Source: an uncultured delta proteobacterium (GTDB taxonomy: Bacteria; Desulfobacterota; Binatia; UBA9968). Taken from it: a stretch of 64,000 nt of DNA. The position numbers were made by a program, and so were the translations under genes. Location of the stretch: the NCBI GenBank assembly GCA_963804165.1, contig CAWDPO010000043.1, positions 32,001-96,000 on the forward strand, in the 5' to 3' direction. The notes below the pieces were generated by a model, which was given only the letters and a program-made list of their open reading frames with translations, did no database searches and was not told the origin of the DNA. This document shows, one piece after another, positions 1-64,000 of the stretch (positions are counted from its first letter, which is position 1; every line of letters begins with the position of its first letter).

Positions 1-1009
1 GGTGGCTGTTGCCGAAAACAGTCCGGGCCAGATCAAGAAGCTGATAGAACCCGCGAAAAGCGTAAAGGGGAGCAGAAGAAGACTTGGCGTTAGGCCTAGA
101 CCCATAAAAAGCCTTCGGGTTAACCACACCTGGGCAAGGAGCGTGACGACACTTAGCCAGGCGTAGTAAGAACCAAAGAAAGCCGCCAACACATCTTTTG
201 ACGGATAAGCTTCCTTTGCCGCGGCCTTGAACTGATAGTCGATCAAAGTCGAAACTATGACCGATACAAAAATAAGCGCTGCGATCGCCTGCAAATAGAG
301 GGAGCCGCGCAGAGTCCCGATGATCCCATTCGCATCGCGGGCCTGCATTTCCCCGGGTGGCACCTCTTCTCGATGGGTTGCTGCGAAGACTCTTTGTCCC
401 TCTCTAACGGCGAACCAGGCCACGCCAAAAGCGCCGGCGAAAAGAACCGCGATCAGCCATAGAAGTTGGTTTGTGCCGAAGAAGAACAGTAACCGCTAAA
501 TTAGCCCCTAATCCGCCGGTCATTGCGCCCAGCGTTCCAGCCGCTGTGAGGATGCCAAAAAGACGTTTGCCCTCGCGTGGATTGAACATGTCATTCACTA
601 AGGTCCAGAACTGCGCAACAGCAACAAGGCCCACGATAGCTGACCACATGTAAAAGCCGTAGATAATCCAAGCAAAATCGTAAAAAGTGATAAGGAGCCA
701 AAAAATAATAACGTTAGAGACAATGACCGCGTGTGAGCCAAGGATGACCTGTGAAAGCGAAAGCCTCGAGGTGTAACGAGAATAGATGCCGATGACCACG
801 CCCGCGAGGAGCGCCGCCAAGAGATAAACATAGGGAAGCTGAGTTATCGGAAAGCGGCTGAGAAAAAGGGAATCCCTGACAATTTTGATAACGTTGTTGG
901 CAGCGAGCAAGAAAAAGAGAAATGCTGCCATCAATCCAATTCGCGCTGCTTCACCGGGACGAACGTCAAAGAAGCGCGAAAAATTGGTCGTTAAAAAGCG
1001 AAGGGTCAC
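1..1009 (-). CDS. Npt1/TLC-like (NTP/NDP exchange) MFS transporter, N-terminal part; frameshift near 470; runs off the window edge
   Basis: FFDVRPGE...IKIVRDSLFL...QFWTLVNDMFNPREGKRLFG pattern; hydrophobic coding continues in another frame to base 1. Confidence 0.7.
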
Positions 1010-1270
1010 GGTTCATCCATTTTGTTGACACAACGAGGAGAGAATTCCGCCCTCGAATGTATAGCCGTGAGAACGACAAGTCTAACGGTGTCAGATCTTC
1101 GCAACGTGGTAGGCCTCGCAATCAAGATTCACCACACTGTTCTGACAAAACTGCGCTGTAACTCCGCTGGCGGGTCGAGAGCCATTTCCCGGGCATGATG
1201 CCTGGTTAAAAATATTGGACACAACCCGTAGGTTGTCACGCAACGACAAGCGACGAACGGAGACCCTGCT

Positions 1271-1445
1271 TCAGGCGCGTTTCGCCTCGACGCGGTAGTT
1301 GCGCATCATTCCCAGATCTTCATGCTCGAGGATGTGGCAGTGATACAGATAAAGCCCAGTGTGGTCCTCGAACTTCATGAGAACTTTGACGCGCTGGCCG
1401 GGCAGAACCAGCACCACATCTAGCCCCTCGTCGGTAAATCCCGCG
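1271..1445 (-). pseudogene. C-terminal remnant of a multicopper oxidase
   Basis: Manual translation gives ...VLVLPGQRVKVLMKFEDHTGLYLYHCHILEHEDLGMMRNYRVEAKRA*, containing the HCHxxxHxxxxM type-1/type-3 Cu motif; no N-terminal part is present. Confidence 0.8.
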
Positions 1446-1474
1446 ATCAGGCCGGATGGGATTTAAGCGTGTCT

Positions 1475-1996
1475 CTAATGATGTGTAGCGTGGTCTCCGT
1501 GGTCGGAGAGCTGTGCTGAAAACCATTGATGGAGCGCCGTGACTAGCTTGGGGTCCTTTGCTTGGTAGCGAATCTGAGCGCCATCCGGCAAAGCTGAATA
1601 GCGAACATCGATTTTTTTCGCTCCTGACTTCAAATCGGCCAGGCCTGGCATATCCTCGCCATGAATTTTTGCCGGGTCAGAAAAATCTCCCTTACGAAAC
1701 TTATCTGACTCTTCTTTTAGGTGGGACTGTATTAATGCAATCTGTTTTTTATTCGAAGGGTCTTTAACGACTACCTTCTGCAGGCCGCCGTCTTCAAGCT
1801 TCTGAAATACATGGGTCGTTTGTTCGAGATCGAACGGCATCACCTTCGCGCCTTTTACAGCGACTTCCTTCTGGCGAGTTTGGGCGGGTAAGATCGCCGT
1901 GGCGAAAAGAACCACAAGCGCTGCGGTCGAAATAATCAGCGCGCCGCCGGTGATAAACGTGTGTGTTTGCTTGGAACAACTCTCGTTGATTTTCAT
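1475..1996 (-). CDS. Uncharacterised exported protein (MPFDLxxTTHxF...HGxDMPG family)
   Basis: Signal-peptide-like N-terminus, conserved-looking His/Met motifs and His-rich C-terminus. Confidence 0.55.
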   Translation of the reverse strand: MKINESCSKQTHTFITGGALIISTAALVVLFATAILPAQTRQKEVAVKGAKVMPFDLEQTTHVFQKLEDGGLQKVVVKDPSNKKQIALIQSHLKEESDKFRKGDFSDPAKIHGEDMPGLADLKSGAKKIDVRYSALPDGAQIRYQAKDPKLVTALHQWFSAQLSDHGDHATHH

Positions 1997-2160
1997 GGGA
2001 CTATAACTCTTTCTGCATCTTGCATTTTGAATCGCGCAAGGGACCCCCGTGGCTTAGGCACCGGGGGTCGTTAGCTCTGCGCGACGACGTTATTAGCTAA
2101 GTCCCACAGGACCGCCAAACGGCGTCAAATTAAATAATGGTGACGAAAGCCGCTCGGCCC

Positions 2161-2442
2161 TTATTCATGGCCTGCTTTGCCTGCGTGATCTTTCATCGCA
2201 TCCCCTGCCTTGCCGTGGCTCTTCATGTCATGCCCAGCCTTGGCCATGTGATTCTTCATCATCTCATGATGCCCTGCCTTGCTCATGTGATTCTTCATCA
2301 TTTCATGATGGCCTGCCTTCATCGCGTGCCCGTCAGCTCCGTGCGTGTCATGCTCCGAACCGTGATCCAACTGGGCAACTGCCACGCCGGATAGAATCGT
2401 GAATGCACCCACTGCGAGACTCACGCCTAGAAATTTTCTCAC
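2161..2442 (-). CDS. Small exported His/Met-rich putative metal (Cu/Ag)-binding protein
   Basis: Signal peptide followed by KAGHHEMMKNHM repeats. Confidence 0.65.
   Translation of the reverse strand: MRKFLGVSLAVGAFTILSGVAVAQLDHGSEHDTHGADGHAMKAGHHEMMKNHMSKAGHHEMMKNHMAKAGHDMKSHGKAGDAMKDHAGKAGHE
2245..2319. repeat. 39-bp in-frame tandem repeat (about 2 copies, 13 aa unit)
   Basis: catgtgattcttcatcatYtcatgatg starts at 2245 and at 2284. Confidence 0.85.
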
Positions 2443-2764
2443 AGCTTCTCACCTCCCTTCTATAAGAGATCTCAACCGCTGATTAGACCACGCTCGATGC
2501 CAAATAGTTCTCTGAGGGAACTAAAAACCGTTGTGTTGACGCACTTCGAAAAAGGCGCGTAGCAGGTCTGTTCAATCATAGACGTAAGATGTGATCAAAA
2601 GGTTTACGCGATTACAATCGAATAAAGTTCTCAAATTGCTTTAGTGTGAAGGAAGTCTGACGGGAAGATCTCTAGCTCTTCGCGGAGCGGTAGAGCTTGG
2701 CTTTGTGGTGATCGGCAGCAAGAAAATTGAAGCGCCCGACGCGAAGAAGCGCGGACGCAAGGTG

Positions 2765-2808
2765 AAAACGGCAGAAGCGGCGGCATAACCCTCTGCTCCG
2801 CTACCTGC
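2765..2808 (-). terminator. Probable intrinsic terminator after the 2811-3032 ORF
   Basis: Minus-strand imperfect GC stem (gcaggtagcggagca...tgccgccgcttctgc) followed by a short T run, directly after the TAA at 2811. Confidence 0.4.
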
Positions 2809-2810
2809 TT

Positions 2811-3032
2811 TTAGACATTTGCCGATTGCTTGCTGGCGTCGTCAGGGAGTTCGGAAGCTTTGCCTTTTCCGAGCCGAACCAGCTCGTCGGTTGCGCTTGC
2901 TCAGGGTCAGCCACCTTTCATAAGCTTCGGCAACTTAAGCTTGAAAATCGCGGAGACGATGCCAGACGCTACACCTAGAGTGCCGGCAAGCACCACGGCA
3001 AGAGGACCGTATTGTTTCCTTTGGGTGCTCAT
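2811..3032 (-). CDS. Candidate 73-aa single-TM selenoprotein with GG-U-P-U-AS motif (not in ORF track)
   Basis: ATG overlaps the upstream stop (TAATG); TGA at 2909-2907 and 2903-2901; open for 29 codons to TAA 2811; hairpin cgagctg-GTT-cggctcg at 2886-2870. Confidence 0.55.
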
Positions 3033-3262
3033 TACGCCGCCCGTTGTTTCTTTACTTGCTCACGCAACTCTTCCAACTCGCGGCGAAGCCGATCTATCTC
3101 ATCGCTATCGCGGTGATGTGGCCCCATGCATATGAAACGACCGCCACTAGCTATAGTGCGCAGCACGACGACCACAACTAAAAAGCAGATCAGTAGCCCG
3201 ATTACAGGGAAGATCCACCAGAAACCCCACATCGGTCCCATCCATGGTCCAGGTCCCCACAT
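3032..3262 (-). CDS. Small membrane protein (G/W/M-rich N-terminus, 1 TM, coiled-coil tail; SHOCT-neighbour type)
   Basis: MWGPGPWMGPMWGFWWIFP, TM segment, EIDRLRRELEELREQV; RBS aggagg. Confidence 0.65.
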   Translation of the reverse strand: MWGPGPWMGPMWGFWWIFPVIGLLICFLVVVVVLRTIASGGRFICMGPHHRDSDEIDRLRRELEELREQVKKQRAA

Positions 3263-3288
3263 GACAGTTTCCTCCTGATAAAATACTG

Positions 3289-3305
3289 AGCAAATGTGGT
3301 GCCCG
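3289..3305 (-). promoter_or_regulatory. Sigma-54 -24/-12 promoter
   Basis: Minus strand GGGCACCACATTTGCT, GG-N10-GC. Confidence 0.55.
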
Positions 3306-3448
3306 GCGAAGCTATTTGTTTATGGGGCACTTCGCGGACTCCGTTCCGCAAATCTGCGAAATCACTAGTGTAAAATTCTCAGCAATAGAAACATGAGTCC
3401 TATGAAAAATTCTTCTGACAGTAACCAGCCGGATTTCTGGACCGGCCG

Positions 3449-3649
3449 CTATTCAACGATGAAGCTCACCCACTTCTCGCCGTTGCGGTCGAAGGAGGTA
3501 ATACAATCGCAGTGCAGCGAAGAAGTATCGGCGCCGGTATCGAGCCTCGCCTCAACAAGGAGATTGCCCGGATGGATCTGAACCTTTTCCACCCATCCAA
3601 CCGTCGTTTTTTCACCGCCATCGACAGATGAAATCAAAGCAAAAGCCAT
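3449..3649 (-). pseudogene. Truncated RimK-associated aspartyl/'ATP-dependent Zn' protease family gene
   Basis: VGWVE...ARLDTGADTSSLH motif; stops at TAG after about 66 aa. Confidence 0.65.
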
Positions 3650-3704
3650 CTGTGCGCTCCCAAGCGGTCGTTCCTGCCCGCTGCGTTGCGCTACTGCCTA
3701 TCTT

Positions 3705-4259
3705 TCACAAACCTTTCTTCTCCAACCAAAAAAGTACGGCACCGAAAACTAAAACAACGGGCACAATCACTGGCCAGGGGTCCGTCCCGATCAAGGAAGG
3801 AATGGTCAGCTTGCCGTAATCGCCGAGCTTAAGAAGGTTATTTTGAATAAACGGATAGACTTCCGAGTAGAGACCGGCACCGATCAAAATACCGAGAACA
3901 CCGCGAAACAAACCGTCTAAGCGACCTTCGCCGAAGGCCGCGGCACAGGTGCCGGGTCAGAAGCCCAAGAGCAACATGCCGACGCCGAAGATCAGACCGC
4001 CGAGAATATTCGCGCCGAGCAGCGTCGGTTTGATGTGGAGATTGACCAAACCAAGATCGTGCAACGCGTAGACGCCGACCATGCCGACCAGGATCGCCGC
4101 GAACATGACTTTTTGCACCGTCAGATCGGTCCAACGGAAAAAGGACACGATCTTCTGATACTTGGTTACTTGTGCTTTTTGCAAAATAAAGCCAAACAGA
4201 ATTCCCGTGACGAGCCCGAGTACGAGGCGCGCCGGACCGGTAATTTCCAGTGGACCCAT
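3705..4259 (-). CDS. YeeE/YedE sulfur/selenium-compound transporter half B, 184 aa with in-frame UGA (Sec candidate at codon 101)
   Basis: GLIFGVGMLLLGF-TGA-PGTCAAAFGEGRLDG matches the family G(Y/F)CPGT motif; the two ORF-track pieces are in the same frame. Confidence 0.85.
3921..3941 (-). promoter_or_regulatory. bSECIS-like hairpin
   Basis: gcggccttc-GGC-gaaggtcgc, 9-bp stem with one G-U pair, starting 15 nt after the UGA at 3957-3959. Confidence 0.65.
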
Positions 4260-4261
4260 AA

Positions 4262-4783
4262 CTACACCCTCCGAAAGATCAGCCGCGCCATGATTGTTCC
4301 TGAAATCATCATTGCGATCAGAAAAATCCAACTGCTCACCGCCAATTGAAGCCCTCCACTGAGGGCGTGGCCGCTCGTTCAGCCATCGGCCAGTCGCGCG
4401 CCGAAACCGACGAAAATGCCACCGAGAATCCCGAGGACCCAACGCTGCGTGTTGCTTGTGCCGAACCGGCTCACCCACATGTCGGGAAGCGAGCCGCTAA
4501 ACGCAACGGCTTTTTGACTTAACCGCGCGGCCAGGTAGGCGCCGATGGGAATGCCGAGCACGAGCATAAATTGCCAGTCGACAATCGGCTTGACGTTATG
4601 CCAGTAAGCGTTCGCCGCCACATGATCCGGCGCGACCAGTCCAACCAGCATGCCAGCGGAGCGTGAGAAAGTAGTCGAAACCGACAGGTAGTAATTCGCG
4701 GTGTAGAACACAGCGATGTTAAGCAGGCCCAGCAGTAAACCTGCTTGCCACCACGACCATTCTTCTTTTTTGAGCCAGTTCAT
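4262..4783 (-). CDS. YeeE/YedE transporter half A, 173 aa with in-frame UGA (Sec candidate at codon 135)
   Basis: FGARLADG-TGA-TSGHALSGGLQLAVSSWIFL matches the family GCTSGH motif; frame stays open to TAG at 4262, next to the start of half B. Confidence 0.85.
4351..4366 (-). promoter_or_regulatory. bSECIS-like hairpin
   Basis: gccctc-AGTG-gagggc perfect 6-bp stem starting 12 nt after the UGA at 4379-4381. Confidence 0.65.
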
Positions 4784-4875
4784 AGAAGATTCTCCGTCGA
4801 ACCATCCGCGGCGGCGAAAACCGTATGCGATTCGGAATTCGCCGCCGTGCTCCCCACTTACTTTTCCGTCCCGCG

Positions 4876-5340
4876 CTACCGCCGCCGCCAGCCGCTCCAC
4901 ACTGGGAAGCCGCTGTCATCGCGCAGCTTCAAGACTTCATCTCCCTTCTTCACCTCCGCCGCGATGATCGCCGGTTTGCCCGCAAAAGTCGTTCTGGTGC
5001 CTTTCACCTCGACTTTGTCTTTCGGTTCGATCTTTACGTCTTGATTCTCGAGGTACCAACTCGGCCCAAGGTGCACAGAGACCGTTTCTTTATCGGTCTT
5101 CACGTTCATGTGAATTCCCGCTGCCATCCCTTTGTTCGGCGTGATCCGATCGATGCCGTCACTTCTCCGGAGATCGTTTCCGCCGCCTTTGGATCGTACA
5201 TTTTATTGTACTGTGTTCCCGGTCCCCAACCACCACTCCCTCGCCACATCATCCCCCCTCTTGGCTGCGCGAAGGACGACAAAGCCGCGAGCGAAATCGC
5301 GATTGCTCCGGCGCACAAAATTAAACCAAGTCTTCTTCAT
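4876..5340 (-). CDS. Exported OB-fold protein (MamS/MamX-like domain); frameshift near 5150
   Basis: Signal peptide, YDPKAAETISGEV...VSVHLGPSWYL...DKVEVKG...LRDDSGFPVW. Confidence 0.6.
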
Positions 5341-5393
5341 TTTTTTCACCTCCTTTCTGCTTCATGCGTTTGATGGTAGGCAATGAGTCGTAG

Positions 5394-5409
5394 AGCAACG
5401 GATATGCCA
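5394..5409 (-). promoter_or_regulatory. Sigma-54 promoter upstream of the OB-fold/YeeE operon
   Basis: TGGCATATCCGTTGCT on the minus strand. Confidence 0.7.
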
Positions 5410-5441
5410 CGATAAAGCTACTGCGTTTTGGGGAGGTTCGC

Positions 5442-6056
5442 TCAATACGTTTTTCGAAATTGCGAAAAGCGGAACCCTACAATTTGCGAACCTAGCGAAA
5501 AACGAAGCGCCCACCAGCGATCGGCAGCCGTCGGAAAGAGAACTCTGGCGCTTAAGAGCTTAGAGGATTCGCTCGGGGGTAAAGGCGCGTCCCCCAGCGG
5601 GCAGGGCGAAGCTGGTGTCTGCCGATGAAAAATTTCGGGCTCAATTTTGATGACGCTTTTGATCGAGTTGGAGACGAAACAATTCTCTTTGGCTTTTTCC
5701 AAGATTCGCGGCATGCGCGCAAGATCGTTGGCCGAAGCCAAGACGACTCGGGGCTTCACGACGATCTCGGTGATCTGAAAACCGCCTCCCTGGACCTTTT
5801 CTAATTTTCCCTTTGCCGTCGAAGACACACTCACCAGCGCGATTTTGGAAAACTCCGCGATGGCGAGCAAGGTGAGCGTGTAGCAGGTGTTCAGCGAGGC
5901 GACGAAGAGATGTTCCGGCGACCAATTGCTCTCCTTGCCTTTAAATTCTGGCGGCGCACCGGCGTCGATAGCCGGCAGCTTACCGCTTGTAACCCGTAAG
6001 TCCTTTTCACCTTTCCACTCGATCTCTGTCTCGTAAAAATAATTCGACTCGCTCAT
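5442..6056 (-). CDS. OsmC/Ohr family protein (C-terminal extension may be an indel artefact)
   Basis: APPEFKG...WSPEHLFVASLNTC...AKENCFVSNS with two conserved Cys. Confidence 0.85.
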   Translation of the reverse strand: MSESNYFYETEIEWKGEKDLRVTSGKLPAIDAGAPPEFKGKESNWSPEHLFVASLNTCYTLTLLAIAEFSKIALVSVSSTAKGKLEKVQGGGFQITEIVVKPRVVLASANDLARMPRILEKAKENCFVSNSIKSVIKIEPEIFHRQTPASPCPLGDAPLPPSESSKLLSARVLFPTAADRWWALRFSLGSQIVGFRFSQFRKTY

Positions 6057-6105
6057 TTTACCGTCCTCTGCCAACAGCGGGTTTTGACCGCCGTCTTTGC
6101 CGGAC

Positions 6106-6297
6106 TCAGTTCAACCACTCCGACACCTTTCCCGCCATTATGACATCGAGAATCTCTTTACAGTCCTCGATCGCGTTATCGACAACTTTCGAGTCGTTCG
6201 AGTGCGATAAGCCCTGTTTAACGGCACCGTGCAGGGCGTGTACAACCTCCTGCAGATGCTCATCGAGTTTTTCAATATTCGGTGCTGCTTGCGGCAT
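6106..6297 (-). CDS. Small hypothetical helical protein
   Basis: RBS ggagg; co-oriented within the operon. Confidence 0.5.
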   Translation of the reverse strand: MPQAAPNIEKLDEHLQEVVHALHGAVKQGLSHSNDSKVVDNAIEDCKEILDVIMAGKVSEWLN

Positions 6298-6314
6298 ATG
6301 ACCTCCGTTCCATT

Positions 6315-7031
6315 TTAGATATAGCGACGACCTTTGAGCGGGTCAGGAATTTTGAGCCCCATGCTTTCCAAAATCGGATTGACCTCTTTGATGTAATCCT
6401 CTCGCGCTTGTTCGTTGGAGCGTCGTTTGAGACCCCAATAGCGATAGCGCTCGGCCCGTTGTGAACCGCTCCGACCGAACATATCGAGGGCTCGCACATA
6501 CCAATAATCGATCGCTTTCTGCACCCGCTCCTTTTGCTGGTCGCCTTTCGACAACAGCTCCAGCGTTTTGTTATAGCCATATTCGATATGGCCTAGCTCC
6601 TCGGCCACGATATCCGGCAGAATGCGCTGCAATGGCAGATAACTGCAGTCGTAAAATTCTTCCAACTGGTATCGTCCGATTCGATCGATCAAGAAACCGA
6701 AGACGGCATTGTCCTCCCAGGTCGTGATCAGACCGCGAAACGCATCGACGAAACGCTTTTCATTGGGTTGGCTCAGCACGAAGGTAACGTCCGTACCCAT
6801 ATCGCCGGCCAAGCGCGCTACTTTGCGAAAATGGTCGATCTCCTCGGCGGCCGTGCGTGCGACGATGAGTTGATCCAGCTTTGTCGGCGCAGCCGGCAGC
6901 ATCTTCTCTATGTAAAGATGGGGTCCGCCGATCTCGCAGTCCGCCTGAATCGTTAACACGCGGCCTAGGAGATCTTTGTATTCCGGATCCATCTTGTCAA
7001 AATCCTTGAGCTCGATCTTATCGGTAAACAT
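6315..7031 (-). CDS. PaaA/PaaC-like ferritin-fold di-iron protein
   Basis: QADCE, AAEEIDHF, LIDR, AEELGH, ALDMFG motifs of the phenylacetyl-CoA epoxidase family. Confidence 0.75.
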   Translation of the reverse strand: MFTDKIELKDFDKMDPEYKDLLGRVLTIQADCEIGGPHLYIEKMLPAAPTKLDQLIVARTAAEEIDHFRKVARLAGDMGTDVTFVLSQPNEKRFVDAFRGLITTWEDNAVFGFLIDRIGRYQLEEFYDCSYLPLQRILPDIVAEELGHIEYGYNKTLELLSKGDQQKERVQKAIDYWYVRALDMFGRSGSQRAERYRYWGLKRRSNEQAREDYIKEVNPILESMGLKIPDPLKGRRYI

Positions 7032-7087
7032 TTCTCGTCTCCCCCTTTTTTAGGCGTGGCTTGGTCCTCCGTATGAGCAGTGAAAGG

Positions 7088-7103
7088 AGCAAGACAGGTG
7101 CCA
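7088..7103 (-). promoter_or_regulatory. Sigma-54 promoter
   Basis: TGGCACCTGTCTTGCT on the minus strand. Confidence 0.7.
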
Positions 7104-7342
7104 GTGATCTAACGCATTTCTACAAGAGAAATCATCAAAGGCATTTGTTATTTTCTCATTAGTCGGAGATTTGGCGATTTGCATTCTCATGATTAGGAAG
7201 GTTTTCTTGGCGCCGCTAATTGTGATTTGATGCTGACACTTCCTTTGCCGGGAGCTCTCAAGAAGATTCATGTCCACTGCATCGGAGGATGCCAAAACAG
7301 TTCAAGCTCTTCCGCAGATGGAGATTTGCGCCTAAATATTGA

Positions 7343-8305
7343 CTACAGCTCGTCGCGTCCCACGAATTCGCGCAAGATATCCGTGTAGGTAATCATGCCG
7401 ATCACTTTGTCGTGTTCGTCCACTACCGGTAACCCGCCCACATGCCATCGCAACATCAACGCGGCCGCCTCTTTGAGCGTGGTCTCAGGCTTTACACTGA
7501 CGGGATCGAACACGGCCGCTTGCTGCACCGCGATCGACCAGAGCTGCACCGCGGCCTCCTCCTTGCTGACGAAGGCTAGGGACGGACGAATCAGGCGGAT
7601 ATCGCGGTCGGTCAGCATGCCGAGCAACTTCGCTTCGTCGTCCACTACCGGTAAATGGCGGTAGTGACCGTGTTCCATCTTCCAGATCGCGTCCTTGAGC
7701 GCGTCGCCCGGCTTGACGGTGGCCGGGTTCCTCGACATCCGCTCCTTCACCTTGGCCGCTTTCTTATCGCGGCGTCCTGACGCGGCCGACGGCATGACAA
7801 ACGGCATATGCTTGAGATATTCGCGTTCGAGATTTTCGTACTCCACCAGCTGGACGCGGCCCGAGGTGAGTATATCCTCGACCTCTCGTGATGCCGCCAC
7901 GCCCTGTTCGATCCAAAAAGTTGAAACACCGCGGTCGACCGCCGCGCGCGCCAGCTCGACGAAATCGATGCCCTCATTCGGATAGACTTGAACGATATCG
8001 ATCTTACCGGGAATATCGCGCAGCGTGCGGTAACAACGGAGTCCAAGAAAACTTTCTCGATCCGGAAAGACCGGGATGATTTCCAGGCTCAGCCCTAGAA
8101 GCCTTTCGACGGCGACAAAACTCGCGCTCTCCGGATCCACACTGGCGCCGATCACGGCAATCCGACGGCAATTTTCCAGGATCGCTTTTCGCTGGCGCCG
8201 TAGCAGATAAACTCTTCTGCTCAAATCTCCGGCCCAATACTGGTCGATTTGGTGATGGCGCATTTGGTCCGGGGTAATTTCGTTCTGAGTTTCAATTAGA
8301 GACAT
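7343..8305 (-). CDS. CoA-binding (YccU-like) domain fused to a CBS pair
   Basis: RIAVIGAS...IPGKIDIVQV...FWIEQG followed by two CBS repeats (RHLPVVD, GGLPVVD). Confidence 0.8.
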   Translation of the reverse strand: MSLIETQNEITPDQMRHHQIDQYWAGDLSRRVYLLRRQRKAILENCRRIAVIGASVDPESASFVAVERLLGLSLEIIPVFPDRESFLGLRCYRTLRDIPGKIDIVQVYPNEGIDFVELARAAVDRGVSTFWIEQGVAASREVEDILTSGRVQLVEYENLEREYLKHMPFVMPSAASGRRDKKAAKVKERMSRNPATVKPGDALKDAIWKMEHGHYRHLPVVDDEAKLLGMLTDRDIRLIRPSLAFVSKEEAAVQLWSIAVQQAAVFDPVSVKPETTLKEAAALMLRWHVGGLPVVDEHDKVIGMITYTDILREFVGRDEL

Positions 8306-8606
8306 AAGTTGCTCCCTTCGTTACTTGCAGCGAGTCCGCTCCGCTGTGAAGCTGGCATCGCTGATCGTAAAGAGAGCAAGAGACATACCAGCAAAAAGCG
8401 TAAGTTTTTGAGAGCGTAACCTTTGGTCGTTAGCAACTGTGATAAAATACAGTTTCTCTTTTGCAGTACTGCGAAGGCGCGACGATAATCGGAACACCTT
8501 CTAAATATAGCCAGTTTCGTCCGCTGAATAGCCGTCGATGCCATCGAGGGCGTCAGCGAATTCAGGAATTCTAAGCGTTGAACGGCCGTAGTTGAGAAGT
8601 GAATCT

Positions 8607-8765
8607 TCATGTTACCGGGTCTTCGTCTTTATCAGGACTCTTACGCCGAGACTCGACGTTACACGTGCCGGACATTCACGTCGGCACTCCGAAACGCGGT
8701 AACACCCAACGCATGAGCACCACATAGCCGATCAGAAAAACAATAAACCAAAACCAATCAGGCAT
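8607..8765 (-). CDS. Candidate 52-aa single-TM selenoprotein, LPRFGVPT-U-MSGTC (not in ORF track)
   Basis: RBS aaagga; MPDWFWFIVFLIGYVVLMRWVLPRFGVPT-TGA(8678-8676)-MSGTCNVESRRKSPDKDEDPVT*; hairpin acgtcga-GTC-tcggcgt at 8659-8643. Confidence 0.6.
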
Positions 8766-8777
8766 GGAGTCTTCCTT

Positions 8778-10490
8778 TCAAATATACGCCTTCAGTACAT
8801 ATTGCTGCAGCATGCGGTGCGTATTGAAGAACGAACCATTCAACGCGATCGCGTGCCGCATGACATCCAAAAAGCCATCGCGATCGTCGTAGTAGAGCGG
8901 CAAGACGATTTGCTCTAGTTTTTCATAAAGCGAAGCAGCATCGTTGCTGTGATTGGCCGCTGCAGACGCCGGCCCGTCCGACGGGCCCATCGACCAGCCA
9001 GTCACGCCTTCGATGCAACCTTCAATCCACCAGCCATCGAGCACGCTAAAGCTCGGCACGCCGTTCACCGCGGCTTTCATGCCGCTCGTGCCCGAAGCCT
9101 CCATCGGCGGCAGCGGCGTGTTGAGCCAGACATCGACGCCGGCGGCCATCATCTTGCCGATTTCCATGCTGTAGTTTGTCAGATAAGCGATCTTGATCTT
9201 GTCGCGCAGCACATCGCGCGCGTGAAATACCCGTTGAATTTGTTCCTTTCCGGCTTGGTCTTGAGGATGGGCTTTGCCGGCGTAAATAATCTGCAGACCG
9301 CCGCGCTGGCTGGCGATCGTCTTGAGCCGCGCTGGATCGGTGAACAACAAGTCGGTGCGTTTGTAGGTGGTGGCGCGTCGCGCAAAACCGATCGTGAGCA
9401 CGTCGGAGTCCATCCCGGCGTTGCTTTCGAGATTGACGTGGTGGAGCAACTGCTTCTTGGCATTCGCGTGCGCCCGCCAAATTTCCTGCGTCGGAATGCT
9501 TAACGCATACCGCAGGCTGCAGTTGTCCTGGCGCCAGCCGGGAACATAGCGATCGTAAAGCTGTGCGAATGAGTCGGCCGCCCAGGTCGCGGCGTGAATG
9601 CCATTGGTGATCGCATCGATGGTGTAGCCGGCGAACATGAGTCTCGATACTTCACCATGTTTTTTGGCGACGCCGTTTACGTAGTGGCTCAGATTGAGCG
9701 CCAGATAGGTCATGTTCAAAAGATCGCCGCAACAAAACACGTCGCGCATTTCGTAAACGTCGCGCCGTCCGAGAACGCGATTGACTAGATCCATCGGAAA
9801 CTGATCCTGCCCGGCTGGCACCGGCGTATGCGTCGTAAAGACGCATTTTTTTCTTACCGCCTCAACATCATCGTGAGTTATAGCCGCCCTACCAGCCGAC
9901 TGCGCCACCTCATCCAAGAGTTCCAGCGCGAGCAGGCTTGAATGTCCTTCGTTCAGATGAAAGCGCTCCAGCTCGTTGAAACCCAATGCTCGCAGCATTC
10001 GCACGCCGCCGATCCCAAGAATGACTTCCTGGCACAGCCGATAATGCTGATCACCGCCGTAAAGGTAGTGCGTCAACGTGCGATCCCACTCGGAATTTTC
10101 CGGCACGTCGGCATCGAGGAAGTAAACCGGTACGGTGAAATCGCCGGGGCCTGCTACGTCGTATTTCCATGCCCGTAGAATCACCGTGCGCCCTTCAATG
10201 ATCACCGACACTCGCTGTGGCAGCTCAGTGAGAAAATCATCCACCGCCCAATCCACCGGCTCTTCGATCTGCCGGCCACTGTTATCCAGGCGCTGGTAAA
10301 AGTAGCCCTTTCGATGGAGTAACGTCACCGCCACCATTGGAACTTTGAGATCGGCGGCGGCGCGAACGGTATCGCCCGCCAGCACGCCAAGCCCGCCGCT
10401 ATAAGTCGGCATATCGGACACGATGCCGATCTCCATCGAAAAATAGGCGATTGTGCGCCGGTCAGCTTGTGCCATCGTCAAATCTTTCAT
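8778..10490 (-). CDS. glgP: Alpha-glucan (glycogen/maltodextrin) phosphorylase, short form
   Basis: [48 protein letters not shown] (PLP lysine). Confidence 0.95.
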
Positions 10491-10834
10491 GTCGCGGCTC
10501 GCGCCCGGCTTGCGCTTGACGCCTCATGGTTTGCCGGACTGTCATGCCGATGTACGCTGGCGAGATATTTCATACAGCCGGAAAGCCCGCGCCAATCGAC
10601 GACCAAATGCGCGATAGTCATCGCGATTGCGATAAAGCTAAACCAGCCGTGCAGCTCGCCCCACTCGCGTTTGGGGAGTTCGAAGAGCAGCAATCGAAAC
10701 CCTGAACGCGGTCCGTGAGGAACTAGCCAAAGCAAAAACCCGGAGATTGTGACGAGTCCCCAGACCACCATCATGGCTAGAGCGATAACGGCTCGAGCGT
10801 AGGTTCGGAAATTCAATGAAGCTGATTTTCCCAT
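10487..10834 (-). CDS. DUF4405-type small membrane protein (two His-bearing TMs)
   Basis: SGFLLW...WGELHGW...IAHLVVDW. Confidence 0.65.
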
Positions 10835-10856
10835 GAGCTATCCTCTATCGAAAATT

Positions 10857-10872
10857 CGCACAGCCCGTGCCA
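10857..10872 (-). promoter_or_regulatory. Sigma-54 promoter
   Basis: TGGCACGGGCTGTGCG on the minus strand. Confidence 0.65.
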
Positions 10873-11102
10873 GTGGCACGAATAGAGGATTTTTCAGAAA
10901 TTGTGGCGGCTTTGCGAAATTTCCTCTAATGGATTCGCGGCAATGAGAAGATAAGGCTGCTGCTGGAAGAAAACACACAGCTTGCCGCAAAAACCCACGC
11001 CGATCTCGAAGCATTTCACCCACAAAGTTAGGGGCATATATATTGCTCATTTCAATGATGAGATTCAGTCAACGAGTTCTCACAGCAATCAGGGAGTCAA
11101 TC

Positions 11103-12487
11103 GTGGCGCAACTGGATCATGGGAACAGTCTGAAGTCTAAGCGCGAACGCGTGCTGATTCTCGGCGCGGCCGGGAGAGACTTTCACACGTTCAACGTTTG
11201 TTTTCGCAACGATCCGAACGTCGAGGTCGTCGCATTCACGGCCGCGCAAATTCCTGGGATCGAGAGCCGCCGATATCCCTCGTCATTAAGTGGCCCGCTT
11301 TATCCGGACGGCATCCCGATCTATCCGGAAGAAGATTTGGAAAAGCTCATCCGCGAGCAGCATGTTCATCAAGTGATCCTTGCCTACAGCGATCTTTCCC
11401 ATGTCGCCGTCATGCATCTCGCTTCGCGGGCCTTGGCCTGCGGCGCGGATTTTCGCCTCATCGGCCCGGATCGTAGCTCTCTTTCTTCAATCCGACCGGT
11501 AATCTCGGTTTGCGCCGTGCGCACTGGCTCCGGCAAAGACTCCGTGATCCGGCGAATCGCCGCGCTTTTGCGCGGGCGCAATCTACGCCCCGTTGTAGTG
11601 CGCCATCCGATGCCCTACGGCGATCTGGCTCTACAAGCCGTGCAGCGTTTTGCCACGGTTGAAGACTGTGACCGTCACCACTGCACGATTGAAGAACGCG
11701 AGGAGTACGAGCAACATATCAATGAAGGCGTCGTGCGTTTATGCCGGCGTCGATTACGCGCGCATCCTCGCGGCAGCCGAACAAGAAGCCGACGTCATTC
11801 TTTGGGACGGCGGCAATAATGATTGGTCATTTTTCAAATCGGATCTGGAGATTGTTCTGCTCGATCCGCATCGCGCCGGTCATGAGTTGCTCTATCATCC
11901 CGGCGAAACCAATTTTCGCCGGGCGCAAGTATTGATCGTCAACAAGATGGATTCGGCGCCGGTCGACGGCGTCGAGCAAGTCATGGCCAACGTAGCGGCG
12001 GTAAATCCGTCAGGCCACCGTGATTAAAGCGCGCTCAAATATTACGGTCGATAAGCCAGAGATCATCAGGGGCAAAAGAGTCCTGGTGATCGAGGATGGC
12101 CCGACCTTGACCCACGGCGAAATGGCCTACGGTTCCGGAACGATCGCGGCGCAACAGCATGGCGTCGCTGAAATCGTCGACCCCAAACCCCATGCCAAGG
12201 GAAGCTTGGTCGAGACCTTCAAAAAATTTCCTTGGGTCGGCAGAGCGCTCCCGGCCATGGGTTACTCCCCGGGGCAGCTCGAAGATCTCGCCGCGACCAT
12301 CCGTGCCACGCCGTGCGACAGCATCGTCGTGGCGAGCCCGGTCGATTTGGCCCGGCTCATTTCGCTGCCGAAGCCTTCCTGCCACGTATGCTACGATCTT
12401 GAAGAAATCAGCCGGCCGAATTTGTCCGGAGTTATGGAGGTCTTCTTGCGTCTCCAAGCACACCCGCTGCAAAGATCGAAGCGATGA
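11103..12487 (+). CDS. Cyclic 2,3-diphosphoglycerate synthase-like P-loop GTPase; two frameshifts (about 11735 and 12015)
   Basis: GAAGRDFH, VRTGSGK, RHPMPYG, TIEEREEYE, WDGGNND, EDGPTLTHG spread over three ORF pieces. Confidence 0.85.
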
Positions 12488-15030
12488 TCTCGGCAGCCAA
12501 TTTCGAAGCCACAAGCGGCCGTGGGCTCAGCAGTGAAGAAGCGCGGCAGAAGCTCGTCCGAGATGGCTACAATGAATTGCCCTCAGCAGCCCGGCACAGG
12601 ACACTCGTTATCGCGCTCAGGGTCGCGCGCGAGCCGATGTTTTTGCTGCTCATCTTCAGCACGCTGATCTATCTCATCCTCGGCGATGTGCGCGAGGCGT
12701 CGATTCTATCTCTCTCGTTAATCGTCATTTTCACCATCACCATTTTCCAAGAACGAAAAACCGAGCGCGCTCTGGAAGCCCTGCGCGACTTGTCGAGCCC
12801 GCGTGCCCTAGTGATCCGTGACGGCGAAGAAAAACGTATCGCGGGGAGGGAAGTCGTCTCCGATGACACGGTCATTCTCACCGAAGGCGACCGCGTTCCG
12901 GCCGATGCGGTGATCCTCTCCTGCAACGATCTCATGGTAGATGAGTCGCTGCTGACCGGCGAATCCATGCCGGTTCGCAAGATCGCGTGGGAGGGCGTTC
13001 AGCAGGTCACTCGGCCGGGAGGTGACGATCTGCCGTTTGTTTATTCCGGCACGATGCTTATCCAGGGTCGCGGCGTCGTGCGCGTCACCGCGACCGGAAC
13101 GCGAACCGAACTCGGCAAGATCGGCAAAGCGCTCCAATCCGTCGAAACCGACGAAACCTTCCTGCAAAAGAAATCCACCGTCATGATCCGCAACTTTGCC
13201 GCCGTCGGCCTGGCGCTGTGCGCGCTGGCTGTAGTGCTTTACGGCTTGAGCCGTGGCAATTGGCTCCAGGGCTTTTTGGTCGGTATCGCGCTGGCGATGT
13301 CGCTGCTTCCTGAAGAAATTCCGGTGGTGTTGACGGTCTTTCTCGCCATCGGCGCCTGGCGCATGTCACAAAAAAACGTCTTGACCCGGCGCATGCCGGC
13401 CATCGAAGCCCTCGGAGCCGCCACGGTGCTCTGCGTCGACAAAACAGGTACCCTGACACTCAACCGAATGTCCGTGAGCCGACTCTTCGCCGACGGTGAG
13501 TTTTACGAAGTCGATGAAGCTGAACCCCGCGCGCTGCCAGGGCGATTCCACGAGCTGGTGCGCTTTGCGGTGTTGGCCAGTGAAACCGAGCCCTTCGATC
13601 CCATGGAGAAAGCATTCATAGCGTTGGGCGATCGCTATCTCGATCCACGGGGAATAACGAGAAATGGACGCTAGTTCACGAGTATTCCATCAAACCGGAG
13701 TTGCTCGCGCTATCCCATGTCTGGAAGGCACCAAGACGCGACGAATACGTGATCGCCGCCAAAGGAGCGCCCGAGGCGGTCGCCGATCTCTGTCACTTCA
13801 GCGACGAGCTGATGACCGCACTGTCGGGACATGTCGATGCGATGGCCGGTAACGGCTTGCGTGTCCTCGCGGTGGCCAAGACGAGTTTCGCCGGTGAGCG
13901 CTGGCCAAAGAGTCAGCACGATTTTGATTTCGAATTTTTGGGTCTCATTGGCTTGGCCGACCCGCTTCGTCCCGAAGTTCCGAGCGCGATCAAAGAATGC
14001 CACGAAGCCGGCGTGAACGTCGTCATGATCACAGGGGATTATCCCGCCACCGCGCGGGCGATCGGTCGCAAGATCGATCTGCCGCTCGAACGGGAGCTTA
14101 TGATCGGCACCGACATTGACCGGCTATCTCAGGGGGAACTGCGCCGGCGCATCGCCGGAGCATCGATTTTTGCGCGCGTCCTGCCTGAACAAAAACTCGC
14201 CTTGGTGGAAGCCTTCAAAGCCAATGGTCAGGTCGTGGCGATGACCGGCGACGGAGTGAATGACGCGCCGGCGCTCAAAGCCGCCCATATCGGCATCGCC
14301 ATGGGCGGGCGCGGCACCGACGTGGCGCGTGAAGCCGCTTCGTTGGTGCTGCTCGACGACAATTTCGCCACTATCGTCGAAGCCATTCGGTCTGGCCGAC
14401 GGATTTTCGATAACATTCAAAAGGCGATGGGCTTTATTTTTTCCATTCATGTGCCGATCGCGGGCCTGGCGTTGCTGCCGTTGCTCCTCGATTGGCCTCT
14501 CATACTCACTCCGGTGCACATCGTGTTTCTTGAGTTAATCATCGATCCGGCTTGTTCCATCGCTTTCGAAGCCGAGCCCGCGGAGGTTAACGTGATGGAA
14601 CGCCCGCCGCGCAATCCAAACGCGCCACTTTTTGGCATGGGCCAGATCGTTTTTAGTCTATTCGAAGGATTCATCAGCTTGCTCGCCATACTTTTGGTGT
14701 TCGGCTTTTCTCTTTACCGCGGTTACGGCGAAGCCGAGGTGCGTATACTCACATTCGCGACCTTGGTGATCACAATGCTAGGACTCATCCTCGTCAATCG
14801 CTCACACTCGCAAAACCTGTGGAGCGCTCTGCGCTTGCCGAATCGCGCTGTGTGGTGGGTTGTCGGGGGAGCGTTAAGCTTTTCTCGCCGCAGTCATTTA
14901 CATTCCGCAAGCCCGCGAGATATTCCGCTTCGCCCCATTGCCGTGGACTGATTTGATGATTCCGATTGGCGCGGCTGGCCTCGCCGTTTTCTGTCTGGAG
15001 ATTGCCAAATTCTTGCGGCGCGAAGGATAA
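12484..15030 (+). CDS. Cation-transporting P-type ATPase (type II); frameshifts near 13670 and 14885
   Basis: TGES, PEE, DKTGTLT, KGAPE, TGD, GDGVNDAPALK. Confidence 0.9.
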
Positions 15031-15337
15031 CTTTCAGACACAGTCGGGACTGACCTTGCCCTCAAACAGTTTGCAGGCGACTCTAAATATCGCCGTTTTC
15101 TGTTGCAGGCTTGCCGAAGGCTATGTTTATATAACCGAGCGCAAATTACCCGTTGAGGCGCCCCGGGGTTTATAAACTCGACGGCATCTGAATTATTAAA
15201 CAATTTGTAAATTCGCTGGTGGGTATCGAGATTTTACGGATTGTCCTGCTGTGATTCACAGACTTCACTAGCCCATTTGTAAAGTAGTTCTAAAGATCGG
15301 GCACTGACACAGTTCATTAAAACGGAGGTGTCAAGTC

Positions 15338-17728
15338 ATGGCGCGAGAACCTATGCCAATTTCGTCTCTTTGGTTCCAAGGAGCGATGTTGACTTATATC
15401 CTCGGATTTACCGTTCTCGGCCTGCTCGCCTATCTGGTCTACCGCGACCAACCGCCGATGCCCGCAAGAGTCGTGGCGGGTGAAAAGATCGTGTTTGTTC
15501 GCGGCGATATTCTCGGCGGCATGAATGTCTTCCAGCGCTACGGATTGATGGAGTATGGCTCCGTGTACGGTCATGGGGCTTATCTGGGGCCTGATTTTAC
15601 CGCCGAGTACCTTCACAAGAGCGCCGAGTTTCTTGTCGCGGCTTATGCCGGCGTGCTGACAGGCGGCCTTTCGGCGCGCGAGCGGGTTGCGGCAGAGCTG
15701 CACAAAAATACCTACGATCCGAATGAAGATTCGCTCGTCTGGACTGCGCAAAGAGCAGCGGCACACAAAATGATGGAGGATTACTACCGCTCGATTTTTT
15801 CTGCAAAACAAACACGGGGCGGCGCACAAGCCGAATGGATTACGAATCCGGAAGATATTCGCAAACTCACCGCGTTCTTTGCTTGGACTGCTTGGACCGC
15901 GGCAGCCAATCGTCCGGGACACTCCTACTCATACACCAATAATTGGCCCCCGGAGCCGCTGGCGGGTAATTTTATTACCGCCGATGCCATTACCTGGAGC
16001 GTGATTTCCATCATCGGACTGTTGGGAGGGACCGGGCTCATCCTGTATTTTTTCGGCCGTTACGATTGGCTCGGCTGGAGTGAAACAGGGAGTAAACCGG
16101 TGCAATTCCGTTCCATCGATCAAGTGGCGGTTACGCCGGCACAGAGAGCCATTGTATGGTTCCTCTTCGTGTCTTCATTGCTGTTCGTCTTGCAAACTTT
16201 GACCGGTGGACTAATCGCGCACTATCGCGCCGAGCCGGAAGGATTTTTCGGCATCGATTTTTCAGCGATTCTGCCTTTTAACATCGCTCGCACCTGGCAC
16301 GTCCAGCTGGCAATTTTTTGGGTCTCGGCCTCCTACCTTGCAACCGGAATTTTCATCGTGCCCCTGATCGCGGGGCGCGAGCGTTCCGGCCAAGCGGCGC
16401 TTACAATCCTGCTTCTCATCGCTGTTGCGATTGTGGTCTTCGGCAGTCTCGCGGGCGAGTATGTCGGCGCACGCGGTTGGTTAGGCGAGGGATTGTGGTT
16501 TTGGCTGGGTCATCAGGGCTGGGAATATCTCGACCTCGGCAGGCTCTGGCAGATCCTGCTCGTCGTAGGTCTTTTCCTTTGGGTCTTTATATTGTTTCGC
16601 GGTCTGCGTGGGACGCTGCGCGAGCAACACTTCGGCAACATGCCCTGGTTGCTCTTCTACGCCGCCCTCGCGATTCCCGCCTTCTACGCCGTAGGTTTGC
16701 TTGCAAGCCCTCGTGAAGGGTTCGTAGTCAATGATTTCTGGCGCTTTTGGGTAGTGCATCTCTGGGTCGAAGATTTTCTCGAGCTATTTACGACAGTGGT
16801 CGTCGCTTACATGTTCGTGTTACTCGGAGTCGTGCGCCAAGCGACTGCCCTGCGCGTGATCTATTTAGATATTATTCTCTACTCTCTCGGCGGCGTCATC
16901 GGCACCATGCATCATCTGTATTTCAGCGGCACACCGGTGGCGCATCTCGCTCTCGGCGCGACTTTCTCTGCTATGGAGGTGATCCCGTTGCTGCTCCTGT
17001 CCCTCGAGGCCTGGTCATTTATAAAATCCGGGGAACAGAAGACCACCGAACGCTATCATCTCCACCGCTGGGCCGTCTGGTTTCTGGTGTCGGTGGGTGT
17101 GTGGAATTTTCTCGGCGCCGGGGTGTTTGGATTCCTAATCAATCTGCCGGTGGTAAGTTACTATGAAATCGGCACCGCGCTCACGGCCAATCACGGCCAC
17201 ACCGCGATGATGGGAGTTTATGGCATGCTGGCCGCCGGGCTATTGCTCTTCTGCTTGCGTTACTTGACCCGTCCCGAAAGGTGGAGCGATCGCGCGGCTA
17301 AAATATCTTTTTGGTCTTTGAATATCGGCTTGGCATGGATGGCATTTGTGAATCTTTTTCCGCTCGGCATTGTCCAGCTCTATTACGCCGTGGATATTGG
17401 CTACTGGTACGCGCGGAGTTTGGCGTTTATCAATTTGCCCTGGGTTAATGTTCTCGAATGGGCGCGCCTGCCCGGCGACGCTCTCTTTATAATCGGCGGG
17501 GCTTTGCCACTGGTATGGCTCTGCTGGCAGGCGCTGCGTTATCCGAACCCGCGTCGAATTGAAGCGGAGACCGAGTTGCCGCGGAGCTCTATACTTTCGA
17601 GTCCGACCGCGAGCAAGTTTAACCCAGCGAATCGCACGTTTCATCGGAGAGCAACGGCCGCTCTGGTACTGGGATGGCTACCCTTCGATGCGCGATTGTC
17701 CAGAGAGAACTTAATGCGGCAATCTTAA
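15338..17728 (+). CDS. norB: Quinol-dependent nitric oxide reductase (qNor); true C-terminus probably near 17600
   Basis: GHGAYLGPDFTA, YTNNWP, RTWHVQL, HLWVEDFLE, GTMHHLY, NHGH; heme and non-heme Fe His ligands intact. Confidence 0.93.
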   Translation: MAREPMPISSLWFQGAMLTYILGFTVLGLLAYLVYRDQPPMPARVVAGEKIVFVRGDILGGMNVFQRYGLMEYGSVYGHGAYLGPDFTAEYLHKSAEFLVAAYAGVLTGGLSARERVAAELHKNTYDPNEDSLVWTAQRAAAHKMMEDYYRSIFSAKQTRGGAQAEWITNPEDIRKLTAFFAWTAWTAAANRPGHSYSYTNNWPPEPLAGNFITADAITWSVISIIGLLGGTGLILYFFGRYDWLGWSETGSKPVQFRSIDQVAVTPAQRAIVWFLFVSSLLFVLQTLTGGLIAHYRAEPEGFFGIDFSAILPFNIARTWHVQLAIFWVSASYLATGIFIVPLIAGRERSGQAALTILLLIAVAIVVFGSLAGEYVGARGWLGEGLWFWLGHQGWEYLDLGRLWQILLVVGLFLWVFILFRGLRGTLREQHFGNMPWLLFYAALAIPAFYAVGLLASPREGFVVNDFWRFWVVHLWVEDFLELFTTVVVAYMFVLLGVVRQATALRVIYLDIILYSLGGVIGTMHHLYFSGTPVAHLALGATFSAMEVIPLLLLSLEAWSFIKSGEQKTTERYHLHRWAVWFLVSVGVWNFLGAGVFGFLINLPVVSYYEIGTALTANHGHTAMMGVYGMLAAGLLLFCLRYLTRPERWSDRAAKISFWSLNIGLAWMAFVNLFPLGIVQLYYAVDIGYWYARSLAFINLPWVNVLEWARLPGDALFIIGGALPLVWLCWQALRYPNPRRIEAETELPRSSILSSPTASKFNPANRTFHRRATAALVLGWLPFDARLSRENLMRQS

Positions 17729-18160
17729 TCGAAGAAATTCGCCGATGACGATGGCGGCGGGATAAAGGACTTCTTCTTCAGTCTGCGCATGCAGCATTAA
17801 CTTCTCCCCAAACCGCGCGTGCTCCGGCAGTTTTTCCCTCTTGGCCGCAGCGATTAACTTCTTCAACGCCGCCACTACGGCTCGATGCTCCCGAAGCATA
17901 TCGGGTAGCTCCGCCTTTAGCCGATCCGTCATGATCAGAACGGAGCGCATTCGTCGATCGACTTTGCCGCGCGCCAGCCGCGCTAATAGACCGATTGGCG
18001 GCAAGGCAAATTCTTCTTCCTTGAGAAAATGATTATGGAGAATTTTGGCCACGGCTTTCGCCGCCTCGCCCGTCTTACCTCCAGCTTTTGTCGCATGGAC
18101 AAGTTCCGCGTGCAGTTCTTGGTGTTCGATTCTCAGCGGTTCAGGGATAGCAAGTTTCAT
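17711..18160 (-). CDS. Hemerythrin-like (HHE) domain protein
   Basis: EHQELH, HFLKEEE, EH, HAQTEEEVLYP. Confidence 0.8.
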   Translation of the reverse strand: MKLAIPEPLRIEHQELHAELVHATKAGGKTGEAAKAVAKILHNHFLKEEEFALPPIGLLARLARGKVDRRMRSVLIMTDRLKAELPDMLREHRAVVAALKKLIAAAKREKLPEHARFGEKLMLHAQTEEEVLYPAAIVIGEFLRLRLPH

Positions 18161-18661
18161 TTCTATAACCTCCTAGATCGTAGCCGGCTTTTGCCGATGT
18201 GCGGCGAGTCGCTTCGATGATATGCGGGCCATCGACGTTTGGCACAACTCTTACGTCGGGAGCCTCGCGCAACTGGCGCAAAATCTGCTCGGCATTGGCT
18301 CCCGCCAATTCTTCGCATTGATCGTACATACCACCCGGATCTTCCTCGAGCGGATTATGGCGCTCAAGAATTGCCAGAATCGCACTGACCATCTGCACGG
18401 TCGGCGAAGGCACGAGCAAGACGGCCAACGCACCGTGATCAAGGCGCAGTTGGCCGCGACAGGAAGCGGTTCGCCGCCGCGCAGCTTTTGCGCCGCTGGA
18501 AGAAGCACCTTTTCCTCCATACCGATGTGCTTGAGTAAACCCGCGCGGAATTGGGCGTAAGCCGAAGCATCAATATTTTCCGAGTCGGACATGGCGCGCT
18601 CGAGCAGGGCATCGAGACGCCGGTGATCGCCGGTGAGATAGCGGTAGATTTTCCCAGGCAT
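18141..18661 (-). CDS. Hemerythrin-like protein, copy 1 (frameshift near 18450)
   Basis: DHRRLD, HIGMEEKVL, HNPLEE; paralog of 27820-28316 and 32255-32752. Confidence 0.75.
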
Positions 18662-18839
18662 GCTCCTTTGCATCAGGCCGATCTTGGCATCTGCATCGAA
18701 GCCGGCATCATGAGCTTTCTTTTGATTGAGCTGCTGAAGCTGAAACAAACATAATTCGTACAGCGGCATCACTCGTGATTACCGAACCGCTTAGCCAACT
18801 CCACGGCGCAGGCGTCGGCTGCGCAACGAAGGCGCTCCG

Positions 18840-19170
18840 TTACTTTGCCAGCGATCGGAGTAACTCAGCCTGCCTTTTGCTCGTCTTTGCTCAGTTCTTG
18901 TCGCCGGCATTTTGCCGGACCCTCAGCGATGACCTTCAAAATGCTGGTCGTCCGATTTCTGCGTCGTTTCTTTGCCGACGATGTTCAGCCCTTTTTCCCC
19001 AAGGCTTTGACCATGGCCGGATTGCCTTTTCCGTCCGCCCCATGACAACCGGCGCAGTTCTTCTCATAGCGCCTTGCCGGCATCGCGCGTCGGCTGCCAG
19101 AGCCCTGGCTGATCGGCCATGCTAGAGTAAGGATAACGGCGGTGGTCGTTAGCGATTGTGTTAATTTCAC
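18840..19170 (-). CDS. Monoheme class I cytochrome c, copy 1 (several indels)
   Basis: Signal peptide and CAGCHGADGKG; paralog of 28507-28842. Confidence 0.75.
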
Positions 19171-19461
19171 GGAGGTCCTCCTGATTGGCTTTTCTGTTAC
19201 CCTTGAGGATTTACAATCTAGGCAAGTGACTGTCAACGATCTCTGTCGCGATCTTTAGACGCCGAGGCACACGGCGATCTATCACTCGTCTTATGAGAAA
19301 CCTGCAGCCTGAGCATAGACCATCGATTCCGAAGGATACTGGCCGAATAGCCCATGAATCACTTTTTACTGGATAATTTGCCGACCATTCGGTATACGCT
19401 AGGAATCATCGACAAACGATGGAGCCGCTGTGCTCCGATATCGACCGGAAGGAAATAATCT

Positions 19462-20074
19462 TTGGCAAACTACGCAGTCGCTACCGTCATCGTTTTGAGT
19501 ATTATTCTGATCGGCCTATTGCTGATTCGGCCTTCGATCACGGCAGCGCAAGGAGGCAAGATTGTCGCCTTTATTGCGTTCTTTATCCTGCCGATCGTCG
19601 CGACGGTCTTGGGCGCTTCGATTCATTTAGAGAACTCTACGTCGACGCAGTTTTGCTTGTCTTGCCACGTCATGGAAGCCCACGGAAAGAGCCTTTACAT
19701 CGACGATCCCACCTATCTTCCCGCCGCCCATTTTCAAAACAACCGTATCCCGAAGGACCAAGCCTGCTTTACCTGTCACACCGATTACACCATGTTCGGC
19801 GACGTCAACAGCCAAGATGCGCGGCCTCAAACACATCTACGTTTATTACTTAAAAACTCCGCCGGCGAAACTCGCACTCTATGAACCTTTCAAAAACCGC
19901 GAATGCTTACATTGCCATGCCAACGCGCGATCCTATGAAGAAACAACACCGCACAAGGAAATGAAGGAACAGCTAGCCAGCCAACGACATGTCGTGCTTG
20001 ACATGCCACAGCTAAGATTCACGATGTGGCGAACATCGATAAGACAAAAAAGTGGAAAGGGCCCGGGAACATGA
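19462..20074 (+). CDS. NapC/NirT-like membrane-anchored tetraheme cytochrome c, copy 1 (frameshifted)
   Basis: Two TMs, CLSCH, CFTCH, CLHCH and a frameshifted CLTCH. Confidence 0.8.
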
Positions 20075-20265
20075 CAGAGCAACGCGTCGCGCTTGCAGCG
20101 CAAACTGAAGACGGCAGCTTACTTGTTGACTCGCCGGCCTAGCCGTTGAAGGGATTACTCTCCACTGGGCCCATCCGACAAGCTTTCTGCTTTTCATCAG
20201 TCTCGGCGGCATTCTCGTCTTGGCTGGTATAGCCATTTATCTGATTGCTATTGTCACCGGCTTGA
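20071..20265 (+). CDS. Small 2-TM protein, copy 1 (frameshifted)
   Basis: DNA is near-identical to 29731-29922. Confidence 0.6.
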
Positions 20266-20355
20266 CCGGCGTCTGTTCTCAGATTGGATGCGATCCTTAC
20301 TGATCTCTGACCTATTGCATCTTTAGAGGCACGATCTGAAAGTTCACCCGCTGCG

Positions 20356-20691
20356 CTACTTCGCCAGGGATCGCGCATAGCCCAAAGCCTGTTTTTGCTC
20401 CTCTTTGGTCAGCTTGGAAGCCGGCATTTTCCCGGCACCTTCGGCGATGAGTTTCAGTGAATTGCTCGTCAGACTTCTTTTTGGTTTCGGCCCCGACGAT
20501 ATTGAAGGCCCTTATCGAATCCTGAGTAATTTCGCCATTTTCTCGTTACCTTTGCCATCGGCACCGTGACAGCCGGCGCAAGATTTTTCGTAAAGCGCTT
20601 TGCCGCTGTCGGCATCGGCGGCGATCGCAGCCGAAGTTGTCCCCATCCAAATCAATAATCCAGCTATCGTTATGCTGATTTTGTGCCCCAT
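20356..20691 (-). CDS. Monoheme cytochrome c, third paralog (indels)
   Basis: Manual translation: ...YEKSCAGCHGADGKG...GAGKMPASKLTKEEQKQALGYARSLAK*. Confidence 0.75.
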
Positions 20692-20978
20692 GATCGGTCT
20701 CTCCTTTAGTGCTTGGTGTTCTGCCTTCGGATTTTTAACTACTGTGTTTTGTCAGACGCTGACCTGGCTTATGGCCCGGAGTCTTGCCGCGCCGCACACG
20801 GTTGTAGGGCTCGACGCGCTGGCTACTTTTTCCTACAGGTGAAGCATTCTCCGTATTAGACGCGACTAACCATCGGATGATTCAGTGTCGCTGCGCGCTA
20901 CCTGGTGCTAGCATAAATGACCATGGCAACGGTTGCAGGCAATTCCGTTTTTTCCCAAGTTTGCGAAACTGCACAGGC

Positions 20979-22076
20979 TCATTTTGTCGGACTCATGGTG
21001 TATCCCAAATACGTCAGAACGATGGAATAGACGATCAGCCAAAGCCGAAAGCCGCTGGCCAACGGCTCCACCTTCCTAATGCGGCGCGACGGTCGAAGAA
21101 ACGGCATCAAAATCAACACCAGCCCCACCAATCCGAACCCGAGCACACCCAGCAGCTCGCCCTCAATGCCGAAAATATGGCTCGGCAGAAATTTCAGCGT
21201 CTGAAACATCGCCATGAAATACCATTCAGGCTTGATGCCGATGGGTGCCGGCTGGAATGGATCCGCCTTCTTGCCCAACTCCGCCGGATAGTAGGCAGCC
21301 AGGGCCGCGAGCAATCCGAGGGCGCAGAGCCAGCCGACCAAGTCACGCAGAAAAAAATTCGGAAAAAACGGCATCGCTTTTTTTTCGTCGCTGCTTTTTT
21401 TCTCGCTCGGCGGACGGCTCATGCCATGTTTTTGCACCATAAAAAGATGAAGTCCGAGAATGACGGTGACGAGCGCCGGCAAGATGGCCACGTGGATCCC
21501 GTAAAAGCGCGTGAGCGTCGCGCCGGTGACGTCGTTCCCGCCGCGTAACAACCGGCGCACGAACGGTCCTATCAACGGCAGAACACCCGGAATCTCGGTG
21601 CCGACGCGAGTGGCAAAGAACGCCAGCTCGTTCCACGGTAACAGGTAGCCGGTAAATCCAAACGCCAGGCTCAAGCCCAGCAGTCCGCCGCCGGAAAGCC
21701 AGGTCAATTCGCGCGGGCGGCGATAGGCATGGAGAAACAAGGCGCTGAATAGATGAATGAACATCGCAAAGATCATGAGATTGGCCGACCATGAGTGAAT
21801 CGATCTAACCAGCCAGCCAAACTGCACCTCGGTCATGAGAAACTGGATCGATTCGAAGGCCTCGCCTGCGCTCGGCCGGTAATAGAGTAACAGAAGAATG
21901 CCGGTGACGACCTGGATCATGAACAGAAACAAAGTCATGCCGCCGAAGTAATACCAAAACGTGTGACGGTGCAGCGGCACCTCTTTTTTCTTCGCGAGCT
22001 TGGCAAAGTCGCTCAGTCCGATTCTTTCATCGAGCCAGAGCCAGAGCTTGCCGTGCCTGGAGCCTTGGTATTCCAT
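20979..22076 (-). CDS. petB: Cytochrome b of a bc-type complex (b plus subunit IV fused)
   Basis: [37 protein letters not shown]. Confidence 0.93.
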
Positions 22077-22083
22077 CTTTGAT

Positions 22084-22545
22084 CTAGCCTCTCTTGCTCA
22101 CGACGATTTGCTCGCCCCTCACGTTCACCGCGTACTCTTCCAGAGGCTTCGGCGGCGGTCCCTCGATATTTTTGCCGTTCAAATCAAAGTGGCCGTTGTG
22201 GCAGGCGCACCAGATGTGGCTGATGTCCGATCGGTATTGCACGATGCAGGCAAGATGGGTGCAGGCGGCAGTGAAGGCTTTGAGCTCATCGTTCGGGGTT
22301 CTGATCAGGATCGCCGCCTGACTGCCAAAACGGAAAATTTGCCCGCTGTTTTGTTTTACTTCTTGCGGTTTAAGCGCAAGCGTCACGGTGTGCGCCGTCG
22401 ATTCTTCCGCTTCCGGCGGGATGAGATACTTGCTCAACGGGTAGGTCACTGCGATGAAGAACGCGCCTGCGGCGGTACCCAAGAACCAGTTGAGGAAATT
22501 TCGCCGTCCACTATCGAGCGGCACGGATGCTTCGTCATTGGCCAT
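22084..22545 (-). CDS. Rieske [2Fe-2S] protein
   Basis: Tat-like RRNFL; CTHLAC and CACH. Confidence 0.93.
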
Positions 22546-22566
22546 AGTAAAAAATTCCTCGCAGGC

Positions 22567-23847
22567 TTACTTTGATTTTCTTTCCATTTGCCGGATTTTC
22601 AAAATCAAGCCCACTACTAGGGCGAAGATGATCAACGCGGAGATCGCCAAACCCTTGCGCCTGTACTGCAACTCATCGAGCGCTTTCAAGCCGCGCGCAT
22701 AGGCCTTCTCACTGCTTTTGAGTCCGGGCTCAACTTCTTTGTCCAGAATAGCCTGATCGAACCCGTGGATCGCGGCGCGCGCTTTAATCAGCGCGGTCTT
22801 GGCTTCGTTGAGCTCGAATAACGGTTGGCTGACCTCCATGCCGGCGTGTTCGGCATTTTTGAGCACGGCGAGAGATCGTTCGTAACCTGTCTTCAGCCGC
22901 TCAATGGACTTGAGCATACCCATCGCCAGCACTCCACCCGACGAGGCTGGCGGATGACAACCGGCGCACGCCGATTTATCGCCCGCGCTCAACATCGCAT
23001 CGCTAGTCTCGCTAATTGCGTGATTGCTATGACAAGTTGCGCAACCTGGAACACCCATTTGCGCAAAGATTTTGCCGTGCGGGCTCTTATTGAACAGGTC
23101 GGAATTCACCGCATGGCACTGGCCACAAACGTTCACAACCGAAGACACACCAGGCGGCGCCGCGCCGTGATTGCCGTGGCAATCGTTGCATGTCGGCGCC
23201 GAGAGATCGCTCTTTTGGGCGATCATCTTCCAATGCACGCTCTGTTTGTATTTCTCGACTTGGTCGGTCGGAATCTTGTAGGACGCCATGTAGGCTTTAT
23301 TGGCATGACATGAACCGCACGTATCGGCGACGCGCAATGGATGGACCGACGACCGAGAATCGTTGGGCGGCCTGATCGAATGGGGGACGTGGCAACTCGC
23401 GCAGGTCGCTACTTTCAGATCCTTTTGTTCCTTGAGTCTCTTGCCGTGAACCGATGTGTGATACTCGGCGACTTGGTCAACGCGCAACGACGGATTATAG
23501 CGCCGCATGAAATTGGCGTCCGAGTGGCACTTTCCGCAGACTTCGACAATTTGCACCGGGCTGGGCTTGCCGATGTAGCCCTTCTTCCGGTCCATCGCCT
23601 CCAAGCCCATGATGGCGCTATCGCCACCATGACAGTTCGCGCAGGTGAACCCTTTAGCGGCGTGGATATCAGATTTGTAATCTTCGGCCGGTTTGGTGAG
23701 ATTGGCAATGCCGAGGGCTAAATGGCAGGTCGCGCAGTTATCTTCGGGAGTCTTAATTTCCACGGCGAGCGCCGTTCCTGACATGGAAACGAAGATGATT
23801 AGGGCACAAGCCAGCACCGACGGCAATTTCGTAGCCCCCTCCATCAA
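22567..23847 (-). CDS. Nine-heme cytochrome c with C-terminal membrane anchor
   Basis: 9 CxxCH counted, signal peptide, coiled-coil and C-terminal TM. Confidence 0.9.
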   Translation of the reverse strand: MMEGATKLPSVLACALIIFVSMSGTALAVEIKTPEDNCATCHLALGIANLTKPAEDYKSDIHAAKGFTCANCHGGDSAIMGLEAMDRKKGYIGKPSPVQIVEVCGKCHSDANFMRRYNPSLRVDQVAEYHTSVHGKRLKEQKDLKVATCASCHVPHSIRPPNDSRSSVHPLRVADTCGSCHANKAYMASYKIPTDQVEKYKQSVHWKMIAQKSDLSAPTCNDCHGNHGAAPPGVSSVVNVCGQCHAVNSDLFNKSPHGKIFAQMGVPGCATCHSNHAISETSDAMLSAGDKSACAGCHPPASSGGVLAMGMLKSIERLKTGYERSLAVLKNAEHAGMEVSQPLFELNEAKTALIKARAAIHGFDQAILDKEVEPGLKSSEKAYARGLKALDELQYRRKGLAISALIIFALVVGLILKIRQMERKSK

Positions 23848-24080
23848 AATCGCCCGGAAGACGTCATAATAAAAACTAACTGACGAAACTGCTATCCGGT
23901 TGTTCGAGCTTGATCACAAGTAAGTGAAAGATTCTGCCGTGGTAATTCATGAGCGGCCGATTGTGCTGGAAAAGTTACCCGCGAGAGCGTGAAACGGATT
24001 CTCATCAGCGGGCCTTGACGCGTTAAGCGCTGACTAAAAGCCGTTGTTAGTTACCCACGCTGACGCAATCAAGATGAGCC

Positions 24081-26378
24081 TCAGAACTTGAGGCGTACCC
24101 CGAGGAAACCGATATGCGCTTGGTAGGAACCTTTGCCCCGGTCGCCGAGAAAAAACGATCGGCCGATGGAGTTATTGAAATTGGGACCTCCCCCCGGTGT
24201 TTCGACGTCGCCCATCCAGAGCCTCATGATGTCCACGCCGGCGTCCTTGCTGCTGTAGCTATTGAAATAGTAACCGAGCTTGAGCGCGACGTTCTTGTGA
24301 ATCATATATTCGGCGCGCGCCAAGAATTCATGCCAGCGATTGACGATCGTCGGATAATCGGTAGCTGGCACCACGCCGGAGTCACCCGATGCGGGGCTGT
24401 TGCCGCTCGAGTGCACCGCGCTGCTGCCGAACGAGAAGCCGTACTGCAGGCGCACATTAAGCAGATTCTTGATCACCTGCATGTCGGTACCGACCTTGAC
24501 GGTGTGAATCTCGTCGTTGCCCCGGCTGCGCCAAGTCGCCGCCGGACAATTTTCCGCGGTTCGAGCATCCAAATCAGGACACCCTCCCGCGCCGGTGTTA
24601 CGCGCAATCGCTTGAATTCTCCAATCAAAACGCTCCCAGTTGTAGTCGCCAAAAACTGTCGCCCACTCCAGGGGCGCATATACGAAGCCGATGGATGGCG
24701 CGTAGTCGATGTCCTTTTGAACGCCGATCACACTCCGAGGATAACGGTCATTGGTAAAATCAAAACCGCCGTGAAGCGTCAAGGTCTGCGTCGCCGAAAA
24801 CTGCGCAAAAGTTGTTAATCTGTCCCGCTGCCGGGCTGCCTCGTCAAATTTGCGCAATTCCTCCAGGCGGGCCAGTCGAACATCGTCCGGTGTTTCGCCA
24901 ATTTCCACTGCGGCATTACGCCCGGCGTCGTAGTTATGGGCGTCACGGAGGCCGCGCCTGTAACTGACCCGAAAAAGCGTCCATGTCGTCGGCCGAATAT
25001 CGAAAGTCGGCCCGAAGCTGTGTTCGTTTGAGTTCAACAGCTCACGGGCATACTCCCGGTGCATGCGTTCCCAGCCGTAGCCGAGCTTGGCAGTTAGCCA
25101 GCGCGTAAGCTTATAGGACGCATCGAAACCAATATTCTGTTTCGCATAAGAATACGGAAATGAATAATACTCGTTGCCGCTCGCCGATTCTTGATCGTTG
25201 ACGATTATGCCGTTCGGCAAAAGCACCCGTTTGCTGCGGTTGTCGAAGTCATAGTAACGATAGGAGGCCTTGAGCCCCACGTCCTTAAAGAAATCATTGA
25301 CCAAGGTGGCGTTGATCATCGTCGGCCGCACGTCGCCGTCAAGACTGCTCCGGCTGATTGTGGGCTGGGTCACCGCGGTGTTCACCGTAAAAGGTATGAA
25401 CTTATCGTTCTGCAATCTCCAACCGTAAGAAAATGCGCTCATGAAGTTGGTCTTGAACGGCAGGTTCGCGGTGCCGGTCATGGTGAACATATGCGCCTGA
25501 TTGCTCGGGTATAGGTCAAAACGGCCGCGGCACGGCCCCGTTCCCGGTGCGTACGTGGCCGAGTCCACACATCCGGAGCCAACCCCGGTGGTATTGAGCG
25601 GATTGTCCCAGGTCAGAGTACTGGTGTTGTTGTGGAAAAGCGACGCGTTGTATTTAAGTCCCAAAGTCCAGCCGTTCCCGGCGTACTCACCGCCGAGCTC
25701 GACGTTGTGGGTCTGGTAATCGATCGGTTCGACTAGCTCGGTAATATTGTAGTTGCCCGGACTCGGGCCGAAGTAGGCCCCGAAGGCACGGCCGCCAGCG
25801 GTATTTTGCGAACCGTAGCTGCCGGTGAAAGTCCAACCCGGGGTCGGCGTGTAGCGTAAGTTGAATTTAGCCAATCCATTATAGAGCTTAAGATCGACCG
25901 GCTGCGCGTTGGCGTTGACCCAGTCGCGCATGTTAGCGCCCGTCGTCCCGACGGGTTTCGACGACAGTGTATAGGTTCCTCCGTTCATGCTGAACGGCGT
26001 GCGCGCGTTATCGACGTTAAACAGATGGGGAATTTGGTCCCAAACAAACTCGAGATCCAAGAGGCCGTACCGGCCCGCGCGCAAGCGGTAGCTCTGATCG
26101 TCGCGGCCGGTTTTCAGCGACTCCAACTCCAGGTAGAAATCTTTTTTCTTGCTGTCGAGAAACAACTCGATCTGCGGCACGACGATTGTCTCAGGCAAGT
26201 CGCGGTATTCTTCAAGCTTGGTATCGCTGCCGCTTCTGTGGCTAGGCATGCCGCCCACTTCAGCGGAACCGCTAATTGTAAAGTCGCCCAAATCCACTTG
26301 GGCCGGGCTGGGCCCCACTAGAAATAAGAGCGTCGTCGCGCTCAAACTCAAAAGCAACACCGCTTTATTTCGTTTCAC
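24081..26378 (-). CDS. mtrB: MtrB/PioB/MtoB-family outer-membrane beta-barrel
   Basis: Signal peptide, EYRD, EPIDYQT, WDNP, YPSNQAH, terminal Phe; adjacent to a decaheme gene. Confidence 0.88.
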   Translation of the reverse strand: MKRNKAVLLLSLSATTLLFLVGPSPAQVDLGDFTISGSAEVGGMPSHRSGSDTKLEEYRDLPETIVVPQIELFLDSKKKDFYLELESLKTGRDDQSYRLRAGRYGLLDLEFVWDQIPHLFNVDNARTPFSMNGGTYTLSSKPVGTTGANMRDWVNANAQPVDLKLYNGLAKFNLRYTPTPGWTFTGSYGSQNTAGGRAFGAYFGPSPGNYNITELVEPIDYQTHNVELGGEYAGNGWTLGLKYNASLFHNNTSTLTWDNPLNTTGVGSGCVDSATYAPGTGPCRGRFDLYPSNQAHMFTMTGTANLPFKTNFMSAFSYGWRLQNDKFIPFTVNTAVTQPTISRSSLDGDVRPTMINATLVNDFFKDVGLKASYRYYDFDNRSKRVLLPNGIIVNDQESASGNEYYSFPYSYAKQNIGFDASYKLTRWLTAKLGYGWERMHREYARELLNSNEHSFGPTFDIRPTTWTLFRVSYRRGLRDAHNYDAGRNAAVEIGETPDDVRLARLEELRKFDEAARQRDRLTTFAQFSATQTLTLHGGFDFTNDRYPRSVIGVQKDIDYAPSIGFVYAPLEWATVFGDYNWERFDWRIQAIARNTGAGGCPDLDARTAENCPAATWRSRGNDEIHTVKVGTDMQVIKNLLNVRLQYGFSFGSSAVHSSGNSPASGDSGVVPATDYPTIVNRWHEFLARAEYMIHKNVALKLGYYFNSYSSKDAGVDIMRLWMGDVETPGGGPNFNNSIGRSFFLGDRGKGSYQAHIGFLGVRLKF

Positions 26379-26393
26379 AGCCGGCCTCCTTTC

Positions 26394-27365
26394 CTAGCGC
26401 GTATAGAACTTACCCGATGGATGATTGCTGCCATGAACCTGACTGTGACAGTTCGTACAGCTCCTATTGAAGGCAAAAACCGATGGCCCCACCGTCGGCG
26501 ATAGCGGGCGCAACGGCCGCGGCGTGGCTGGATGACGCGTAGCTATATGGCACTGCGTGCATAACCGCGGATCGGTCACTTTAAGTAACCGATCGTTGAC
26601 CGATCCGTGCGGTTCATGACAGTTCGTGCACCCTTCCATGACCGGCGGATGCTCCCATAGGAAGGGACCCCGTCTCTCGGCGTGGCAAGCGTAGCAATTA
26701 TCGTTGACGCTGGTTTGCTTAAGTTGCGCCGGATTGGGACTGCCATGCGGATTGTGGCAGTCGGAGCAGACGATCTTTCCTTCCCGCATGGGCATATGCG
26801 AGGAACGCATGAGCTGCGCCTTGCGCTGCAAATGGCACTGGCCGCACACTTCGATTTCCGCCCGGTTGACCCCGAACGGCGTTACGTCTGTCATCTTCGC
26901 CATCTGCTTGCCGCTGGTCTTCTCCATCAATGTATGGCAATTGACGCAGGCCAAACCGCGGTTGGCATGGGCGCTCGCTTTCCAATAGGTCTGGACACCG
27001 CGTTGATGGCAAGTTAGACACGGCTGGTTTTGCGCTTCCGCGGACTCGCCCGAGCCCTTGCGAAACGTGATCAACCCGCCCACGCCTTTGCCCCCTCCGG
27101 CAGCGACGTGGTTGCTGCCGGGCCCGTGACAATTCTCGCAAGCCCTTTTTTCCATCTCGTTACGCGGGTTGTGCAAGAACATTTTTCCCATGAGGGTGGT
27201 GGAAAATTTTTCGAACTGGGGCACGTGGCAAGCTTGACAGACTTCGTTGCCAACGTAGGTGGCAGGCTCTGGTTTTTTCGGCGCTTCCGGGGTTGCAGAC
27301 TGGGCTAAATACTCATGCGCCGTCAATGCGGCGATGAAAAGAATAGCGACAACCGACCGCTTCAT
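26394..27365 (-). CDS. mtrA: DmsE/MtrA/PioA/MtoA-family decaheme cytochrome c
   Basis: 10 CxxCH; CHNPHGS, RGPFLWEHPPV, CHSQVHGSNHPSG. Confidence 0.92.
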   Translation of the reverse strand: MKRSVVAILFIAALTAHEYLAQSATPEAPKKPEPATYVGNEVCQACHVPQFEKFSTTLMGKMFLHNPRNEMEKRACENCHGPGSNHVAAGGGKGVGGLITFRKGSGESAEAQNQPCLTCHQRGVQTYWKASAHANRGLACVNCHTLMEKTSGKQMAKMTDVTPFGVNRAEIEVCGQCHLQRKAQLMRSSHMPMREGKIVCSDCHNPHGSPNPAQLKQTSVNDNCYACHAERRGPFLWEHPPVMEGCTNCHEPHGSVNDRLLKVTDPRLCTQCHIATRHPATPRPLRPLSPTVGPSVFAFNRSCTNCHSQVHGSNHPSGKFYTR

Positions 27366-27819
27366 GATGCCTCCGGATAAGAACTTACGACCGGCGAGGG
27401 GTCACAGACGGGCTTATAGCACCTAGCCGAAAACTTTGTCCAGAAAAATTCGCTCGATTGCCTATCATCGAATTTTTTTGCGCGCTGAAATTTCTTTTTG
27501 TACTTTTGCGAAACCAAAAAGCAAATATTTTTGCAGGATTGAGAAAACCGCGCGCAACGAGTCCGAAATTGGTTCGCCGCCAACGAGGAAGCAACCGCCG
27601 ATCGGAAGTCGGTACGACAACACATCCGGACACCGGAGTTCTTGCCGGTAACCGTCGATCGAGTCAGTAGATAGAGAGATAAGAAAAGATGACTGCGCAG
27701 CGTGAAAAATTTTTGGGCTACATATTCACTTCCCACATCTTCGCCCCGCAAGAAATCTGGTTTGCTGGCTTTGGCGCGGGATTGTCAGGTGAAATCGGTG
27801 CGCAGCACCGAGTCGCGTG

Positions 27820-28316
27820 CTACACTTCCAGCTCGTAGCCGGCTCTGGCTATGGCCCGGCGCGTCGCTTCCATAACAAACGCCGTGTCGACATGCGGCAA
27901 CACTTTCACTTCAGGGTAATTCCGTAGCTCGCGTAAAATCCGATCGGCTTCGGCTCCCGCCAGTTCTCGCATTGATCGTACATACCCCCGGGGTCCTCTT
28001 CGATGGGGTTATGGGCCTCGAGAATCGCGCGAATGGCCGCGACAATCGGCGCGGTGGGCGACGGCACGAGCAGCGCGACCAAGGCGCCGTGATCGAGCCG
28101 CAGCCTGGGCGCAACGGGAAGCGGATCGCCGCCGCGTCGCTTTTGCGCCGCTGGAAGAAGCACCTTTTCCTCCATACCGATGTGCTTGAGTAAACCCGCG
28201 CGGAATTGGGCGTAAGCCGAAGCATCAATATTTTCCGAGTCGGACATGGCGAGCTCGAGCAGGGCATCGAGACGCCGGTGATCGCGGGTGAGATAGCGGT
28301 AGATTTTCCCAGGCAT
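27820..28316 (-). CDS. Hemerythrin-like protein, copy 2 (frameshift near 27960)
   Basis: MPGKIYRYLTRDHRRLD...HIGMEE...DHGAL...HNPIEE. Confidence 0.8.
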
Positions 28317-28506
28317 GCTCCTTTGCATCAGGCCGATCTTGGCATCTGCTCGAAGCCGGCATCATGAACTTTCTCTTGAGTGATCTGCTGAAGCTTAAGC
28401 GAACATAATTCTAACAGCGGCAGCCGTCGTTATCACTACGAACCGCGTGCCAGCTCCACGGCGCAACCGTTGGCTGCGCAACGAAGGTGGTCCTTGAATG
28501 AAACCG

Positions 28507-28842
28507 TTACTTTGCCAGCGAACGGCTGTACTGGAGCACGGCTTTTTGCTCATCCTTGGTAAGCTTCTTGCTCGCCGGCATCTTGCCCGCGCCTTCAGCG
28601 ATGACCTTCAATAATACTTCGTCCGATTTCTGCTTCGTTTCTTTGCCGACGATGTTGAGTTCTTTTTCGCCCAACGTCTTAGCCAGCGCCGGGTTACCTT
28701 TTCCGTCCGCGCCGTGGCAACTGGCGCAGTTCTTATCGTAGACCGCTTTGCCGCCATCGGCGTCGGCTGCCAACCCCTGTGCGATCGGCCATGATAGAGT
28801 CAGGATAATGGCAGTTGTAGTTACAGTTGCTTTCAGTTTCAC
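28507..28842 (-). CDS. Monoheme class I cytochrome c, copy 2
   Basis: Signal peptide, CASCH, distal GKMP. Confidence 0.9.
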   Translation of the reverse strand: MKLKATVTTTAIILTLSWPIAQGLAADADGGKAVYDKNCASCHGADGKGNPALAKTLGEKELNIVGKETKQKSDEVLLKVIAEGAGKMPASKKLTKDEQKAVLQYSRSLAK

Positions 28843-29125
28843 GGGAATCCTCCTGGTTCGGGATTTCTATTGTTTCTCCGGGCTTACAATCAAGCCAGTC
28901 GCCTGTCAACAGTTTGGGCGCACCTTAGACGCTGGGTGAATCAGCGATTATTCAACACTCCACTGGACCCTTTGGCGTAAGATAAGAGATTCGGCTCCTC
29001 TTCATCATGGCTAAAGGGCTCTGGCCATTTTTTTCTGGATAATCGGTAATGATTCGGTATATCCTTGCATCCGAGACGAACCGATGGAGCCATGCGCTCC
29101 GGCATCGACCGGAAGGAAATAGTCT

Positions 29126-29734
29126 TTGGCAAACTACGCAGGCGCTACCATCATCGTTTTGAGTATCATTTTGATCGGCCTGCTGCTGATTCGGCCTTCG
29201 ATTACGGCAGCACAGGGAGGCAAGATCGTTGCCTTCATCGCTTTCTTTATCCTGCCGATTGTCGCGACGGTCTTGGGCGCTTCGATTCATTTAGAGAACT
29301 CCAAGTCGACGCAGTTCTGCTTGTCGTGCCACGTCATGGAGCCCTACGGAAAGAGCCTTGGCATCGACAATTCCACCTATCTTCCCGCCGCCCATTTTCA
29401 AAATAACCGTATCCCGAAGGAGCAAGCCTGTTTTACCTGCCATACCAATTACACTATGTTCGGCGACGTCAACAGCAAGATGCGCGGCCTCAAACACATC
29501 TACGTCTATTACTTAAAAACTCCGCCGGCGAAACTCGCACTCTATGAACCTTTTAAAAACCGCGAATGCTTACATTGCCATGCCAACGCGCGATCCTATG
29601 AAGAGACCACACCGCACAAGGAAATGAAGGAACCGCTAGCCGCCAACGATATGTCGTGTTTGACATGCCACAATAAAATTCACGATGTGGCAAATCTCGC
29701 TAAGACAAAAACGTGGAAAGGGCCAGGTAAATGA
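29126..29734 (+). CDS. NapC/NirT-like tetraheme cytochrome c, copy 2
   Basis: Two TMs and 4 CxxCH. Confidence 0.88.
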   Translation: MANYAGATIIVLSIILIGLLLIRPSITAAQGGKIVAFIAFFILPIVATVLGASIHLENSKSTQFCLSCHVMEPYGKSLGIDNSTYLPAAHFQNNRIPKEQACFTCHTNYTMFGDVNSKMRGLKHIYVYYLKTPPAKLALYEPFKNRECLHCHANARSYEETTPHKEMKEPLAANDMSCLTCHNKIHDVANLAKTKTWKGPGK

Positions 29735-29922
29735 CAGACTACGCGTCAAGCTTGCAGCGCAAAGTGAAGATGGCAGCTTACTTGTTGATCGCCGGTCTGG
29801 CCGTCGAGGGGATCACTCTCCACTGGGCCCATCCAACGAGCTTTCTGCTTTTCATGGGTGTCGGCGGCATTCTCGTCTTGGCTGGCATAGCCATTTATTT
29901 GAAAGCCATTGTCACCACTTGA
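29731..29922 (+). CDS. Small 2-TM protein coupled to the NapC-like gene
   Basis: ATGA overlap; conserved in both duplicated modules. Confidence 0.65.
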   Translation: MTDYASSLQRKVKMAAYLLIAGLAVEGITLHWAHPTSFLLFMGVGGILVLAGIAIYLKAIVTT

Positions 29923-30034
29923 CGCGAGCATTTTTCCCTTCCCTTCGGCAACTGTTTAAGAGAACCGACACTCAGCTCAGGGGCTCTCCATCAATGCCAA
30001 CTGAAAAAAGGTCCCTGGCGCGACTCTGTGCGCC

Positions 30035-31393
30035 TCACGGCCCGACTTTTACCGCCGTCACATCCCCTTTGACGCCAAGCCCTAACGTCATCGGTAGCGT
30101 CACATAGTGCCGCCTATTGGAAACTGTGTCGTCGAAGATACCAAATCCAATGGGATAGGCAGTTCCCGGTTTCAGAACTTTGTCGTCTGCTTGCCCCGTG
30201 TTCAATTTACGTCGGAGTTCTACGATCCAGTGTCCGTCGACATACCGTCCGAATGCCTGGACGTCGGCAGCACTGCCCTCGGGCTCACGTAGTAGATACT
30301 GCGGCAGAAGGTCTCCGACATTGAATTTGGCGTTCGGGTCAAGCGCCACCGCGTTCTTTTTCTCGATCAGCGCCGCTTGTCCCATACGAGCTTGGAGTTG
30401 CGATTCGGGAATGGCTTGGAAGCCAGTCATCTTTTCATCGTACATGAACTGGGGTTTAGGCGGGTTAAAAAACGGCGAGCGGCCGGCGTCGCCATTGCGG
30501 TACTCGAGCACCCAATCGTCGCTCGCATAGCCGGCAGCGTTGGAGCGAGCGGCGCGCCACTGCCAGAACTCCAGAAATTTTCCTGCTGTCTTGAGTTTGT
30601 TTAGCTCAGTCGCCGGCTTCACCTTATCCCATGCGCCGGAGTTGTCTTGTGCCGTGCGCGTAATCAACAAATATTTTCGGATGTCGCCGACCCGCCGACC
30701 CTTCTCGCCCCAGTATGGGTGCGGATCAATCGCTTTGCGCGGGACGTCGTTGGGCATGGCGCGCATGCTATTGTGGCAAGTCATCCAACAGCCGACTTGC
30801 GAGAACGTTGCGCCTGAACCGTCGTAGGCGGTCACGTTATTAGGATCATCCAGTATAATCGCCAGCCGGTCCTCGTAGCTGGGCAGTATTCCCTTCTTGG
30901 TCGCTTCGGGTTTTTCTCCGCCCCACGCGACCCACTGCTTGCCGTCATAGCGCCAAAGCGTGTGCATCGCGTGGGGTACTTTACTCGCCCAGCGGAACTG
31001 CAAGTAGATGAACTCTGCATCGTAAGCGGCGCGAACGGTGAGATCGACCGAAGGAATCTTCCCGGCGATGGGATCGTTTTCGCGCGGACCAGCTTGAACC
31101 AACTTGGCGCCGAGTGCTTTCTCTTGGCCCGTGTGACAGGTGGCGCAGCCAGCATCTATAGCCTGGGCGCCTGGGTGAGCCGCGCTGGTCAAGTATTGCC
31201 AAGAGGTTTGACCGGGGTAGAACAACGTGACGGTCTTAGCCGGGATCTTTTCCCAATCGCCGGGGAAATTAAACAGCTTCGGGCCTGTTATCTCCGAAGG
31301 CGCAACGCCAAGCACGGCGCAGCTCCCCGCTATCGCGGCAAATGTCAACACGACTAGCGCAGAGACCATCCAGCCAGGCTTATTCTTCATCAT
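30035..31393 (-). CDS. Ethylbenzene-dehydrogenase-gamma/DOMON-like heme-binding periplasmic cytochrome
   Basis: TLFYPGQ, CATCH, YEDRLA, CWMTCH, WQWRAARS, WIVELRRKL, IFDD...RRHY. Confidence 0.75.
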   Translation of the reverse strand: MMKNKPGWMVSALVVLTFAAIAGSCAVLGVAPSEITGPKLFNFPGDWEKIPAKTVTLFYPGQTSWQYLTSAAHPGAQAIDAGCATCHTGQEKALGAKLVQAGPRENDPIAGKIPSVDLTVRAAYDAEFIYLQFRWASKVPHAMHTLWRYDGKQWVAWGGEKPEATKKGILPSYEDRLAIILDDPNNVTAYDGSGATFSQVGCWMTCHNSMRAMPNDVPRKAIDPHPYWGEKGRRVGDIRKYLLITRTAQDNSGAWDKVKPATELNKLKTAGKFLEFWQWRAARSNAAGYASDDWVLEYRNGDAGRSPFFNPPKPQFMYDEKMTGFQAIPESQLQARMGQAALIEKKNAVALDPNAKFNVGDLLPQYLLREPEGSAADVQAFGRYVDGHWIVELRRKLNTGQADDKVLKPGTAYPIGFGIFDDTVSNRRHYVTLPMTLGLGVKGDVTAVKVGP

Positions 31394-31765
31394 TTTCGCT
31401 CCTCTATTTTTATTAACTTTGCCGACTAGCCCGAAAGACCACTCTCACAGGCGATGTTTCTCAACATCGTTCCTAGCGTTGACGAGAACGATCTCGCCCA
31501 TCCGCGTCTGGGAGATTCCCTCAAGGCTGGCGCAGGGCTGCGCGAGAATTTTATTGCGGACATGAATTCCTTGCAACGACGCCTACTTTTACGCCGTCAA
31601 TGCGGGTTGGGCGAAGCCGGACAACGAGGATTAAGCCGCAAAAAAACCTTTTACGTGTTCCAGTCTCAAAAACTTAAATGCGAACTTACCTCAGGATTCT
31701 CATCGTCTTGTAGCACTAAGGTTCCGCGCGCGTCTATGGGTCAATCGGCCCACGTTAACGGCTCC

Positions 31766-32218
31766 TTAGTCTCCGCCCTGCATTGTCCGAAAAACACAGC
31801 CGGAACTCGAACCGTGCGGGCAACCTTGGAGCATCAGACCACGGATCGCGGCTTCGACGCGATTGCGCAGCCCGAACTTTCTGAGGATTTTTTCCATATG
31901 CCGTTTAACAGTGGCAGGACTAATGCTTAGGTCCAACGCGATCTCTTTGTTGGTCCTGGCCCGTGCGACAAGAGCGAGCACCCGCTGTTCGGCGGCGGTG
32001 ATCTTTAACGATTTGCCCGACGCGTGATCTTTAACCGCTGTCAATTCACTCCGAGAGTCCGCCCCACAATCCACATTGCGAAACAATCTCGGCCGCTTTG
32101 ATTTCGCCTCGGTCGATCGCATCCCTTTGGACTTACCGTTGAAACCATTTCTATTAGCCATCCAAGCCGTGCTCCCTTCAATCCTTGAAGCTTTTCGCTT
32201 TCTCCTTCGCTCGATCAT
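31766..32218 (-). CDS. LuxR-type HTH regulator without a receiver domain
   Basis: TAAEQRVL...TNKEIALDLSISPATVKRHMEKILRKFGLRNR. Confidence 0.8.
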   Translation of the reverse strand: MIERRRKRKASRIEGSTAWMANRNGFNGKSKGMRSTEAKSKRPRLFRNVDCGADSRSELTAVKDHASGKSLKITAAEQRVLALVARARTNKEIALDLSISPATVKRHMEKILRKFGLRNRVEAAIRGLMLQGCPHGSSSGCVFRTMQGGD

Positions 32219-32254
32219 GCCAGGACTGCAGCTCTTGTTTCACGCAATGTGTAA

Positions 32255-32752
32255 TCACACGTCCAGTTCGTAGCCGGCTCTCGCCAATGCTCGGCGCGCG
32301 GCTTCCATGACAAACGGGCTATCGACGTGCGGCAAAACTCTTACTTCCGGTGCTTGTTGCAACCGCCGCAAAATCTCATCTACTTCGGATCTCGCCAGTT
32401 CTTCACACGTTTCGTACGTGCCTCCTGGGTCTTCTTCGATCGGGTTATGGAGCTTGAGAATGGAGCGCAAGGCGGCGATCACCCGCGTCGTGGGCGTCGG
32501 CACGAGTAACGCCACCAAAGCGCCGTGATCCAGCCGCAGTTTGGACGCGACGGGGAGCGGCTCGCCGCCGCGGATCCGCTGTGCCGCGGGCAGCAGGATC
32601 TTTTCCTCCATGCCGATGTGCTTCAGCAAACCCGAGCGGAATTGAGCATAAGCCGAGATATCGATATTTCCCGGGTCGGATATGGCTCGCTCGAGCAAGG
32701 CATCGAGGCGATCGTGATCGTCGGCAAGGTAACGGTGGATTATTCCGGGCAT
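32255..32752 (-). CDS. Hemerythrin-like protein, copy 3
   Basis: Intact paralog of copies 1 and 2. Confidence 0.85.
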   Translation of the reverse strand: MPGIIHRYLADDHDRLDALLERAISDPGNIDISAYAQFRSGLLKHIGMEEKILLPAAQRIRGGEPLPVASKLRLDHGALVALLVPTPTTRVIAALRSILKLHNPIEEDPGGTYETCEELARSEVDEILRRLQQAPEVRVLPHVDSPFVMEAARRALARAGYELDV

Positions 32753-32801
32753 AGAAAGCCTTTGCGATGCTAGCTATATTTCTCTTCTCGCCGCTGCTTC
32801 T

Positions 32802-32960
32802 CCTAAAATCCCAGTCTCAGTTTGAGGTTCTCGCCGATCAATAACGCGTGGGATAGAGAACTTCCTTTTCTGTTTTTGCATGCAACATCGGCGTTTCTGC
32901 AAAGCGGGCATGCTCCGGCTTTTTTCTCTATTTGCCACCGCGATTAACTTTTGAAGCGCA
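32802..32960 (-). pseudogene. C-terminal remnant of a paralog of the 17711-18160 hemerythrin-like gene
   Basis: Manual translation LQKLIAVANREKKPEHARFAETPMLHAKTEKEVLYP...IGENLKLRLGF* aligns with the 17711 ORF tail. Confidence 0.65.
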
Positions 32961-32991
32961 GTCTCTCACCTCTTCCCTTGGTGTCGAGCTT

Positions 32992-33621
32992 TCAATCTTT
33001 GTGCGCCGGCGTTCCTTGCGGCTCAGGATAGTGGCCTTCCGCAGGATTTTTGGCCGCCTCGTAATTTCTTTCGATATAGTGAATAAATTCGACATAAGCT
33101 TTTACATACCGTCGTCCCGCTTCGACGTCATCGCTCTGGAACGTTCTCTTAGCAATCACCTCTTTGAATCGGTCACCGACGCCGTCTTGCACCGCGTCGG
33201 TGAGGATTTTGGTCAAAGCTCTCGCCGAACCGGATTCCAGCGCCTTATCCGCAGCGGGAATAGCCGGCCCAAGATCACGGCCTGCCGGCTTCAGCCCCGT
33301 GTAGGATGCTCCTTCGCCGGCGCGATGGATTCGTATCAGCGTCTCAAAGAAGTAGGTCTCGGCAAGTTCCTTTGCTTGGGGATCGAGTCGGCGCACGGCT
33401 AGAGTCTTCTGAAAGGCCTTCTCAATCTCGGGCTCGTCGCGCTTCTGCACCCAGATCAACACGGGACTCAGGTTGCCTGAATCCAAAGCCTTCTGCGCCG
33501 CCTTCACCACCGGCCCATCCAAACCGTCGCAATGGGCAAAGCTTCTGTCGGATCCAACAAGATCTGCGGTCAATACACTTAAAGCAGCAAAGAACACGAT
33601 TACGATCTTTTTCGTTTTCAT
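32992..33621 (-). CDS. DUF6448-type exported protein with HCDxxDGP mature N-terminus
   Basis: Signal peptide, then HCDGLDGPVV; FFETLIRIHRAGEGA. Confidence 0.75.
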   Translation of the reverse strand: MKTKKIVIVFFAALSVLTADLVGSDRSFAHCDGLDGPVVKAAQKALDSGNLSPVLIWVQKRDEPEIEKAFQKTLAVRRLDPQAKELAETYFFETLIRIHRAGEGASYTGLKPAGRDLGPAIPAADKALESGSARALTKILTDAVQDGVGDRFKEVIAKRTFQSDDVEAGRRYVKAYVEFIHYIERNYEAAKNPAEGHYPEPQGTPAHKD

Positions 33622-33762
33622 CTCCTACTCCTGCTTTCCCTCCAGAGCACGGGCTCTCTCAATTGACGCCGTCTCCGTCTGATTTGATAGACTGCTGCTC
33701 CAATCATCTTTCTTCTCTTCTGTTACGTCATTCGCACTCTCTGCTTCCGAGCGTTCCGTGTA

Positions 33763-34389
33763 CTAACGCGTCTTTAGATCTACGTTGAGCGCAAAGACCT
33801 CGCCATCGCGCACGATTTCAACACTGTCGCTTCTGACATCTAGGTTTGGATACCAAATCTCGACGCGCACCTTACCCAAGGGTACGTTTTTGATCTCATA
33901 ATTGCCCCGGCTATCAGTGGTAGAAAAAAAAGGGTGATCTTTCACGACAACGAAGGCTTCCATATTTGGGTGGGCGTTACACAGAATGCGAGAAACGCCG
34001 GCCTTGTCGAATTTTTTACTTCGAGTCTTCCCTGAAGCGTAAAGACCGAGATCGAAATCGTTCGCGCCGCCCTTGGAATACACATTGTGCCAAGACTTGT
34101 CGTTGTTTGGAAAATCAACGGTCTCACCGACCATAATCGCTACCACTGTCGGAACAAACTTAAGGTCGCGTTGATCGATGATTTTTTTCTGCGGCTTGGT
34201 GTGCGACATCTGGGTTTTTATCTGGTCCTTCGAAAGACCTTCTATCGAGACAACCGCATCCGTGGCCGGTTTGCCGCCGATGGTGATCGTGCCCTTAACA
34301 ATGCCCACGCCTGCCGCATCTGCGGCTAGAACCGCCGAAGGGCCGCCGAGAAGCACACCGACAATAATCCACAAAGTCAGCTTTTTCAT
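33763..34389 (-). CDS. Exported cupredoxin plus carboxypeptidase-regulatory-like domain protein
   Basis: HNVYS...CNAHPNM type-1 Cu ligands. Confidence 0.8.
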   Translation of the reverse strand: MKKLTLWIIVGVLLGGPSAVLAADAAGVGIVKGTITIGGKPATDAVVSIEGLSKDQIKTQMSHTKPQKKIIDQRDLKFVPTVVAIMVGETVDFPNNDKSWHNVYSKGGANDFDLGLYASGKTRSKKFDKAGVSRILCNAHPNMEAFVVVKDHPFFSTTDSRGNYEIKNVPLGKVRVEIWYPNLDVRSDSVEIVRDGEVFALNVDLKTR

Positions 34390-35126
34390 TTTTTTACCCC
34401 CGATGACGGTGTGAAAGTGAAATCGACGCTTTGTGCCTTAGCCGGTTTTACTTCGATACGCTTCTCCTGAGTTCCTAGGCTCTCGTGCCAAATTTTCAAT
34501 TGATAGACCCCCGGTGGAACGTCAGTGATCTCGTATTCTCCATAGATGTCGGATACCGCGTGATAGGGATGCTCGGTAACCACGATGTATGCGGCCATCC
34601 AAGGATGGACTTCGCAGCGAATATTGACGATGCCAGCCGCAATCAGTGGTTTTCGGCTAACGCGCCCAGGATAAAGCCCAATATTGAACTGAGGCTGCTC
34701 GTTCGTGAAGAGAGCATGTGCGGTGTGGAGGATCGGATCGGAATTTTTGAAAAGTACGAACTGACCGATGCTCGCCGCTTGCACACGCGGGCCGAAACGA
34801 CACTTAACGTTATCCAACTCGTGGATAGTTTCCTTCTCCACCGCTTTCCCTTTGGCGATACCTTCTAGAGTTACAACCGCATAGCGCAGCCCGTGACCGG
34901 GGCCGACAATCAAACTCTCATTCGGCACATCCCTACAGATCTCCCTGTATTTTGTGATCTGCGGCGGCGTCAACTTCGGCAGCTGACCGTCCACTCTTAC
35001 GGTACCGCGAATCGTCGCTCCGTCTTTCACCGCGATTTCTTCATAGGCGTAAACCGAGATGGGAAAGGCCACCGACAGTAATGCCGCCAAACTCAAGCAG
35101 GCCAACTTTTTTAGTTTAATCTTCAT
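34386..35126 (-). CDS. Exported cupredoxin plus carboxypeptidase-regulatory-like domain protein
   Basis: NSDPILHT...CEVHPWM...WHESLG. Confidence 0.8.
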   Translation of the reverse strand: MKIKLKKLACLSLAALLSVAFPISVYAYEEIAVKDGATIRGTVRVDGQLPKLTPPQITKYREICRDVPNESLIVGPGHGLRYAVVTLEGIAKGKAVEKETIHELDNVKCRFGPRVQAASIGQFVLFKNSDPILHTAHALFTNEQPQFNIGLYPGRVSRKPLIAAGIVNIRCEVHPWMAAYIVVTEHPYHAVSDIYGEYEITDVPPGVYQLKIWHESLGTQEKRIEVKPAKAQSVDFTFTPSSGVKK

Positions 35127-35139
35127 GATGATTTCAATC

Positions 35140-35155
35140 AGCAATGCGTATGCCA
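35140..35155 (-). promoter_or_regulatory. Sigma-54 promoter
   Basis: TGGCATACGCATTGCT. Confidence 0.6.
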
Positions 35156-35287
35156 GATATACACCATCTTCTCGTGATCTCCTTTTTTGCGATGAGGCAC
35201 ACCCACGGGCTCTCGCAGTTGTAATGCGCGCAGACGAATGAAGCTAACCTATTAACTGCGCCGGCTTTCCTGTCTTTGCGCTCGCCG

Positions 35288-35809
35288 CTATTTTTCAGCC
35301 CCGCCAGCCCCGCTTTTTTTCCACACCACGCGGACGAACTTATTATTATGCCCCCACTTGTAAGCGACCTTTCCACCCCGTGCTTTCTTAATAGAGCGTC
35401 CCAACCGCTGCGCCAGCTTCTCGGTCGTGGTCTGGACCCGCCAGCCACTGTTCGCCGCATCCATGCGCATAATCCGCTCCAGCGGATTTTTCTCCCGCGC
35501 GCGCGACTCTTCGTTGCGCAAGATTCTCGCAATCTCTCCGCGGCTTTCCGCCTCAACGCCGCGCAGAGTCAGCTCACCGCCCGGAAACCTATCCTGAATC
35601 TTCCGGCACGCGGGACAGAAAACAAGATGGCTCTGTATTTGGCTGCTAAATTCACCGGGCGGCGTCAGAGTCCAATGGCGCCGATGGTGAAACGCGCCGC
35701 AGCCACTGCACTGTATGACGCCCTTCGGATCCAGTCGCGGCAGGTACATATCTCTTTCGACATGACCCTTCTTGTACAAGGTGTTGTATTTTTTTGGTGC
35801 TGCTCGCAT
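35288..35809 (-). CDS. BCAM0308-family (NMD3-like) protein
   Basis: CxxC...CPACRKI...NPLERIM...TTTEKLAQRLGR. Confidence 0.8.
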   Translation of the reverse strand: MRAAPKKYNTLYKKGHVERDMYLPRLDPKGVIQCSGCGAFHHRRHWTLTPPGEFSSQIQSHLVFCPACRKIQDRFPGGELTLRGVEAESRGEIARILRNEESRAREKNPLERIMRMDAANSGWRVQTTTEKLAQRLGRSIKKARGGKVAYKWGHNNKFVRVVWKKSGAGGAEK

Positions 35810-35826
35810 ATATACGCTCCTCGCTA

Positions 35827-36150
35827 TTAAGTTTTCGCCGTCAGCGTGTCCAACCAGGCGCCGAGCGGACCGCGGCCAATTTTTCTGACGATTGCCTCGA
35901 GCTCACCCGGATCCAACCAAATTCCACCGCATTGATGGCAGCGATCGAGCGCGAATCCCTCGAAGGTATAACCCTCCAGCTTGCCGGGACATTTGGGACA
36001 GCTACGCGGTGTTCCAACAGTCTCGACCTTACGAAGTTGACTGCGGAGTTTTTCCAAGACCTCCCGATCTCGCTCCGCAAAGTAAATGTCTTCTTTGGCT
36101 CTCTCGACAAGACGCATAGTATCGCCAAATCGATCCTTTTCATTTTCCAT
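35827..36150 (-). CDS. zf-TFIIB zinc-ribbon protein
   Basis: CPKC...DRCHQCGGIWLDPGEL. Confidence 0.8.
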   Translation of the reverse strand: MENEKDRFGDTMRLVERAKEDIYFAERDREVLEKLRSQLRKVETVGTPRSCPKCPGKLEGYTFEGFALDRCHQCGGIWLDPGELEAIVRKIGRGPLGAWLDTLTAKT

Positions 36151-36186
36151 ATATCTCACCTCCACGGCTTTCACCCAGTCAAAGAA

Positions 36187-36202
36187 CGCAGCTTTGATGC
36201 CA
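36187..36202 (-). promoter_or_regulatory. Sigma-54 promoter
   Basis: TGGCATCAAAGCTGCG. Confidence 0.6.
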
Positions 36203-36377
36203 GCAGGCGTACGATCTTATTTACTTTTTGTTGAATTGGGAGAGGAGGATACGCAGGAGAGCGGCGCTGGCATTACCTAAAATTATCAAAATCGCTAAAG
36301 ATCGGCCGCTCGTTTCGTGCCTTTGCGAAATTAGCTCTGGTGACGGAGAGGCTCCGCAGCTTTTCGCGAAGCTCCAC

Positions 36378-36393
36378 GGGCATCTCTTTTGCG
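36378..36393 (+). promoter_or_regulatory. Sigma-54 promoter (divergent)
   Basis: GGGCATCTCTTTTGCG. Confidence 0.55.
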
Positions 36394-36451
36394 TTGCTGA
36401 TGATTCAGTTACTTTGCACTAATGGAATGCTTCGACTTGAAAAGGAGGGGG

Positions 36452-36859
36452 ATGAAGATGACGATCAGACTTTTTAGGTGGATCACCGCGGCAGTCGTGC
36501 TGTTTGCACCGATGATGCAATCTTTCGCGGACGAGAATGGCGGTAAAGAAATGTATTTGAAGTATTGCGCCTCCTGCCATGGGAGCCAAGGGAGGGGCGA
36601 CGGCCCGGTCAGTCGCGATTTGAAGGTCAAGGTTCCCGACTTGACGCTATTGCGAAGCAAGAACAAAGGCACTTACCCGCTGGATCGAGTGATGTCTTCG
36701 ATCGACGGCAGTCGCGTCGTGCGCGCGCACGGCGATCGTAACATGCCGGTGTGGGGCGAAGTGTTTAGGAAAGAACACGAAAAACAAAAATATACCGAGT
36801 TGACCTCACTTCTCAAAGCTAAGCTCATCGCCGAATATGTCGGCACATTGCAAAAATAG
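36452..36859 (+). CDS. Monoheme cytochrome c
   Basis: CASCHG...GDGP...HGDRNMPVWG. Confidence 0.9.
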   Translation: MKMTIRLFRWITAAVVLFAPMMQSFADENGGKEMYLKYCASCHGSQGRGDGPVSRDLKVKVPDLTLLRSKNKGTYPLDRVMSSIDGSRVVRAHGDRNMPVWGEVFRKEHEKQKYTELTSLLKAKLIAEYVGTLQK

Positions 36860-37044
36860 TTTGAAGTCTTTTGCGCTTTGGCTACGGCCCTCGGCTTCGC
36901 AATTTAGTCGGCGAACTCTTCACGATGTTTCATACGGCAGAAGTCTTTTTAATAACGTGACCAGCCCTTACCGAGACAAATATCCGCTCACGCCTAGGTA
37001 TAACGTGGCTGCTGTGGGTTTGGAGAAACTTTGAGAGCTCGGGT

Positions 37045-37863
37045 ATGAGCGAAATTTACGGTTTCGACACTTATTCACCCAAGGAAATCGCCGAACGCGT
37101 TGAGACTATTGGAGTAGCAAAGGCGCGGTTGCCGCTATTGTCGCAGATCATGTTGGGCGTTCTCGCGGGCGGCTTCATCGGCCTGGGGGCGCTTTGCTTC
37201 ACCCTCGTGACCAGCGACACCAGCCTCGGCTTTGCCGCCAGCCGGCTACTTGGCGGTCTGGCTTTCTCGCTGGGTTTGATCCTCGTGGTCGTGGCCGGCG
37301 CGGAGCTTTTTACTGGAAACAATCTTTTGGTAATGGCCTGGGCGAGCAAGCGAATCACCACCGGTGAGTTGTTAGAAAATTGGCTTGTTGTCTACCTGGC
37401 CGATTTCGCCGGCGCCATTGGCCTGGCCTGTCTCGTCTACTTCTCGGGCCATTGGGAAATGAACGACGGAGGGGTCGGTGCTAACATGGTGAAGATCGCT
37501 GCGGCCAAAGCCGCCATACCATTCTGGGAAGCCTTCTTTAAGGGAATACTTTGCAACATCCTAGTCTGTCTCGCGGTGTGGCTCGCGTTGGCCGGACGCA
37601 GTGTAATCGATAAGATCTTCGCGATTATTTTTCCCATCTCGGCATTCGTCGCCGCGGGCTTCGAACATAGCATCGCCAACATGTACTTCATCCCACTCGG
37701 CATTTTAGTCCAAGGACATTTCTCCGCTTCCGGCTCAGCAGCATTAAATTGGACGGGCCTCCTCACCAACCTCATCCCAGTGACGCTGGGGAATATGGTA
37801 GGTGGTGGCGTGATGGTCGCGGCTGTGTATTACCTCGTCTATCGTCATCACGCCGTCGATTGA
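37045..37863 (+). CDS. Formate/nitrite transporter (FNT) family channel
   Basis: AELFTGN, GILCNILVCLAVW, GFEHSIANM. Confidence 0.92.
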   Translation: MSEIYGFDTYSPKEIAERVETIGVAKARLPLLSQIMLGVLAGGFIGLGALCFTLVTSDTSLGFAASRLLGGLAFSLGLILVVVAGAELFTGNNLLVMAWASKRITTGELLENWLVVYLADFAGAIGLACLVYFSGHWEMNDGGVGANMVKIAAAKAAIPFWEAFFKGILCNILVCLAVWLALAGRSVIDKIFAIIFPISAFVAAGFEHSIANMYFIPLGILVQGHFSASGSAALNWTGLLTNLIPVTLGNMVGGGVMVAAVYYLVYRHHAVD

Positions 37864-37895
37864 AAAATTTTTAGATAGCCCGCCTTGCCCGCTTA

Positions 37896-38366
37896 TCAAG
37901 CGGCTTTAGCCATCGTCCCAGCCCGCTCCCGCCGTGGAACTACCAAGACGGGGCACGGCGCACGTGCCACGACCTTTTCCGCAATGCTGCCCAAAATGAA
38001 GTGGTCGACGCCGGTCCGACCGTGAGTCGACATCACGATCAAATCGACGGCCTCGTCGGCCGCCTTCTCGACGATATTTTTGTGCGATGTGCCAAACTCA
38101 ACTGCGTAACGCACCTCGACCAAGTCGATGCAGTCGGCGAAATTATCGGCAACAAACTTTTCCAACAGCCGCCGGCTCTCTTCCAGCATGTCGTGATAAG
38201 CCGTGACTTTCGGCGGTTTGTCTTTCCACTCGCCACCGACTTCTATGGCGTGGTAAACGACAACTTCGGCGCTCGCATCGCGCGCCATCTCCAAGGCATA
38301 CCGAAGTCCAACCTTCGATATTTCGGAAAGGTCGGTCGGCGCCAATATCTTTTTGACTCTAGTCAT
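37896..38366 (-). CDS. Universal stress protein
   Basis: ILAPTDLS...MSTHGRTG...GSIAEKV...PCPVLVV. Confidence 0.92.
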   Translation of the reverse strand: MTRVKKILAPTDLSEISKVGLRYALEMARDASAEVVVYHAIEVGGEWKDKPPKVTAYHDMLEESRRLLEKFVADNFADCIDLVEVRYAVEFGTSHKNIVEKAADEAVDLIVMSTHGRTGVDHFILGSIAEKVVARAPCPVLVVPRRERAGTMAKAA

Positions 38367-38404
38367 AGGAACCTCCTTCGTTTTCGCTCTCGCTCCTGGG
38401 AGGT

Positions 38405-38908
38405 TCAAGTTTCCTTCAAGCTGTCCTTTAGAAACCCCAGGAGCTCTATGTGCTTTTCCGAATCTCGCATCATGGCATCCAGAAGAATTTTAAAGACGCC
38501 GTGGTAGTAACCGCTGCTCTCTTTCAGGAGCGTCTTGCATTCTTTTATGCCCTCTTTTTCAAGCTCGATAAATTCTTCAGTGCTTGCACGAAGCCGCCCG
38601 TTGAGCATGGCAAGGTCGGCCGTGCCCTCAAGGCTCCCTTCCGGCCTCGTCCAAGTGAGGCTGCCTTTCAGTGTGGCGATCATCGCGTGAATCACTGCAC
38701 GATGCTTCTCCTCATCGGAGATGACAAGCTGCAAGATAAACTTGGTGACCGGATTCGGTAACCCGCCCATGAGTGTCTTGTATTGTTCAATGGACTTTTC
38801 TTCCTTTGCTTCATGAGCTTCAAATTCATTGAGCAACCGCTCGATGGGAGATATTTCCGCCGATGCCTTCGTGCTGAACAGCCCTCCCATTCCATAGATC
38901 TCGTCCAT
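38405..38908 (-). CDS. Ferritin/rubrerythrin-like four-helix protein
   Basis: E...DEEKH...E...DSEKH. Confidence 0.7.
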   Translation of the reverse strand: MDEIYGMGGLFSTKASAEISPIERLLNEFEAHEAKEEKSIEQYKTLMGGLPNPVTKFILQLVISDEEKHRAVIHAMIATLKGSLTWTRPEGSLEGTADLAMLNGRLRASTEEFIELEKEGIKECKTLLKESSGYYHGVFKILLDAMMRDSEKHIELLGFLKDSLKET

Positions 38909-38996
38909 AACGTCCCCCTTCCCTGCTTCGCTTAATTTCGTTTTGGCACACGAATCATTCTTCCCTGTTGAACCGGTTTCCTGTAACTGTCTCTAG

Positions 38997-39012
38997 CGCA
39001 AAACACATGCCA
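38997..39012 (-). promoter_or_regulatory. Sigma-54 promoter
   Basis: TGGCATGTGTTTTGCG. Confidence 0.7.
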
Positions 39013-39159
39013 TCAAAGAACGGAACAAATACTTGTGATTACACTCGCATTGAAAATTTTTCTCTTAGTTGTGAGAACTTTACTTGTTGGTTTCGCAGCT
39101 GTGCGAATAAAAATTCGGCGAGGCGCTGCTTTCATTACGATAATTGCGCGCTTGAGCAC

Positions 39160-39175
39160 CGGCACGAAAATCGCT
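39160..39175 (+). promoter_or_regulatory. Sigma-54 promoter upstream of gap
   Basis: CGGCACGAAAATCGCT. Confidence 0.5.
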
Positions 39176-39355
39176 CATGTGAACGATCGTCGGACTAGTC
39201 CGGCTGTTTTTTAGCATGGCGCGCAAATTGGGGACTCCAGGAGTAGTCGTATAGGCCCAATACGCTCAGTGGCCAAACATTATTATTTCACCAGAGCAGC
39301 TTCGCGATCGCTTTCAACCCGTAACGATCCGCGGCTGCAGTTGAAAGGATCTCTC

Positions 39356-40369
39356 ATGCCAACCAATCTCGCAATCAACGGCTTTGGCCGCATCGGCCGG
39401 CTCGTACTACGTACCCTAATGGCACGCTACAAAACAAATCTCACGGTGATCGCCATCAACGATATGGCCGACTTGAAAACCAATGCCCATTTGTTTCGCT
39501 ACGACTCCACCTACGGAATCTATCCGGGAACAATTGAAACGGGCGATGGTACAATGACTGTCGACGGACGAAAAATCAGCGTACTCAACCAGAAGGATCC
39601 CTCCCGTTTGCCCTGGAAAGAGTTGGGTGTCGACATTGTCATCGAAGCGACCGGCGTTTTTACCGACGCTGCCCAGGTGCGAGCCCATCTAAACGCCGGC
39701 GCGAAAAAAGCGATTGTTACCGCTCCCGCCACTCACGAAGACATTACCGTTGTGCTTGGCGTCAATGACACCGACTACAATCCGCGCAAGCACCATATCG
39801 TCTCCAATGCATCGTGCACGACCAACTGTCTGGCGCCGGTGGCTAAAGTGCTCCACGACAATTTCGGCATTGAGCGCGGTCTCATGACGACTATCCATGC
39901 CTACACCAACGATCAAAGGATTCTTGACTTGATGCATAAAGATCTCCGCCGAGCCCGGGCAGCTGCGATGAATATCGTGCCGACCAGCACCGGTGCCGCA
40001 AAGGCCATCGGCCTTGTCATGCCGGAGTTAAAAGGCAAGCTGCATGGCATCTCGCTGAGAGTACCGACATCAACGGTCTCCGTCGTCGACCTAGTAGTCG
40101 ATCTTAAACATTCGGCAACAATGGAGAATATCAATGAAGCCTTGAAGCAAGCGGCAGAAGGGCCAATGAAGGGCGTCCTTGTCTTTTGCAGCGAGCCGCT
40201 AGTATCCAGTGACTTTCGCGGCAATCCCGCTTCGTCGATTGTCGACGGTCTATCGACGGTAGTGCTTGATGGCAAGATGGCCAAGGTGCTGAGCTGGTAC
40301 GACAACGAGTGGGGTTACAGTTGCCGCGTCGCAGACCTCGCAATGTTGATAGCGGAAAAAGGATTCTAG
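39356..40369 (+). CDS. gap: Type I glyceraldehyde-3-phosphate dehydrogenase
   Basis: [28 protein letters not shown]. Confidence 0.97.
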
Positions 40370-40381
40370 GAGGAGCAAGCC

Positions 40382-40771
40382 ATGATAGCGAAGGATTTTA
40401 TGACCCGTGACATCATTACGGTTAGCCCGAGCACCAAAGTTAAGAATTTGGCCATGATCTTGATCAAGAATCAGATCAGCGGTGCCCCCGTCGCAAATAA
40501 AAACGGTAAAATCCTCGGCATCGTTTCGGAAGCGGATATCATTGCCAAAAGAGGCAAAGATGCAAAGGCGATCATGAGTAAAAAAGTAATAAGTATCCGG
40601 CAGGATGCATCCGTGGAAGAGATCGCCCAACTCATGGTGACCCACGCTATCAAACGGTTACCGGTCATGGAGGGCGGCAAGATTATCGGAATCGTCAGCC
40701 GCGCCGACATCGTCAACGCCATCGCGATGGGCGAGCACGTCGCGTGGTACACGCCAATTTACGACTTGTAG
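40382..40771 (+). CDS. CBS-domain protein
   Basis: Two CBS repeats. Confidence 0.9.
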   Translation: MIAKDFMTRDIITVSPSTKVKNLAMILIKNQISGAPVANKNGKILGIVSEADIIAKRGKDAKAIMSKKVISIRQDASVEEIAQLMVTHAIKRLPVMEGGKIIGIVSRADIVNAIAMGEHVAWYTPIYDL

Positions 40772-40944
40772 GATCTTTCTTACAGCGCGGCAGCATCGGC
40801 AAATCCAATTGCTTAGAATCTCATTAAAGGGATCACACGTGCGTTCTTCCGTAAGCGTTCGCGGAGAAGCCTAAGGAAAGCCGCCGCTATATGATCGCGA
40901 TTCAATTGCACCCTTCTATCTATCCCCGGAAATATTTGTGTTGA

Positions 40945-41394
40945 CTAATGATTACTTTTGGGCCTGATCGATAGTACCGGGCAGGTCGCACGTGCGACAA
41001 CTTTGGCCGTCACGCTGCCTAGCATGACTTGGTCAAGGCCCGTGCGCCCATGCGTAGACATGACGACGATGTCGGCGTTTTCCTCTTGGGCTTTTGTCAC
41101 GATCTTATTGTAAGGGACTCCCGCCTCGACCACTTCTGTGATCTTCACTTTGCCTATAAAATCGGCGAAGTTTTCTTTGACAAACCCGCGCAGACGTTCC
41201 TTTTGCTGCGGCACAAGCGCTCCGGCAGGATTCAAAGAATCATCTTTCCCGAACCAGTCACCGTCTTCGCTGATAACGTGATAAACAATTACCTCCGAAC
41301 CCTGCTCTAACCCGATCTCCAATGCATAGCGAACTGCCGGTCGTGATAGCTTGGAAAGATCCGTCGGCGCGAGAATTCTCTTTGGTTTGGTCAC
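40945..41394 (-). CDS. Universal stress protein
   Basis: USP motifs. Confidence 0.9.
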   Translation of the reverse strand: MTKPKRILAPTDLSKLSRPAVRYALEIGLEQGSEVIVYHVISEDGDWFGKDDSLNPAGALVPQQKERLRGFVKENFADFIGKVKITEVVEAGVPYNKIVTKAQEENADIVVMSTHGRTGLDQVMLGSVTAKVVARATCPVLSIRPKSNH

Positions 41395-41602
41395 GACAAG
41401 CTCCTCTACTTTGAATCTCCCTAGACTTGGACGAAGAGAAGCGCAAAAAATATGCCTTCATTCTCGCAGCGATTCTCGGTTTCCTTGTTCCCTTGGCTCG
41501 TTTTGTTTCGCACCTTTGAAAAAATTTGACCGAACTTTTCTCGTCCTTGGCAATAAATCTTCTCAACCGATGAAACTCGCAGGCACATTTAAGCGTAATT
41601 CT

Positions 41603-41618
41603 TGGCACAGACAGTGCA
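41603..41618 (+). promoter_or_regulatory. Sigma-54 promoter
   Basis: TGGCACAGACAGTGCA. Confidence 0.65.
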
Positions 41619-41687
41619 CATACGACTTGTTAGAACTTTAGGACACGACCTATGAATTTCGTAGCATCTATCGGGAGGTACAGTTGG

Positions 41688-42098
41688 ATGAAAGTCGCCG
41701 ATGTCATGAGCAAAGAGCCCCTCACAATCGCAGCCACGGAAACGATCCGGCAGGCCGACGAGCTGATGTCGGAAAACAACATTCGCCAGATCCCGGTCGT
41801 CAACGGTCGAGACCTTGTCGGTATCATTACCGACCGAGACATTCGGTCGTTCCTCAGCGGTTCCTTGCTCGGCGATCCCGAAGCGAGGGAGGAAGCCCTT
41901 GGGACAACGGTCCGCGACGTCATGACCACCGTACCCATATTCGTTTCTCCGAATGACGATCTGGAGGAGGCGGCGGAATTGCTGATCGAGGAAAAGATCG
42001 GCGGAATCCCGGTCGTGGATGAAGTGGAAGGCTTGGTCGGCATCATCACTTACATCGATTTACTGCGCTGCTTTTTGAACCGAATACAGGAGGACTGA
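41688..42098 (+). CDS. CBS-domain protein (AcuB-like)
   Basis: Two CBS repeats. Confidence 0.9.
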   Translation: MKVADVMSKEPLTIAATETIRQADELMSENNIRQIPVVNGRDLVGIITDRDIRSFLSGSLLGDPEAREEALGTTVRDVMTTVPIFVSPNDDLEEAAELLIEEKIGGIPVVDEVEGLVGIITYIDLLRCFLNRIQED

Positions 42099-42099
42099 C

Positions 42100-42522
42100 A
42101 TGAAAAACGGCAAAGAAGGTCTCGTCACAGAGATCATGATGGGTAGTCCGGTTACACTCAAACCGGAGGACACGCTCGATCTAGCCAACGACGTGATTTC
42201 GCTCGGGCGGATACGCCACATACCCGTCGTGGACGCCGGCCGGCTCGTGGGTTTGCTGAGCGAGCGGGACCTGCTGGGCGCTGCAGCGAGTCAGATCTTT
42301 GGCTTGAAGCAGAAAAGCAAGTCGGCGCTGCTAAAAACCGTGTTGATCAGAGACGTAATGAAAAAACGGGTGGCAACGGTCACGACCGATACGTCGATCA
42401 AGGAGGCCGCTCATCTGATGCGCGATAAAAAAATAGGCTGCCTGCCCGTCGTCAGCGGCAACGCCGTCGTCGGATTAGTGACGACGACGGACATTCTGAG
42501 ATATGTCGAGAGACTGGGGTGA
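42100..42522 (+). CDS. CBS-domain protein
   Basis: Two CBS repeats. Confidence 0.9.
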   Translation: MKNGKEGLVTEIMMGSPVTLKPEDTLDLANDVISLGRIRHIPVVDAGRLVGLLSERDLLGAAASQIFGLKQKSKSALLKTVLIRDVMKKRVATVTTDTSIKEAAHLMRDKKIGCLPVVSGNAVVGLVTTTDILRYVERLG

Positions 42523-42679
42523 TGAAATGCCAACTAGCCGGATCATCAACCTTGTTCATGGACCGACGAACAATCACGATCACTTGGAGGCCGGCGCGCA
42601 GATTCGGTCGGTTCCATAATCGTGCTGGGGAATTCAAAACCACAAACTAACTTCGCTAAGCGAAGACGACGGAGGGCAT

Positions 42680-42946
42680 ATGGGCGGATTTTTGGCCGAG
42701 AAACACGTGCTCACGAGAGAACGGGTGAAAGAAATTTTCCGCAACAAAGAATACTCCTATTACGAAGAAAAGGTGAACCTTATGGAGGTTAGAGACGACT
42801 CGTTGCTGTTGAAAATTTCCTTCCTGCTCGAATACAAAAATCACATGATCTCTATCGAAGAGAAAGAACCGATCGCTGTCCCGTTTAAAGATTTCAGAGT
42901 CGAAGACTGGGGCGATGGAGTTCAAAAAATCGCGGATATCGAATAG
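42680..42946 (+). CDS. Hypothetical protein
   Basis: RBS ggaggg and plausible composition. Confidence 0.55.
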   Translation: MGGFLAEKHVLTRERVKEIFRNKEYSYYEEKVNLMEVRDDSLLLKISFLLEYKNHMISIEEKEPIAVPFKDFRVEDWGDGVQKIADIE

Positions 42947-43250
42947 TCTTCCGTAATGGCTCAATCTTGCCTATGTTATGTGATTCTCACAGAGACAGGC
43001 AACCTCCTGAATTTGCTAAGCTGCGGGACTGTCTCTCTGCAACCTGGGTCACCGCCGGCGTCCTTACGAAGCTGGCTAAGCATCTTGCTATACTTGCCAG
43101 TCTCACGATCCTAGGCGAATCCACGGGTCGAATCGCCGTCGGCCAACTCGCCATCTTCATTCTTATCGTCCTGGCCGCCTTCTCCCACACGCTCGGACGC
43201 ACGCTCCGGTTGCACTTGCGTAGGCAAACCGCCTTGAGCAAGAGCGTGCC

Positions 43251-46200
43251 ATGATCGCCGAGCGCCTTGAAGCAGCAAAGATTGTCTTCGGTCTTAAGGG
43301 AAATCTTTCTGAAGTCATCGATATCCTCTGCCGTCGCTCCAACCTGTCTGATCTCGCCGCCCGATTTCGCTCTCACAAACCGGACAAAGGAACCGAGCGC
43401 TACAGTTACCTCGGCGACGGCATCGCCGTGCCCCATCTGCGTATCGACAATTTGCCGGCCCCCGAGTTGATCCTCGGGCTTTCGCCTGAAGGTCTTACCT
43501 TCAACAATAATAAAATCCATGTTGTATTGCTCCTGGCTACGCCCGCGGACCAGCCGGCAGAGCACCTGCAACTCTTGCAGCGAGTCTGCTCGCTGCTGCC
43601 GGCGGTACGCGATGAGCTGCTGGCGCAACGCGATGCGGGCCGGGTGCTCCGACTCATTGCGCGTGCCGAGCAGCAATCCGCTTTGCCGACTTATCTGAAT
43701 CTCACTCAGGAACAGGTCGGTTTCGAGCTCGAAACCGACCTCGGCAATGGTTTATCCACTGCCGAAGCGAGCAGCCGCCTGGCGCACTACGGTCGCAATG
43801 TTTTGCAGCGCGTTCGCCACGAGTCCTGGCATCTCAAGCTATTGCGCAACTTGTTTAGCTTTTTCGCCGTGCTGCTCTGGATAGCCGCCTTGCTCTGCTT
43901 TGTTCCCGGTGTCGACTTACCCCAGCTCGGCATCGCAATTCTGGTGGTCATCCTGGTCAACGGGCTTTTCGCCTTCATGCAAGAATATAAATCGGACCGC
44001 GCCCTGGAAATGTTGCAGCAACTGATCGGTCAAAAGTGCCGTGTCATACGCGACGGAGCGTTGTCGGAGATCGACGCCGGGGAGCTCGTGCCTGGAGATC
44101 TCATCATGCTCGAAGAAGGCGACTTGGTGCCGGCCGATTCGCGCTTGCTCGAAGCCTTTGAAGTGGAAGTCGACAACTCATCGCTCACCGGCGAATCGAC
44201 GCCTGCGCGCCGCTACAAATCCGACCAGCCGGTTTTGATTTCCGGTAAATTCCTGTGGATCGAGCTGCCGAATATTGTCTTCGCCGGCACTTCGCTGCTG
44301 CGCGGCCGCGCCCGCGCGGTGGTTTTCGGCACGGGGATGAATTCAGAGGTCGGCAAGATCGCCAACCTCACGCAAGATATCCAAAGCGAGCCGAGCCCGC
44401 TGCAAAAACAATTGCGTGGCACGGTCTACGCGATCGCCGCCCTCGCCGGCGGCCTGGGCTTGGTATTTTTGTTTTTGGGCTGGCTCGTCGGCGGACTGAC
44501 GTTTCTCGAAGCTTTCGTGTTTTTCATCGGCCTTTTCGTCGCCAACGTGCCCGAAGGGCTGCTACCGACTGTCACGCTGTCACTCGCGATGGGCGTGCAG
44601 CGTATGGCCAAGCGCCACGCTCTGGTAAAAAGCCTGCCGTCGGTGGAAACCCTGGGATGTACGACCGTCATCTGCTGCGACAAGACCGGCACACTGACGC
44701 AGAATCTCATGATGGCCAACGAGGTCGCCGTGGACGGCAAGTTTGTCGAAATCACCGGGGTGGGTTACCGGCCGCGCGGCGAATTTCTCCAGGACGGCAA
44801 AGCGCTCTCCCTCGATGGAATCTCCCAATGGAGCACGCTGCGGCGCCTGCTCGACTGCGCGTTTATTTGTAATAACGCCAAGGTCGAACCAAGCGACGCC
44901 GATTACCGCGTGATCGGCGATCCCACTGAAGGCGCTCTGATTTGCCTAGCCGAAAAGGCCGGCGTGCGCGGCACGCATCAACGCTTGCATCTCAATCCTT
45001 TCGAGTCGATCCGCAAAAGAATGAGCGTGGTAGTGAAACCGTATCGCCAACTTGAACCGACCATTTACGTCAAAGGCGCTCCGGTGGAGACCCTGCAACA
45101 GTGCGATCGCATTCACTGGGGCGACGAGGTGCGTTCACTGACGGACTCGGATCGGCAAAGAATCCTTGCAGAAAATGACGCCATGGCCAATCGCGGCTTG
45201 CGCGTGCTCGCGTTCGCGTATCGCGACGGCGTGGAATTGAACGGCGCTCCCTACACGACGACGGATGTCGAGACGAGCCTGGTTTACCTAGGCTTGGTGG
45301 CGCTCTCCGATCCGGTGCGGCCCGAAGTGCCGGAAGCGATTCACGCCTGCCATACAGCGGGAATTCGCGTCATCATGGTGACCGGCGATTACGCGCTCAC
45401 GGCTGCCAGTATCGGCACACAAATCGGTCTCGGAGAGTCTGCTCCTATGCCGATTTTCACCGGCGCTCAGGTCGCCGAGATGGCCGATGAGCGGCTGGTA
45501 AAAATTCTTACCCAAGGTGAAACGATCTTTGCCCGCGTCGCGCCGGAGCATAAATTGCGCGTCGTATCTATCCTCAAACAAATGGGCGAGATCGTCGCAG
45601 TGACCGGCGACGGTGTCAATGACGCGCCGGCATTGAAGAAAGCCGATATCGGCATCGCCATGGGGTTACGCGGTAACGACGTCGCCAAAGAGGCTTCGCG
45701 CATGATTTTGACCGACGACAACTTCAGCTCCATCGTCGCCGCCATCGAAGAGGGCCGCGCCATTTTCGACAACATCAAACGCTTTGCCGCCTACGTCCTC
45801 AACAGCAACCCGCAGGAAATGTATCCGTACATTTTCTGGGTACTGTTCCCTGACATGCCGCTGGCGATGACGATCATGGGCGTGTTGGCGGTCGACGTCG
45901 GAACCGATCTGATTCCGGCGATGGGCTTGGGCATCGAGCCGCCGGAAGAAGGGATCATGGAGCGTCCGCCGCGGCGGCGCGACGAAAAGCTATTATCGAT
46001 TAATTTTGTCCTGCGCTCCTACTTCGTGCACGGAACACTGCTCGCCCTCAGCTGCTATGCGACTTACTATTATATGGGCTGGGTGCTTGGCACATGGCGT
46101 CCCGGCAAGAGTCTCAGCGCCATGCCGGCGAGTCCGTCCGGACTCCAATTCGCGGCAGCATCCGCTGCTTATTTGCAGACGCTCACCGCTTACTTTTTCC

Positions 46201-46769
46201 CGACGGTCACCACGCAGATCGCCAATGTGCTCTGCAAGCGCTCGTGGCGTAGCTCGCTCTTTTCAATTAACTTTTTGAACCCTGCGCGCCGCCAAGAAGC
46301 GCTGGAAGCGATTGCGACGTGGCGCCCGCCGCACTATACGGCGCGAGTGCGCATCGACTACCATGTGAAAGGGGCGACGGAATTTGACATGGCGCGCGCC
46401 TTTTTCGCGCTCGCGGGCGAGCTGATTGTCCTGCCGTTCCGATTCATTTGGCTGCTCTTGTTGCAATCGCTGACGCGCCTCGAGCGCCCGATCATCGTTC
46501 CGTGCACCACCTGGCTCGCGCGTTTTCTCGAACGCCACTACATTATCTTTAATTTCATCTCTAACCCGCTCATCGATCTTGGCATCTTGTTCGAGCTTGT
46601 GCTTTGCTATCTCTTCTTCTACACGTCGCTCGCCGATATCTACTACTTCGCGCCTGTACCGTGGCATGTCTATCTCTTCGCATTTCATGGGACGGTGGTG
46701 CTGTTCGCCTTCGAAGAGACAAAGAAATACTACCGGCGGAAAGGCTACAAATTAGAGTTTTTGGCATAG
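43251..46769 (+). CDS. P-type ATPase (Na,K/H,K type IIC-like) with N-terminal PTS EIIA domain
   Basis: GDGIAVPH (EIIA), DNSSLTGES, VANVPEGL, DKTGTLT, GDGVND, DVGTD. Confidence 0.9.
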   Translation: MIAERLEAAKIVFGLKGNLSEVIDILCRRSNLSDLAARFRSHKPDKGTERYSYLGDGIAVPHLRIDNLPAPELILGLSPEGLTFNNNKIHVVLLLATPADQPAEHLQLLQRVCSLLPAVRDELLAQRDAGRVLRLIARAEQQSALPTYLNLTQEQVGFELETDLGNGLSTAEASSRLAHYGRNVLQRVRHESWHLKLLRNLFSFFAVLLWIAALLCFVPGVDLPQLGIAILVVILVNGLFAFMQEYKSDRALEMLQQLIGQKCRVIRDGALSEIDAGELVPGDLIMLEEGDLVPADSRLLEAFEVEVDNSSLTGESTPARRYKSDQPVLISGKFLWIELPNIVFAGTSLLRGRARAVVFGTGMNSEVGKIANLTQDIQSEPSPLQKQLRGTVYAIAALAGGLGLVFLFLGWLVGGLTFLEAFVFFIGLFVANVPEGLLPTVTLSLAMGVQRMAKRHALVKSLPSVETLGCTTVICCDKTGTLTQNLMMANEVAVDGKFVEITGVGYRPRGEFLQDGKALSLDGISQWSTLRRLLDCAFICNNAKVEPSDADYRVIGDPTEGALICLAEKAGVRGTHQRLHLNPFESIRKRMSVVVKPYRQLEPTIYVKGAPVETLQQCDRIHWGDEVRSLTDSDRQRILAENDAMANRGLRVLAFAYRDGVELNGAPYTTTDVETSLVYLGLVALSDPVRPEVPEAIHACHTAGIRVIMVTGDYALTAASIGTQIGLGESAPMPIFTGAQVAEMADERLVKILTQGETIFARVAPEHKLRVVSILKQMGEIVAVTGDGVNDAPALKKADIGIAMGLRGNDVAKEASRMILTDDNFSSIVAAIEEGRAIFDNIKRFAAYVLNSNPQEMYPYIFWVLFPDMPLAMTIMGVLAVDVGTDLIPAMGLGIEPPEEGIMERPPRRRDEKLLSINFVLRSYFVHGTLLALSCYATYYYMGWVLGTWRPGKSLSAMPASPSGLQFAAASAAYLQTLTAYFFPTVTTQIANVLCKRSWRSSLFSINFLNPARRQEALEAIATWRPPHYTARVRIDYHVKGATEFDMARAFFALAGELIVLPFRFIWLLLLQSLTRLERPIIVPCTTWLARFLERHYIIFNFISNPLIDLGILFELVLCYLFFYTSLADIYYFAPVPWHVYLFAFHGTVVLFAFEETKKYYRRKGYKLEFLA

Positions 46770-47269
46770 CCAAAATGGTCGGCTGGCAAACGCTGCCCAT
46801 CTGAGGTCAATTTTCGGCGGACGGGCACCCGCCTCTGAGCGTTATTTTCCTTTTCCACCGGCACGACCAACACGGGACACGCCGCCCCTCTCAGGATTTT
46901 ATCGGTGACGCTGCCGATCAGCATTCGGGACAGCCCACTGCGGCCATGGGATGACATAACGATCAGATCGACGTGTTCGCTATCCGCGCAGTCAAGGATC
47001 GCCCCGTACGCTTCGCCGGCATCGACCACTTTGTGAATTCTTAGACCGCCGCTGACATCGGCGAGTTTTTCAGCGACAAACTTATCAAGCCGCTCTCTGT
47101 GGCGCTCCATCTCCTGCTTGTTGATGGTATTGGTTTCATCCAATAACACGACATTGAAGATGATCAGCTCCGCGCCGACCTCTTTGGCCAGTTGACACGC
47201 GTAACGCACTCCTGCAGACGAGAGCTCGGAAAAGTCCGTCGGTGCGAGAAGTTTTTTTAATGTAGCCAT
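46745..47269 (-). CDS. Universal stress protein
   Basis: USP motifs. Confidence 0.9.
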   Translation of the reverse strand: MATLKKLLAPTDFSELSSAGVRYACQLAKEVGAELIIFNVVLLDETNTINKQEMERHRERLDKFVAEKLADVSGGLRIHKVVDAGEAYGAILDCADSEHVDLIVMSSHGRSGLSRMLIGSVTDKILRGAACPVLVVPVEKENNAQRRVPVRRKLTSDGQRLPADHFGYAKNSNL

Positions 47270-47325
47270 ACGGTTCTCCCTTCTGTGTTCGGCTAATAAA
47301 TAGATCTCGACGCTGGCAGTGAAGA

Positions 47326-47812
47326 TTACAGTTTATAGCCGATCTTGCGTAGCAGCTCTTTGCGCCAGACGATGCCCGCATCATCTTCGATGCCCTGGCT
47401 CTTGCCGCCGTCGATGACACCCAGGATGCCGCGGCCTAAGATCGGTTTCCGCGATCACGACTTCCACCGGATTCGCCGTGGCGCAGAAGATGCGGCAAAC
47501 CTCGGGAACCATTTTAATCGTATTCAGCACGTTAACGGGGAAAAAGCCGGCGCCGAGAAACACAATGAAGCTGTGGCCGGCGGAAAGAGCGAGCGCGTTG
47601 CGCTTGGCCAAATCAATCATCGATTCCTCTGTCCCCGTCCAGCGAACCAGCAGCGCGCCCGAGGCTTCGCAGAAGGCGAGACCGAATTTGATGCCAGGAA
47701 CACTTTGCACCAACGCTTCGTGAATATCCTCGACAGTCTTGATGAAGTGGCTTTGGCCCAGGATAAAATTAACGTCGCCGGGCTTGTCGATTTTCACCGT
47801 CGTGAGTTGCAT
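47326..47812 (-). CDS. Adenosine-specific kinase family protein (frameshift near 47435)
   Basis: NFILGQSHFIKTVED...FCEASG...CATANP. Confidence 0.85.
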
Positions 47813-47921
47813 CGCGTCGCTCCTTCCAAACATACCGCCCCGATTGCCAGTGCAGAATCGGCGGAAGAATTGTCATCACACGCAACCAATTCGAACTGAT
47901 AGCGAATGCGGCGGTGGTGTT

Positions 47922-48795
47922 TCAAGCCGCCCGGATCAGTAGCACGGGATCGCGCGAGTGTTGGATGACTTTTTCCGCGACGCTGCCCAACACCCAGCGT
48001 CCGATTCCCGACCGCCCGTGAGTTGACATAGCGATCAAATTGTTCGGCGTTCTCAGGGCGATGTCGATGATCTCCCCGGCGGCGTCACCTTGGATGGCGG
48101 TTCCGATAACCCGCTCGAATCGGTCGGCGCGCAGTCCCGCGACTTTGCCCTCCAGGTATATCTCCGCCTCTTTTTTGAGTTCCTCACGATACACAGTCGG
48201 GCCCTGGGCGATCACGCCGTCGGCGAGGAGGTACGCGTCGGTCGGCAACGTGTAAGTGCGCAGGAGGTGAATCTCGAGCTTCAATGCCTTCGCCAGCGCG
48301 CAAACGTGCGGCAGAGTCTTTTCTGCCAGGCCGGAACCATCTAACGGTACAAAGGCCGTGTCCAGCCTGACCGGCGCCGCGGAGTCGGCGCCTTCGCTGG
48401 GGCGAATCAACAGCAGCGGATTCGCCGCGGTTTGAATCACTTTGCTGGCAACGCTGCCGATCAGCCAACGGCGCGGCCCCGACAATCCGTGCGTCGCCAT
48501 GGCGATGAGACAGGAAGGGTCAGCGCTGGCACGATCGATGATCACTTCCGCCGGCTTGCCGACCTCGACTGCTGTGGCGACCGGTACAGAAGAGGAGCGA
48601 AAATATTTCGCCGCGGTTTCTTCCAGGTACTGATCGTCCGGCTGAGGCGGGCGAAAAGGGCGGCCGCGCGTCCGGATCCGTAATGCGCAATAATTCCACA
48701 GGGGCGCGATACGCCTCGGCAATCACCCGCGCGTAGGGAAGGACCTGCTCGGAAAAATTTGAGCCATCCAACGGCACCAGCATTTTTTTGTACAT
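47922..48795 (-). CDS. Tandem-domain USP (frameshift)
   Basis: MYKKMLVPLDGS and two USP domains. Confidence 0.85.
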
Positions 48796-48826
48796 GCCCT
48801 TACTCCAAACCAAAACCAGCGGTTCG

Positions 48827-49732
48827 TCAACTGGGCGCCCGCAAGATCAGGACCGGGTCGCCCGAGTGGCGCACCACCGTCTCGGTGACGCTACCCAACA
48901 CCCAACGCTTCACTCCCGATCGTCCATGGGTGCAGATGGCGATGAGGCTGTCCGGTCTGCCGCGCGCATATTTGATGATTTCATCGGCGCTGAACCCTTC
49001 CTTGGATGCGCACGAAACTCTTTCCACGCCGGCTTTTCTTAAGACGTCAGCCTTCTCTTCCAAGTATTGGCTTACGTCGGTACCGATCGCGGCGCCTAAT
49101 TCATCTTGATTGACGGTATAGCTTCCGCCAGCGCCGTAAATGTCATAAGGAACGCCGTACGCGCGAAATAGAATCACCTCAAGGCCGAGTGTCTTGGCGA
49201 GCTCGACGACGGCCGGCAGCGCCTGCTCGGCCAAAGCAGAACCATCCAAGGGCACCACGATGGAGTTGAGAAGCGCTTGCCCGCCGGCACGCGACTCAGG
49301 CGCGGGCCGGACCAAGAGCAACGGATTGCTTGTGCCACGCAAGACCTTTTCCGCCACGCTCCCCAGCAACCAGCGATGGATACCGGAACGGCCATGCGTC
49401 GCCATCATGATTAACGTGCCTGGATCGGCCGCCGCCGCGTCAATGATGCTGTTCGCGGCACCTCCGTTTTCCAGTCTTGACTGGCAGCCATCCGGGAAAA
49501 CATTCTTGGCGACTCTTGCCAAATACTCGCCGCACCGGCGCGTCTCTTCATCGACCAAATTGTTCATGTAGAATCGCTCGATCGTCGCAAGACTGCGTGC
49601 GAGCTCCGCCGTGTCGACCACGGCAATCAATTCCACCGGGAGCTCTAATTGAGTGGACCAAGAGCGCGCGAGGGGCAACACGGCCTCGGCGGTTTTCGAT
49701 CCGTCCAACGGAATAAGAATCTTTTTATACAT
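48827..49732 (-). CDS. Tandem-domain USP
   Basis: Two USP domains. Confidence 0.92.
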   Translation of the reverse strand: MYKKILIPLDGSKTAEAVLPLARSWSTQLELPVELIAVVDTAELARSLATIERFYMNNLVDEETRRCGEYLARVAKNVFPDGCQSRLENGGAANSIIDAAAADPGTLIMMATHGRSGIHRWLLGSVAEKVLRGTSNPLLLVRPAPESRAGGQALLNSIVVPLDGSALAEQALPAVVELAKTLGLEVILFRAYGVPYDIYGAGGSYTVNQDELGAAIGTDVSQYLEEKADVLRKAGVERVSCASKEGFSADEIIKYARGRPDSLIAICTHGRSGVKRWVLGSVTETVVRHSGDPVLILRAPS

Positions 49733-49759
49733 CCCGACCACCTCTCCCATCACCGTCGT

Positions 49760-50665
49760 TCACTCCGCCCGCACCACAAGCACCGGGTCGTCACAATGGC
49801 GCGCGACCTTTTCCGTCACACTGCCCAGCACCCACCGTTTCACACCCGAGTAACCGTGGGTCGTGATCGCGACAAGACTGTTTGGCTGGCTTCGGGTAAG
49901 AGCGATGATCTCCTCCGCGGCAGAACCCTCCAACAGCATGGATGAGACCTTTGCCAATCCTTTCCTCTTGAGTTCTTCGACCTTGCCATCCAAATACTTT
50001 CGGCCCGCATCTTTGAGCTGTGCCGCCAGACTCCTATAGTCCGGGGTGGAGTAGTCTTCAGTGCCGAAACAAGCGGATAGAGGAACGTGATAGGCATGAG
50101 CGAGGATGATCTTGAGCTGCAGCACTTTGGCGAGCTCTGTGACGTCGCGAAAGACAGTCTCAGCCAACGGAGAAGTGTCCAGCGGCACAATGACGGTATC
50201 GAATTTGACGGTGCCGTCGCTGCGTCCGCCTGCGCCGGCGCGGACGAGCAGCAAAGGATTCGTGCTGCCGCGAAGAACCTTCTCGGCCACGCTTCCGAGG
50301 AGCCACCGGCTCATGCCCGTCCGCCCATGAGTGCCCATCGCGACCAACATACTCTTGTCTTGGGCCGCCATGTCGATGATGGCCACTGCCGGGGTACCAA
50401 TCTCGACACGCCAAGCAGCGGCGTTTTCGGGGAACGTTGCGCTCACCCGCGCCAGGTAGGTTTCGCTCGCGCGTCTCCCGTCTTCGGTCAATTTACCGAC
50501 GTAACGTGGGTCATGGTTGAGACCTGAAACCGCAATAGCGGCGGGGTCAACAACGCCTAACAGCTCGACGGGCAGTTTGAGCCACCCTGCTAAGAAGCGC
50601 GCATAGGGCAGAACTTGTTCGGCTACTGTGGAGCCGTCCAACGGCACGAGGATTTTGCTGTACAT
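49760..50665 (-). CDS. Tandem-domain USP
   Basis: Two USP domains. Confidence 0.92.
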   Translation of the reverse strand: MYSKILVPLDGSTVAEQVLPYARFLAGWLKLPVELLGVVDPAAIAVSGLNHDPRYVGKLTEDGRRASETYLARVSATFPENAAAWRVEIGTPAVAIIDMAAQDKSMLVAMGTHGRTGMSRWLLGSVAEKVLRGSTNPLLLVRAGAGGRSDGTVKFDTVIVPLDTSPLAETVFRDVTELAKVLQLKIILAHAYHVPLSACFGTEDYSTPDYRSLAAQLKDAGRKYLDGKVEELKRKGLAKVSSMLLEGSAAEEIIALTRSQPNSLVAITTHGYSGVKRWVLGSVTEKVARHCDDPVLVVRAE

Positions 50666-50694
50666 GGCTCTTCGCTCCAAACGTGGCCGAATTG

Positions 50695-51608
50695 TCAACT
50701 GGGCGCGCGTAAAATCAAGACCGGATCGCCTGAATGGCGCACCACCGTTTCGGTCACGCTGCCCAACACCCAGCGCTTCACGCCCGAACGTCCATGGGTG
50801 CACATGGCGACGAGGTTGTCAGGACGTACGGCGCGCGAATGAAATAATCTCGTCTGGCCGAGACCCTCCTTGACGACCAAAGTTACTTTTTCCAGTCCGT
50901 GTTTTTTCAGCTCCGTGCCTTTTGTTTCGATATACTCAAGAGCCTCGGCTTTTAAGCGTCGCAAGAAAAGTCTCGAGCTGTGTCGCATCGTAAAACCCTT
51001 CGCCCGACGAATAGGCGCCGTAGGGAACTCCGTAGACGCGCAGAAGAATGACTTCCAGGTCGAGTTTCTTGGCGATCTCTTCCACGGATGGCAGAACGCT
51101 CTCCGCTAACTCGGAACCATCCAGTGGAATGACGATAGCCTTTAGTGCCGCCATGTCCCACGGCGGAGTTTCCTCCTTCGCCCGTACCAATAACAACGGA
51201 TTTGCTGCCGCTCGTAGAACTTTCTCCGCCACACTGCCGACCAACCAGCGGTTGAGCCCTGAGCGGCCGTGAGTCGCCATGGCGATCAGCGTTGACTTTT
51301 CCTTCGCCGCCGATTCGACAATCACCTCGGCGGCTTTCCCTTTTCCAACTCGATACTGCACGCATCCCGTAGGAAAATTCTTAGCGATGCCTTTTAAATA
51401 ATCGTCGTACCGTCGCGTCTCACCCTCGATCAATGTGTCGAGAAACAAACCCTTCGGCCGCGGAAACATTGCGGGTCATCTCCGCCACGTCCACCACCGC
51501 CAACAACTCGATGGGAACCTGCAGATTCCTAGCAAAACATCGAGCAAAGGGCAGGACATTTTCCGCGGTCTTGGAACCGTCCAGCGGCACGAGGATTTTT
51601 TTGTACAT
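50695..51608 (-). CDS. Tandem-domain USP (frameshifts)
   Basis: Three ORF pieces assemble into one paralog. Confidence 0.85.
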
Positions 51609-51634
51609 CACCATTACCTCCATTCGGGTCCAGA

Positions 51635-52541
51635 TCAGCCGGCCCGCAGCACCAAAACCGGATCGCTGCTGTGGCGCACGACGGTTTCGGTGATGCTACC
51701 GAGCACCCATCGTCGCACGCCCGATCGCCCGTGAGAACACATGGCGATCAAACCGTCCGACGTATTACGCGCCATAGCGATGATCTCATCGCCGGCGAAG
51801 CCTTCTTTGGTCGCGAAGGAGACCTTTCCCACGCCGAGCTTTTTGACCTCAGCGACCTTTTTTTCGAGGTATTCGTTCGCTTCGGCGCGCACGCCGGCGA
51901 TTAGGTTGTCGTAGTTGCCCGCATAGTAACCCTCGTCACCCGCATAGGTGTTGTAGGGAATATGGTAGGCGCGGAACAATACCACTTCGAGGTCGAGTTT
52001 TTTTGCCGTCTCAGCGACCATCGGCAGCACGCTCTCTGCCAACGGTCGAACCGTCCAGCGGGACAATGATGTTCTTGAACACCACCTCGGCCGCCGGTGA
52101 CGCTTCGTCCGCCACGCGCACCAACAGCAATGGATTCACGCTACCGCGCAGAACTTTCTCGGCAACGCTGCCTAACAAGAACCGGTTAAGCCCTGAGCGG
52201 CCGTGAGTCGCCATCGTAATCAGCAGTCCCTTGTCCGCCGCGGCTTTCTCGATAATGGCGTCTTCGGCACGGTCTTTCTCGACCGTGCACGTGACGTTTA
52301 CACCGGGAAATGTATTGGCTATCAGTCGCAGATAGGATGTGCTGTTACGCATCCCATCTTCGATCATGGTATCGAGAAACCGCGCTTTTTCTGCGGCCAT
52401 GTGCGTCGCCATTTCGGCGATGTCGATGACGGCCAGAAGCTCAACCGGTATCTTGAATTTGCCTGCGAAGTAACGAGCGTATGGCAGGACCTTTTCCGCC
52501 GTTTTGGACCCGTCCAACGGGATCAGAATCTTGCTATACAT
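51635..52541 (-). CDS. Tandem-domain USP (frameshift near 52045)
   Basis: Two ORF pieces. Confidence 0.85.
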
Positions 52542-52601
52542 ATTTGTCTCCTCGTCTCCTCAACGGTTGCCAATTGCCCTACACCCGTGCTTGCGTTGCG
52601 C

Positions 52602-53099
52602 CTACTCGACTTTCACCTTGACCTCTTTGGCCTTAGCCTCTTCGGTCTTAGGCATCCGGACTTCCAGCACGCCATTCTTAAATGTCGCTTTCACCTTGTC
52701 CGCATGAACGTCCTTGGGCAGTTCGAGGGTTCTGAAGAACGAACCATAGCTCCGTTCGGAACGATAGTAGTTCTCTTCCTTGGTCTCTTCCGCTTTTTTC
52801 TTTTCGCCCTTGATCGTCAGCGTGTGATCCGTGAGTTTCACTTCGATGTTGTCTTTATCCATGCCTGGGATTTCGGCTTTGACCACGATGTCGTCTTTCT
52901 CTTCGAACACATCGACGGCCGGGGCTCTCACATCCAGCTCGTCGGTTCGGAACAATCTCTCCGGCCACCAGGGTCTAACTCTTCGCCCGAAGAAATCCTC
53001 CATCATGCGATCCATATCCCGTTCCCACCGGGTTAGATCCATGAAGGGTCGCCACGGGGTGACCGCCTTAGTTTCTTTTTCTTTTGTTTTGTCCGCCAT
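52602..53099 (-). CDS. Hsp20/alpha-crystallin small heat-shock protein
   Basis: PAVDVFE...AEIPG...ERSYGSFFR...FKNGVLEV. Confidence 0.95.
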   Translation of the reverse strand: MADKTKEKETKAVTPWRPFMDLTRWERDMDRMMEDFFGRRVRPWWPERLFRTDELDVRAPAVDVFEEKDDIVVKAEIPGMDKDNIEVKLTDHTLTIKGEKKKAEETKEENYYRSERSYGSFFRTLELPKDVHADKVKATFKNGVLEVRMPKTEEAKAKEVKVKVE

Positions 53100-53157
53100 A
53101 ACTAATCCCTCCTTTGTAATGGTTTATGGGGAGGACGTTTCCCCCTATACTTCAAAG

Positions 53158-53173
53158 CGCAATCGCTATGCCA
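53158..53173 (-). promoter_or_regulatory. Sigma-54 promoter of the hsp20-USP operon
   Basis: TGGCATAGCGATTGCG. Confidence 0.7.
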
Positions 53174-53317
53174 GCGAACAGGCTCGATTTATCGCCACTA
53201 ACGCGCGATGTTTTCGCATTGTTGAAAATTTTCGGCGACAGGTCTCCCAAAGCTGCAACTAAACGGTGAAGGCTGCGAGAAAAGCGTGATTGGAAGCGAG
53301 TCCAGTTAATCATTTCG

Positions 53318-53333
53318 TGGCATTAGTCTTGCG
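53318..53333 (+). promoter_or_regulatory. Sigma-54 promoter of the oxidoreductase operon
   Basis: TGGCATTAGTCTTGCG. Confidence 0.7.
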
Positions 53334-53365
53334 CTTTTGAGTCAATGATCTTCTAGGAAATTAGT

Positions 53366-54262
53366 ATGATCCAAGTTCGATTTCATGGCCGCGGCGGGCA
53401 AGGCGCAAAGATCGCCAGTCGGATACTGGGGCGAAGTGGCTTTTTGTCAGGAATGTTTGCCCAGGACTTCGCGGTGTTCGGCGCCGAAAGACGTGGCGCG
53501 CCGGTGATTTCCTTCACCCGTCTGAGCACGGCATCAATTGACGAGCGCGGCCCTATCGAACGACCTAATCTTATCGTGGTCATGGATGATACCCTTTTGA
53601 CGGAAGCTCCCGGCAAGTCTTTCATGGCGTCAATGATCGAACGCCGCTTTTGGTGAATGCCGATCCCGGTCATTTCGAAGCGAGCTTAGTAAAACTATCG
53701 TCAGCCAACTTGGTTTTGATCGATCTCACCGCAATCGCCCAAAAACTTATCGGCAATGCATTTATCAGTACCGCTGCCGCCGCTGTGGCCGCCAAATGTA
53801 TTCCGGCAATCCATCGGCGGACGCTGGAGGAAGCCGTCTCGACTGAGCTCGCCGAGTTCGGCCTGCCCGGCGAACTTATCGAAAAGAATCTCGCGGTCGC
53901 TCGGGACGCTTACCAGCAAACACCAGTCATTGGTCTAGCAGATTACCCGGCACCGACCATCGAGCTGCAATCTTCTCTGGTAACACCACCGTATTTGACC
54001 TCAAGCGAATTTGCCGGCCCAACCATACGCCATCGCGGCAGTGCTGCACTGCGCCAAACCGGCAACTGGCGCACACAGCGACCGGTGATCGACTTGGCAA
54101 AATGTAAACGTTGCTTCCTGCTGCTATCTCTATTGTCCGGAGGCAGCGATGACCTTGGACGCGGAGAATTTTCCGCACGTCGACTACGAGCACTGCAAGG
54201 GCTGCATAATTTGTTATGAAGAATGTCCAACCGACGCGATTGCGCGAAAAATCGAGGAATGA
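53366..54262 (+). CDS. 2-oxoacid:ferredoxin oxidoreductase gamma-delta fusion (frameshifts)
   Basis: HGRGGQG, FGAERRGAP, TGNWR, CKRC and CKGCIICYEECP. Confidence 0.85.
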
Positions 54263-54322
54263 GGCGATGCAACGAGCACCGAAACATCGTACGATCGCGA
54301 TTCATCGTCATCGAGGTATGAC

Positions 54323-55552
54323 ATGACCCAAACTATGCTCACCGGCAACGCCGCGGCGGCTTGGGGCGCCAGGCTGGCCCGCGCGGATTATGTTCCATCG
54401 TTTCCGATCACGCCGCAGACGGAGATCATCGAGACCCTCGCGCGCTGGTGCCAAACCGGGGAGATGCCCGCCAAGCTGGTGATGATGGATTCCGAGCACT
54501 CGATGCTGGCTGCAGCTTTAGGTGCCGCCGCCGCAGGCGTACGCGTGTTCACCGCGACATCAAGCCAAGGATTGCTCTATGGCTTCGAAATGCTCTACGC
54601 CATTGCCGGTCTTCGCTTGCCCCTGGTTTTGGTTAACGTTTCGCGCGCGCTCGCGCACCCGATTACCTTAGAACCCGATCACAACGACGTGCTTTCTGCG
54701 CGCGACACCGGTTTCCTCCAGTTTCACTGCGAAACCAGCCAGGAAGTCCTCGACTCGATCTTGATGGCCTATCGTTTGGCCGAACATCACAAAGTTCTTC
54801 TGCCGGCCATCGTTAACCTCGATGGTTTTTATCTGTCGTTTACCCGGGAAACCGTAGACATTCCGACGCTCGAAGCCGTTAAGGAATTTCTGCCCAGCTT
54901 CACGCCGGCTTATCCGGCTCTTTCCGGAAAGGATTCGGTCGCTCTCGGCGCCAGCGTGCTCGATTCGAGCTTGTACACCTATTTCAAACATCAGATGCAC
55001 CACGCGACGGAGAACGCCCTGGCGACCTATCCTCAGATCGCCGGCGAGTTCGCCGAAAGATTCGGCCGACACTACAGCGCCATAGAGGAATTCATGCTCG
55101 ACGACGCTGACTATGTCATCGTCATGACCAATTCTTTTGCCTCAATGGGCAAAGCTGAAATCAGACGATTGCGCAACGCAGGAAAAAAAGTTGGCATGGC
55201 TCGCTTGCGCATGCTCCGGCCATTTCCGCACGATGATCTGCAGCACGTGTTACGCTGCCGGAAAGGTGTTGCTGTAGTCGATCAAAACATCTCGGTCGGT
55301 AAGGGCGGCATCCTATTCAATGAAATCGCCGGTGCACTCTACGGCCTGATCGATCGACCGCCGGTTTTGCTCTCGTTCATCGGTGGTCTCGGCGGCCGCC
55401 GTTTTCGTCCTGGCGAATTCGACGACATGCTCGAAAAGATGGAAAACCCTAGTGAAACCAGCCCCGAAATGGCGAGGCCGCATTTGCTGTTCACGGCTGC
55501 GGAATGCCGCGAGGTCGGTCGATTTTTCGCGATCGCGGGAAAAGAGCCGTAA
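54323..55552 (+). CDS. porA: 2-oxoacid (pyruvate-type):ferredoxin oxidoreductase alpha subunit
   Basis: GNAA, FPITPQT, SEH, TATSSQGL, DGFYLS. Confidence 0.85.
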   Translation: MTQTMLTGNAAAAWGARLARADYVPSFPITPQTEIIETLARWCQTGEMPAKLVMMDSEHSMLAAALGAAAAGVRVFTATSSQGLLYGFEMLYAIAGLRLPLVLVNVSRALAHPITLEPDHNDVLSARDTGFLQFHCETSQEVLDSILMAYRLAEHHKVLLPAIVNLDGFYLSFTRETVDIPTLEAVKEFLPSFTPAYPALSGKDSVALGASVLDSSLYTYFKHQMHHATENALATYPQIAGEFAERFGRHYSAIEEFMLDDADYVIVMTNSFASMGKAEIRRLRNAGKKVGMARLRMLRPFPHDDLQHVLRCRKGVAVVDQNISVGKGGILFNEIAGALYGLIDRPPVLLSFIGGLGGRRFRPGEFDDMLEKMENPSETSPEMARPHLLFTAAECREVGRFFAIAGKEP

Positions 55553-55612
55553 TGAAGGATTTGTAGTAGGTGCGGGTTTCTAACTCGACCTACGACGACG
55601 AGAAAACATTTT

Positions 55613-56534
55613 ATGAAACGTGAAAAATATAAAAGTCTGCGCACGATCTCACACGAAGAGCCCCTCGGTCCCGGGGGTTCGCTATGCGCTGGATGCGGGG
55701 GGCAACTGAGCTTAAGGCTTTTTCATAAAGCCCTCGGCGAAAACGTGATCTTCGTCAATGCCGCGAGCTGCTCGACGCTGCTCGCGACTTACCCGTTTAC
55801 GCCACTCAGCTCATCGTGGATTTATACGGCAATGGCATGCGCCCCCGCGGGCGCGCAGGGCGTGCGTGATGCGCTCGATATTTTAAAAGCGAAAGGCACG
55901 TTGCCGACGGAACAAGACCGCAAAGTCGTGGTCCTCACCGGTGACGGCGCCGCGCAGGACATCGGTTTGCAATCGACGATGGCGGCGATCGATCGCGGCC
56001 TCGACTTTTATTATCTCTGCTACGACAACGAGTAGTCCTACGGCAACACCGGCTTTCAGACTTCCGCAAGCACGCCTGATGGTTTACGCACGTCGACCGC
56101 GCCAATCACACCGTCGTCGCCCCACGGCCGCTTACACGAAAGGCGCGACCTCTTCGAGATCTGGCGCGTGCAAAAGCCGCCTTATCTAGCAACGATCTCC
56201 GCAGCTTTTCCCTTAGATCTTTCGGAAAAAGTTTATCGCGCGTCTAAATTCACGGGACCGAAACTTTTCATCGCGCATTCGCCGTGCCCGCCGGGCTGGG
56301 GAGGTCGATCCGGAGTGGTCCGTGGAGATTGCGCGCCTAGCAGTCGAGACCGGCATCTGGCCGTTGAAGGAAGCAATCTACGGCGAAGTCTCGCACACGC
56401 AAATTCCGCGCAAGTTCGAGCCGGTGGAGAATTATTTAAAACGCCAGGGGCGTTTCCGTCATCTCTTCGAACCTAGAAGCAATGAAGAGACCATCGCGCA
56501 TATTCAAGCGACGGTCGATCGTTATTGGCAATGA
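55613..56534 (+). CDS. porB: 2-oxoacid:ferredoxin oxidoreductase beta (TPP-binding) subunit; internal TAG and a frameshift
   Basis: CAGCG, GDG...YDNE.SYGNTG, SPCPPGW. Confidence 0.85.
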
Positions 56535-56596
56535 GCCATTAGGAATACGGATACCCGGGCGCAAGTAAGCGCTTCATAACGGAAGGAAAAATTGTC

Positions 56597-57153
56597 GTGG
56601 TAGCAACCAGCCATCTTATGCGGAGACAGACACCGTGTTGCGGGACAAGTCCAGAACCGATCGCAGAAGGACCAAAAGACCGGCTCGAAATCGACTTTCT
56701 TTATTTAGATCTCATTGAATGCAGCAGGTGTCAGGGAACGAACCAACAGCTTGAAGCGGCCTTACCGATAATCACCGCCGTTCTCGATGCGAGTGGTTTT
56801 GAATTAAAGATGCGTAAGATTCATGTGCAGAATTCGCAACAAGCGGCCGCCTTGGGATTCGCTGTTTTCCCCACTATCCGGGTCAACAACCGAGATATCC
56901 AGTTCAACTGGCGAGAAACGCCTTGCGATCCTTGTAGTAAGGGATGCACGAGCGAGGTTTTTTGCCGGGAATGGGAATATCGCGGCCGATGGTACACCGT
57001 TCCACCGAAAGAATTAATCATTCGTGGGCATCCTCCGTGAGGCTTACGGGCAAATTGAGCAAGCGCTTGCGGCGCCACCTGGAACAACGGATATCCCAGA
57101 ACAACTTGAAAAAATATTTTGCCAAACAACCATGTTGTGAAACTACGGGATGA
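56597..57153 (+). CDS. DUF2703-type thioredoxin-like Cys-rich protein (3' frameshift)
   Basis: DFLYLDLxxCxRC, PTIRVN, CREWEYRG. Confidence 0.7.
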
Positions 57154-57195
57154 CGCAAAGGATCTCGTCACGGAGCCAGCACCTGGGAGGAAATC

Positions 57196-58298
57196 ATGTC
57201 AAACATTTTTGATTTCGCCGACGACTTGGGCCCCATAAAGATCGTCCATATCTACGATCCGAAATCCGGGCTCAAAGCCATCGTCGCCATCGACAACGTG
57301 GCGCGCGGACCGTCTATCGGCGGCATCCGCATGGCGCCCGACGTGAGCGCCGAGGAAGCATTTCGCCTGGCGCGCGCTATGACCATGAAAAATTCCGCCG
57401 CCAATCTGCCCCACGGCGGCGGCAAGGCTGTGATCTTCGGCGACCCGAAGATGGATCTAACGCCAAGAAAGAACAGCTCATCCGCGCCTTCGCCCGCGCG
57501 ATCCGCGATCTGGTCGAATATATCCGGGGCCGGACATGGGCACCGACGAGCGCTGCATGGCTTGGATCAAAGATGAAATCGGCCGCGCCGTCGGCCTGCC
57601 GCCGGAAATCGGCGGCATCCCGCTCGACGAAATTGGCGCCACTGGTTTGGGGCTAGAGCCAGCGTCGAATGCCGCGATGAAATTTTGCAGCTTCGATCTC
57701 AAAGGCGCCCGCGTGGTCGTACAAGGCTTCGGCTCGGTGGGCAAACATGCGGCGCGCTTCCTCGACCAGAAAGGCACCGTTCTCGTCGCCGCCTGCGACT
57801 CCCATGGGACTATTTATAATCCCAAGGGCATCGATGTTGCGCGGCTGATTGCTTTAAAAGACGCAGGCAAGAAACGTCAGCGATTATCCGGAGGGAGAGA
57901 AACTCAGCGTCGACGCGGTGATCGACATCGACTGTGAAATCTGGATTCCCGCCGCCCGCCCGGACGTGATCCGTAAAGAAAATGTGCATCGTCTAAAAAC
58001 CAAGCTCGTTCCTCAAGGCGCGAACATCCCCTTCACGCCGGAGGCGGAAACGCATGCTGCACGAAAGAGGCGTCCTGGTGTTCCCGATTTTATCGCCAAC
58101 GCCGGCGGCGTCATCTGCGCCTCGGTGGAATACCACGGCGGCACGCAGTCGCAAGCACTGCACACGATCGAAGAAAAAATCCGCACCAACACCGAGGAAG
58201 TGCTGGCCAACGCCAAAAAGAGCGGCACGCTGCCGCGCCAGGCCGCGATTCAATTAGCCGAAGCGCGAGTGAAGAAAGCGATGACGCATCGCCGCTAG
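57196..58298 (+). CDS. Glu/Leu/Phe/Val dehydrogenase (multiple indels)
   Basis: GGIRM, MTMK, GGGK, GPDMGT, QGFGSVG, GAN, PDFIANAGGV. Confidence 0.88.
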
Positions 58299-58366
58299 CG
58301 CTACGGCTCACGCGATGGGGATCTTTTATAGTAATTGGCACAAATATTTGGAAATGGAGAAGAAAC

Positions 58367-60605
58367 ATGAAACCACTAAGCAGACGCGAGTTCCTGAAGG
58401 CTGGAGCCATAGTCGGAGCAGGCATCCTTGTGCCATTACACTTGAAGGCCGGCACCGCGTGGGCATTTGCGCAGAGCGATGGTCTCAAAAAGTTCATTCA
58501 GCCGTTGCGCGGTAACGATGTCGTTTCGCTAGTGAATGATATCGGCGTGGCTGCACCGGATATTGCGCCCGCGCCCGTCACAGGCGTCACCCACTATACG
58601 ATCAATCTTGAACAGTTTACCGACAAATTGCACCCGCAACTCGCAAACGGGACAAAACTGTGGGGCTTTAAACCCCACGTAACTATCTAGCTGCCACCCC
58701 CGCATCACCAAAGCATCTCGGCGGTATCGTCGTAACGCAAAAGGGAGTGCCGATTCAGATCACGTTCGTGAACAAACTGCCGACTCCACATATCATTCCC
58801 GTAGATGCCACCATTATGGGCGCAGACCAGGCGCAGAACCGTGCAGCGGTTCACCTTCACGGCGGGTTCGTTCCCTGGATCAGCGATGGTGGCCCCTTCG
58901 ACTGGTTTGAGCCGGCCCCACCATTAGGTAGCGGGACCGTTGGTGAAAGTTTTCTGAATAATGTGGTCCTGAACCCAGGCGCCCCGCTCGGCCAGGCGGA
59001 GTATTACTATCCCAATGACCAAAGCGCGCGATTCGTGTGGTACCACGACCATGCATGGGGTATCACTCGCATCAACGCATACGCGGGCATTGCCTCTGGA
59101 TACATCATTCGCGACGCATTCGAAGCTGGCCTTGTCACGAACAACGGCCTGCCTGCCTTCATTGAGAACGGTGGCAACGAAATTCCGATCGTCATCCAGG
59201 ACAAGATCTTCGTCTCAACCACCACTGCCCGCACCGATCCCACTTGGTTCACCCTTCGGCCGAATGCGCAGGTAGGAGATCTATGGTACGCCCATGTGTA
59301 CGAACCCGCGTTGTACACACTCAGAGGCAACAAGAAAGGGCGCGGCTCCCTACCCCATCCCTCAGCCGTCCCTGAGTTCTTCGGCGACACTATGCTCGCC
59401 AATGGCACCGTGTATCCCGAGGCTACCGTGGAAGCGAGGAGATATCGGCTCCGTATTCTGAACGCCTGTAACGCCCGCTTCCTTAATCTGCAACTCTACG
59501 TCGACAATGGCAGCACGGATGGTATCACGCTGGACTTCGAAACGCTGACGCCGACGAACGAGGCCTACAACCCCTCGGCAATTACAGGCTTAGCGCCGTT
59601 TAGTTGCCTGCAGATTGGACAGAGGGCGGCTTCCTGCCGAAGCCTGTCAATGTTCCATTGAATGTCCCGGTCAGCCCCGTAACGCTTGCTGGCTCGCTGA
59701 TCCTTGGGCCGGCGGAGCGTGCTGATGTGATCATCGACTTCACCGGATATACGGGTCGAAAACTCATCCTTTACAATGACGCACCGGCCCCATTTCCGGA
59801 TGGGGAAGAGATCAAGGACTACTTCCCGGAAAACGAGGAAAACCCTGTTCAGCCAGTGCCAGGTTTCGGGCCCAACACTCGGCAGATCATGCGCTTCAAG
59901 GTGGTTGCAGCAACGGGTCTGGATCCGGTGCTGGGTATCTCAACCTCAACGGACTTCACGTCCGGGATTGATCCTTTGTTGGTTGCGCAAACTCCCGGCG
60001 TACCGACCCCTGTGCCTCTAAGCATCGGTGGCGTCCCGGTGACCGTTAGGAGACTGACTCTAAACGAGAGCTTCGATGACTTCGGCCGCCTCATTCAGTT
60101 GCAGGGCACCAACATACCTCTAGTAAATCGTGGCAAGGGATTCGGAAGGGCTTACACAGATCCTGTCACGGAGGTGATCAATCGAAACGCCATCGGAAGT
60201 CGTGGAAGATCGCCGACCTTACTGGCGATACGCATCCCATCCACTTTCACCTGGTGAACGTTCAGGATCCTCTCGCGCCAGCCGTTCAGGATCACGACCT
60301 ACAAGGGCACGCCCTCTTTTCTCCGACCGCCGGTCGCTCCTGATTTGAATGAACTGGGTTGGAAAGACAGCGTCAGAATGAATCCGGGAGAGGTGACCAG
60401 GGTGATTGCGCAGTTCAAGCTTCCTGACTGTGCCGATTCAGCCGTTCGCCGACCGACTCCGAGAAACGCGGCAAGTGTCAACCAGGCCTGAGGACTTGGT
60501 CTTACGCTATTGCCTGGGCAGAAAGCGCATGAGTACGTCTGGCACTGCCACATCCTGGAACACGAGGAGCATGATATGATGCGTCCGCTCGTCGTCGTTG
60601 CTTAG
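58367..60605 (+). CDS. Tat-exported multicopper oxidase (CotA/bilirubin oxidase-like; multiple indels)
   Basis: SRREFLK; HLHG, WYHDH, HPIHFH, WHCHILEHEEHDMM. Confidence 0.88.
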
Positions 60606-60770
60606 CTCCAAGTGACAAATGCGAGAGCCACGAGAGCGCGAACCAGTTGGGATCCATTTGAGGGCGGCGCCAGAGTCAAAGTAAACTAGCTGTCGCTCAA
60701 CTTAAGCTTGTTAATTTGGGCTTTTGAATCTTGTGAACGCAAAACTCGGCAAACGGAACTCTAGACTGTG

Positions 60771-61758
60771 TTAGCCGAGCATTGCCGTCGCAATCCGCAG
60801 ATAAATAACTACCGACAACAAATCTTGAATCACGGTTGCCAGCGGGCCGCTGCCGAACGCCGGATCAAGGCCGAGCCGGTTGAGCAGCCATGGCAGTGTA
60901 AGCGCAACGGCGCTCGCCGTCGTGCAGGCCGCTAAAATCGCCAGCGCCACTGCGCCGACCATGCTTGCATCGCCCCAGCGCCAGAGTCCAATCGGGAAAA
61001 AGACCGCCGCTAAAGTGACTCCAACCAGCAAACCGGTATAAACTTCACGCCGCACCACGCCCCCAATGGATACGCCTACGGACAGTCCTCGGATCACGAG
61101 CGCTTCGGTCTGCGTTCCGACCGCGTCGGCAAGATAGACAATACCGGGAATAAAGAACGCTAACATCACATTGGCCTGAAGTTGCTGCTCATAGGCGCCG
61201 ACGATATCGGCGGCCAGCAAAGCTCCCAATAGCCCCACCAACAGCCACGGCACGCGGTGCCAAAATCGCTTTACGACCGGCTCTTCGCTGGCTGTCCGTG
61301 CCATCGACGAGTCACGCAGGAAGCCGCCGAGCCGGGCCAAATCTTCGTCGTGCTCGTGGAGCAACACAGCAAGCAAACGGTCAGGCGTCAAAAAACCGAT
61401 AAACCGTCCTTCGCCATTAACCACCGCCAGCGCGCTTTCACCATGCTGCACCGCTTTCCAGGCGGCCTTTTCCTGGTCGACGCCGGGCCCTACGACAGGC
61501 GGGTCAGTATCCATGATCGCGCCGACTACAGCTTCGCGGCTGAGCGCTAAAAAGTTCCTCGACCCTGAGCACGCCGACGAGCTTGCCATCGGAGCACACG
61601 CCGATGTGCGTGGCGCTTGCGAAATGCACGCCCTCTAACGACTGTCGTAGTTCGCGCGCCGTCATTTGCGGCGAAGCCACGGGCACTAACCTACAGACAT
61701 GCTCCGACGCAGTTCCGGAAATAAATTCTGTAAGTGGAATCGATTCTCCGGGAATCAT
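60771..61758 (-). CDS. MgtE-type magnesium transporter (CBS plus TM; frameshift near 61560)
   Basis: RVPWLL, GTQT, DPAFGSGPLATVIQD. Confidence 0.88.
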
Positions 61759-61764
61759 GAGGCC

Positions 61765-62016
61765 TCAGGATCTCCTGGTCTTGTCCGTCAAGTAGCCAAT
61801 ACAGCCATCCAGCGTAATCAGTTTGGCCACGTCGGCATCGGGAATCTCGACGTTTAGCTCTTTGTGCAATCCGATGACGAAGTTCAAAAAATCGACGGAA
61901 TCGATGTCGATCTGATCGCGCAGATCCTTTCCCGGATCGATGGAATCCAAATCCACTTCCGGAGCGACATTGCTCAGTGCCTGCTTCACGATTTCTCTGA
62001 TCTCAGCCTCACTCAT
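61765..62016 (-). CDS. Acyl carrier protein
   Basis: DIDSVD phosphopantetheine Ser motif; acidic, about 83 aa. Confidence 0.88.
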   Translation of the reverse strand: MSEAEIREIVKQALSNVAPEVDLDSIDPGKDLRDQIDIDSVDFLNFVIGLHKELNVEIPDADVAKLITLDGCIGYLTDKTRRS

Positions 62017-62066
62017 TGTTGGTTTGCCTTCCATCCTCGATTCTCGATCCTCCATTCTCGAACTTT

Positions 62067-63277
62067 TCATAGCTTTTGCGGCTCCTGCAATAGACGATCG
62101 ATAGCGATCAAAAATCGACCGCCTCGGTGGCCGTCGCTGACGCGATGATCGGCCGCGAGCGTCGCATCGATCATCGGCCGCACGCCCACCATACCGTTCT
62201 CGGCAAACGGCCGCTCACTCATTTTGCCGAAGCCGACCAGTGCCACCTGCGGCGGATAGATCACGCCGAAAACGCTTTCGACTCCTTGTTCGCCCAAATT
62301 GGTAACAGTAATCGTGCCGTCCGACAGCTCCGAGCTGCGCAGATGACCGGTGCGCGCGCGATTGACCAGATCGAGCATATTCTCCATCAGTTCATCTAGA
62401 GTCTTCTTATCGACGTCGTGGATCGCCGGATTGATCAGTCCGCCTTGGCGCAACGAAATCGCCACGCCGATATGAATTCCCTCGCTGGCTTTGAATCCAT
62501 CGTCGATCCAGAAACCGTTGAGTTCCGGTGTGCGCGCAAAGCCAGCGCAACGGCGCGAAGCAGCAGCACCGAGTAAAGCAATCTTTTCGTCACGGATCTC
62601 TTGGTGTTCTCCGCGGCAAGCCAGTCTAAAGAGCGGCGCATGTCGATGGTCGTGGAGAGATAATAATGAGGAATCTCCCGCTTCGAGCGTGCCATAGCCG
62701 CAGCAATCACGCGGCGCATCGCTGCCAAATCCAAACCCTTCGGTGGAACAGGCGGCGCCGGTGTCGTCGGGGCTGTCGATGGTTTCACGGCCTCCGCCGC
62801 CCGTTCGACATCTGTGACTGTAATTGAGCCATCTACACCGGTGCCGCCAATGCCGGCCAAATCCACGCCGAGTTCCTGGGCGCGCTTTCTTGCCAGCGGT
62901 GAAACGCGCAGACGAGTAGCTTCATGCGCCAGCGGTGGCGCGACGGGAGCTTGCATCCTTGGCCTTTCTTCCTGCACCGGCGTTGCCGTCTCCGCTGCAA
63001 CGGCAACCGGCGATGGCGCGGCTTCTGCCTCAATCTTCTTGCCGTCGCCGTTCAATGTCGCTAGCGTCGTCCCGACCGGAACTTTTTGTCCGGGCTGGAC
63101 GATAAGCGATTCAATCACACCGTTTTCAAAAATTTCGACTTCGATAACGCCCTTTTCCGTTTCCACCAGCGCCACGACGTCGCCACGCTTGACGGTGTCG
63201 CCAGGTTTCACGCGCCATTCCACGATGGTGCCGAACTGCATGTCGGCGCCGAGCGAAGGCATGCGAAATTCAGTCAT
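62067..63277 (-). CDS. 2-oxoacid dehydrogenase E2 dihydrolipoamide acyltransferase (frameshift near 62530)
   Basis: Lipoyl [14 protein letters not shown]3-binding domain, DHRVSDG. Confidence 0.92.
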
Positions 63278-63510
63278 GGCCCATCACCACACGGCGTGCT
63301 GAGCCAGCAGATGTACGATATGGCGGAATCTTCGGCGCAATGATAAGCACTAAGCGGTTTCATTGTGTCAGCCTTCCTCTTCATCGAGAAGGACGGATTC
63401 AAGCTATCGCGCTTATGGCTTTGCGAAAGCGATCCAGGAAAAAGGAGAAAAGCATCCTTATGCTAGCGCGCACTCCGCGTCTGTCACGCGCGACTTTTAT
63501 TCGATAATAG

Positions 63511-63526
63511 CGCAACTATTGTGCCA
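63511..63526 (-). promoter_or_regulatory. Sigma-54 promoter
   Basis: TGGCACAATAGTTGCG. Confidence 0.65.
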
Positions 63527-64000
63527 TTAACTGCTTGAGCAGGTCTTAGCTTTGTCTAAGGCCGATTCAAATATTTTGCGCTGATCGAAAGATCACAAGA
63601 TAAGATTTCGCTTGGACCCCTTTGTTGTGTCATTCTTATCTATGCGAATAATAGCGTCATTTTCGTTCATTCCTGCGAGTAATTCGAGCGGGAACACGAA
63701 CTCGGAAACGTGGCGATTGCGGACAAATAGCTGCCGAATCTGTCATCAAGCGCCTGAGTTACGAGTCACGGGCGGGCAACTCAACGCGACCGCTTTAACG
63801 AAAGCGGAGAACCCGAGCGGATTGTTGTATTCGATGAAGCGAGGCAGAATTCAAGCATTGAGAAGAAAACCCCATCAAGAACTGCGAGATGCAGGTCCTC
63901 TCCGGAGCCCGTTCACGCCCCGGGTGGTAAGCCACCGGCTGAGAACACCCGCCCATGTCCCGCGACAGGAAGTGGGAAGCTCATGAGCCGTCTGGGCGCG

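Follow-up and report, generated by a model that had tools for sequence, protein, structure and literature searches.

SaoC provides the precedent for a 7-bp SECIS with a GGU loop that follows a near-terminal selenocysteine (Sec) residue, as outlined in bioRxiv 10.1101/2022.07.06.499078. Two Sec residues separated by a single residue (UxU) have been predicted once, in a form of a rhodanese-related sulfurtransferase from an Olavius symbiont metagenome, according to the account in PMC1976440. Families with two Sec residues in a UxxU arrangement are listed in a 2026 selenoprotein review, the family table of which has no entry for UxU or UPU; such a family may yet be among those of Haft and Tolstoy 2025 (mSystems), the source for UXX-star. 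A Sec-for-Cys exchange is listed in a review table for the SO_0444 Cu/Zn efflux family (USC/CSC), and YeeE/YedE, with a GUxSG motif, appears among the tabulated selenoprotein families (PMC13188914, table). Cys homologues exist for nearly all accepted families, as stated in PMC13188914, and the rules for bacterial SECIS (bSECIS) elements given in the legend of its Fig. 2 comprise a loop of 3–9 nt with G in the first two loop positions, a stem of 4–16 bp, a distance of 16–37 nt past the UGA and a dG of ≤ −7.5 kcal/mol. In the literature searched, no small membrane protein carrying Sec-Pro-Sec was found.

Here we describe a micro-ORF in a 64-kb stretch of DNA from an uncultured delta proteobacterium (hereafter, the window), which is a candidate for a new small selenoprotein family. 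Judged from its sequence, the gene has about an even chance of encoding a 73-aa single-pass membrane protein with a Sec-Pro-Sec motif, for which the recoding itself would be of the ordinary bacterial kind.

The locus and its selenoprotein context

A split YeeE/YedE (TsuA-like) transporter is located at 4783..3708 on the minus strand of the window, and in each half one central Cys is replaced by UGA. The first half-gene (4265..4783, minus strand; Sulf_transp, PF04143, E 2.4e-24) contains an in-frame TGA at 4381..4379, which aligns with Cys293 in the GGC motif of the Spirochaeta thermophila YeeE, a protein of solved structure, and the second (3708..4259, minus strand; PF04143, E 2.1e-16) contains an in-frame TGA at 3959..3957, which aligns with Cys91 in the other G-G-C motif of the same protein. 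The homology goes on beyond the UGA in both half-genes, and the pair shows the combination that was looked for in this family, namely a Sulf_transp domain with a UGA at the conserved Cys of G-C-x-x-G. Both UGAs are followed by hairpins that satisfy the bSECIS rules: the hairpin for the UGA at 4381..4379 has 6 bp and an AGUG loop, 18 nt past the UGA, with a dG of −10.3 kcal/mol, and that for the UGA at 3959..3957 has 9 bp and a GGC loop, 24 nt past the UGA, with a dG of −13.1 kcal/mol. The presence of two YeeE/YedE genes with a UGA at a conserved Cys implies that the organism is probably able to insert Sec. No tRNA-Sec, and no tRNA of any kind, was identified within the 64-kb window, and SelA, SelB and SelD were absent among the 60 window ORFs scanned; this absence counts against the Sec reading of the micro-ORF, and the genes for the Sec machinery must lie elsewhere in the genome. 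TGA also serves as an ordinary stop codon at the end of 16 of the 30 Pfam-supported genes of the window, which rules out a general reassignment of UGA.

The YeeE/YedE half-genes sit 0.7 to 1.9 kb from the micro-ORF on the same strand, and the YeeE/YedE unit and the micro-protein unit are 445 nt apart, with a gene fragment between them. The micro-protein unit is itself flanked by two stubs, one Zn_protease/retropepsin-like and the other derived from a multicopper oxidase. The former (3649..3449, minus strand) covers the first 48 profile positions with an E-value of 2.3e-12, and the latter (1417..1271, minus strand) is a C-terminal stub of 48 aa (1417..1274) covering the last 43 profile positions (PF07731, E 2.6e-10). 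A secreted ORF with His/Met-rich repeats is located at 2442..2161 on the minus strand and belongs to no Pfam or NCBIfam family; the preliminary description of this DNA had placed a His/Met-rich gene and a multicopper-oxidase remnant close to the micro-ORF, and both were located, the latter by means of PF07731. A 173-aa protein with a His-rich end (1996..1475, minus strand) is likewise without a Pfam or NCBIfam family, and this protein and the product of 2442..2161 look like periplasmic copper-handling proteins.

Farther away, the window encodes an MtrB/PioB porin together with two multihaem cytochromes (22567..27365, minus strand), a NorB-like oxidase with a fused cytochrome c domain (15338..17728, plus strand) and a run of at least six universal-stress-protein (Usp) genes (46745..52066). 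A TGA at 49760, which joins two tandem-Usp genes in frame, was considered as a Sec site and rejected, since the two are just adjacent genes. Several genes in the window are split, including those for a P-type ATPase (12484..14951, plus strand), a TPP enzyme (55613..56476, plus strand), a Glu/Leu/Phe/Val dehydrogenase (57196..57937, plus strand), the E2 component of a 2-oxoacid dehydrogenase (62067..63277, minus strand) and a MamS-like protein (5318..4879, minus strand). This pattern suggests either an abundance of pseudogenes in the window or indels introduced by long-read assembly; hence, decay of the locus or indels from the assembly have to be borne in mind for the reading of the micro-ORF.

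The micro-ORF, its hairpin and its tail

The micro-ORF lies at 3032..2811 on the minus strand and consists of 41 codons, TGA-CCC-TGA, 29 further codons and TAA; with TGA read as U, it yields the 73-residue product that had been reported in the preliminary description. The 5′ part (2910..3032) encodes a basic N-terminus, one hydrophobic helix and a Lys-rich stretch leading to Gly-Gly. In the in-frame ORF reading, it is followed at 2901..2909 by the proposed Sec-Pro-Sec, in which U42 corresponds to TGA at 2909..2907, Pro43 to CCC at 2906..2904 and U44 to TGA at 2903..2901, and the reading frame stays open past both UGAs (codons 42 and 44) for 29 codons until the terminal TAA at 2813..2811. The start codon, an ATG at 3032..3030, overlaps by its A the TAA (3034..3032) that ends an upstream ORF of 76 aa (3035..3262, minus strand), and the resulting TAATG at 3034..3030 is the overlap noted in the preliminary description. 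An antisense ORF of 101 aa at 2830..3135 on the plus strand has a codon score of −10.8, by which it was ruled out as a real gene.

The main alternative, which we regard as unlikely, though not extremely so, is that the gene encodes a plain 41-aa membrane peptide. In this case, the first UGA would be the stop codon and the second either accidental or a reserve stop, and the hairpin and the open frame would be coincidental or belong to an untranslated RNA structure. TGA is the commonest stop codon here, and TGA-NNN-TGA is not a rare pattern in itself, occurring 39 times in the window as compared with about 29 expected; both observations agree with this alternative. Gene callers also end the protein at 41 aa in all 13 sequence variants, found on 25 contigs; however, they would cut a selenoprotein short in the same way.

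The candidate bSECIS hairpin, CGAGCUG-GUU-CGGCUCG, is located at 2870..2886 on the minus strand and has 7 bp, including one G-U, a GUU loop and a dG of −8.4 kcal/mol. Its loop begins 27 nt past the first UGA and 21 nt past the second, and its sequence and position agree with the single hairpin described earlier for the two UGAs; the spacings in the YeeE genes are 18 and 24 nt. The loop starts with GU, as compared with the AGU and GG starts in the two YeeE hairpins. The hairpin falls within all four published limits (loop, stem, spacing and energy), with an energy margin of just 0.9 kcal/mol over the −7.5 threshold. A scan of the window was performed with the published bSECIS rules, coded so that a contiguous stem and, at the loop start, G followed by G or U were required. 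Of the 1933 UGA triplets in the window, 37 (1.9%) have a qualifying hairpin under a strict loop rule, a count to which the four candidate Sec UGAs belong, and 81 (4.2%) under a looser one. No bSECIS-type hairpin was identified after any of 25 TGA stops of Pfam-supported genes in the window, whereas such hairpins are present at both of the nearby YeeE/YedE Sec sites. Thus, the rarity of the hairpin in the window and its fit to the bSECIS rules support the Sec reading. On the side of the plain peptide, the hairpin is marginal and the local folding is unremarkable: the hairpin does not appear in the MFE fold of a 63-nt piece, and folding of the whole region showed no extra stability over shuffled sequences (z = −0.66 and 0.06). 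A search of the whole window against Rfam at gathering thresholds gave no matches.

The hydrophilic tail of 29 codons (2814..2900, minus strand) continues in the same frame and is followed directly by the TAA. A codon log-odds score, trained on the 30 Pfam-supported genes of the window, gives the first 41 codons +13.0 bits in frame 0 and −30.8 and −22.4 bits in the other two frames. The tail scores +8.45 bits; among true in-frame windows of 29 codons (mean 11.8, sd 5.9 bits), this lies at the 26th percentile. The frame-0 score per codon goes from 0.32 ahead of the UGAs to 0.29 within the tail and −0.23 past the TAA, the gene average being 0.40; that the coding signal remains level through the tail and falls only past the TAA argues against a plain 41-aa peptide. 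By contrast, the tail score is equalled by 13% of open wrong-frame or antisense windows within genes and by 17% of open intergenic windows, which leaves room for the plain peptide; the corresponding value for open shuffles is 2.5%, and the chance of a 29-codon open frame behind any stop codon is about 1 in 4. Taken together, the codon scores give moderate support to translation running on to the TAA.

A stem-loop followed by CGUUUUC, which may be a weak intrinsic terminator, is located at 2764..2808 on the minus strand, with the stem itself at 2808..2771 and starting 3 nt past the TAA. A 91-nt piece containing this stem folds with −35.8 kcal/mol (z = −1.95). The earlier claim that a terminator-like stem follows the TAA, and not the UGAs, holds as far as the stem and the U run are concerned, but a simple consensus terminator scan made no call at this position. 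The location of the stem behind the TAA is a further point against the plain 41-aa peptide.

A second alternative, which we consider improbable, is a protein with a single Sec that ends with Gly-Gly-Sec-Pro, the second UGA acting as the stop codon and the SECIS lying in the 3′ untranslated region. This arrangement would resemble families in which Sec is one to three residues away from the C-terminus; SaoC, KCU-star and UXX-star are described examples of a terminal or near-terminal Sec with its SECIS past the stop codon. It would also agree with the poor conservation of the tail beyond the hairpin. However, the hairpin is better spaced for the second UGA, at 21 nt (compared with 18 and 24 nt at the YeeE sites), than for the first, at 27 nt, and a SECIS that works for the farther first UGA should therefore recode the better-spaced second UGA too. 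Moreover, the codon usage of the tail is gene-like, the tail is in frame in the 62-aa relatives described below, and the NCBIfam models of SaoC (NF040734), KCU-star (NF033934) and UXX-star (NF041114/NF041211) do not match the micro-protein; nor does that of the metal-binding UxxU proteins (NF041115).

Relatives of the micro-protein and of its partner

Relatives of the micro-protein form a tiny family that was seen solely in metagenome-derived protein sets. A word-indexed search of 5.8 billion protein clusters gave 5 matches among 8 candidates, an exhaustive phmmer search of 1.84 billion representatives (E up to 0.001) gave 4 matches, one of which was a spurious repeat protein, and a search with a 62-aa form as the query gave 2 matches among 4 candidates and nothing new. 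After cluster look-up, a total of 13 distinct 41-aa sequences was obtained, all ending at Gly41. Substitutions among them are conservative, and the hydrophobicity of the helix is kept. The two most distant forms (61% identity) have the same last seven pre-stop residues as the window; this invariance in distant forms indicates that the 41-aa part is a genuine gene under constraint, which is tightest beside the UGA. The name MtrF, given by one source to a 41-aa homologue (P0131), was set aside, there being no Pfam or NCBIfam match. Neither the read-through protein nor the 41-aa form belongs to a Pfam family, including CPC-type families such as P1B-ATPases and Mer transport proteins, to which the Pfam scan shows no homology, and the read-through protein (with C for U) matched no NCBIfam family at E up to 0.1. 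A genome scan with the micro-protein alignment produced 6 pattern matches, none of which was confirmed.

None of the relatives from the three protein searches has a residue, Cys or otherwise, aligned to the UGAs, and the CPC, UPC and CPU variants envisaged in the preliminary description were not present in the collections searched (5.8 billion clusters; 1.84 billion representatives). Every relative found either ends at the UGA or has lost the UGA segment. Since nearly all accepted selenoprotein families have Cys forms, their absence counts against the Sec reading and in favour of the plain peptide.

The relatives that have lost the segment are of two kinds. Proteins of 62 aa, contributed by three independent sources, comprise P0007 on 3 contigs and P0137 on 17. 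They follow frame 0 of the window for 32 residues and then its frame +2 across 16 codons around the UGAs, with 14 of 15 residues matching in the frame +2 segment and 7 of 9 at the start of the frame-0 tail, where Asp-Glu-Leu-Val-x-Leu-Gly-Lys stays in frame. This succession of frames (0, +2, 0) indicates that one base was inserted after codon 32 and another lost 47 nt farther on, two changes that bracket the UGAs and restore the tail frame. The WLTLS segment of P0137 is encoded by the TGA-CCC-TGA nucleotides in another frame; thus, the TGA-CCC-TGA string is not an error private to the window. Programmed frameshifting into the 62-aa frame was rejected, since the window contains no slippery sequence there and a TAA occurs in that frame right before the segment. 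The return of the 62-aa relatives to the tail frame speaks against a plain 41-aa peptide and hints that the tail belongs to the protein, although this is a single event and may be a coincidence. The tails of the window and of the 62-aa form diverge fast past Gly-Lys, as would suit a plain peptide. An Arg-to-Gln exchange in the 62-aa tail would convert the G-U pair of the hairpin into A-U, if it arose from CGG to CAG. The second kind is represented by P0003, found on one contig, in which an in-frame deletion of 150 nt (2918..2769) takes out the motif, the tail and the post-TAA stem. P0003 has the N-terminal variant found in the 62-aa lineage and yet follows the window frame up to Met38, which indicates that the window-type frame is older than the 62-aa frame. 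The motif has thus been lost in both of the forms that differ around it, the frameshifted 62-aa form and P0003, which counts against the Sec reading.

It is highly improbable, more so than the single-Sec protein, that the UGA-less 62-aa form is ancestral and that the window carries a frameshifted, truncated remnant of a decaying gene: the multicopper-oxidase stub, the Zn_protease fragment and the frameshifted MamS-like gene at this locus, the several split genes in the window and the abundance of the 62-aa form (20 contigs) agree with decay, but the 41-aa clade is more diverse than the 62-aa form (61 to 98% identity), its constant length and invariant last heptad in the window frame would be unexpected for a frameshift by-product, and the frame of P0003 points to the window frame as the ancestral one.

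The product of the partner gene upstream (3035..3262, minus strand) has 76 aa and spans the membrane once; its N-terminus is rich in Trp, Met, Gly and Pro, a conserved Cys-Met-Gly-Pro-His-His stretch lies past the helix, and its C-terminus is charged and helical. It belongs to no family in Pfam or NCBIfam, but at least 141 related protein clusters were found, one member of which is labelled as coming from a Binatia MAG, and their alignment shows an invariant helix and a nearly invariant Met-Cys-Met-Gly-x-His. The label MtrG, attached by one source to a member of the partner family, was not adopted, since nothing here backs that name. A genome scan with the partner alignment identified 17 loci in Binatia, Methylomirabilota, Rokubacteria and proteobacterial MAGs, the nearest relatives being in Binatia and Methylomirabilota MAGs. 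A recognisable micro-ORF was present at none of these 17 loci, which weighs against the di-selenocysteine reading and indicates that the micro-protein is a recent, lineage-restricted addition to an older gene. At one Binatia locus (L002), where the partner is 76% identical, there is a 10-codon stub, and the DNA homology stops at about window position 3022. Prediction of a complex between the 76-aa partner and the 41-aa form gave a score of 0.01, which is no verdict either way.

Other small genes were observed beside partner relatives. In a Methylomirabilia MAG (L003), a small hydrophobic ORF at 4619..4692 overlaps the partner stop codon as ATGA and runs off the end of the contig; this ORF may correspond, as a distant relative, to the micro-protein. 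The distant partner relatives at 12 further loci (L006–L017) are SHOCT-type proteins, and at 10 of the 12 (all except L007 and L011) a small metal-binding-like protein is encoded about 30–300 nt downstream, with a Cys-Pro-Met-His ... Cys-Pro-x-Cys-Gly-Met domain and a Met-rich C-terminal helix. These loci contain another pair of a small membrane protein and a small thiol-rich protein.

A proposed Sec-Pro-Sec protein and its comparison with known systems

The di-selenocysteine reading put forward in the preliminary description finds support in the nearby Sec genes, the hairpin, the coding-like tail and the 62-aa relatives, but not in any Cys homologue. We infer, for this protein, Sec insertion at either UGA, the use of one hairpin for both, a membrane topology, a partnership with the upstream protein and a role in metal or redox chemistry. 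The 73-aa protein would be made directly after, and probably together with, the 76-aa membrane protein. When a ribosome reaches UGA42, the hairpin 20 nt downstream would act as a bSECIS and recruit SelB with Sec-tRNA; past one Pro codon, the same hairpin, then 14 nt ahead, would serve UGA44. Translation would then cross the hairpin sequence and the short hydrophilic tail and end at the TAA. The truncated 41-aa peptide is probably also made, because two consecutive Sec insertions are inefficient.

The Sec-Pro-Sec motif would sit past the Lys-rich end of the helix, and the charge distribution, as assessed by eye, suggests that this is the cytoplasmic side. At this position, the pair would either bind a soft metal, Cu(I) for example, or alternate between the diselenide and selenol states, and may act jointly with the Cys-Met-Gly-Pro-His-His stretch of the partner. 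In the CPC motif of helix 6 of P1B-ATPases, the residue between the two ligands is Pro. The motif and the neighbouring genes suggest that UxU may be an analogue of the CPC metal motif, with a possible role in the handling of Cu or another soft metal.

A more far-reaching proposal, to which we give somewhat less than an even chance, is that this is an obligate-Sec family, in which the Sec-Pro-Sec pair is the sole functional group, one minimal hairpin decodes both UGAs, no Cys version exists in nature, and a sister lineage was freed from Sec by the double frameshift, which bypasses the UGAs and preserves the tail. Such a protein would rank with the smallest known selenoproteins. Searches for Cys/Sec pairs would miss a family of this kind for want of a Cys homologue, and small membrane peptides that are cut at a UGA may conceal more such genes. 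If the Sec-Pro-Sec protein exists, the locus would provide a compact natural test of one bacterial SECIS serving two UGAs six nucleotides apart; it would also place a diselenol site at the membrane beside Sec-containing YeeE/YedE halves and copper-related genes, and would suggest that an uncultured soil lineage handles soft metals or chalcogens by means of selenium. If not, the micro-ORF would be an ordinary gene for a 41-aa peptide.

Several described systems resemble the micro-ORF in part. As in the case of SaoC, KCU-star (DUF466) and UXX-star, the gene is called short at the UGA, it is linked to transport or metal genes, and a role of Sec as a metal ligand has been suggested; with SaoC (Cys-Sec-COOH), as outlined in its description, it also shares a candidate SECIS with a 7-bp stem and a 3-nt loop starting with G. 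The micro-ORF differs from these three in having two putative Sec residues split by Pro, a tail of 29 residues, no Cys forms and a membrane helix in place of a signal peptide or a soluble fold, and the NCBIfam scan (E up to 0.1) shows no sequence relationship to them. The CPC/CxC transporters (P1B-ATPases; SO_0444) have two chalcogen ligands one residue apart, as would the micro-protein, but their motifs are positioned within the transmembrane helices of large transporters, whereas the motif of the micro-ORF lies past the helix of a tiny protein that has no homology to them and in which metal binding is putative. The rhodanese-like UxU protein belongs, as a variant, to a large family of enzymes that has Cys homologues, whereas the micro-protein would be a membrane peptide of 73 aa that fits no known fold or family, but in its published account the rhodanese-like protein likewise has two predicted Sec residues one residue apart, presumably with one downstream SECIS. 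Finally, the YeeE/YedE proteins (TsuA-like, GUxSG) are multi-pass transporters with Cys homologues and a solved structure, to which the micro-protein has no homology, yet they share with it the locus, the strand, the kind of hairpin and, on the proposed reading, a Sec residue at the membrane.

Follow-up and report, generated by a model that had tools for sequence, protein, structure and literature searches.

The closest described counterparts of the gene pair reported here are the YeeE/TsuA channel of Spirochaeta thermophila (StYeeE; PDB 6LEO and 6LEP, and 8J4C and 8K1R with YeeD) and two split systems, PmpA/PmpB of Serratia sp. ATCC 39006 and YedE1/YedE2 of Cupriavidus pinatubonensis. StYeeE functions together with YeeD/TsuB and consists of one ~330-aa chain that includes a central helix, H7. 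As described in the available portions of PMC7449682, three conserved cysteines stand in line, ~7 Å apart, at the thin centre of the StYeeE hourglass, and C293 touches the bound thiosulfate on the outer side; the variants C91A and C293A fail to complement, whereas C22A complements. According to the accessible sections of PMC11582611, the short PmpB aligns to the N-terminal half of such a chain (Cys91) and PmpA to the C-terminal half (Cys293), and a PmpAB heterodimer has been proposed. For the Cupriavidus pair, the available part of PMC10812762 reports that YedE1 and YedE2 are both required for faster uptake of zero-valent sulfur in E. coli, that a Cys-to-Ser replacement in either of them abolishes this uptake, and that the uptake lowers oxidative stress.

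A selenocysteine (Sec)-containing YeeE/YedE family has also been catalogued. A table in the accessible part of PMC13188914 assigns it one Sec and the motif GUxSG, the table of a 2022 review (PMC9312934) likewise includes it, and file 3 of the supplement to Peng 2016 carries the entry 'YeeE/YedE family 5 / 5'. YeeE/YedE is not named in the main texts of GOS 2008 and Peng 2016; of these sources, the Peng 2016 supplement alone names the family.

The pair described here lies on the minus strand of the window, that is, the whole stretch of 64,000 nucleotides that was analysed. Its features, with U written for the in-frame TGA codon, are as follows.

4876..5349, minus strand: upstream gene for a predicted exported, MamS/MamX-like protein, lying in three frames with two frameshifts relative to intact orthologs
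4262..4783, minus strand: gene A, YeeE/YedE C-terminal-half type (PmpA/YedE1-like), 173 aa plus TAG stop
4379..4381, minus strand: in-frame TGA of gene A, residue 135, RLADG-U-TSGH (G-U-T-S-G)
4351..4366, minus strand: SECIS-like hairpin A, GCCCUC-AGUG-GAGGGC, 14 nt past the UGA, with the apical loop 21-24 nt past its U
3705..4259, minus strand: gene B, YeeE/YedE N-terminal-half type (PmpB/YedE2-like), 184 aa plus TGA stop
3957..3959, minus strand: in-frame TGA of gene B, residue 101, LLGF-U-PGTC (G-F-U-P-G-T-C)
3945..3947, minus strand: codon of Cys105 in gene B (U-P-G-T-C), an extra, clade-specific Cys four residues past the putative Sec
3921..3941, minus strand: SECIS-like hairpin B, GCGGCCUUC-GGC-GAAGGUCGC, 15 nt past the UGA (the stem starts 19 nt after its U)

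When the in-frame TGAs are read through, gene A extends from the ATG at 4783 to the TAG at 4264..4262 and gene B from the ATG at 4259 to a terminal TGA at 3707..3705, with only two bases (4261-4260) between the stop of the first and the start of the second. Re-reading of the minus strand returned both motifs exactly as a first-pass annotation of this DNA had given them, along with the sizes of 173 and 184 aa, the abutting arrangement, and the positions of the TAG (4262-4264) and the ATG (4259). Each gene is preceded, ~8 nt 5' of its start, by a ribosome-binding site of the GGAG type; since that of gene B falls within the end of gene A, the two genes are probably translationally coupled.

Profile searches of both products against Pfam and NCBIfam were performed with U set to C. 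Gene A matches Pfam PF04143 (Sulf_transp) at 86.9 bits (E 2.4e-24) over profile positions 171-307, which correspond to the C-terminal half, and gene B at 61.1 bits (E 1.7e-16) over positions 12-150, which correspond to the N-terminal half. The alignment with U treated as C, proposed in the first-pass annotation, therefore takes both halves above the gathering score of 27 bits. Gene B additionally shows a weak match to DUF6691, at 26.7 bits just under the cut-off of 27. In NCBIfam both genes stay below every cut-off: the TsuA thiosulfate transporter models (NF041049, NF052577; cut-offs 400 and 645) score 27-50 bits, and those of the selenium-linked YedE/FdhT type (NF033796, TIGR04112) score 37-38 bits where 350 is needed and 29.7 where 200 is needed. 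Because these scores lie so far below the cut-offs, a substrate cannot be transferred from TsuA or from YedE/FdhT.

StYeeE is homologous to both halves (E 1.6e-6 and 6.5e-6), and comparison with it reveals where the two TGA codons fall. Residue 135 of gene A aligns without gaps to C293, in a match that covers StYeeE residues 239-330, and residue 101 of gene B aligns, again gap-free, to C91, in a match that covers residues 4-129. The claim that Sec occupies the place of the conserved Cys in both halves is thus upheld as to position, with U135 (A) on C293 and U101 (B) on C91. Neither pore column varies in alignments A3 and A4, where U is written as C. The equivalent of C22 in gene B is Thr32, so that, unlike the single chain of StYeeE, the window pair is split and has no C22; two genes and Thr32 rule out the full-length YeeE/TsuA type (one chain of ~330-350 aa, nine helices, C22). 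In turn, the pair resembles PmpA/PmpB and YedE1/YedE2 in that its genes are adjacent, with the C-terminal half first and the N-terminal half second, and in that each half carries one conserved pore residue (the C293 and C91 equivalents) and none equivalent to C22. It differs from these pairs, which consist of ~130-140-aa proteins with four helices each and with Cys, in being longer (173 + 184 aa), in having the putative Sec at both sites, and in the additional Cys105 of gene B. Within its own clade this residue is kept whether the pore codon specifies Sec or Cys, and it recurs in a Chloroflexota clade; its column is A, S, G, or V in most other relatives.

The region around the pair is less constant. 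The first-pass annotation placed an exported OB-fold protein at the head of the operon and found no TusA/YeeD partner nearby. An upstream gene is indeed present and its product looks like a MamS/MamX-domain protein: the nearest Atlas clusters carry PF26390 MamS_MamX (score 0.98), the score against MamS is 25 bits, below the cut-off, and the search of the local copy of Pfam gave no match. An intact ortholog (L098:1423-1884) encodes 154 aa with a signal-peptide-like start. However, of the 49 loci with enough upstream DNA only 19, all of them in the closer sub-clade, have this gene ahead of the pair, and in the window it is frameshifted, so that the exported protein stands as a neighbour and its place at the head of the operon does not hold generally; it is possibly an operon partner in one sub-clade only. 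The missing TusA/YeeD partner holds beyond the vicinity, no match to PF01206 having been found anywhere in the genome assembly, which is 81% complete. The gene downstream of the pair is retropepsin-like, a fragment of 66 aa. Among the related loci the neighbours vary and include Usp, a P-type ATPase, a TauE-like half, OsmC, thioredoxin, a chromate transporter, and catalase, which hints at stress or metal(loid) handling with no conserved pathway.

The source organism uses selenocysteine. Its assembly (7.5 Mb in 46 contigs) contains selA (610 bits), selB (357 bits against a cut-off of 242 in a profile search of the genome), selD (385 bits, with one in-frame TGA of its own), and a tRNA-Sec (76 bits against a cut-off of 47), every score being above the curated cut-off. 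The genes selA, selB, and selD are grouped on a contig other than that of the gene pair.

In both genes the in-frame UGA is aligned with a Cys of the homologs, and the use of the two codons was followed at increasing distance from the window. Close relatives were found in metagenomes, as 80 loci with 66-92% identity collected with six peptide patterns, five of which omit the codon while the sixth demands Cys, so that the sampling carries no bias towards TGA. In this set the A/B states are U/U in 48 loci, C/U in 11, and C/C in 8; a further 11 have TGA in gene B with the gene A codon off the contig or uncovered, one (L069) pairs GGA in gene A with TGA in gene B, and one has Cys in gene A with gene B uncovered. 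The codon of gene B is therefore TGA in 71 loci, Cys in 8, and uncovered in 1, and that of gene A, covered in 69 loci, is TGA in 48, Cys in 20, and GGA in 1, being missing from the other 11. Species-representative genomes gave 11 close loci (73-95%), with U/U in 7, C/U in 1, C/C in 2, and TGA in gene A with gene B uncovered in 1, i.e., TGA in 8 loci for each gene. The records of these 11 loci are labelled uncultured delta proteobacterium, Candidatus Binatia, Thermodesulfobacteriota, and candidate division NC10/Methylomirabilota. Since both in-frame TGAs recur in independent contigs, the pattern of two TGAs is not due to chance. The first-pass annotation had weighed its reading against orthologs with Cys throughout and suggested a survey of TGA conservation; in that survey TGA prevails at both codons among the close relatives.

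Both C/U and C/C pairs occur in the clade of the window, and Sec in gene A with none in gene B was found in none of the 68 metagenome loci and none of the 10 close genome loci in which both codons were read. Genes A and B are adjacent, in constant order, in every related locus examined that has both. The U/U pairing is widespread in this one uncultured clade, which carries the record labels Binatia, delta proteobacterium, or NC10.

More distant relatives differ. Among 69 further species-representative loci the pair is Cys/Cys wherever both pore codons are readable, with two exceptions, a Caldilineaceae MAG with TGA in gene B only (L206) and a locus with GGC at the gene A codon (L165). Of 401 genomes sampled from the phylum, 130 match gene A and 137 match gene B at E <= 1e-10. 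The best 29 loci (40-51% identity) have TGA in 12 cases and Cys in 17 at the gene A codon, and Cys in all 29 at that of gene B, so that only the Sec of gene A is common to them and the window. TGA at the pore codon of gene B reappears in nine genomes from three other families (31-37% identity), in all nine of which gene A has Cys; two more TGA-bearing rows of the gene B scan were set aside as broken copies with the TGA elsewhere. Together with the Caldilineaceae MAG, these nine genomes have Sec at the B position alone, with TGA on the C91 equivalent and a hairpin 14-20 nt downstream; relative to the window, all ten have Cys in gene A, their gene B identity is 31-47%, and the sequence of the hairpin differs in each lineage. 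Full-length gene B relatives in the protein database have Cys at the site in 119 of 120 cases and W in one, as expected if gene callers stop at TGA.

Sequencing runs provide some further observations. Contigs from two RNA libraries (X15 and X16), with 85-99% likeness, span both codons, neither of which is changed among the 40 differences listed, 124 more lying outside that list. DNA run X1 contains identical pieces, of which the one nearest the gene B codon stops at 3954, three bases short of it. None of the runs searched contained half of the words sampled from the window, and the four runs that were aligned to it consisted of contigs.

The pattern of substitution indicates purifying selection on both sides of each TGA. 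In gene A the synonymous share of changed codons is 0.67 downstream of the TGA and 0.62 upstream (47 relatives compared with the window), and in gene B it is 0.57 downstream and 0.75 upstream (63 relatives). A tree of the contiguous A-B DNA (61 rows, with both pore codons kept in the alignment) requires at least five Sec/Cys changes at the A site and at least three at the B site; exchange between Sec and Cys has therefore taken place repeatedly rather than once.

In bacteria, according to the literature around bSECISearch, a SECIS element is a stem-loop that lies shortly 3' of the UGA and has a G in its apical loop. The apical loops of the two hairpins listed above, AGUG in A and GGC in B, both fit this rule. 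The stem of hairpin B is 9 bp long in the window, with a 7-bp core throughout the clade, and this core was recovered by RNAalifold from 38 distinct TGA-bearing sequences. In these sequences 90.6% of cells are paired, falling to 41-53% after the 3' partner is slid; one pair is UA in 32 and CG in 6, and one GC pair becomes GU in 8. For the region of gene A (35 sequences) RNAalifold returned no consensus hairpin, the pairing registers of two sub-clades being offset by one base. With the register of the window, 89.5% of cells are paired, against 81% after a slide by +1, and one pair is CG in 18 sequences and GC in 15. The covariation that the first-pass annotation proposed to look for is thus present as a compensatory change in each hairpin, and it is thin, amounting to one pair apiece.

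The local fold also depends on the codon. In gene A its median energy is -11.5 kcal/mol after TGA (n=41 unique) and -4.6 after Cys (n=17), and in gene B -14.1 kcal/mol after TGA (n=45 unique) and -9.8 after Cys (n=7); one-sided Mann-Whitney tests give p = 2e-7 (A) and 1e-5 (B), values that, like the shuffle controls, overstate the difference because the sequences are related. Folding z-scores for each folded region taken as a whole are unremarkable (-1.97 for A, -0.16 for B), leaving the local hairpins alone as informative. Other lineages with Sec in gene B likewise form a hairpin at this position, each of a different sequence and with G-rich loops. Although the covariation is thin, the pattern is the one that SECIS elements predict.

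The Sec machinery, the alternation of TGA with Cys, the hairpins, and the synonymous changes downstream make it very probable that both in-frame TGAs are selenocysteine codons. With considerable confidence we regard the coupled genes as encoding the two halves of one YeeE/YedE channel, in each of which the pore Cys has been replaced by Sec. Each half would supply one re-entrant loop, with U135 of gene A at the C293 site, expected to be outer and substrate-capturing, and U101 of gene B at the central C91 site. On the basis of the homology to single-chain YeeE and of the work on PmpAB and YedE1E2, the halves would assemble as a heterodimer, and a reactive chalcogen species would cross the membrane through transient contact with the two selenols. 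Sec at the pore sites may afford faster exchange or resistance to over-oxidation.

We can speculate on what such a channel would carry. As in YedE1E2, the likeliest substrate would be zero-valent (sulfane) sulfur or polysulfide, which in our judgement still falls somewhat short of an even chance; thiosulfate seems distinctly less likely, a selenium species less likely again, and the remainder is left to other substrates. The last of the named candidates corresponds to a different reading of the pair, in which both products are selenoproteins and form a channel for selenium (selenite, selenide, or selenopersulfide, leading to selenophosphate synthesis), as has been proposed for YedE. An organism that uses Sec needs selenium, which lends this reading some appeal, yet the pair is not located beside selD, selA, and selB, the scores against the YedE/FdhT and seleno_YedE models are a small fraction of their cut-offs, the 81% complete genome yielded no YedF/TusA-like gene, and an importer of selenium that itself depends on Sec would be circular when selenium is low. 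We consider it rather unlikely.

It is also conceivable, if somewhat more doubtful still, that the facing selenols of the heterodimer serve as a redox gate or covalent relay in which a transient Se-Se or Se-S-Se bridge links the subunits and Cys105 is the resolving thiol. The observation that, in the loci counted above, Sec in gene A never occurs without Sec in gene B would fit a dependence of the former on the latter. If such a gate or relay exists, the conduction step of this membrane channel would consist of selenium chemistry.

The two Sec residues would never face each other if each half formed a homodimer of its own, giving two separate channels. The halves are homologous to each other, and gene A weakly matches the N-terminal loop of StYeeE as well, which such an arrangement would accommodate; it appears improbable in view of the constant adjacency and order of genes A and B and of the inactivity of YedE1 or YedE2 by itself, as given in the available part of PMC10812762. 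Assembly of the two halves into a single channel is therefore preferred.

Two further readings concern the codons themselves. The TGAs could be genuine and act as stops, or be read as a standard amino acid, so that truncated proteins or proteins with Trp or Cys result; gene B itself ends in TGA, which thus functions as a stop in this genome. Truncation, however, would delete the pore loop together with the last helices, parts that stay under purifying selection; in addition, TGA lies on the exact Cys column and alternates with TGY alone save for one GGA, conserved hairpins follow at SECIS distance, and every independent lineage that has TGA at the B site forms a separate hairpin in the same place, all of which leaves this reading very improbable. 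Least credible of all are sequencing errors or recent nonsense mutations in pseudogenes or in genes that truly encode Cys, since the two frameshifts of the neighbouring MamS-like gene (which do show that the base-level quality of the assembly is imperfect), the fragmentary retropepsin-like gene, and the Cys of gene B in all of the best 29 phylum relatives are opposed by TGAs in 71 (B) and 48 (A) of the 80 independent metagenome contigs and in 8 of the 11 close species-representative loci for either gene, by hairpins specific to the TGA forms, by the dominance of synonymous changes downstream, and by the full Sec machinery. The reading of both codons as Sec is thus retained.

Comparison with the catalogued Sec-YeeE/YedE family places the two genes differently. 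Gene A shares with it the GUxSG motif (as G-U-T-S-G), the Pfam family, and a SECIS-like hairpin, and Sec of this type is also present in those 12 of the best 29 phylum relatives that have TGA; gene A is accordingly a further member of that family. Unlike the catalogued entry, with its one Sec and one motif, the window contains in gene B a second putative selenoprotein with the motif G-F-U-P-G-T-C at the other pore position. The accessible part of PMC13188914 treats families with differing Sec positions as distinct subfamilies, and because F-U-P-G-T does not fit GUxSG, gene B would count as a separate subfamily by that criterion. A full-text literature search, its scope ending short of the groundwater MAG selenoproteome and bioRxiv supplements, returned no description of Sec at the B position or of a double-Sec pair; to that extent the Sec of gene B and the double-Sec pairing appear new within the family.

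As the window pair illustrates, the published family entry of one Sec and a GUxSG motif is incomplete. Gene-calling programs end both genes at the TGA, and the Sec forms are consequently absent from predicted protein sets. Sec would occupy both transport-essential residues of the only family member with a solved structure, and the natural Sec/Sec, Cys/Sec, and Cys/Cys versions, found at 70-90% identity, offer a ready comparison for the contribution of selenium to a chalcogen channel.

[quoted passage not shown] In these lineages a hairpin is located about 14-20 nt after the UGA and differs from lineage to lineage, as exemplified by GGUGGC-GGUC-GCCACC. The window's own genome assembly carries selA, selB, and selD grouped on another contig (C16, about 139949-144339). 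Since its selD includes an in-frame TGA, SelD itself is probably a Sec-containing protein.

In the metagenomic relative L069, the pore codon of gene A is GGA (Gly; 549-551), where the others have TGA or TGY, and gene B retains its TGA; the GGA codon marks either a sequencing error or a variant that is inactive. One genome contains the pair twice, and its second copy, L052 (G327:C85:28000-30500), includes a TAA inside gene A and a gene B TGA at a non-pore position (ML-U-VHL), and is probably a decaying paralog.

The surroundings of the pair in the window comprise the following elements:

2161-2442 (-), His/Met-rich exported protein, by eye
3032-3262 (-), small Trp/Met-rich membrane protein, by eye
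3452-3649 (-), retropepsin-like peptidase fragment of 66 residues, directly downstream of gene B
4876-5349 (-), MamS/MamX-like exported protein gene, split over three frames
5442-6074, OsmC-like ORF

The two breaks in the MamS/MamX-like gene fall in the signal-peptide region and near GEVT|IDRITPNKG, while intact orthologs are 154 residues long (for example, L098:1423-1884); the broken gene reflects either assembly indel errors or decay. In some relatives a short ORF lies between this gene and gene A (L103:1490-1870, L081:1471-1953), matching the C-terminal half only of the TauE/SafE sulfite-exporter profile.

The retropepsin-like fragment covers only the first third of such peptidases, with matches to Pfam Zn_protease and to RloA3, for which it scores 61.6 bits and the cut-off is 210. 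No continuation of the gene was found in any frame, so it is a gene remnant. In the closest relative, L143, whose DNA is 91% identical across the pair, the downstream gene is a long ORF (3851-5530) that by eye resembles a pyridine-nucleotide-disulfide oxidoreductase and has a rhodanese-like terminal part.

The ORFs at 1271-2442 and 3032-3262 (-) were characterized by eye only. A short ORF within 1271-2442 (-) ends in an HCHxxxHxxxGM-type motif, recalling the C terminus of multicopper oxidases. Taken with the His/Met-rich and Trp/Met-rich proteins, this motif suggests a metal-stress neighborhood.
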